DNA from: Caldivirga maquilingensis IC-167
GTDB taxonomy: Archaea > Thermoproteota > Thermoprotei > Thermoproteales > Thermocladiaceae
Direction of reading: 5' to 3'
NCBI RefSeq assembly: GCF_000018305.1
Contig: NC_009954.1
Location: 600,001 to 632,000 of the forward strand
DNA: 32,000 nucleotides
The position numbers and the translations under genes were made by a program. The first letter of the stretch is position 1; each line of letters opens with the position of its first letter. Below the pieces are notes generated by a model. That model did no database searches and was not told the origin of the DNA. It was given only the letters and a program-made list of their open reading frames with translations. Of the stretch, positions 1 to 32,000 are shown piece after piece.

Positions 1-154
1 AGAAGTCCCATATTAACCTCGCCTTACCATTCTCATTCAATTCAAGGGCATTGTACGGGCAAACCGAGATGCATGCACCACAGCCTATACAGGTATCCAT
101 ATCAACCACAACCCTCTGGTACTTGGCTAGTTCAGGTCCTGTTACTGTGGACAT
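1..154 (-). CDS. 4Fe-4S ferredoxin-domain protein (N-terminal part; the gene runs off the window)
   Basis: The reverse-strand ATG (rc of 152-154) opens MSTVTGPELAKYQRVVVDMDTCIGCGACISVCPYNALELNENGKARLIWDF... CIGCGACISVCP is the canonical CxxCxxCxxxCP cluster motif. It is absent from the ORF track because it is truncated by the window edge. Confidence 0.7.
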   Translation of the reverse strand, partial: MSTVTGPELAKYQRVVVDMDTCIGCGACISVCPYNALELNENGKARLIWDF

Positions 155-361
155 ACTTATCACTCTGGGGGCTATCTACGCGTAAATAACGTTTAGCTTA
201 TAGACTCCTAAGTGGTTTAACTCATTGAAGTCCACGGTTGATTTATATTTAGTTGACAAACGCAATATCAATTAGCTATATAATGGGTTAAATATTTTCA
301 AAATAATAAACCACACTAACTGAGTTAAGCCACCGCCACCCTGATTACTTAAGCACCACTG

Positions 362-673
362 CTATTGCAGTAACACTACTTGAATATACTTGTCTCCACG
401 TCTCTTAACCCTATACTTGTGCGTTGACCCATCCTTAAGAATAACCAACTCCCCCCTAATCCCCTTCTTAACAGCCCTCCAGCTTGTTGAGAAGTAGAAC
501 TCCCCCTCAGCGTACTTGGATCTGGCTATTGGGTATGCTGCATTATTATATATTATAACGCCCACACTCCAATCAGGAGCCTTCCTAGCAACCTCCTTAA
601 CATCTAATTCCTCCTCTCCCCCCTCCTCTTCCTCCTCGTCTCTCTCTGGATGTTCCTCGTCCTCAGCCACCAT
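362..673 (-). CDS. Hypothetical small protein with a strongly acidic N-terminal tail
   Basis: 103-aa ORF. The first ~25 residues are almost all E/D (EDEEHPERDEEEEEGGEEE). The C-terminal ~70 aa look like a basic beta-rich domain (KYRVKRRGDKY). A TATA-like box lies ~22 nt upstream. No family recognised. Confidence 0.45.
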   Translation of the reverse strand: MVAEDEEHPERDEEEEEGGEEELDVKEVARKAPDWSVGVIIYNNAAYPIARSKYAEGEFYFSTSWRAVKKGIRGELVILKDGSTHKYRVKRRGDKYIQVVLLQ

Positions 674-688
674 TAAGTCTCACCTGGC

Positions 689-700
689 TTATTTATAAAA
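689..700 (-). promoter_or_regulatory. TATA-like box (ttttataaataa on the minus strand) for the 362-673 gene; may also serve the divergent 755 gene
   Basis: An AT-rich TATA-like element is centred ~22 nt upstream of the ATG at 673. This is the typical archaeal leaderless geometry. Confidence 0.35.
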
Positions 701-754
701 CATACGTCTACTTAAGCGAGAAGGATTTTTAACACCGCACTTATCCAGTGAACT

Positions 755-1201
755 ATGAAGCTTAGTGGTCAAAAGCCCTGGGGTGTTGGTGTCAATGTTG
801 AGAACCTGTGGCAGTTAATTGAAAATAATACAATAGCCTTAGTTAAATGCGTACCAGATACCAGTGACATTAAGCAGATTGGGCCCCAGGAGTTTGAGTT
901 CAAGATAATGGTACGCATGGGTCCAGTTAGTGGAACATTTAACTCTAGGGTTAAGATAGAGAGTATTGATAAGGCCTCTGGGAAAGTCGCCATGACCTTG
1001 AACTCTAAGGGACCTGGTGCAGTTATGAATGCCTCAATAACAGCCACTATAAGTCAAACAGGGGTATCCTATGATGCTGATGTTAATCTAAGTGGTTTAC
1101 TTGCAGCTGTTGGTGAGAGGTTAATTAGGAATTACATTGATGGTAAACTTAATGAATTCCTCACAAACCTAGTTAAACTTGCTAAAACCGGTCAATGTTA
1201 G
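755..1201 (+). CDS. CoxG-like / SRPBCC ligand-binding domain protein
   Basis: 148 aa. The N-terminus (MKLSG..V.V.VENLWQLI.N......CVP) and the GTF..RV.IES pattern match the carbon-monoxide dehydrogenase subunit G (COG3427) family as I remember it. Confidence 0.65.
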   Translation: MKLSGQKPWGVGVNVENLWQLIENNTIALVKCVPDTSDIKQIGPQEFEFKIMVRMGPVSGTFNSRVKIESIDKASGKVAMTLNSKGPGAVMNASITATISQTGVSYDADVNLSGLLAAVGERLIRNYIDGKLNEFLTNLVKLAKTGQC

Positions 1202-1214
1202 GGCATGAATTAAG

Positions 1215-2102
1215 TCATCTCCTTAGCCTTGGGTTTATTGCCTCATCTATACCGTAAGCTAGTTCTATGAGACTAACCATGAATAAAGTGACGAATAATG
1301 TTGGGAAAAGGAAGTACCATATTGCCGACGAGCCATACGCTGCACCAAGCGATAATGCATTATTTATCATGTATCCCCAATTAGTTGGGTTAAATGGTAG
1401 AAGACCCAGGTAGTATAGGCCAACAGCAGCATACAGTGAACCCTCCATGTTCAATATTAGGTTAATCCAAATATAGGGCATTATTGTTGGTAAAATCTCC
1501 CTAAACAAAATATAACCCCACCCAAGGCCAAGGACCCTGGAAACCTCAACGTAAGGATATTCCTTAGATGACAATACCTGCGACCTAACGGACCTAGCTA
1601 ACCCAGTCCACCCAGTTATACTCAATACACCAGCCAACACAAGTGGATTAGCCGTATGAATCATTACAGCTATTATGACCGTTATGAGTAGGCTTGGTAT
1701 CGTTAATAATGCATCATTGAACAACATTATGATTGTATCAACAATACCACCAAAGTACCCTGAAACTAAACCCACCACTAATCCTATTACAGTCGTATAT
1801 AGTCCTGCCGGAAAACTAATCTCTAATATGAAGGGTGCACCGTTGGCTATATCCACTAGTACTGGTTCACCAATGTTATCTGTGCCGAACCATTATATGG
1901 GTGGCCAAAGCCTAGGTGGCTTAAGCGCCATGGCTGGATTTGTTCTATAATTATAGGGCAGGAGTATAGGGCCAACTACAGCCAATATAATGTAGAATAC
2001 CATCACAGCTACGCCGAATCTAGCGGCATTATTACTTAGAACAGTTTTAACAGATTTAATTAATGCTTGAAGACTACTTGCCGTCGTTACCTCAGCTCTC
2101 AC
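1215..2102 (-). pseudogene. DppC/OppC-type ABC transporter permease interrupted by one in-frame TAA
   Basis: ORFs 1893-2102 and 1215-1856 are in the same frame. The only break is TAA (rc of tta at 1893-1895). Reading through gives ...RLWPPI*WFGTDNIGEPVLVDIANGAP..., which restores the conserved GTD..G motif. An EAA-loop-like KEYPYVEVSRVLGLG is also present. The total is ~294 codons, a normal family length. Confidence 0.75.
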
Positions 2103-2244
2103 TAGTCCTCACCCTTGGGTCTATTAGTGAGTACGTTAAGTCAGCGATAACCATACCTATTACTATGGCTAAAACAATGAATAATAATACACCCATTGCC
2201 ACAGGCCAATCATCATTTGAAAGCGCATTAACGTAAAAAGCCAT
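2092..2244 (-). pseudogene. C-terminal remnant (~50 aa) of a DppB/OppB-type ABC permease
   Basis: My hand translation is MAFYVNALSNDDWPVAMGVLLFIVLAIVIGMVIADLTYSLIDPRVRTSES*, the characteristic last TM plus the D..Y...DPR tail of DppB-type permeases. An in-frame stop lies 2 codons upstream of the ATG. I saw no permease-like sequence in 2245-2600. Confidence 0.6.
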
Positions 2245-2608
2245 AAGATTCTAATTACCAACATAAGCGGGAAATATTCAATCAATAATGTATCCATATT
2301 ATATTAATCTAAAAACTTGAGTTAATGAGAACTATCATGAATAGGGACCGTGGTAATTCCGTTAATAACTATATAATAACTATCCTGCAGCCTTAGTCAA
2401 TACTATGCGATACCTATGCAGGTTCACTCATTGACGGTGGCTACAATTTGGGTCTTTAGCCTAATTACCCCTATCTCCCCACGGCTGTTTAGATGGGATT
2501 CAAGATTCATGGGGACATAGGACGGAACCCTAACCCACCTCTTAGTTAAGGTATTTCGAGTGTTGAGATGTGCTACATGGTTAAGTTTTTAAAGTTATTA
2601 ATGTATGC

Positions 2609-3643
2609 GTGTTTGTGATTGATGCATTATTGCTCATAATATTGTTTAAGGCTGGTGGAATACCGTTGGTTAACTACACTATTTATGTTCCGCAGAATAC
2701 CACTATTATTAATGTGACTCTACCTGTAACACCCATACCTGATACGATTGAGGCCATTAATGATTCAACTGGTTCACTGATACCGGTTAGCTTATACCCA
2801 GGTAATGTCTTAAGCGTGTTTGCGTTTGGTGGTGGTTACGTATCAATAGTGTATTACGGTAATTACACTTTTAATGCTGAATCCCTACTATACTCATTTA
2901 ACGTAGAATCTAAGGAGAATATAACCATAGTTTTCCCACCCTTCATAATACCATACAAGTTACCCATTAACATAATCTATCCTCCCCGTGTGGTTAATGG
3001 TTCAATACTCATTGTGGTTCTTCAACCCGGCAACTACACTATACAGTACGCCTACGTGCCAAGGAGCCTATTAACAGCAACTAATACATCCACGGTTAGC
3101 ACCAGCACTACCTCTACTGCAACAACCACCACAGCCACGGCCACCTCCTCAACAACAGTGAGTACTACAAGTACTACAGTGAGCAGTAGCACTGTTACTG
3201 CCACTGTATCCTCAACCCCGGTTACTTCCACATCAACCACAACATCCCAGGTTACGGTTACTTCAAGTCCAAGCACCACGGTGACTACGGTTTCATCGCA
3301 GTCAATTAGCCAGTCATCAGTAACAGCAATCAGTAAGAGTAACGTTACCCCACTTTACCTAGTGATTGCTGTTATTCTAATAGTGGTGGTTTCCGTGGTT
3401 GTCTTTTTGAGTAGGCGTAGGGCTCTTGAAGCCTTTGAGCAGCATAACTTAGATGAGGTTGATAGGTTAATTATAAGTACGCTTAGGCAGTACGGTGGTT
3501 CACTTTACCAGTCCCAACTACAGCAGTTGACTAATATACCTAAGACAACGCTTTGGCGCCACGTTATGAAGCTTAAGGACATGGGTATTGTGCGCGTGGA
3601 TAAGGTTAATGGTTTAAATAAGGTTACCTTAATCTCAGGTTAA
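2609..3643 (+). CDS. Membrane-anchored protein: extracellular N-glycosylation-rich domain, Thr/Ser linker, one TM helix, cytoplasmic winged-helix DNA-binding domain (COG2512-like)
   Basis: GTG start with an N-terminal hydrophobic segment. There are ~10 N-x-S/T sequons in aa 20-160 and an ST-rich tract at aa 156-245. The TM is LYLVIAVILIVVVSVVVFL followed by RRR. The C-terminus is LDEVDRLIISTLRQYGGSLYQSQLQQLTNIPKTTLWRHVMKLKDMGIVRV, a MarR/ArsR-like wHTH. Confidence 0.7.
   Translation: MFVIDALLLIILFKAGGIPLVNYTIYVPQNTTIINVTLPVTPIPDTIEAINDSTGSLIPVSLYPGNVLSVFAFGGGYVSIVYYGNYTFNAESLLYSFNVESKENITIVFPPFIIPYKLPINIIYPPRVVNGSILIVVLQPGNYTIQYAYVPRSLLTATNTSTVSTSTTSTATTTTATATSSTTVSTTSTTVSSSTVTATVSSTPVTSTSTTTSQVTVTSSPSTTVTTVSSQSISQSSVTAISKSNVTPLYLVIAVILIVVVSVVVFLSRRRALEAFEQHNLDEVDRLIISTLRQYGGSLYQSQLQQLTNIPKTTLWRHVMKLKDMGIVRVDKVNGLNKVTLISG
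3074..3343 (+). repeat. Low-complexity Thr/Ser-coding tract (ACN/AGY/TCN periodicity) inside the 2609-3643 CDS
   Basis: Codons 156-245 are almost exclusively T/S/V/A. This generates the spurious Val-rich antisense ORF 3052-3279. Confidence 0.85.
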
Positions 3644-3945
3644 CGGTGGTATTCCATGCTGATGCATTCGGAGTCTTATTTCTTTAAGGTTATGGTTCAT
3701 GGAGATGCTGTAAAGAGTAGGTTAGTGTATTAAGTAAGGTAATTAACGTAATTAATTAAGATATTGAGAGGAATGTTAATCATGGAATAAGGCTAAACAC
3801 CAAAGACAGGGGTCTCAAGTCTTAAAGGTTATTTAAGTGAAGTAGTTTAAGCTTGGAGTGGGGTTTAGTTATGTGTAAGAACTTAATAGGGATCACTACT
3901 CCCAGCATTTAATGCTTTAGAATTAGATTCTAGAGGCTTTATATT

Positions 3946-4434
3946 ATGATAATTGAGACTTACGATATTAACGGTAGGAGAGTACTGGTTGCCTTCACGG
4001 AGTCCGGGATTGCGTATAGGGATATAACGAGTGTTCATAGGTGGTATAGGCGCTTCTTCATCCCGGGTATAGTGGCTAGTGTACTGCTTGTAGTGGGTTC
4101 AATAGCCTACGCCATAGTAATGTATCAGAATGCAGTAGTACACTACCAGTATGAACCATACTACGTACTGATAGGTGGATTCGCAGTATCATTAATTATC
4201 TTAGCCGTTGTGAGGCTTAGTAGGCCTAGGGTTGATTGGCAGGCAGTGGTAATACCTATTATTCAAGTATGGTCAATCATAGTTTACGTTAGGAGTGGCT
4301 TAGTTTACGTGTATAGGTATGGTTCTCAAATGCCTGAACTAACCCTTAAGCTAAGGGGTAGGGAATTAGTTAACCTGCTTAATTCCCTTAATAATGAACC
4401 ATGGGTAAGGAAGGTAATGGTGTATGAGCAGTAG
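3946..4434 (+). CDS. Hypothetical membrane protein (2-3 TM helices)
   Basis: 162-aa ORF with hydrophobic helices IPGIVASVLLVVGSIAYAIVMY and YYVLIGGFAVSLIILAVV. No family recognised. Confidence 0.5.
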   Translation: MIIETYDINGRRVLVAFTESGIAYRDITSVHRWYRRFFIPGIVASVLLVVGSIAYAIVMYQNAVVHYQYEPYYVLIGGFAVSLIILAVVRLSRPRVDWQAVVIPIIQVWSIIVYVRSGLVYVYRYGSQMPELTLKLRGRELVNLLNSLNNEPWVRKVMVYEQ

Positions 4435-4437
4435 GCG

Positions 4438-6033
4438 CTACTGAGTGGTGAAGTCCAAGTAGGGTTCCTTCAAGTCAACCATTGCGTTAACGACTAATTC
4501 AGCTAAACCACCGTAGTGAATATTGTAAAGCTCAGTGACCCTATAGTGGGTTAGTAAATCCCTTAACTCACCCTTACAGTTGGAGCATGGTGCACATACG
4601 TATTTCGGAACCTTGGGGTCAATTGAATCCTTAAAGGCTTCAAGGATTTGTTTAAGCTTCATTCTTGAGGCGACCTTAATCCTCCATTCAGGGAAATTGA
4701 GTGAATTCATTATGGCGAAGCCACTGCCACCACCGCAGCAGTAATTGTAGACGCCGTGGGGCTCCATTTCCCTAAACATGGGTGCAATCATCCTCAACAC
4801 CTCCCTCTGGGGTTCAACTATGCCGGCTAACCTAACTATGTTGCATGGGTCATGGAGGGTCACTGGGAAATTATTCCTACCTGGGTCAAGGTTGAGTTTA
4901 CCGCTCTTAACAATATCCCTAAGCATTGGTAGTACGCTCTCCCTGGGTATCCTGTAATCATCCTTAAGCAACCTATCAGCAACCACAAGAAGGGCCTTAG
5001 TGGCGTGTCCACATTCACCAATAACGATTCTCTTAACCTCAAGCTTCCTGGCAACCTCAATATGCTTCATGGCTATTCTGGCTAATTGAGCATCATCATA
5101 CCATACACCGTAGTTAACGGCATCATAACCCACTAACTCACTGCTAAGGGTCCAACTAACCCCAGCCTCCTCAAGAATTATCGCGTAGGCAGCTGGATTC
5201 TCAGGCCATGAAATATACTCACCAGCATTATGAATTAACAATACATCGGCACCCTTCTCATCAACAGGTATTCTGATTCTTCTACCAAGCTTCTCACTTA
5301 TTAAATCCTCCATGAACTCAACCATGTTCATGAAAGCCTTCGGACTCATGCCTGTTGAGGAACCTGTCTTAAGCTGAAGCATAGTACCCTTCTCGTGGAG
5401 TGCCGTGGGTGCAATGCCCATCTCCATGCTTAGCAGTTTCCTTATCTCATGGGCTATTAACCCATTATCAATACCCAGTGGACAGGCTTGAACACACCTC
5501 CTACATAATGTACACCTATAGGCTAACTCACCCAGCCTAAGAATCGTACGCGCATTAAGCTCAATATTAACCCCAGGCTTCTTAAGAATATACTTATCGT
5601 AAATCCTCCTAAGCACCTCAGACCTGTACGTTGGCCTATAGGCATCCTTCCTCCCACTGGCCACGTATATTGGGCAAGCCTCAGCGCAGTTCTGGCACTT
5701 TGCGCAGTAATCCAGTGAGAGGAGTAGTGGTTGCAGGAATGTCCAATTACCTTCCATTGAAGTTAGCTTCCTTAAACCATCCAGGAACCCTTTAATAAGC
5801 CTCTCCTCCTCTTCCCTACTCCTGGGTTTCCAGGGTACATCAATGGCCACATACCCATCAAGTTCAGTTACGTAGCTACTTGACCATTCAGGCTTAGGTT
5901 CAGTTAAGGGGGGTTCTAGTTCAGGCTTATCGTAGGGTGGTGGTAGAGGCATTAAGTCACTTAGGCTTATCTTAATTAACCTACCCTCACGCCTACCTAT
6001 ATCCCTTATCCTAACCACCTTCTCATCTCTCAT
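4438..6033 (-). CDS. DsrK/HdrD-like iron-sulfur oxidoreductase (two ferredoxin-type 4Fe-4S motifs plus a CCG domain)
   Basis: CAKCQNCAEACP and CTLCRRCVQACP are CxxCxxCxxxCP motifs. The C-terminal NYCCGGGSGF...CAPCSNC is the CCG-domain signature of HdrD/DsrK/GlpC-type enzymes. It overlaps the upstream membrane subunit by 11 nt. Confidence 0.8.
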   Translation of the reverse strand: MRDEKVVRIRDIGRREGRLIKISLSDLMPLPPPYDKPELEPPLTEPKPEWSSSYVTELDGYVAIDVPWKPRSREEEERLIKGFLDGLRKLTSMEGNWTFLQPLLLSLDYCAKCQNCAEACPIYVASGRKDAYRPTYRSEVLRRIYDKYILKKPGVNIELNARTILRLGELAYRCTLCRRCVQACPLGIDNGLIAHEIRKLLSMEMGIAPTALHEKGTMLQLKTGSSTGMSPKAFMNMVEFMEDLISEKLGRRIRIPVDEKGADVLLIHNAGEYISWPENPAAYAIILEEAGVSWTLSSELVGYDAVNYGVWYDDAQLARIAMKHIEVARKLEVKRIVIGECGHATKALLVVADRLLKDDYRIPRESVLPMLRDIVKSGKLNLDPGRNNFPVTLHDPCNIVRLAGIVEPQREVLRMIAPMFREMEPHGVYNYCCGGGSGFAIMNSLNFPEWRIKVASRMKLKQILEAFKDSIDPKVPKYVCAPCSNCKGELRDLLTHYRVTELYNIHYGGLAELVVNAMVDLKEPYLDFTTQ

Positions 6034-6856
6034 TATTAATCACCCTTGCGTTATCTTCCCATGATCCATTTGACTTAATGTGGAGTGCACTCCAAGGCAT
6101 CCTAAGTCTCATTAATTCCTCAATCCTGCGGCTTAATTCACTGGAGCTTGGTTCATCATCCCAAAGAACCCTATGATACGTGAAGTACTTACCAATGAAG
6201 TGGGTTATCTTGGAGAAGGGTATGTAGGATACAAGTAGTTGAAGCACCATGACGTGGATCAGTATCACTGTATTTAACTGTGGTGGGTTCATGAATGGAT
6301 TAAGGAGGCTTGATGCAAACGCCCTAGCGTAGTTGAAGCTTGGGTCACTGAACCATGAGGCTAAGCCCGTTGCTAAGGCTAAGAGTACTATGAGTAGGTT
6401 GAAGTAGTCTGAGATAATTGTGTAATCCCTTAAAACAGGGTTAATAAGCCTCCTAACCAGTAACCCAACACCCCCAGTCACCGCCAATAATGCACCAGCT
6501 CCACCAACTATTATCGTAATGTAGTAGAGGAAGATGGACCAGGCGTTACTTGATGGCACTGGTATGTGGGCGTATACCTCAGTGACTGATCCTAGGAGTA
6601 TTAGTAGGAACCAAACCAGTATTAGGTATATTCCTAGGTGAAATGGGTAAGTGAGGGCCCAGAGCCTCTTATTATTATTGTAAATCCTCTTTATGAACAG
6701 CATTTCACTAAACAGTTCCTTAAGTTCCCCAATCACTGATGTGACTCTACCCTTAGACCACCAAAGCTCCTCCTCTAAGTATCCTCCACCGTACCTTACC
6801 TTACTCGGTGATTCATGAGGCACTGGGTAGAGTTCCCACCTTAGGTGAATGGGCAT
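6023..6856 (-). CDS. DsrM/HdrE/NarI-like integral membrane b-type cytochrome subunit (the true N-terminus is probably further upstream, to ~6946)
   Basis: Multi-TM protein with conserved His in TM helices (YPFHLGIYL, LIHVMVLQ, SKITHFIGKYFTYH), as in the NarI-gamma family. It is coupled to the HdrD-like gene. The reading frame stays open for 32 codons upstream and encodes a TM helix. Confidence 0.7.
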   Translation of the reverse strand: MPIHLRWELYPVPHESPSKVRYGGGYLEEELWWSKGRVTSVIGELKELFSEMLFIKRIYNNNKRLWALTYPFHLGIYLILVWFLLILLGSVTEVYAHIPVPSSNAWSIFLYYITIIVGGAGALLAVTGGVGLLVRRLINPVLRDYTIISDYFNLLIVLLALATGLASWFSDPSFNYARAFASSLLNPFMNPPQLNTVILIHVMVLQLLVSYIPFSKITHFIGKYFTYHRVLWDDEPSSSELSRRIEELMRLRMPWSALHIKSNGSWEDNARVINNER

Positions 6857-7325
6857 TGATGACCATTTACGCCACTTATACGCAATACCAACTGCGAAGA
6901 TTAATACTGCGGCGTAGGATGTGAATCTAAGTAATTGGGTTAACGTAAGTAATCACCCTTATTAAGTGGCTTACCATGTATCTTGGGAATCATTAACCTT
7001 AATGATAGGTTCTTAAGGTATACCATGCGCCTTAACCATTACTGTAAATATTTATTAATTATTTCACATCAATAATGAAAACTACTTAAGTCATCACTGG
7101 CTTTAACCTCCATTCATAATTACGCGGCTCATAGCAATCATAACTTAGCATTACCTTAGATGATGAGAAGCCTGGCATAATCCATGATTAATAATGAGGT
7201 TATTAAACCTTATGGGGGAATATTAGCTTCAACTCAGTATCATTATGCATGGAGTACATTACCTTACTCAATTCAATACCGCAATATGTTAAAACATTAA
7301 TAGGAGCCTCCAGTGTATTCCCCTT

Positions 7326-7559
7326 GTGAAGTTGTTTAAGTGTAGTTTATGTGGATTTGAGGTTCCCTTTAGTGAGGTCATCTACATTAAGGGTAATGTA
7401 GTTATCTGTAGAAGATGCTTCCCCACGTATTACGTTAAGAACTGTATCTTCCTAAGGAGGAGGCTCATTGGGGAGAATCCACAGGCCTGCTCCTTCTGCC
7501 AATACAGGAAGAATTGCGACTCATACATTGCTTCGCTCAAGGGTTCCCCTGAGGCCTAA
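7326..7559 (+). CDS. Small Cys-rich (zinc-ribbon-like) hypothetical protein
   Basis: 77 aa with a GTG start. Cys pairs are C6xxC9, C28xxC31 and C55xxC58, plus C40 and C64. No family recognised, so coding status is uncertain. Confidence 0.4.
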   Translation: MKLFKCSLCGFEVPFSEVIYIKGNVVICRRCFPTYYVKNCIFLRRRLIGENPQACSFCQYRKNCDSYIASLKGSPEA

Positions 7560-7664
7560 TCTTTAATACTACATGGGGGCTTACCTAAATATAAGCCGTG
7601 AGAAATAGTGGGTAATTCATCGAGTGAAGCATTATTGATTCAGCCACATTATCAATTAATCGCC

Positions 7665-8294
7665 TCACGTAACCCTAATTACGTAAACCTCAATGACTCT
7701 CCTCGGCTTCCTATGATGCCTATAGGTGTATGGTATACTTAACCTAAACCCGCGTGCAACCTCAATGCTTCTGCCCAATGACTTAACCACCTTAATAACG
7801 TAATCCTCAGTACCCTCCTTATGTATACTGTAGGTTACCTTAGATAAGTTAAGTGAAGCCATGAGTAGCTTAATATCAGTTCCTCTTGGACTCCATATAC
7901 CGAAGGGTGGATTCTGGAATACGGTATCCAGCGGCTTTGCGAGAGCTGGCCTTGTGAAGTCCATAACTGCAAAATCAACAGTATTAAGTAAGCTTAATTC
8001 ACTCAAGTACCTGTAGGCGTCCCTTACCGCATCCTCATCAATATCAGAGCATACGACTTGGGTTGAACCAAGTAATGCAGCAGCCGCTGAGAATCTACCT
8101 GTACCGCAGACTGGATCAATAACTCTTCTCCCAGCAACATCACCCTTAAGGTAGGCTAACCAAGCAACCTCAGCCACCACGTCGGCATCGGTGACGTACT
8201 GCTCCAGCTTAAGCTTAGGCCTACTATATCCTCCTATACCCTGTATAATAGCCTCAAGCTCCCTCTTCCCCCTAATGTAACTCCCCTTAAGCAT
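7665..8294 (-). CDS. SAM-dependent methyltransferase, METTL5/COG2263-like (putative RNA m6A methylase)
   Basis: Motif I is VIDPVCGTGRFS, followed by the acidic loop SDID and motif IV NPPFG (N6-adenine type). At 209 aa it has the typical size for this family. Confidence 0.7.
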   Translation of the reverse strand: MLKGSYIRGKRELEAIIQGIGGYSRPKLKLEQYVTDADVVAEVAWLAYLKGDVAGRRVIDPVCGTGRFSAAAALLGSTQVVCSDIDEDAVRDAYRYLSELSLLNTVDFAVMDFTRPALAKPLDTVFQNPPFGIWSPRGTDIKLLMASLNLSKVTYSIHKEGTEDYVIKVVKSLGRSIEVARGFRLSIPYTYRHHRKPRRVIEVYVIRVT

Positions 8295-8333
8295 TAATGC
8301 TTATCACGTTGAATAGTTAATTAAACTACGGAT

Positions 8334-9317
8334 TTAAGTGCAGTTACCCAGTGGGTTAAGGATTGGGGCGACTTTACGGCAGGTTTCCCTTAATTCCCTA
8401 GCCTTATCCTCAGGTAGTGAATCATAGGTAAAGGTCCATAATCCCCATTCAACACCAGCAGCATACTTAAGCTTACTGGCATCCCTAAGCATTGGGTAGA
8501 ATTCAACATGCATGTGGTAGGATTCATCATTCTTAACCGGGCCTTGGTGGAAGGCCATTATGTAGGGCATATCCCTACCCAACACGTTATCAAGCATCGC
8601 CGTGGTTACCCTGAGGGCATCAGCTAATTTAACTAACTCATCATCAGTTAATTGAGTCATCTTCTGAACATGCCTTCTAGGTATTACGTGAATCTCATAA
8701 GGCCACATGGAGTAGTAAGGCTTCACTACGTAGAATTCACCATTAGTGTAAAGCACCCTTTCCCCAAGCTTAACCTCCTCATCAAGTATACTGCATAGTA
8801 GGCACTTACCCGTCCTCCTCATGTGCCTCCTCATGTTCCTTAACTCAAGCCTAATCCTCAGGGGTATGTAGGGTAAGGCATACATTTGACTATGCGGGTG
8901 GGTTAAGGATACCCCTATCTCCTTACCCTTATTCCTGAAGAAGTAAATGTACTTAACGAAGCCAGTGCCCTCAAGTTTAATCATCTGATCCCTAACACCC
9001 TTCATCACTAGGGTTAAGTCATCTAGGGGTATTTCATGGAGATCCTTAAGATCATGCTTAGGTGACTCAACAATAACCATGCAGTAGCCTAGGGAACGCT
9101 TCGCCTTAAAGCCATTGACACCACGTACCTTTGGGGCATTGGGTGAAAGCATGGGGAATTTATTGGGCAGTATTAGGAAGCGCCAACCCACCCCAGTCTC
9201 CTCATTACCTTCATCAAATGGGCAACGGTCACTGGGTTGCCATGGCCTAGCCTCCCTAACGCTGGATACCATTATCCACTCCCCTATTAATGGATTATAC
9301 CTAAGTTCCATTGCCAT
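8334..9317 (-). CDS. galT: Galactose-1-phosphate uridylyltransferase (HIT superfamily, class I)
   Basis: Active-site HPHSQ (H-x-H-x-Q) and an N-terminal RCPFDEGNE knuckle. It is 327 aa and divergent from galK. Confidence 0.85.
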   Translation of the reverse strand: MAMELRYNPLIGEWIMVSSVREARPWQPSDRCPFDEGNEETGVGWRFLILPNKFPMLSPNAPKVRGVNGFKAKRSLGYCMVIVESPKHDLKDLHEIPLDDLTLVMKGVRDQMIKLEGTGFVKYIYFFRNKGKEIGVSLTHPHSQMYALPYIPLRIRLELRNMRRHMRRTGKCLLCSILDEEVKLGERVLYTNGEFYVVKPYYSMWPYEIHVIPRRHVQKMTQLTDDELVKLADALRVTTAMLDNVLGRDMPYIMAFHQGPVKNDESYHMHVEFYPMLRDASKLKYAAGVEWGLWTFTYDSLPEDKARELRETCRKVAPILNPLGNCT

Positions 9318-9355
9318 GGGTTAGTGCTTATTAAGGCTAGTTAAATGCATTATCA

Positions 9356-10441
9356 ATGATAGTTTCATCAGCCCCAGGCAGGGTGGATCTATTCAACACT
9401 CACCAGGACTATAAGGGGTTACCTGTGGTTCCAGCTGCAGTGGATCTAAGGACTACTGTTGAGGGGGAGTTGAGGATGGGTGATGTTATTAAGGTTAAGT
9501 CAATTAACATGAATGAGGAGGTTGAGTTAAGGATGAGTGATGAATTGAAGGTTGGGCAATGGAGCAGTTACGTATTAGCCGCATTGAAGGCTTTATCAAT
9601 GCACGGTTACTTCATAGGTGGTGCCGAGTTAACAATAAGAAGCAGTGTACCCGTGGGTTCAGGGTTAGCCAGCAGTGCTGCATTACTGGTTTCAGTGGTG
9701 AACTGGTTCAATAAGGCTTACGGCTTAGGCTTATCTAAAAGGGATATTGCTGAATTGGCCTATGAGGCTGAGCACAATGTAATGGGCATACCCTGTGGTA
9801 GACTTGACCAATACTCCTCATCATATGGAGGCCTAATAATACTAGAGACTAGGCCACCCTACAGGGTTGAGGAACTGGGTGTTAAGGGCCTTGACTTCAT
9901 TGTTGTTGACTCAGGGGTTAGGCATAGTACAATGAATGTGCACACGGTTAGGCAGAGGGAGCTTAGGGAGGCCCTCAGTATGCTTAAGGAGTCCATACCG
10001 AGGAGTCATTGGGATAAATTAAATAAGCCACTTGATGAGATTGATTGGGATTGGTTAGCCGCAGCGGCTAAGGATTACTTAAACACACTGAGTGACGTGC
10101 ATAGGAGGAGACTTGAATTCACAATACTCATGAATGAGTCAACAAAGAAGGCTATAGTTGAGTTGAGGAAGAGTAAACCGGATAGGAGGGTTTTAGGTGA
10201 AATCATGAATGAGCAGCATAGGTTACTTAGGGACCTATATGAAGTCAGTATACCGGAGCTTGAGGAGATTAAGAGGGTCCTCGACCTCAATGGCGCATTA
10301 GGGTCTAAGATAAGTGGCGCAGGCATGGGGGGTTCAATAGTGGCCTTAGCTGAGGATAGGAAGGAGGCTGAGAGGATCCTTGACTCCATTAAAAGTAAGT
10401 GGAGGGGTTGGGTTGTATCAATTGATCAAGGCGTGTCATAA
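9356..10441 (+). CDS. galK: Galactokinase (GHMP kinase)
   Basis: N-terminal APGRVDLFNTHQDY (galactokinase signature), GHMP motif PVGSGLASSAAL, and C-terminal GAGMGGS. Confidence 0.85.
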   Translation: MIVSSAPGRVDLFNTHQDYKGLPVVPAAVDLRTTVEGELRMGDVIKVKSINMNEEVELRMSDELKVGQWSSYVLAALKALSMHGYFIGGAELTIRSSVPVGSGLASSAALLVSVVNWFNKAYGLGLSKRDIAELAYEAEHNVMGIPCGRLDQYSSSYGGLIILETRPPYRVEELGVKGLDFIVVDSGVRHSTMNVHTVRQRELREALSMLKESIPRSHWDKLNKPLDEIDWDWLAAAAKDYLNTLSDVHRRRLEFTILMNESTKKAIVELRKSKPDRRVLGEIMNEQHRLLRDLYEVSIPELEEIKRVLDLNGALGSKISGAGMGGSIVALAEDRKEAERILDSIKSKWRGWVVSIDQGVS

Positions 10442-10453
10442 ATATTAACGTGA

Positions 10454-10466
10454 TTTATTTAAAAGG
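10454..10466 (+). promoter_or_regulatory. TATA-like box (atttatttaaaag) for pyruvate kinase
   Basis: Centred ~27 nt upstream of the ATG at 10487. Confidence 0.4.
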
Positions 10467-10486
10467 GGGTTAAGGCAAGGTGTCGT

Positions 10487-11857
10487 ATGGTTGGTAAAGT
10501 TAAGATAATGGCCACAATTGGACCCTCATCAGAGAAGCCTGAGGTTGCTGGGAAACTAATTAAGTTAATTGATGGAGCAAGGGTTAACTTCTCCCACGGT
10601 GACTTAAACACCTGGGTAAGTAGGATTGAGTTAATTAGAAGAATTAACCCAAGCATCCCCATACTCGGTGACTTACCGGGACCAGGGGTAAGGACCGGTG
10701 AAATGGTTGACCTACCCTTCAGTAAGGGTGACTCCTTAACATTTAAACTGGCTAATGAGGGTAAGGGTTACGTACCAGTACCTGTTAAGGAGTTCTTCGA
10801 TATTGTTGATAAGGGTGATGTAATAATAATGGATGATGGTAGGATAAGGCTTGAGGTGACTGGTAAAGGTAGTAATGAGGTTACTGTAGTTGCCTTAACA
10901 AACGGCATAATTAGGACGCATAAGTCAATAACAATTATGAATAAGGATTACCCACTCCCCATACTTGGTGATAGGGATAAGGAGGCCATTAAGGTTGCCG
11001 CCAAGTACAACCTAGAGTACCTTGGGTTAAGCCACGTTAGGAGTGTTGAGGATATTGAGAGCACTAGGGAGTATTTAAGGAGCCTTAATTATTCACCAAT
11101 GATTATTGTTAAGGTTGAGACAGCCAGTGCCATAAGGAGTATAAAGGATATAGCCTGCAATGCGGATTACGTCATGGTGGCTAGGGGTGACTTAGGCATG
11201 GTGTTTAACCTAGAGGAGGTTCCTAAGATTCAGGAGAAGATAATTACAGCAGCCCACTCCTGCGGTAAACCGGTAATGGTGGCTACGCAGCTCCTTGAAT
11301 CCATGGTTAATAACCCGGTACCCACCAGGGCGGAGGTTGTTGACATCATGACTAGTGTGCTTCAGGGTGTTGATTCACTTCTTCTAACCGATGAAACAAC
11401 AATGGGTAATTACCCAGTTGAGGCTGTTGAGTGGCTTAGGAGGATAGTTAGTAATTACGAGGATCAAGTAACCCCAGGCTTTAGGGCTGATTCATCTGTT
11501 TTTGATGAGAGAATGAGGTTTGCCCTAGGGGTAGCTGAGTTAGCTGATAGCATAGGTGCTAAGATAGTCGTCTTCACTAAAAGCGGCTTAACAGCGGTTA
11601 GGCTTTCCAGATATAGGCCTAGGGTACAGATACTGGCTGGTACACCGAGTGAGGCAGTGTTCCGTAGGCTTAAGTTGCTTTGGGGTGTTGAGTCTAGGGT
11701 CATTAATGACCAAGACTACGATAAGGGTATGGTGGATACCTTAAACGAATACATTAAGGAGGGTTTAATAAAGCACGGTGACTTAGTGGTATTAACCTAC
11801 GGCCTTAGACCAAATGTAAGCGAGTATGAGCATGTGATTAAGTTAATTAGGGCCTAA
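10487..11857 (+). CDS. pyk: Pyruvate kinase
   Basis: IMATIGPSS, ARVNFSHGD, the MVARGDLG signature and KPVMVATQLLESM. 456 aa. Confidence 0.9.
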   Translation: MVGKVKIMATIGPSSEKPEVAGKLIKLIDGARVNFSHGDLNTWVSRIELIRRINPSIPILGDLPGPGVRTGEMVDLPFSKGDSLTFKLANEGKGYVPVPVKEFFDIVDKGDVIIMDDGRIRLEVTGKGSNEVTVVALTNGIIRTHKSITIMNKDYPLPILGDRDKEAIKVAAKYNLEYLGLSHVRSVEDIESTREYLRSLNYSPMIIVKVETASAIRSIKDIACNADYVMVARGDLGMVFNLEEVPKIQEKIITAAHSCGKPVMVATQLLESMVNNPVPTRAEVVDIMTSVLQGVDSLLLTDETTMGNYPVEAVEWLRRIVSNYEDQVTPGFRADSSVFDERMRFALGVAELADSIGAKIVVFTKSGLTAVRLSRYRPRVQILAGTPSEAVFRRLKLLWGVESRVINDQDYDKGMVDTLNEYIKEGLIKHGDLVVLTYGLRPNVSEYEHVIKLIRA

Positions 11858-11910
11858 TTCATGGTTAATTAAGGCTTAAGTTATTTAAACACCCCCACTA
11901 TGCTTAACAC

Positions 11911-12345
11911 ATGGTTGACCTAGGGGAGGTTACCGTGAAGGAGCTTGAGTATTTAAGGGCAATTAATGGTGAGGGTTCACCAATATCAATAACATCATTA
12001 TCAAGGAAGTTAGGTAGATCAGCCTCAAGCGTCTATGAGGAGATTAACCACTTAGCCTCAAAGGGCTTCGTAACTAAGAACCCTGATGGAGTCTGCCTAA
12101 CAAGTGACGGTAAGCTGCTCCTTGAGTTGGTTGATAATAGTCACAGGATAATTGAAACCTGGCTTGTTAGCCTAGGCTTCAGTGTTGAGGAGGCTTGCAG
12201 GCTTGCGTCTAAAATGGAGACAACAATGCCTATTGAAGTCCTCAGGAAGCTTTACGAGAACATGGGTAAGCCAAGCTCCTGCCCACATGGTAAACCCATA
12301 ACCTTCGAGGACACGGCATTAAGGGCGGTGAATACCCATAATTAA
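11911..12345 (+). CDS. DtxR/MntR/IdeR-family metal-dependent transcriptional regulator
   Basis: N-terminal wHTH (ELEYLRAI...ITSLSRKLGRSASSVYEEINHLASKGFV) followed by a dimerisation/metal domain (HRIIETWLVSLGFSVEEA..A..ME) and a C..H..CPHG-like end. Confidence 0.7.
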   Translation: MVDLGEVTVKELEYLRAINGEGSPISITSLSRKLGRSASSVYEEINHLASKGFVTKNPDGVCLTSDGKLLLELVDNSHRIIETWLVSLGFSVEEACRLASKMETTMPIEVLRKLYENMGKPSSCPHGKPITFEDTALRAVNTHN

Positions 12346-12368
12346 ATCCACTTCAGCGATAAATAATC

Positions 12369-12779
12369 CTAGGCCCTTCTAGGAGTCCTGGCTCCACAGG
12401 CTGTGCAGACAAGTACGTATATTCTATCCTCTTTAACAAGGTATGTATCTATGGAGCCGCAGACCGGGCATGTTACGTAAAGTTTAATGTACCTATCGTA
12501 AACCGCCTCAAGGGTTCTTGGAGTGCGTTCAGCATAGATTACTAGGGATCCATTAGAGTCAACATTACCTGGTACAGCTAATTCCTTAATGAAGAACCTA
12601 GCCATATGCGTAACATCCCTATTCAACCTATCGGCTATATCCTTAAAGTTCCTAATCATAGTCCTCCTGGGTTCAATTTCAACACTAAGCTTAGGTATCT
12701 CCCTCCTCCTCTCAACCTTAGGTGTCACTATCTTGTAAGCCCTCTCAAGTAGCTTAAGGTAAGTTGGATCAACCGACAT
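12369..12779 (-). CDS. eif2b: Translation initiation factor aIF2 subunit beta
   Basis: YLKLLERAY..., FIKELAVPG, and a C-terminal zinc ribbon CPVCGSIDT...CTACGA. 136 aa. A TATA-like acttataagtg lies ~26 nt upstream. Confidence 0.9.
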   Translation of the reverse strand: MSVDPTYLKLLERAYKIVTPKVERRREIPKLSVEIEPRRTMIRNFKDIADRLNRDVTHMARFFIKELAVPGNVDSNGSLVIYAERTPRTLEAVYDRYIKLYVTCPVCGSIDTYLVKEDRIYVLVCTACGARTPRRA

Positions 12780-13134
12780 TAACCCAACCCCACAGTACCC
12801 ACTTATAAGTGTATAGGAATCACTTAATTATCAGTTACCTTACCATACATACCTCCTTAATATAGGCTGCGTCAATCATTATTAGCTTACTATTCCTTAA
12901 ACAGTTCGTTTACGACTATGAGTAAGAAACCTTATTAGTCAATTTTACTGGGAAATCATTACATACCATATCCCCATGGAGTGCATTGCCTACGGCTTCC
13001 TGCTGAAATTATGGTCGTATCCTTAAGAGCCGTTAAGAATCATCAGTAATAATACTAGTAGCAGTAAACTTGGTTAGCAAGGGGCTATTATTAAGGCTTA
13101 GCTGGTTAATTAGGGAATGATGCAGGATTCGTAA

Positions 13135-13184
13135 TCAGCGCAGGTCAGTTTCACTCACTCTTCAGCACTGCAATGTATCATCAT
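13135..13184 (-). ncRNA. Candidate C/D box sRNA (2'-O-methylation guide)
   Basis: The minus strand reads ATGATGA(C)-tacattgcagtg(12 nt)-CTGA(D')-agag-TGAGTGA(degenerate C')-aactgacctgcg(12 nt)-CTGA(D). The 50-nt core has exact 12-nt guide spacings and lies just 3' of the 13219-13791 gene on the same strand. There is no clear terminal stem. Confidence 0.4.
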
Positions 13185-13218
13185 ACCATTAATGCATTTA
13201 TAAAGGGAATTTAAGGCT

Positions 13219-13791
13219 TTATACCATGTTTACAATATGCGTAGTCATTATTGCTAGGGCGATTACCGCTATGGCTATGTTCATGGGTTTGGAAACATCA
13301 TGCTTCATCAACACTTGGGCCAGTTTATCCAAGGTTAGCCCTATGATGAATATAAACATTGATGATACTGCTATGAATAGTACTATATAAACCATTCCAG
13401 TGATTAATCCTACCTCAGCCGCCATCACTGCCACTAGAACCTTAGTTGGTGTTATTGCTAATGCACCTTGAATTATCCCAGAGCTCATGGATCCCTTAAC
13501 ACCGATCTCTAATTCCTTATTCATGAGTTCACCAATTAGTAGTGCCGCCGCGAATGCCATACCCACTAGGTTTCCTATTAATTCCAATTCCTTATTCATT
13601 GCAATGATGAGTACCAGGGGTATTGATATCAATATGAAGCCAATACCGTGAGATAAACCAAAGAGTAAGTATTCCCTTTCATCCTTCAGTAGCCTTAAGG
13701 TTGCTATGTGGTCAGGCTCCACTGCATGGGATGCGCCTAGTAGTATCACTGTGACTAGGGTTGTTGCAGGTGATATGACTAATAAAGCCAT
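13219..13791 (-). CDS. Short NicO/NiCoT-like metal (Ni/Co) transporter-family membrane protein
   Basis: SHAVEPDHIA matches the H-x4-D-H signature (RHAxDADHI) of nickel/cobalt permeases, followed by LFGLSHGIG. It has ~6 TM helices in only 190 aa. Confidence 0.5.
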   Translation of the reverse strand: MALLVISPATTLVTVILLGASHAVEPDHIATLRLLKDEREYLLFGLSHGIGFILISIPLVLIIAMNKELELIGNLVGMAFAAALLIGELMNKELEIGVKGSMSSGIIQGALAITPTKVLVAVMAAEVGLITGMVYIVLFIAVSSMFIFIIGLTLDKLAQVLMKHDVSKPMNIAIAVIALAIMTTHIVNMV

Positions 13792-14718
13792 ATCCCAACG
13801 CCCCTAGAACCATGTATTTAACTCTTTATGGCAGTGTTAATAGTGGATGCAGCCTAATTTCCGGTTATTAATTCCCATGAATCATGGGGACTCATTAAGT
13901 ATGCTTAGCTCAGATCAGTGTTAAGCTGGGTTTGTTGAGTATAGACATGGCTAATGCTATAATGAGGGCCTTCGGAAAATTAATGAGCAGTGCATTGGAT
14001 GGATACATAGAGTTTAATGTTTCTACTTGTTTTCTTTAGGTGGTTTATGGTTTACCGCTTGCATCCTCATTGTTTCATGAGGAGTTACCCTCGCTCTCGC
14101 ATCCCTAGGATTCAGGAATATGTAGAATGAACCTAGAGCTTAAAAGCTCCATCCCTAGAAGGAGCAAGGCTCATCATCTTCTTTGGTCAATAATTATTGA
14201 TACTATTATGGATTCACCTATGAATTCATCAGATGACAAGATTACCGAATTAAGATAAGTATGAGTATACAACTAGTGAATCGTAACGCGGTAGGTCAAA
14301 TAAGGCTCATTAGTGAGACTGGTGGTAAGTAGTAGGAAGCCTAATGTTAAGGTTATGATGGGGCAAGCCAGAATCCTCTGCAGCATTAATAATATTACTA
14401 TCACTAATCTTGGGTTATGAAACGGCTTCATCACTAGTTAAGGGTTTAAGCACTGGCTCATCAATTAGAGATTTACTTAAGGGACTGGGTTACAGTTAAT
14501 GAAAACATCAACAAAATACTCAATATAATGGAATTGACGAAACCTGGATTTAAGATTAAGAAGGTAATTAATGGATCCACTACGTGGATCATAGGTATTA
14601 TCCATTAAAATGATTTATTCATACCAATTTATAACCGATAACTAATCCCTTTGGCCCTAGGTTTATGCCCTTACCTGCTAAATATTAGCCATTTTACGGT
14701 GAAACTATATCATTCTCA

Positions 14719-14976
14719 TTACTGCTTCCTGGCTACTATTCTATAGGTTCCATTACCTATAGGTTCAATACTGATTACTTCACCATTAAGCTCCTCTACG
14801 GCTGCTGGAACTGTTTCACAGCTTAGTGGATTATCTATAAGTATTTCCACCTCATCGCCTCTACTTAATTGCGTAAAATACTTCCTAGTGAATAATACTG
14901 GGTATGGACATGCGTAACCTCTTAAATCTAGCTCATACCTACCACTACTACTTCTCCGAAGCTCAACCATAACCAC
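14719..14976 (-). CDS. tusA: TusA/SirA-family sulfur carrier protein
   Basis: LDLRGYACPYPVL contains the conserved CPxP persulfide-carrying Cys motif. It is ~83-85 aa. The likely true start is the ATG at 14970, because 14976 is GTG. Confidence 0.8.
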   Translation of the reverse strand: MVMVELRRSSSGRYELDLRGYACPYPVLFTRKYFTQLSRGDEVEILIDNPLSCETVPAAVEELNGEVISIEPIGNGTYRIVARKQ

Positions 14977-15066
14977 TAGACTATAATAATATTGAAAAAC
15001 ATTCTACTGAAGTTATAAAATACATTTAGGGATTAGCTTAATACCTTATAATTCACTGAGCAACCT

Positions 15067-16233
15067 ATGAGTGATTTATTTGCAACATCAGTAGTAGGTA
15101 GTTGGCCGAGGCCAAGGTGGTTATTGGATGCGCTTAAACGCAGGAATAAGGGTGAGTTAAGCATTGATGATTTTAATAAGATCGCCGATGAGGCTGTGCT
15201 TCTTGCCATTAAGTACCAGGAGGATGCTGGTATTGATGTGATTACTGATGGTGAACAGAGACGCGACAACTTCTACTCATTCGTCGTTGATAAGCTTAAT
15301 GGTGTTAAGTTAATGAGTGCAGCAGAGTTACTGGATTACGTTGAGAATAAGGAGATGTTTGAGAACGTGCTAAGGGCCCAGGACGTGCCATCTACTTCAA
15401 TAAGGAACCCGGTGGCTGTGGATAAGGTGAGTTTAAAGAGGCCCCTTGTCTCAGATGAAGCATTGTTCCTCAAGGAGCATACTAGAAGTCGTATTAAAGT
15501 GACTATACCGGGACCGTACTTACTCACGAGATCCATGTGGGTTAAGGCATTGTCAGGGGGAGTTTACCCAACTAGGTATGATTTAGCCAAGGATATTACT
15601 AAGATACTTAGGGAAGAGATTATTAGGCTTAGGGATTTAGGCGTGGATTTCATTCAACTGGATGAACCAACACTAATGGAGGTGCTTTACGGCAAGTATG
15701 GTGTTGGCTCAACATTCATGTGTGCAGTGCTTGCTGCTAGAATGGATCCAACCGAGGAGTTGGAGTTCGCTGTAAACTTGATAAACGAGACCATTAAGGG
15801 TATTGATGGTGTTAGATTAGGTATCCACGTGTGTAGGGGTAATTGGACTAAGAATGAGAAGGCTTTATTAAGCGGTGACTATAGGCCATTGTTACCATAC
15901 CTCATGGAAACTAAGGTAAAGCAGTTGGTTCTTGAATTCTCAACACCAAGGGCTGGTGACGTGGATGTTTTAAGGGATTACGCCAATGAGAAGGAGATTG
16001 GCCTTGGCGTCGTTAATCCTAGGAGTGATGTTGTGGAAAGCGAGGATTTTGTAATTGAAAGGGTTAAAAGAGTCATTAAGTTCCAGGATGCAGGTAAGGT
16101 GTGGTTAAACCCAGACTGCGGTTTCGGAACCTTTGCAGAGGTTCCACTGGTTAATTCGGAGATTGCCTATAGGAAGCTGAGAATTATGGTTAATGCAGCC
16201 AAGAAACTGAGGCAAGAGTTTACGGGCAAGTAG
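15067..16233 (+). CDS. metE: Cobalamin-independent methionine synthase-like protein (MetE C-terminal catalytic domain, COG0620)
   Basis: The N-terminus is TSVVGSWPRP. The Zn-ligand pattern is IHVCRGN (H-x-C), LVLEFS (Glu) and NPDCGF (Cys). At 388 aa it is a single-domain archaeal type. Confidence 0.8.
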   Translation: MSDLFATSVVGSWPRPRWLLDALKRRNKGELSIDDFNKIADEAVLLAIKYQEDAGIDVITDGEQRRDNFYSFVVDKLNGVKLMSAAELLDYVENKEMFENVLRAQDVPSTSIRNPVAVDKVSLKRPLVSDEALFLKEHTRSRIKVTIPGPYLLTRSMWVKALSGGVYPTRYDLAKDITKILREEIIRLRDLGVDFIQLDEPTLMEVLYGKYGVGSTFMCAVLAARMDPTEELEFAVNLINETIKGIDGVRLGIHVCRGNWTKNEKALLSGDYRPLLPYLMETKVKQLVLEFSTPRAGDVDVLRDYANEKEIGLGVVNPRSDVVESEDFVIERVKRVIKFQDAGKVWLNPDCGFGTFAEVPLVNSEIAYRKLRIMVNAAKKLRQEFTGK

Positions 16234-16276
16234 AGTAAGAGTTCTTCATTTAAATCTTAAACCTGAAATATTTAAC

Positions 16277-16293
16277 AATGCATTTAATGCATT
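16277..16293. promoter_or_regulatory. Two adjacent copies of the 8-bp palindrome AATGCATT upstream of the OsmC-like/rhodanese operon
   Basis: AATGCATT occurs at 16277-16284 and again at 16286-16293, separated by one T, 41-57 nt upstream of the ATG at 16334. This is a candidate operator. Confidence 0.3.
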
Positions 16294-16333
16294 CATAATT
16301 GTGTATTTCTACTAGCTACGTATTAGTGTTGTT

Positions 16334-16873
16334 ATGGTTCAGGTGGTGGGGTTTAATGGGCTTGATTTGGATGCGTTGAGGAGGATTGTGGATGAGATAT
16401 CTAGGAATCCATCCATGGTTAAGCAGACTAGTACTTGGGTGGCTAGGACTAGGTGGTTGGGTGGGTTTAGGGTTAAGGCTTATGTTAGGAACTTCACAGT
16501 GGAGTTTGATGAACCAGATTCCCTAGGTGGTTCAGGGAAGGCACCAAAACCTACTGAGTACATTCTAGCCGCATTGGGTGCTTGTTTAACCATAGGCTTT
16601 ATACTTAATGCAACTAAGAGGGGTGTGAGGGTTAATGACTTGGAGATAGCCCTTGAGGGTGATTTAAACAATGTCCTAGTATTCCTAGGATTAAGTAATG
16701 AGGGTCATCCAGGGTATAGGGAGATAAGGGTTAAGGCCTACATAAACACAGACGCCCCAGAAAACATTGTGAAGGAGCTATGGGAATACACAGTGAAAAC
16801 ATCACCAGTAGGCAATACACTAACCAACACCGTTAACCTAATCACCGATGTAAAGGTAATCAATGAAGTGTAA
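16334..16873 (+). CDS. OsmC/Ohr-family protein retaining only the first catalytic Cys
   Basis: GKAPKPTEYILAALGACLTIGF is the family's first Cys motif. The position of the second CPV motif reads KTSPVGNTL, so Ser replaces Cys. Confidence 0.75.
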   Translation: MVQVVGFNGLDLDALRRIVDEISRNPSMVKQTSTWVARTRWLGGFRVKAYVRNFTVEFDEPDSLGGSGKAPKPTEYILAALGACLTIGFILNATKRGVRVNDLEIALEGDLNNVLVFLGLSNEGHPGYREIRVKAYINTDAPENIVKELWEYTVKTSPVGNTLTNTVNLITDVKVINEV

Positions 16874-16875
16874 AC

Positions 16876-17631
16876 ATGATAAGAATAATAAACCTAAATC
16901 AAATTAAGGATGCTGTTGAGGATTATTTGCTACTTGACGCAAGACCATACATTGACTACATGAGTAAGGGCCACATACCTGGAGCAGTTAACGCTCAGGT
17001 TAGTAGGATTATGGATGTAATAACGGGAGCCATTAAACCTATTGGTGAATTGAATGCAGTATTTAAACAATGGGGTATTGATGAGGATAAGCCCATACTC
17101 ATATATGATGAGTATGATGGGCAATTAGGGGCTAGACTTGCATGGACCCTTGATTACTGTGGTCATGATAAAGTATTCCTGGTCAGGGAGTTCTTCAGTA
17201 CCTATGCCAATTCAGGTGGGCAATTATCCTATAAATTGGAGAAGGCCACCCATGAGGGTAATTTTAAGTGCAGACCCAATGAGGGAGTTAGGGCCACTGC
17301 TGAATACGTGCTCTCTACATTAAACAGTGCCCTAATCATAGATGCTAGGAGCCCCGAGGAATTCATAGGAGGTAACCCTGAGGTGCCGAGACCTGGTCAC
17401 ATACCTAATGCAGTCAATATCCCATGGCTTGAATTACTGGACCCTGATGGATACAGGATTGTGGATTTAGGGCTTAGTAGGGATAAGGAGATTATCGTCT
17501 ACTGTGACTATGGCTTGAGGGCATCGGTGGTATACTCCGTGCTTAGGCACTTTAACTATAAGGTTAGGCTTTATGAAAAGGGTTACATGGAGTGGGGTTC
17601 TAATCCAAATCTACCTGTAGTTAGTGGCTAA
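16876..17631 (+). CDS. Tandem-rhodanese sulfurtransferase (inactive N-domain, active C-domain)
   Basis: Domain 1 has LLLDARP...GHIPGAVN with Asp at the active-site position (IYDEYDGQLGAR). Domain 2 has IIDARSPEEF...GHIPNAVNIPW with the active-site loop VYCDYGLRAS. It starts 2 nt after the OsmC-like stop. Confidence 0.8.
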   Translation: MIRIINLNQIKDAVEDYLLLDARPYIDYMSKGHIPGAVNAQVSRIMDVITGAIKPIGELNAVFKQWGIDEDKPILIYDEYDGQLGARLAWTLDYCGHDKVFLVREFFSTYANSGGQLSYKLEKATHEGNFKCRPNEGVRATAEYVLSTLNSALIIDARSPEEFIGGNPEVPRPGHIPNAVNIPWLELLDPDGYRIVDLGLSRDKEIIVYCDYGLRASVVYSVLRHFNYKVRLYEKGYMEWGSNPNLPVVSG

Positions 17632-17693
17632 TACTCTTCACTTAATTATAATAAGCACGGATGGTTTATTATACAGAAGTGGTAAGTTGAATT

Positions 17694-19772
17694 ATGAATG
17701 AGGAGGTAAGGTGCCTTAGAGGTAGTGCTTCACCATACATTACGGATGCCTTAAGTAGCCCAGTTAAATGGTGGGGTTGGTGCAGTGAAGCCTTTGAGAA
17801 GGCTAGGCATGAGGGTAAGCCCATATTGATTGATGTAGGTGCTGGTTGGTGCCACTGGTGTCACGTTATGGATGAGGAAACATACTCTGATCCTGAGGTT
17901 GCGGAGTTGCTTAATAACTACTTCATACCAATTAAGGTTGATAGAGATGAGAAACCTGATGTGGATAGGAGGCTTCAGGAAATCGCCATGCTCATCAGTG
18001 GTCAGGGTGGTTGGCCATTAACAGTGATACTGACGCCAAACGGCGATCCACTATACGCAGCCACATACCTACCACCAAGGGATAAGGCTGGGCTTCCCGG
18101 AATGGTTAAGGTGCTTAATGCCACCCTTAATGCACTTAGGTTTAAGTCCAGTGAAGTTGCTGAAGCTGTTAGGCAGGTTAGGGAGGCATTGAGTCAAGAG
18201 GAGTCAGCAACACCCAGTGAACCCTCATGGGATTCCCTGGAGTCTGTGATTAATGATATAGTGAGTCTTCATGATGATGAATACGGCGGCTTTGGCACCA
18301 TGCCCAAGTTCCCGCAGCCCACTTTCCACACACTACTACTGCATATGGGTTACCACGGTGATGAACACCTAGTGAAACTGGTTACATACACTTTGAGGAG
18401 AATGTACTATGGGGGTGTTTATGATCAACTTGGTGGTGGATTCCATAGGTACTCAGTGGATAGGGAATGGCTTATACCTCATTTCGAGAAGCTACTGATT
18501 GATAACGCAGAGTTACTGGCTAACTACGCTGAGGCATACGCGGTAACTGGTGATGTTGATTTAAGAAATGCAGCCATGGGCATCACCAGTTACTTAACGA
18601 GTGAGCTTTGGAACCCGGAGGGCGGCTTCTATGCAAGCCAGGACGCGGACGTGGACCCAAGTGACGAAGGTGGCTACTATAGGTGGAGTATTGATGAATT
18701 ACGCAGTTTATTGAGTAACGAGGAGTTTGAACTTATCTACAGATACCTTGGAGTCTATAGATTTAAGGATAGTGGGGAGAAGGCCGTGCTCCATGTGGCC
18801 ATGAGCCTTACTGAAGCGGCGAGACTCGCCGGTATAGAGCCTAACAGAGCTGAGGAGGTTTTGAGGAGCGCCATCAGTAAGTTGCGGCAGGCCAGGAGTA
18901 AAAGGCCTAAGCCTAGGATTGATAGGACAGTATACACTAATTGGTCCTCTGCAGCAGCTCTGGCACTGATGGAGTATCACGATTACGTAAATCCAGGAAC
19001 GCTAAGTTACGCAGTGAAGACCGTAGATTACATAATGAGTAAGCTTTACATTAATGGTGAGTTACGTAGAGGCTTCAGGTCCGGGCCCCTTTACATGGGG
19101 AGTCTGGACGACTACGCATACACCTTAATAGCATCAATACAGGCCTTTAGCCACACGGGTGAGGTTAAGTACTTATCCTTCGCAAGGGAATTAGCCGAGG
19201 GTTTAATAAATAACTTCGAGGCAAAGGATGGGGGATTCTACGACACTAAGCTGTCTAATGATTCACCAATAGGTATGAGGGTTAAGCCAATATTCGATAC
19301 ACCTAACTGGAGCCCCAACGCCCTAGCCATAATGGGATTACAGGATATGGCGAGGTTAGGGCTGATTAAGGGTGATTCCTTGGATAAGGCTGTAAAGTCA
19401 CTATACCCATTGGCAACCAGGTACGGTAGATCAGCAGCATCCTACTTCATAACCCTATGGAGGTATTTAGCTGAACCACCGAAGGTTATTATTATTGGCG
19501 ACTCTAGGGATGATGAGGCATTCCTAAGCCTATGGAAGATAGCCTTATCAACATTCAGACCCGGTAAACTAGTAATACCGTTAACAAGGGATTATGTTAA
19601 CGAGTTTACAGGTGACCAAACTATCAGTTACATGGTTCGGGAGCAGAGAAGGTTAAGTAGGCCACTGGCCTTTGTATGCGCATACACGGCATGCTCCATG
19701 CCAATAGAGAAACCGGAATCGCTAAGGCAAGTTATAGAGACATTCATGGTTAATAGGTATATGAACCGGTAA
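17694..19772 (+). CDS. Thioredoxin-domain protein of the DUF255/YyaL/SPATA20 family (COG1331)
   Basis: SPYITDALSSPVKWWGW..EAFEKAR.EGKPILIDVGAGWCHWCHVMDEE...IPIKVDRDE.PDVD is the family's thioredoxin-like N-domain with CxxC. The long alpha/alpha-toroid-like C-terminal part brings it to 692 aa. Confidence 0.8.
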   Translation: MNEEVRCLRGSASPYITDALSSPVKWWGWCSEAFEKARHEGKPILIDVGAGWCHWCHVMDEETYSDPEVAELLNNYFIPIKVDRDEKPDVDRRLQEIAMLISGQGGWPLTVILTPNGDPLYAATYLPPRDKAGLPGMVKVLNATLNALRFKSSEVAEAVRQVREALSQEESATPSEPSWDSLESVINDIVSLHDDEYGGFGTMPKFPQPTFHTLLLHMGYHGDEHLVKLVTYTLRRMYYGGVYDQLGGGFHRYSVDREWLIPHFEKLLIDNAELLANYAEAYAVTGDVDLRNAAMGITSYLTSELWNPEGGFYASQDADVDPSDEGGYYRWSIDELRSLLSNEEFELIYRYLGVYRFKDSGEKAVLHVAMSLTEAARLAGIEPNRAEEVLRSAISKLRQARSKRPKPRIDRTVYTNWSSAAALALMEYHDYVNPGTLSYAVKTVDYIMSKLYINGELRRGFRSGPLYMGSLDDYAYTLIASIQAFSHTGEVKYLSFARELAEGLINNFEAKDGGFYDTKLSNDSPIGMRVKPIFDTPNWSPNALAIMGLQDMARLGLIKGDSLDKAVKSLYPLATRYGRSAASYFITLWRYLAEPPKVIIIGDSRDDEAFLSLWKIALSTFRPGKLVIPLTRDYVNEFTGDQTISYMVREQRRLSRPLAFVCAYTACSMPIEKPESLRQVIETFMVNRYMNR

Positions 19773-19896
19773 AATCAACAATACGATACTCTACTGCATT
19801 AGCTAAAGCTAGTCTTCAATAATATTTAAAGTGATCTTGGAATTTAATTAATAAAGCTTTCGCAGACTTGCTGTAAATAATGTTATTTAAGCAGGG

Positions 19897-19908
19897 CTTA
19901 AATATAAG
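19897..19908 (+). promoter_or_regulatory. TATA-like box (cttaaatataag) for the 19926 operon
   Basis: Centred ~23 nt upstream of the ATG at 19926. Confidence 0.4.
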
Positions 19909-19925
19909 CTTGAGGCATATGCGTC

Positions 19926-20834
19926 ATGCCATTATGCCCCATCTGTAGGGTTAGGTTTAATGATTGGAGTGATGTTGCAGCTCATTTTAACGAAATGACT
20001 AAAGTTAATGATGCAGCTCATGTGATGTGGTTGAATAGGAATATTTCATCTAGGGAATTAAGCATTGATGAGTTAAGCGTTAGGTTAAGGGACTTATTCA
20101 GGATTGGTAATGGACTTGGTTCATGGATTAGGGATATTTTCATCAAAAGATTCTACGGCGATAATCCTCACCCCTTCATGGTAGCTATGCAGAAGCCTAA
20201 TAGGGCAGTGCTCCTGGGCTACGTATTGGAGCATCAACACTTCCTTAGAAATTGGGTTAGGGTCCTAGCTACCATAGTGGCTAAGACTGATAAGGATGAT
20301 GTGGTTAGGTATGAGCTTGAGAATATGTCTGTGGAATTCCTCGGTTACCGCAATAGGCCATCACACTACGAGCTGCTTATTAGAATGGGTGAATCCCTAG
20401 GCATGAGCAGGGCTGAAATACTATCCACACCACCATTGAAGGCAACATTGGATTCCATTAACGTATGGCGTAGAATAGCCAACGAGAGGACGTGGGTTGA
20501 AACCATGGCTGCAATGCATAGTCTTGAGCTTGCCGCGGATAAGAGTCTACGTAAGTATGGGGCTAGGATGCATTACTTCAATGAGGCGATACTATCATCC
20601 CCAGAGTACCCTGATGCTGTTAAGGAGTTCCTTAGGGAGGGTTATGAGGCTGATGAACATCACGCTGGCGAGGCATTGGAGCTGGTTGAGAAGTATGCTG
20701 GTGAAATGAACCTTATTGAGGAGGTTCAAGTAACAGTGCTTGAATCCCTTGATGCACTGCATAATTACCTATGGGCCCGTTTACAGAGGGCTATGATGAT
20801 TGATCCTGGGCTTATTAAGGTGATTACGCAATGA
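19926..20834 (+). CDS. N-terminal C2H2-like Zn finger fused to a heme-oxygenase-like (PqqC/TenA/CADD-type, putative di-iron) helical domain
   Basis: The N-terminus has C4-x2-C7-x12-H20-x11-H32. The rest looks all-helical, with His/carboxylate motifs [29 protein letters not shown] and EADEHHAGE, as expected for the six His/Glu/Asp ligands of heme-oxygenase-like di-iron oxidases. The assignment is from memory of the family and is not searched. Confidence 0.5.
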
Positions 20835-21148
20835 TAATCGAGGTCAATGGTAGGCAAGTAGGTACTAAGGAGACTGGATGCGCGCTCTGCGGTGCCACTT
20901 GGGGTGAGTACTATGATGAGGTTGATGGAGAGAAACTCTTCTTCTGCTGTGACTTATGCGCAAAGGGCTTTAAGAATATTATTAATGAGATTAAGAGAAG
21001 GACAGGTTGGAGTAGGATTGATAAGTTAACCATGGTCGGCAACTACTATAAGGGTAGGACAGGTGTAGCAATGCATGGTAATGAGCAGTTTAAGTTTTAC
21101 GTTAAGTTTAACGATGATGCAGACATAACTATATTCAATGAACTGTAA
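20831..21148 (+). CDS. Small TRASH/YHS-like Cys-motif metal-binding protein with an uncharacterised C-terminal domain
   Basis: C17-x2-C20-x18-C39-C40-x2-C43 ([31 protein letters not shown]) is close to the TRASH consensus C-x2-C-x19-22-C-x3-C. Its start overlaps the upstream stop (ATGA at 20831-20834). Confidence 0.5.
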
Positions 21149-21325
21149 GCATTATGATTAAGTTAAGTTTAAAACAATCTTATTAAGCTACCTAATTACA
21201 TGAAGGAACCTAAGGATGATCATTAGGTAGGTGGAACATGTTCAGTAAGGTAAAGGTTAAATATAACTAAATAGATTTGAGAAGGGGAAGGGAAAATGAT
21301 TAATTTGGTTTTAAGGTACCTTAAT

Positions 21326-22213
21326 TTAAGGTTCATTACCCTTCTTAACTGGTGCACCAACAGCATTACCCCACTCGGCCCAAGAGCCGTCATAAACCCT
21401 AACAGCTGGGTAACCAAGTAGGTACTTGAGTACGAACCATGTGTGGGAGGCTCTTTCCGCAATCCTGCAGTAGGTTATTACCTCCTTATCTGGTGTTATT
21501 CCATACTGGCTGTAAAGTCTCCTTAATTCCTCAACGGGTTTAAACTCACCAGTGTCTGGGTTCACGGCTAGGCTCCAGGGAATATTGATGGCACCTGGTA
21601 TGTGCCCACCCACCTGAGCATGCTCATTAGGGTATTCTGGTGGTGCCGTTATCTCACCAGTGTACTCTCTAGGCGACCTAACATCGACAAGCGCTAGACT
21701 TTTACCAATCTCACCCTTGTTGAGTCTATTCAATATCTCCCATAGGTAAACCCTATGTCCACCCCAGTCAACCTTCTTAACCGTGTACCTGGCCCCAACA
21801 TCCTTGTAATAATGCGGCTCCTGGTGACCACTGCATGTGGGCCCATTCTCCTTAGCCCACTTGGTACGCCCACCATTCAGTAACCTAACGTCCTCATGTC
21901 CATAAACCTTGAAGAGCCAGAAGGCGTAGGCTGCGAACCAGTTATTATAGTCACCGTAAAGTATAACAGTAGTATCATTAGATATGCCCCTCTCCTCCAT
22001 GTACTTTGCGAATTGATCAGGTTCAACGAAATCCCTTCTCACTGGATGCCTAATATGATCCTTCCATGTCAATAATGCAGCACCCGGCAAGTGCCATGCA
22101 AAGTATGCGGTGTTCGGATCATAGTCAACCTCCACAACTCTAACCTTTGGGTCATTTAAGTGCTTCCTCATCCACTCAGTATCCACAAGCACCTCGGGAT
22201 GCGCATAGCTCAT
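21326..22213 (-). CDS. Thiosulfate sulfurtransferase (tandem rhodanese, TST-type active site)
   Basis: The N-domain is inactive (ILYGDYNNWFAAYAFW). The C-domain has GHIPGAINIPW and the active-site loop YCRIAERASH (CRxxxR[ST]). 295 aa. Confidence 0.85.
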   Translation of the reverse strand: MSYAHPEVLVDTEWMRKHLNDPKVRVVEVDYDPNTAYFAWHLPGAALLTWKDHIRHPVRRDFVEPDQFAKYMEERGISNDTTVILYGDYNNWFAAYAFWLFKVYGHEDVRLLNGGRTKWAKENGPTCSGHQEPHYYKDVGARYTVKKVDWGGHRVYLWEILNRLNKGEIGKSLALVDVRSPREYTGEITAPPEYPNEHAQVGGHIPGAINIPWSLAVNPDTGEFKPVEELRRLYSQYGITPDKEVITYCRIAERASHTWFVLKYLLGYPAVRVYDGSWAEWGNAVGAPVKKGNEP

Positions 22214-22327
22214 AATTAGCCTAAGCTAATAGATTTTAATAAACGTCTTGTAAAAAGCATATTATACACGAGATTGCAGAAATTTCATGTATAAAAAATA
22301 TTTTAAAACACGCTGTGAAAAGCACCT

Positions 22328-22594
22328 ATGGCCATTAATATTACAAAGACTGTTAAATTTGATAGGAATGAATCATGTGAAACTGGATTAAGGCATCCTA
22401 TTTACACGATTATAGATGAGTTAAAGAAATTGAATCATAATGAGGGAATAAGAGTACTTGTTAATGATTATGATTGGGTTTTAGTTATTAAAAACACAGT
22501 TAACCTAATGAAGAATTTCTGCATTACGGATAATGGTAGTAATACTGAGTTATTTCATGAACTTATAATTTATAAATGCGTACTCAATCCATAG
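22328..22594 (+). CDS. DUF2249-like (TusA-fold, Cys-less) small protein
   Basis: RHPIYTIIDELKKLNHNEGIRVLVNDYD resembles the DUF2249 core (RHP.I...l..L..ge.l.l.NDHDP). The gene is markedly AT-rich relative to its neighbours. Confidence 0.4.
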   Translation: MAINITKTVKFDRNESCETGLRHPIYTIIDELKKLNHNEGIRVLVNDYDWVLVIKNTVNLMKNFCITDNGSNTELFHELIIYKCVLNP

Positions 22595-22846
22595 GAAGAA
22601 GATTCAAGTGAGTTATACGAAGTTTTGGTGATTTAAAAATTCATTAACACCATAGGTAGATTTATGGCTAAGATAATGAAGGTTAATTATTATTGAAATA
22701 GGATAAGTCACTGATATAATGAATGACAAGTCTAGCTCCTTCTGTAGTTGGTTTAAGCTCCCACTGGTAACATTAAAATGCAGAGAGGGCTCAGAGGCAT
22801 TAATTCAGGTTTATGCATATTTAAGAACAGGTTACTCCACCTAGAT

Positions 22847-23851
22847 TCATGAAACCGTACTGGTAATCCAGGGTATTGGGACTTCATCAATTCTCCACCT
22901 CTGCTTAATTACACTATCCTCAATACTAATGCTTACGCCACTTTTATAGGCCAGTAAACCAGTCCAAGCAATCATAGCTCCATTATCACCAGCATACTCA
23001 GGGGGGACAACGTGCAGTGTCGCCGTGTATTCTGATGCAACGATCTCCATTATGCTTCTTAGTATGGGGCTTCTGGCTACGCCGCCGGCTATCACTATCT
23101 CCCTCTTACCCAGTAGTGCTAATGCCCTCTCAGTCACCTCAGCCAGCATGTAGTATGCCGTGTTAACTATGGATAAGCAAACATTCTCAACCCTCCTCCC
23201 CTCCTTAACCAACTTCACTGCTGCAGTGTATAGGCCTGCGAAGGACATGTCCTGTCCCTTAACAGTGTAGGGTAACTCTAACATTACCTTACCTCTCCTG
23301 GCGCATTCCTCAAGGTGTGGTACACCTGGGTTAGGTAGGCCAAGGAATCTGGCGAACATGTCGAGGCAATTACCCACTGATATATCCATTGTCTCCCCAA
23401 AGACCCTATACCTACCACCTGAGTAGGCGGTTACCATGGTGTGTCCACCTGAGACTAAGAGTACTAATGGGTCCTTGGCACCCGTGGTCATTTTAGCTAT
23501 CTCAATGTGGGCTACCCCATGGTGGACAGGCACAAGGGGTTTACCGTACTTAATGGCTATGAACCTAGCCACAGTTGCCCCAACCCTTAATGCTGGTCCT
23601 AAGCCAGGCCCCTGGGAAAAAGCCACTGCATCAAGGTCACTTAATTTAACCTCAGCCTTATCTAATGCCCTCTTAACTAAATGCGACGCCTTCAATGCGT
23701 GATGATCCGCAGCCTCCCTTGGGTGAATACCTGAGCCCTGGGGTGGTGTGTAGGTTTCATTCTCATTAGCCAATACCTCATTATCATTAACTATCCCCAC
23801 CCCTATGGTGTGGGCTGTGGATTCAATGCCGAGAATTATCACAAGCCTCAC
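22847..23851 (-). CDS. kae1: Kae1, tRNA N6-adenosine threonylcarbamoyltransferase (KEOPS catalytic subunit)
   Basis: GIESTAHTIGVGIV, the metal site HHGVAHIE, LLVSGGHT, and C-terminal GDNGAMIAW. 334 aa and not fused to Bud32. Confidence 0.9.
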   Translation of the reverse strand: MRLVIILGIESTAHTIGVGIVNDNEVLANENETYTPPQGSGIHPREAADHHALKASHLVKRALDKAEVKLSDLDAVAFSQGPGLGPALRVGATVARFIAIKYGKPLVPVHHGVAHIEIAKMTTGAKDPLVLLVSGGHTMVTAYSGGRYRVFGETMDISVGNCLDMFARFLGLPNPGVPHLEECARRGKVMLELPYTVKGQDMSFAGLYTAAVKLVKEGRRVENVCLSIVNTAYYMLAEVTERALALLGKREIVIAGGVARSPILRSIMEIVASEYTATLHVVPPEYAGDNGAMIAWTGLLAYKSGVSISIEDSVIKQRWRIDEVPIPWITSTVS

Positions 23852-23924
23852 GAATCCTAGTTCTATTTAAATCCTCACTCAACCCAGTGGATTTATTATG
23901 ATTTAGAGTCATTAATTTGAGCCT

Positions 23925-24143
23925 TCACCTACCTCTACTCGGCCTCTGTCTTGGTGCTTGGCTTTCAAATATAGTGTAACCGCATTTACCGCAATGCCAC
24001 CTGGGTACTGGTTCCTTGTGGTAAGCCATTACTGAACCACACCTAGGGCATAGTCTCTTATTAAACCTAAACACACCCTTCTCCATGTCTATGGTATACC
24101 AAGTGTGTGCCCTTGCCTTAACAGCCTTACTCATACTTAACAT
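23925..24143 (-). CDS. rps27ae: 30S ribosomal protein S27ae (eS31)
   Basis: Zinc ribbon CPRCGSVMAYHKEPVPRWHCGKCGYT. ~70 aa and basic. A TATA-like atttttaaaaa lies ~30 nt upstream. Confidence 0.85.
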   Translation of the reverse strand: MLSMSKAVKARAHTWYTIDMEKGVFRFNKRLCPRCGSVMAYHKEPVPRWHCGKCGYTIFESQAPRQRPSRGR

Positions 24144-24299
24144 TCGGTTACCTCCCTTTTTAAAAATAGCTGTCTAATGTATCGCCCACCCTGGTGCATT
24201 GCATTTAAATTCACGTGAAGTGTGGTTGGGTTATGAAACTGGTGTTTAAGGTAATGGGTAAGGAACAACCTTTATTAGGCTTAACTAATTAGCGTTCAC

Positions 24300-25307
24300 G
24301 TGAAGAATCCCATTGAGGTTAGGAAGATTCAAGTAGCTGGTAAGTCCTCCTTAGCCGTAACCATACCCAAGAGGTGGGCTGAGGTACTTGGGATTAATGC
24401 AGGTAACCCAGTCTACCTGGAGTTTAGGGGTTATGAGATTGCCGTATTGCCTGCATTAATGGTTCATGAGGTTGAAACACAGAGGGTTATTGAGGTTAAG
24501 CCTGGTGAGAGTTCTGATTCAGTTATTAGGAGGGTTATAAGCGCGTTCATTAAGGGTGCCCAGGTAATTAGGGTTATGTTCACTGGTAGTGTGGATAGGG
24601 AGTTAATTGATGAAGTCACTAGGGAGATCAGTGTCCGCGTACCCATAGTTGAGACCATAAGTTACGGTAATGGTGAGGTCAAGGTAACTGTACTATCCCC
24701 CACTAGTAATATGCCTATTAAAAGCTTCATAGCCAGGATGAGTAATGTTGTTTCAGGAATGTTTAAGGACGCCTTAAGCCTGATTAAAATAGATCCTGAG
24801 GAGAGACTTAGTATGGCTAGGGATATAATGGATAGGGATTACGATGTTGATAGGAATTATATGCTTATACACAGGTTAATAAACATGGCTGTGAATGGTT
24901 TAATAAGCGTGAGGAGCGTTGAGATTGATGATAGGCCTGAACTCTTATCCTGTCTCCTGGTCTCTAAATCCCTTGAGAGGTCAGGTGACCATTCCTGGAG
25001 GATTGCCCAGTGGATGCTTGAGATTGGTTCAATTAATGAGGATGTTGCAGACCTAATACTGGCCCTTGGTGATGAGGTTAGTGACCTTCATAAATCCGCA
25101 GTATCCTCCTTCCTAAGTAGGGATGTTGATAAGGCGCAGGCCGTGTTAGATATGAGGAATAATATTGCTCAAAGGAGGGTTGAGGTGAGTAATATGCTTA
25201 AGGCCTACAACATAACGGGGCCATTAAACCTCGTGATTGAATCAATAGGTAGGTTAGCTGCCTACGCGTACGATATTGCTGAAATAACTCTTGACACGTA
25301 CTTATGA
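24300..25307 (+). CDS. AbrB/SpoVT-domain plus PhoU-domain regulator (archaeal PhoU-like)
   Basis: GTG start. The N-terminal VRKIQVAGKSSLAVTIPKRWAEVLGINAGNPVYLEF is an AbrB/MazE swapped-hairpin motif. The C-terminal half has PhoU-like helical repeats (ARDIMDRDYDVDRNY; SRDVDKAQAVLDMRNNI). Confidence 0.7.
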   Translation: MKNPIEVRKIQVAGKSSLAVTIPKRWAEVLGINAGNPVYLEFRGYEIAVLPALMVHEVETQRVIEVKPGESSDSVIRRVISAFIKGAQVIRVMFTGSVDRELIDEVTREISVRVPIVETISYGNGEVKVTVLSPTSNMPIKSFIARMSNVVSGMFKDALSLIKIDPEERLSMARDIMDRDYDVDRNYMLIHRLINMAVNGLISVRSVEIDDRPELLSCLLVSKSLERSGDHSWRIAQWMLEIGSINEDVADLILALGDEVSDLHKSAVSSFLSRDVDKAQAVLDMRNNIAQRRVEVSNMLKAYNITGPLNLVIESIGRLAAYAYDIAEITLDTYL

Positions 25308-25568
25308 ACCATACCTTTAAGGGCATCACCGTGTTTAACATTAATCCCCCATCAACATCATGTACTTAACCTCTATTGAATTAATACAGCATCTACATAA
25401 TATTAATGTTAGTAACCATATCAGGAATTAGCATTAAATTACAATAATCATGATCCTTACATTAATGTACCTAAAGCCTCATTATACATAAGGGGTTTAA
25501 TGCTTAAATCGCCTATGCCTCACTGCATATATTGAGGATTCCAGTGGGCTTGAATGATAGCCTTAGCC

Positions 25569-25584
25569 TTATAAAATTTAAAAG
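25569..25584 (+). promoter_or_regulatory. TATA-like box (ttataaaatttaaaag) for the PhoH-like gene
   Basis: Centred ~26 nt upstream of the ATG at 25603. Confidence 0.4.
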
Positions 25585-25602
25585 TAAGGTGGGGTAAGGT
25601 TC

Positions 25603-26742
25603 ATGATGTCCAGCCTATTTGATAATGTTAAGCCACTTACAATGGGGCAGGAGAGGTTAATTAATGTACTTAAGGATGATGGTAATGAGGTTGTTGGAGC
25701 CTTTGGCCCAACTGGGACTGGTAAAAGTTTCATAACGGTGATTTACGGCATCTCAGCGGTATTAAGTGGTCGATTTAAGAGGCTCATAATAGCTAGGCCT
25801 TTAATAGACATAACCAGTGGTAAGCTTGAATCCCCTGAGGAGTTAGGTGACTTATACTATAGGGTTGCTGGGCAATACCTGTACGACATATTAGGCGACA
25901 TGGTGCCTAGGGATGATATGGAGAAGATGCTTAGGGATGGTAGAGTTATAGTGACTGATGTTAGCTACCTAAGGGGTAGGACCTTCGATGAATCAGTGAT
26001 ACTGCTTGATGATGCACAGCATGCTCCCCCAGAGAACGCTGCTGAGGTTCTTATGAGGATGGGTAGGAACGCTAGGTTGATAATTGCCGGTGATCCAATA
26101 CTGCAGAGGCCATTGGGTATTGAGAAGGATGGCGCAACGTTAATGAGGGAGGTTCTGCTTAATGAGGAGAAGGCTATGGTTGTTGACTTAGGTTTGAAGG
26201 ATATAATTAGACCTGGAGCTAAGAGGGGCCTTAAATTAATGTTTGAGCTTAGGTTAAGGAGAAGGAGCCTGAATGATGATGAGAAGAAGTTAATGGATGT
26301 TATAAGGGTTCATGCCCCAGATGCGGATGTAGTCACTGTGGTGGGCTTTAGGGATATTAAGGAGAACCTAGACATAAAGTCTGAGAATGCCCCAGATGCA
26401 TTAATAGTGGCTAAGGAGGGTTACTTAGGTAGGGTTGTGGGTAAGGGTGGGGAGAGGATTAAGGCTATTGAGAATGATTCAGGCTTCAAGTTAATAAGAA
26501 CGGTTGAAATGAGCCTTGACTTTAAGCAGTGGATTAGAACAATACATCCAATAAGCTGGATAATTAAGCACATTGTTGATGTTGATTTCGCTGGACCTGA
26601 GTTACAAGTGATCTTGAGGAGGGAAATGGGGGCCTTCGTTGGGCCTAAGGGAACCTACATTAGGCTTCTTGATAGGGTTTTCAAGAGGTTATTGAACATT
26701 GGCGTGAGGGCTATTGAGGAGGAGCAGCCAACGGAGCAATAG
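25603..26742 (+). CDS. PhoH-like P-loop ATPase with a C-terminal KH domain
   Basis: Walker A GPTGTGKSF, Walker B ILLDDAQH, and a KH GxxG core in LGRVVGKGGERIKAIENDSG. Confidence 0.8.
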   Translation: MMSSLFDNVKPLTMGQERLINVLKDDGNEVVGAFGPTGTGKSFITVIYGISAVLSGRFKRLIIARPLIDITSGKLESPEELGDLYYRVAGQYLYDILGDMVPRDDMEKMLRDGRVIVTDVSYLRGRTFDESVILLDDAQHAPPENAAEVLMRMGRNARLIIAGDPILQRPLGIEKDGATLMREVLLNEEKAMVVDLGLKDIIRPGAKRGLKLMFELRLRRRSLNDDEKKLMDVIRVHAPDADVVTVVGFRDIKENLDIKSENAPDALIVAKEGYLGRVVGKGGERIKAIENDSGFKLIRTVEMSLDFKQWIRTIHPISWIIKHIVDVDFAGPELQVILRREMGAFVGPKGTYIRLLDRVFKRLLNIGVRAIEEEQPTEQ

Positions 26743-26786
26743 CGTTGTTTAAGTGATTCGACTATTGTCGTATAAATATTCTGCAG

Positions 26787-27263
26787 TTGAAAAAGTTTAT
26801 TTACCACACCTCCCTCAGTCCCCTAATGTCAGTGAAAATTAATCAACTAATGAGGAGTGGAGTAATATCAGTAGATGCTGCAACACCCATAAAGGAGGCG
26901 GCTAAGGTAATGACTAGGAATAACGTAGGCCTGCTCGTGGTTATGAGTAATGGGAGAATGACCGGTGTAGTCAGTGAGAAGGATATAGTAAGGGCAGTGG
27001 CTAATGGCGTAAACCCAAGCGACCCCATTGAGAAAATAACCACTAAGAGTGTAATATCAGTGAACCATGAATCATCACTACATGAAGCAGCTGAGCTAAT
27101 GCATAAGTTAAACATAAGGCACTTAGTGGTTGTTGATGATAATAATAATCCAGTGGGTGTAGTCTCAATAAGGGATATTGTGGGTGAATCAATTAGATTA
27201 AGGACACTTGCTGAGCAGGGGGTAGTTAATGATACTGAGGAACCAATACCATGCACTGATTAA
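26787..27263 (+). CDS. CBS-domain pair protein
   Basis: Two CBS repeats are present (VISVDAATPIKEAAKVMTRNNVGLLVV...GVVSEKDIVRAV; VISVNHESSLHEAAELMHKLNIRHLVVVD...GVVSIRDIV). The track start at 26787 is TTG. The ATG at 26826 (MSVKINQLM) is the more likely start. Confidence 0.8.
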   Translation: MKKFIYHTSLSPLMSVKINQLMRSGVISVDAATPIKEAAKVMTRNNVGLLVVMSNGRMTGVVSEKDIVRAVANGVNPSDPIEKITTKSVISVNHESSLHEAAELMHKLNIRHLVVVDDNNNPVGVVSIRDIVGESIRLRTLAEQGVVNDTEEPIPCTD

Positions 27264-27342
27264 TTCTAGGCAATATCATTTAATTATAGGCTAATAAAAA
27301 TCATTACCTTTCTTAGATTCAATTCCCTTTAATAGGAGGGGT

Positions 27343-27360
27343 CATTTAAAGTTTATAAAA
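27343..27360 (+). promoter_or_regulatory. TATA-like box (catttaaagtttataaaa) for rps15
   Basis: tttataaaa ends 21 nt upstream of the GTG at 27381. Confidence 0.45.
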
Positions 27361-27380
27361 CTAGGGGATTAGGACTCACC

Positions 27381-27833
27381 GTGCCGCATAGGTCTAGGCA
27401 TAAACGTGGTAGTAGTGGATCAGTTAGGCCAGCAACTAAGACAATACCACCGTGGTTAAGCTACAGTCCTGAGGATGTGGAGAGGCTTGTGGTTGAATTA
27501 GCTAGGAGGGGTTTCACACCATCACTAATAGGTGTTATACTTAGGGATCAGTACGGTATACCACTGGTTAAGATTGTTACAAATAAGAGAATTACTGAGA
27601 TACTTGAGGAGAATGGACTCAAGCCCCAGATACCTGAAGACCTAATGGCATTAATTAGGAGGGCGGTTAACATTAGGAGGCATCTTGAGGAGCATCCCAA
27701 GGATATGTCAGCTAAGAAAGGCTTATTACTAACTGAATCCAAGATACATAGGTTAATTAAGTACTACAAGAGGACTGGCGTACTTCCATTAGACTTCACC
27801 TACAGCCCGGAGAGGTTTGCCATGGCGACTTAA
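27381..27833 (+). CDS. rps15: 30S ribosomal protein S15 (uS15, S13e type)
   Basis: [16 protein letters not shown]....[33 protein letters not shown] is the archaeal S15/S13e N-terminus. 150 aa. Confidence 0.9.
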
Positions 27834-27907
27834 AGACAAGAATAATGAAATTAAATAACGCCTCCTTACCTCAGTAATAGTTAAAAGGGTTAAAGACTAA
27901 CCAGCTT

Positions 27908-28945
27908 ATGCAGTATGTTAAGCTTGGTTGGTCTGGGGTTAAGGTTTCACAACTATGCCTCGGCATGTGGCATCTTCCTCCTTCTAGGGTTAGGGATGAG
28001 TATGGTGTTTATAAGGTTGATGAGGAGGAGTCTGTTAGGATAATTAGGAGGGCTATTGACCTGGGTATTAACTTCATTGATACAGCCAACGTATACCATG
28101 GGACGATGTCTGGGCCGGATTACATCCACGCCGGTAATGCTGAGAGGATACTGGGTAATGTGCTTAAGGGGTATGATAGGGAATCACTAGTCATAGCAAC
28201 AAAAGTTAGATTCCGCATGGCACCCTGGCCCAATGGCGAAGGATTATCTAGAAAACACATTAGGTGGCAAATAAAGGAATCATTAAGGCGGCTTAATTTA
28301 GATTATGTTGATTTATATCAAATACATGCCCCTGACCCCGATACTCCTAAGATTGAGACTCTTAGGGCTTTGAATCAGCTTGTTGAGGATGGTTTAGTGA
28401 ATTATATTGGTGAAAGCAATCACCCAGCACACGACATAGTGGAATTCATGGAGCTAGCCGACAAACACAACCTAGAACCCTTCACAACAATGCAGGAACC
28501 ATATAATTATATTGAGAGGTGGATTGAGAATGATAAAATACCTGTAGCTAAAAGATACGGCATGGCAATACTAGCCTACATTCCATTAGCCCAGGGAGTA
28601 TTAACGGGAAAATACGTGGACTTTGAGAAGAAGACCTGGAGAATACCTGAAATGTCCAGGGCAGATTACATAGAGGGCATGAGGCGCAGGTATTTCACTG
28701 ATAGGAATCTTAAAATACTCATGGAGTTCCACGAGGTGGCTAAGGAATTAGGTGTAAGTGACTCCCAGTTAGCATTAGCATGGATGCTTAAGAAGGGTGA
28801 AAGCCTTGGGGTAACTATAATACCCATAATAGGTGCAACAAGCGTTAAGCAACTTGAGGAGGATTTAGAAAGCCTAAACGTTAAAATAAATGATGACGTA
28901 ATGAAGAGGCTTGAGGACATATATAAGACCTACACCTCCCAATAA
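27908..28945 (+). CDS. Aldo/keto reductase family oxidoreductase
   Basis: GINFIDTANVY (catalytic Asp/Tyr region), VIATKV (Lys), DLYQIHAPD (His), and the C-terminal IPIIGATS cofactor-binding motif. 345 aa. Confidence 0.85.
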   Translation: MQYVKLGWSGVKVSQLCLGMWHLPPSRVRDEYGVYKVDEEESVRIIRRAIDLGINFIDTANVYHGTMSGPDYIHAGNAERILGNVLKGYDRESLVIATKVRFRMAPWPNGEGLSRKHIRWQIKESLRRLNLDYVDLYQIHAPDPDTPKIETLRALNQLVEDGLVNYIGESNHPAHDIVEFMELADKHNLEPFTTMQEPYNYIERWIENDKIPVAKRYGMAILAYIPLAQGVLTGKYVDFEKKTWRIPEMSRADYIEGMRRRYFTDRNLKILMEFHEVAKELGVSDSQLALAWMLKKGESLGVTIIPIIGATSVKQLEEDLESLNVKINDDVMKRLEDIYKTYTSQ

Positions 28946-29242
28946 TCATTAAATAATGATAAAAGGATCAAATTCTAAGTTTCATGGCTCATACATTGAC
29001 TAAAATATAGATAACTCACTAACCTTTAAGGAGGTAAGCTTCTATGTTGAGACCTTAGAGCATTCATCCATTGATTACTACTTAAACCCCTCAATATAAT
29101 CACCATTATTAATAAGGCTTTAAGTACATTATAGCTTCCTAAGGACTAGAATTAAGTTAGGAATAAATACAAGCTAATAAGAATTCTAACATAAGGCCTT
29201 AAAATATTTAAACTATTAATGAGCATGATAGGTTTAGGGGAA

Positions 29243-29258
29243 TAAAGGGAAAAGAAGA
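29243..29258 (-). terminator. Pyrimidine/T-rich tract downstream of the solute-binding protein gene
   Basis: The minus strand reads tcttcttttcccttta ~35 nt after the stop at 29291. Archaeal terminators are T-rich tracts. This is a weak call. Confidence 0.25.
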
Positions 29259-29290
29259 TAGTTTTAATTTAATTAATCATTGATTCATTT

Positions 29291-31663
29291 TCATCTTCTT
29301 AATGCTAGTACTGCTGCTACTATGGCTATGACTATTACTATGATTACTATTCCTATTACTAGTGTTGTGCTTATTACTGGTTTTGTGACTGTTACTGTGC
29401 TTACTGCCGTAGTGGTTGTTGTGCTTACTACTGTGCTTGTTGATGTTACAGTGGCAGTACTAGTCACAGTAGCAACGGCAGTTGAAGTAACAGTGGTTGT
29501 TGAGGTTGTTGTGGCCGTAGTCGTTGAAGTCGTTGTAGTTGAAGTAACTGGAGTATACGGTACATGGAAGTACGATGCTACACAAGCCTGCAACTGAGGA
29601 TCAGGATTAGGTAAACCAATGAATGCCGCATACTGAGGATACTTAGTCCATAATGAACCATTAACAATAGCTTGAGCTAGAGGAGGCATCACGCCTTGAG
29701 GTGCGAATCCACCTAGGAATACTAAGTCTATTGTATCGAAGGATGCTCCTGACATTCCATGAGGATACTCTAACGTGTATGCTGCTTCGCTGTACTTAGA
29801 TGCATTAAACGGTATGCACTTCATTAACCACCCCATATTAACATACTTAGGTACAGCACCCTGAGCTATCGCCTCAGTACCTATTTGAATTGCTGGTACC
29901 CAGTACTCGGACCATGCGTAGAATGCCTTAATTAACTCATAGTATGTTGATGAACCAGGCTCAGCAGCCGTTATGGCATCCTCCCAATTGGTTAGGTTTA
30001 TGAGACCATAGGTTGAGTTAATGCACCAGATAATTGTATTATTCGGTATAGGTAGGTTGGTGGTTAATGGTTTACAATACCAGCCGGTAATCTGATTACT
30101 CTGAACAATCGGGTAGGCGAAAGGCGTAGTGGTGCCGTTAATACACCATGCTGCTGGGAATAATGCAGGGCCATTCCATTGAGCTGAAGTTAAGGAAACC
30201 CAGAATGTATCATAACCACCCTTATTAAGGCCTGCATATATGAAATCAACATTATCAGGTAATTTACACGTAGTCTCCTCAGTGGAATATGTTGCAGCCT
30301 CAACAGAAATGACCTTAGTTGGTATTCCAAACTTCCCTAATTGTGCAGCTATTTCAGAACTTATGGTTAACCAGTCAGTACGCCCGTCGGTGTATAGTGT
30401 TAGTGTTAGTGGTGTTCCGTTGGGTAGGTACCATTGGCCGCTCTTATAGGTTAAGCCAGCTGATTCAAGTAACTGAGAGGCGTAAGACCAATTAACAGTA
30501 TAATTAATAACCATGCTCCTAATGCCTTCGGGTATTGTTGACCATAGACCAGGGACAACATTAGGAGCTGGGGCTGGTGCAAGTATCCATACTGGATAGT
30601 AGGCGTATGGTGGCGGTCCCCATGCTAGGGTTGCCTCAGTCCTATTGATAATGTATGCAAATGCTTGTCTGACAGCAGGAATATTAAATGGGTAGTATGC
30701 CGGTATTGAGAATCCCATGGTTGAGATATCTGGCATTGGGTTAAATACGTAACCATCCTTAATGGCGACCTGATATGTTGAAGGTGGTGCAGTCCACCCA
30801 AGTACGAAGAAGTTACTATGGGTAGCCATTAATTCAAGTAATTGAGTTGTTCCTGAGGAGAGTGAAATATAGGCATTTAACTCTGGGTAGTATTGCCATG
30901 TGTGGAATGGAAACACGCTACCCCACTCAGTCAACAACTGCTGGGGCACTAGTTGAACAGTAATTGTCTGTGGACTAACGTGACTAGCATAGTATGGGCC
31001 TAGGCTCCAGTATGGTACAACCATTTCAGTTATATTCTTCTGCCCAAAGGTGTAGGCTTCACTGGCATTCATTGTTTTTAACTCGTTTACTACGTTCTCC
31101 CAGACTGGCCATGGTGTTTCAGGCCTGGTTATAAGTATGAATATCCACTCTGTGGGTGACCATACATCGAAGTGGAATTCAATGGTGTAATTATTAAGCA
31201 CTATTATGTCCTTATCAGCATTCTGAGGACTAATCCAAGGTGAATATGCATTAAAGGCTTTCGCCTCAATGTAGAAGTATGCGTAAACATCCCATGCGGT
31301 GAAGGGTATTGTGGCTGAACCATTAAACCAATATAAGTTATGCCTAAGGTAGATTATCAAGGTCTTATTCTGAGGAAACACAGTCCAATTACTGGCTAAA
31401 ACAGGCCAAAACTCATTAGTAGTCGGGTTCCATAATGCTAATGGCGCATAATCACTGGCCCACCATATTGGCCAAAGGCTTAGGGATGAGAATGGGTTAT
31501 ACCATGGGGCAGGCCATGGGGGGACAACAACGTAGTACCATGGTGCTGCATAGTAAAGGGTGTACGTGGGGTATGATGACTGAGCACTAGCTATACTTAT
31601 TGACATAACTACTATTGCACCTAGTATTAACCATATATGTCTAGAGATACTTAGTTTGCCCAT
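29291..31663 (-). CDS. ABC transporter extracellular solute-binding protein (family 5, oligopeptide/oligosaccharide type), C-terminally membrane-anchored
   Basis: The N-terminal signal sequence is MGKLSISRHIWLILGAIVVMSISIASA. The large W/Y/P-rich body has family-5-like segments. A 60-aa Thr-rich linker and the TM anchor LVIGIVIIVIVIAIVAAVLALRR follow. This is the typical crenarchaeal SBP architecture. Confidence 0.75.
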   Translation of the reverse strand: MGKLSISRHIWLILGAIVVMSISIASAQSSYPTYTLYYAAPWYYVVVPPWPAPWYNPFSSLSLWPIWWASDYAPLALWNPTTNEFWPVLASNWTVFPQNKTLIIYLRHNLYWFNGSATIPFTAWDVYAYFYIEAKAFNAYSPWISPQNADKDIIVLNNYTIEFHFDVWSPTEWIFILITRPETPWPVWENVVNELKTMNASEAYTFGQKNITEMVVPYWSLGPYYASHVSPQTITVQLVPQQLLTEWGSVFPFHTWQYYPELNAYISLSSGTTQLLELMATHSNFFVLGWTAPPSTYQVAIKDGYVFNPMPDISTMGFSIPAYYPFNIPAVRQAFAYIINRTEATLAWGPPPYAYYPVWILAPAPAPNVVPGLWSTIPEGIRSMVINYTVNWSYASQLLESAGLTYKSGQWYLPNGTPLTLTLYTDGRTDWLTISSEIAAQLGKFGIPTKVISVEAATYSTEETTCKLPDNVDFIYAGLNKGGYDTFWVSLTSAQWNGPALFPAAWCINGTTTPFAYPIVQSNQITGWYCKPLTTNLPIPNNTIIWCINSTYGLINLTNWEDAITAAEPGSSTYYELIKAFYAWSEYWVPAIQIGTEAIAQGAVPKYVNMGWLMKCIPFNASKYSEAAYTLEYPHGMSGASFDTIDLVFLGGFAPQGVMPPLAQAIVNGSLWTKYPQYAAFIGLPNPDPQLQACVASYFHVPYTPVTSTTTTSTTTATTTSTTTVTSTAVATVTSTATVTSTSTVVSTTTTTAVSTVTVTKPVISTTLVIGIVIIVIVIAIVAAVLALRR
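29375..29554 (-). repeat. Low-complexity Thr-rich linker-coding tract inside the SBP gene
   Basis: ~60 codons of T/S/V/A. This generates the spurious Val-rich antisense ORF 29280-29597. Confidence 0.85.
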
Positions 31664-31680
31664 ACATTTTAGAAACTGAG

Positions 31681-31737
31681 AACTAGTATTTAAAGTTTTC
31701 CGAAATTACTATAAAAGTGTAGTATGAAACTAGTATT
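31681..31737. promoter_or_regulatory. Two copies of AACTAGTATT (core palindrome ACTAGT) in the SBP promoter region; the proximal copy abuts the TATA-like tttaaata
   Basis: There are exact 10-bp direct repeats at 31681-31690 and 31728-31737. The minus-strand ctttaaatactagtt lies ~20-30 nt upstream of the ATG at 31663. Confidence 0.3.
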
Positions 31738-31771
31738 CACTAGCTCTTACCCACCATTATGGTAATTCCCC

Positions 31772-32000
31772 TTATGCATTGGGGCTTATGCTTTCTATTA
31801 CTACTTCCTGTGCCTCGATATCCTCTAACTCAGCGTCATATCCTCCAATAGTGTATTGATTGCCATTACTCCTTACCACAATGTTAGATACTCTATTAAG
31901 CATGTTAACTGATGATACAACCCCCCTAACCTCTATTGGTTCATTATTCTTCAGGAGTATGCCTTTAACCGATACAACAGGGTTATAGCCATGTGTTAAT
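31772..32000 (-). CDS. Hypothetical protein, C-terminal 75 aa only (the gene enters from beyond the window)
   Basis: My hand translation of the minus strand is ...THGYNPVVSVKGILLKNNEPIEVRGVVSSVNMLNRVSNIVVRSNGNQYTIGGYDAELEDIEAQEVVIESISPNA*, with the stop at 31772-31774. It is stop-free to the window edge and absent from the ORF track because no start lies in the window. Confidence 0.5.
   Translation of the reverse strand, partial: LTHGYNPVVSVKGILLKNNEPIEVRGVVSSVNMLNRVSNIVVRSNGNQYTIGGYDAELEDIEAQEVVIESISPNA

Follow-up and report, generated by a model that had tools for sequence, protein, structure and literature searches.

Results

A translationally coupled gene pair in Caldivirga maquilingensis

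The window analysed here, a stretch of 32,000 nucleotides from Caldivirga maquilingensis IC-167, contains two consecutive genes on the forward strand, ORF1 (positions 19926-20834, 302 aa) and ORF2 (20831-21148, 105 aa), whose products are each 100% identical to a C. maquilingensis database protein. ORF1 encodes a zinc-knuckle protein with a heme-oxygenase-like domain (TENA/THI-4/PqqC/CADD-type) and is the orthologue of Saccharolobus solfataricus SSO2700 (PDB 4LQX) and of Ta0939, while ORF2 encodes a protein of the Ta0938 family (Pfam PF11494) and is the orthologue of Thermoplasma acidophilum Ta0938 (PDB 2FQH). As originally predicted and borne out by the ORF coordinates, the start of ORF2 overlaps the stop of ORF1 in the sequence ATGA (20831-20834, forward strand), an arrangement typical of translational coupling. 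A Shine-Dalgarno-like AGGTGA lies within the 3' end of ORF1 (20818-20823, forward strand), 7 nt before the ORF2 start. Automatic parsing of the orthologous ORF1-ORF2 junctions worked for 53 of 121 sequences, because the soil-clade ORF2 proteins carry a different motif (CAIC-Q/E/D) and use TTG starts. The 4-nt overlap (ATGA, GTGA or TTGA) is present in 40 of the 53 parsed junctions, most of the others being spaced by -17 to +12 nt, and a GAGGTG/GGTGA-like motif precedes the ORF2 start in 44. For the unparsed junctions, tblastn coordinates place ORF2 between -40 and +54 nt from the end of the ORF1 alignment.

A TATA-like box had also been predicted ahead of the pair, and the AT-rich element CTTAAATATAAG is indeed found at 19897-19908 of the forward strand, approximately 20-29 nt upstream of the ORF1 ATG. 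Boxes of the TTTAAA/TTTAATA type lie at much the same distance from the start codon in orthologous loci of thermoacidophiles, and together with the spacing of CTTAAATATAAG they are compatible with a leaderless transcript. The element, which alone is weak promoter evidence, is the probable promoter of a leaderless bicistronic ORF1-ORF2 transcript. A search of positions 14000-26000 of the window returned no Rfam family.

ORF1 joins a Cys2His2 knuckle to a heme-oxygenase-like fold

The N-terminal part of ORF1 (residues 1-59; 19926-20102, forward strand) matches Pfam zf-C2H2_9 (PF16293; 8e-29, 99.8 bits against a cut-off of 29) and contains the predicted motif C4-x2-C7-x12-H20-x11-H32, the ligands of which are kept in 28 of 29 homologues and in all 38 sequences of a second alignment. 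The helical domain that follows (residues 74-286; 20145-20783, forward strand) was assigned from Pfam, profile searches, Foldseek and alignments. TENA_THI-4 (PF03070; 1.4e-43, 149.6 bits against a cut-off of 22) is the strongest Pfam match of the protein, and Haem_oxygenas_2 (PF14518; 3e-20, 73 bits against a cut-off of 28.9) is matched as well. In an AF2 model based on an alignment built from database matches (pLDDT 94.9), the knuckle forms a beta-hairpin followed by two helices bearing H20 and H32, and the model, knuckle included, fits either chain of the 4LQX crystal structure with TM scores of 0.97-0.98. The next best Foldseek match is Fe/Mn-loaded CtCADD (TMt 0.78, E 3e-6), and BesC, UndA, PqqC and TenA are matched at E-values of 1e-5 to 1e-3. 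[quoted passage not shown] A profile of the ORF1 family retrieves CADD (CT610) at 2e-8 and pABA synthases at 3e-8 and 2e-7, as well as PqqC at 3e-3 and BesC at 0.41. By both profile and fold, the nearest characterised relative of ORF1 is the dimetal oxygenase CADD/pABA synthase group, represented by CtCADD and NePabS. Pfam, profile and Foldseek results thus agree with the fold that had been predicted, that of the TenA/PqqC/CADD group preceded by a Cys2His2 knuckle. ORF1 differs from CADD in about 90 extra N-terminal residues, which bear the knuckle, in its obligate ORF2 partner and in the archaeal distribution of its family.

The original prediction took the module for a candidate undescribed one, but it is already catalogued: each protein falls into a Pfam family of its own, and each has a structure from structural genomics, 4LQX and 2FQH. 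SSO2700, the subject of 4LQX (structural genomics, 2013), is 62-64% identical to ORF1 (E 2e-129), with equal length and domain order and no structural difference, and the entry bears no functional name. Ta0938, the subject of the NMR structure 2FQH, shares the five cysteines of ORF2 and adjoins Ta0939; the two were listed side by side in 2007. Literature searches yielded nothing on the function or pairing of the two families, no functional work on 4LQX, SSO2700, Ta0939, the Pfam and UniProt accessions or guessed locus tags, and no expression or genetic data for either family, and 2FQH turns up only as a fold wrongly included in another study. ORF1 homologues are named 'TenA family transcriptional regulator' (many entries), 'thiaminase II/PqqC family' or 'pyrroloquinoline-quinone synthase' in the databases. 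The first and the last of these names are misleading and are corrected by the present analysis.

The candidate metal site of ORF1 lacks one canonical ligand

Of the His/carboxylate motifs noted in the original prediction, E102, H103, E130, N133, E137, H147, H198, E201, D243 and H246 proved to be invariant, whereas E244 and H245 are not conserved. Further invariant residues are E238, G239 and Y240. Five of these positions, E137, H147, E201, D243 and H246, align with the CADD ligands E81, H88, E142, D178 and H181, and N133 aligns with CADD N77. The canonical six-residue set is nevertheless incomplete in the alignments: the invariant G239 occupies the position of CADD H174, the first His of H-x3-D-x2-H, where CADD, NePabS and 3dde all have His. 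HDOs are defined by three His and three carboxylates (3H/3C, or 3H/4C) on the core helices alpha1-alpha3 (PMC13108848). Because an invariant Gly replaces the first His of this motif, the site of ORF1 may be mononuclear, built differently or absent. The invariant H103, H198 or E238 could compensate for the missing alpha3 His. The possibility that ORF1 is a genuine heme oxygenase was set aside, as its conserved residues fit the dimetal pattern and not the heme-binding one.

CADD-type enzymes are self-sacrificing 4-aminobenzoate synthases (PMC9522330; PMC11965152). The ORF1 family has in common with them the HPF motif that precedes the sacrificial Tyr, the NePabS peptide HLLQHPF-Y-IAW lining up with PHPF-(M/I/V/L)-VAM in our motif-level alignment, just upstream of where the HMMER alignments start. 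The sacrificial Tyr itself (CtCADD Tyr27, NePabS Tyr25) is replaced by Met, Ile, Val or Leu (M85 in ORF1), and the column of the sacrificial Lys (Lys152/Lys159) is not conserved, being occupied by K, R, N, S, G, Q, D or E. With both sacrificial residues missing, we rank a pABA-synthase role for ORF1 low.

ORF2 carries a TRASH/YHS-like cysteine region

ORF2 matches Pfam Ta0938 (5e-46, 155.4 bits against a cut-off of 27) over profile positions 1-91 of 92, and 2FQH at 3e-29. The predicted motif C17-x2-C20-x18-C39C40-x2-C43 lies in residues 14-50 (20870-20980, forward strand), and all five cysteines are invariant in 23 of 23 family members. With its C-x2-C ... C-x3-C pattern the region resembles the TRASH/YHS consensus, C-x2-C-x19-22-C-x3-C, and differs from it in the additional invariant Cys, which gives a CC pair, and in the spacing of 18 residues. 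The proposed kinship is supported by sub-threshold matches to TRASH_HVO_1752_C in 20 of the 23 members (best 2.5e-5), with YHS matched by 8, and by the multi-YHS/HMBD proteins that the family profile retrieves, through the Cys region only. ORF2 itself stays below the Pfam thresholds, scoring 15.9 bits against a cut-off of 27 for TRASH_HVO_1752_C. TRASH/YHS domains occur in copper ATPases, in Sulfolobus copper-handling proteins and in soluble di-iron monooxygenase components, and TRASH-like Cys4 sites frequently bind just structural zinc.

The remainder of ORF2 (residues 51-105; 20981-21145, forward strand) consists of a helix and a four-stranded sheet with invariant G70, G75, R76, F89 and F93. 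It had been described as unrecognised, and it did turn out to match no other Pfam family and, by Foldseek, to have no significant fold match in the PDB, so that ORF2 appears as a Cys region fused to a 55-residue alpha/beta domain unique to this family. Since Foldseek failed to retrieve 2FQH with the high-confidence AF2 model of ORF2 (pLDDT 97.1), model and NMR structure may differ in detail. The only long protein containing a Ta0938 domain (P0216, 490 aa) is a fusion with an alpha/beta-hydrolase and not with an HDO, a single case that is perhaps a gene-calling artefact.

The pair is strictly linked, its surroundings are not

ORF1 lies directly upstream of ORF2 in 40 of 40 genome loci found via ORF2, and ORF2 directly downstream of ORF1 in each of the 78 metagenome loci found via ORF1 that have room downstream. 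The adjacency expected for related genomes is thus a strict synteny across several archaeal lineages, seen in both search directions, and the distance matrices of the two proteins are correlated (r = 0.84, Mantel p = 0.001). We conclude that ORF1 and ORF2 form a self-contained, co-translated module with obligate adjacency and coupling. An apparent ORF1-ORF2 fusion (locus L040) was discarded, since the ORF had been extended out of frame in a contig of high GC content. Named members of the families belong mostly to thermoacidophiles, and Sulfolobus acidocaldarius has an orthologous pair. The samples behind the metagenome loci were taken from hot springs, soil and peat. In the soil and peat relatives the pair is joined by a third, unannotated gene for a 70-aa Cys/His protein; no third gene conserved across clades accompanies the pair, and no conserved neighbour emerged from 128 loci.

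In the window, the pair is flanked by rhodanese and DUF255/thioredoxin-like genes, as predicted, and sits between OsmC-rhodanese-DUF255 and an antisense rhodanese gene, with OsmC two genes upstream. The sulfur-metabolism context read into these flanks does not extend to other loci: homologues of the window's rhodanese, DUF255 and Kae1 genes are absent from all 40 genome loci, and the 80 metagenome loci contribute one DUF255 match. Annotated neighbourhoods differ completely between clades, and sulfur transfer has no part in those of Sulfolobus, Metallosphaera, Thermoplasma, Caldisphaera or the soil archaea. In Caldisphaera lagunensis an AhpC-TSA gene lies near the pair. As other conserved neighbours are absent too, the sulfur context of the pair in the window is incidental.

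Discussion

We propose, at a probability of roughly 45%, that the pair encodes an O2-activating heme-oxygenase-like metalloenzyme and a dedicated metal- or electron-delivering subunit. ORF1 would bind one or two Fe (or Fe/Mn) via E137, H147, E201, D243 and H246 and activate O2, and its N-terminal Cys2His2 site would hold a structural zinc. ORF2 would be its dedicated partner, made in matching amounts and presumably acting in a complex with ORF1, where it would serve the metal centre by loading the labile cofactor as a metallochaperone. Alternatively, it might supply ORF1 with electrons from an Fe(Cys)4 site in the manner of a rubredoxin. The role of a metal-delivery partner, already suggested in the original prediction, is plausible. 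Rubrerythrin, which has a di-iron centre and an Fe(Cys)4 electron-entry site, and the multicomponent di-iron oxygenases combine a carboxylate/His centre with a small Cys-rich site or effector. This analogy is functional only, as these proteins are built on a four-helix ferritin-like bundle and share no homology with ORF1 and ORF2, and the Cys site here resides on a separate polypeptide. HDO metal cofactors are labile, and their assembly is stepwise and conformationally gated (PMC7848743). MboA is one HDO that requires a redox partner (PMC13108848). A protein effector has been unnecessary for the HDOs studied to date (PMC13108848), so that the partner role envisaged for ORF2 would be without precedent in the superfamily. 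The fifth invariant Cys of ORF2 (C40) is accounted for by neither the chaperone nor the electron-donor role. Because other genes do not travel with the pair, we would expect the ORF1 reaction to act on a general metabolite or cofactor-related compound.

In its most far-reaching form, which we consider fairly unlikely, the proposal makes the module the first multi-component HDO: an archaeal enzyme with rearranged ligands, unable to work without a TRASH-type effector, metallochaperone or sacrificial co-substrate, joined by the 70-aa protein in the soil and peat lineages and making a needed metabolite or cofactor. The unusual oxygen chemistry known from HDO enzymes is growing fast, and the module would add to this superfamily an archaeal branch, an altered metal-ligand set and an ever-present, co-translated partner protein. 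A review of the superfamily covers bacterial members only, and those studied need no partner protein (PMC13108848). A partner of the ORF2 type might help explain how cells load or reduce the labile metal centre of HDOs. Work on the module is also practicable, given the structures of both proteins (4LQX, 2FQH) and the presence of the pair in S. acidocaldarius. The latter is genetically tractable.

The pair might instead detoxify peroxide, oxygen or iron in a rubrerythrin- or DtpC-like fashion, reducing reactive oxygen species or sequestering iron in acidic, iron-rich, oxic habitats with no metabolite being made. Its solitary position without biosynthetic neighbours would suit such a function, as would the peroxide-related genes nearby in two genomes (OsmC in the window, AhpC-TSA in C. 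lagunensis), the apparent resemblance of the Cys4 partner to a rubredoxin domain, and DtpC, an HDO-like domain that protects against oxidative stress (PMC13232832). The mechanism of DtpC is itself unexplained, however, and peroxiredoxin-type neighbours of the pair are not conserved. Moreover, the invariant residues R162, S274, Y281, R285 and R288, which lie off the aligned ligand positions, suggest a specific substrate pocket, and we know of no HDO demonstrated as a peroxidase, all of which leads us to regard detoxification as unlikely.

The kinship of ORF1 with self-sacrificing pABA synthases (PMC9522330; PMC11965152) raises another idea, namely that ORF2 is the substrate or scaffold and that ORF1 oxidises one of its residues, or a group on its fifth Cys, in a single-turnover or carrier-protein mode. 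Because the position of NePabS Y25 in HPF-Y is Met, Ile, Val or Leu in the ORF1 family (PHPF-M85), ORF1 would be unable to sacrifice a residue of its own there; translational coupling suits equal amounts of the two proteins, the invariant fifth Cys would otherwise lack an explanation, and a review makes mention of HDOs that act on ribosomal peptides (PMC13108848). What makes this idea quite unlikely is ORF2 itself, which has no invariant Tyr or Lys and is predicted to be compact and confidently folded (pLDDT 97), unlike a precursor peptide. To our knowledge, HDO action on a folded partner protein is also without precedent.

PqqC and TenA have the heme-oxygenase-like fold without any metal, and ORF1 could in principle be an enzyme of this type, either an oxidase without a cofactor or a pyrimidine hydrolase, with ORF2 as a zinc-stabilised structural or adaptor subunit. 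ORF1 shares with them the fold and the Pfam umbrella PF03070, TENA_THI-4 being its strongest Pfam match, PqqC and TenA structures are among its fold neighbours, one canonical metal ligand is missing, and some database names point the same way ('thiaminase II/PqqC family', 'pyrroloquinoline-quinone synthase'). We nevertheless judge this improbable. The ORF1 profile is five orders of magnitude nearer to CADD than to PqqC, which is matched far more weakly (3e-3) and over half of the domain. Up to an E-value of 10 the profile retrieves no TenA with an assigned function, and 3dde, a domain of unknown function, is its one match with a TENA/THI-4 name. TenA thiaminase II, exemplified by B. subtilis TenA, uses a catalytic Cys within the helical domain, which ORF1 must lack because its only cysteines, C4 and C7, both belong to the knuckle. 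No pqq genes were found beside the pair in any locus, nor pqq or thiamin genes in the annotated neighbourhoods, and the invariance of the five aligned ligands would be pointless in an enzyme without metal.

TRASH domains occur in metal-sensing regulators, and a regulatory pair controlling metal or redox homeostasis can be imagined in which ORF1 binds DNA through its C2H2-type N-terminal motif and senses a ligand or a metal through its heme-oxygenase-like domain, with ORF2 as a TRASH-type sensor. The 'transcriptional regulator' name of many ORF1 entries, which might seem to favour this, goes back to an old TenA annotation and has no evidential value. The two His of the knuckle sit on separate helices at an atypical spacing of 11 residues, the knuckle superposes on the 4LQX chains as part of the entire ORF1 chain, the invariant His/Glu/Asp cluster appears catalytic, and conserved target genes are absent nearby, which together render regulation highly improbable.

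The idea that a sulfur-carrying or Cys-bound substrate is tailored oxidatively, tied originally to the sulfurtransferase and thioredoxin-domain genes that enclose the pair in the window, is largely refuted, since this context is not conserved and its rhodanese and DUF255 homologues are missing at the other loci but for one DUF255 match in 120.

A tightly coupled pair of overlapping genes

Two same-strand ORFs lie in the window as the original prediction described them: ORF1 (19926-20834; 302 aa), encoding a zinc-knuckle protein with a heme-oxygenase fold, and ORF2 (20831-21148; 105 aa), encoding a five-cysteine protein. The sequence reads ATGA at 20831-20834, shared by the end of ORF1 and the start of ORF2, with a Shine-Dalgarno-like AGGTGA inside ORF1 7 nt 5' of the ORF2 start and an AT-rich CTTAAATATAAG about 20-29 nt 5' of the ORF1 ATG. 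Database comparison finds each product 100% identical to a Caldivirga maquilingensis protein.

An ORF1 homologue lies directly upstream on the same strand in 40/40 genome loci found via ORF2, which come from Sulfolobales, Thermocladium, Caldisphaera/Acidilobaceae, Thermoplasma and other Thermoplasmata, Nitrososphaeria and soil MAGs labelled Bathyarchaeota. ORF2 likewise follows directly in 78/80 metagenome loci found via ORF1, the remaining two contigs ending too early. Among 53 automatically parsed junctions 40 share the 4-nt overlap, and an SD-like motif precedes ORF2 in 44. Pairwise distances of ORF1 and ORF2 correlate over 101 pairs (r = 0.84, Mantel p = 0.001). The pair is inherited and expressed together, as a single unit; this is a genuine module, ancient and closely coupled. 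Named members are mostly thermoacidophiles, and record names and sample identifiers place the metagenome loci in hot-spring, soil and peat samples.

The observation behind the original prediction is confirmed, and its interpretation holds in part only. Neither protein is new to the databases, as both already belong to Pfam families and have orthologues of known structure (4LQX and 2FQH). Structures of both parts are thus catalogued, and the ORF1-ORF2 pairing is not taken up in the literature found. No paper was found giving either protein a function; the sole mention lists Ta0938 and Ta0939 (annotated PQQC) adjacently among proteins common to Thermoplasma and Sulfolobus (PMC1852104).

ORF1 is related to CADD and retains most of a predicted metal site

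ORF1 begins with C4-x2-C7-x12-H20-x11-H32, and it matches three Pfam families: zf-C2H2_9 (residues 1-59, 8e-29), TENA_THI-4 (residues 74-286, 1.4e-43) and Haem_oxygenas_2 (3e-20). Its structural-genomics orthologue SSO2700 from S. solfataricus (4LQX) is 62-64% identical (E 2e-129), and an AlphaFold model built from an input alignment of 38 homologues (pLDDT 94.9) superposes onto it with a TM of 0.97. A profile built on 29 family members, run against all PDB sequences, ranked CADD/CT610 first after 4LQX (2e-8), followed by CtCADD 4-aminobenzoate synthase (3e-8), a second 4-aminobenzoate synthase entry, 9pj4, apparently NePabS (2e-7), 3dde of unknown function (2.6e-4), PqqC (~3e-3) and BesC (0.41), with no TenA of known function among the matches. 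A fold search with the ORF1 model agrees on CADD as the closest characterised relative, Fe/Mn-loaded CtCADD being the best characterised match (TMt 0.78), then PqqC, TenA, BesC and UndA. That ORF1 is a metal-free enzyme like PqqC or TenA is one rival explanation.

HMMER alignments place CADD E81, H88, E142, D178 and H181, which together with H174 we take to be its six metal ligands, opposite ORF1 E137, H147, E201, D243 and H246. In published work the CADD site comprises three histidines and three carboxylates. All five ORF1 residues are invariant in two alignments (29/29 and 38/38 sequences). N133, aligned to CADD N77, is invariant too. The sixth position, a His in CADD, the 9pj4 synthase and 3dde, is an equally invariant glycine (G239). 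Further invariant polar residues could make up for the missing ligand. Candidates are E102 and H103, aligned to CADD D46/Y47, whose helix we infer to be the counterpart of the auxiliary helix that supplies an additional Glu ligand in SznF (PMC7848743); H198, three residues N-terminal to E201; and the invariant E238 and Y240. [quoted passage not shown] Because this pattern of loss differs, the family looks like a further ligand-set variant among HDOs.

Several known activities do not fit. For a CADD-type pABA synthase, the residue after the near-invariant PHPF is Met, Ile, Val or Leu rather than the sacrificial Tyr, which in NePabS sits in HLLQHPF-Y25-IAW (PMC11965152), and the column of the sacrificial Lys is variable across the family. 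ORF1 lacks a counterpart of the catalytic Cys of thiaminase II, having no cysteine beyond the knuckle, and pqq genes were found at none of the loci. Since all these features are missing, the database names given to ORF1 homologues, 'TenA family transcriptional regulator' and 'pyrroloquinoline-quinone synthase', are unreliable. A further rival takes ORF1 and ORF2 as a regulatory pair.

ORF2 joins a TRASH/YHS-like motif to a further domain

ORF2 carries C17-x2-C20-x18-C39C40-x2-C43 and matches Pfam Ta0938 (5e-46) and the NMR structure of T. acidophilum Ta0938 (2FQH; 3e-29). All five cysteines and W24, G25, F37, F38, G70, G75, R76, F89 and F93 are invariant. The TRASH model gives sub-threshold matches in 20/23 family members (best 2.5e-5), and YHS weak matches in 8 of the 23. 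Searching 1.84 billion representative proteins exhaustively with the family profile gave no more than 35 clusters at E <= 1e-10, almost all of them stand-alone proteins of ~100 aa; weaker matches cover the Cys region alone, repeated as two to six stretches, and those scanned are mostly multi-YHS/TRASH/HMBD heavy-metal-binding proteins. The original prediction described ORF2 fairly, as a TRASH/YHS-like Cys motif fused to an unrecognised domain.

The AF2 model of ORF2 is highly confident (pLDDT 97.1), and a Foldseek search of the PDB gave it no significant structural match (best E 0.11). This search also missed 2FQH, the NMR structure of the orthologue Ta0938; predicted and experimental structures may diverge, perhaps around the cysteines. 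The complete Ta0938 domain occurs in just one long protein, P0216 (490 aa), where it is N-terminal and precedes an alpha/beta-hydrolase (Abhydrolase_3); the protein may be a genuine fusion or a gene-calling artefact. Soil-clade ORF2 (junctions of loci L012, L037 and L089) lacks the first ~12 residues of the thermoacidophile form and carries CAIC-Q/E/D instead of CALCG; its start in L012 and L089 is apparently a TTG overlapping the final ORF1 codons.

A possible mechanism

The best-supported reading is that ORF1 would be an O2-activating HDO-type metalloenzyme, its knuckle a structural zinc site, and ORF2 a stoichiometric, co-translated TRASH-type partner that would form a complex with ORF1 and load its metal cofactor or supply electrons. 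HDO cofactors are labile, and core helix alpha3 refolds during their stepwise assembly (PMC7848743); the HDO MboA depends on a redox partner (PMC13108848). Since, according to a review, HDOs studied so far require no protein effector, an obligate ORF2 partner, if true, would be a feature new to HDOs. By analogy, the pair might instead be a protective system, rubrerythrin-like or DtpC-like; alternatively, ORF2 could be a sacrificial or carrier substrate of ORF1.

Neighbouring genes differ between clades

No other neighbour is conserved across clades in the 128 retrieved loci. The pair is neighboured by Amidohydro_2, LigB, flavin reductase and Mo-hydroxylase genes in S. acidocaldarius, by TFB and tRNA synthetases in T. 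acidophilum, by Amidohydro_2 and GH15 in M. sedula, by AhpC and a methyltransferase in C. lagunensis, and by DUF1326 and a TPP enzyme in a soil archaeon. The sulfur-related role originally proposed from neighbours is consequently unsupported, the rhodanese/DUF255 context not being conserved with the pair.

In the window, OsmC-like (16334-16873, +), rhodanese (16876-17631, +) and DUF255/thioredoxin-like (17694-19772, +) genes lie closely spaced directly 5' of the pair, an association not kept elsewhere, and look like a thiol/peroxide-stress operon; an antisense rhodanese gene lies downstream. Between the latter and Kae1, an 88-aa ORF (22328-22594, +; DRNESCETGLRHP...GIRVLVND) has no Pfam family and only a weak Urm1 match (E 0.06); its sequence loosely recalls TusA-type sulfur carriers.

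A third gene, which neither the thermoacidophile loci nor the window contain, lies 10-25 nt 5' of ORF1 in 66/129 sequences (the window and 128 loci), for the most part soil/peat MAGs of Nitrososphaerota, of Thermoplasmata or with a 'Bathyarchaeota' label (L012:4870-5085; L125:6749-6982; also L014-L019, L022-L024, L037-L039, L067 and, mostly, L070-L120). Its ~70-aa product has no Pfam family, all database relatives being named 'hypothetical', and conserves ERELL-GM-NCY-x2-C-H...FE-TV-MV...LR-RLP-x2-FP (consensus mtp.erELl.GM.NCy..ChadFe.Tv.MVg.aRgl....Vk..L.r.r...g.d.eY..LR.rLP..FP).

Amidohydro_2 and Flavin_Reduct genes occur within a few kb of the pair in S. acidocaldarius (L121:6009-7760 and 9284-10631), with a LigB dioxygenase as well, and in M. 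sedula (L127:4474-5280 and 14093-14557); this association, confined to Sulfolobales, could hint at aromatic-compound metabolism.
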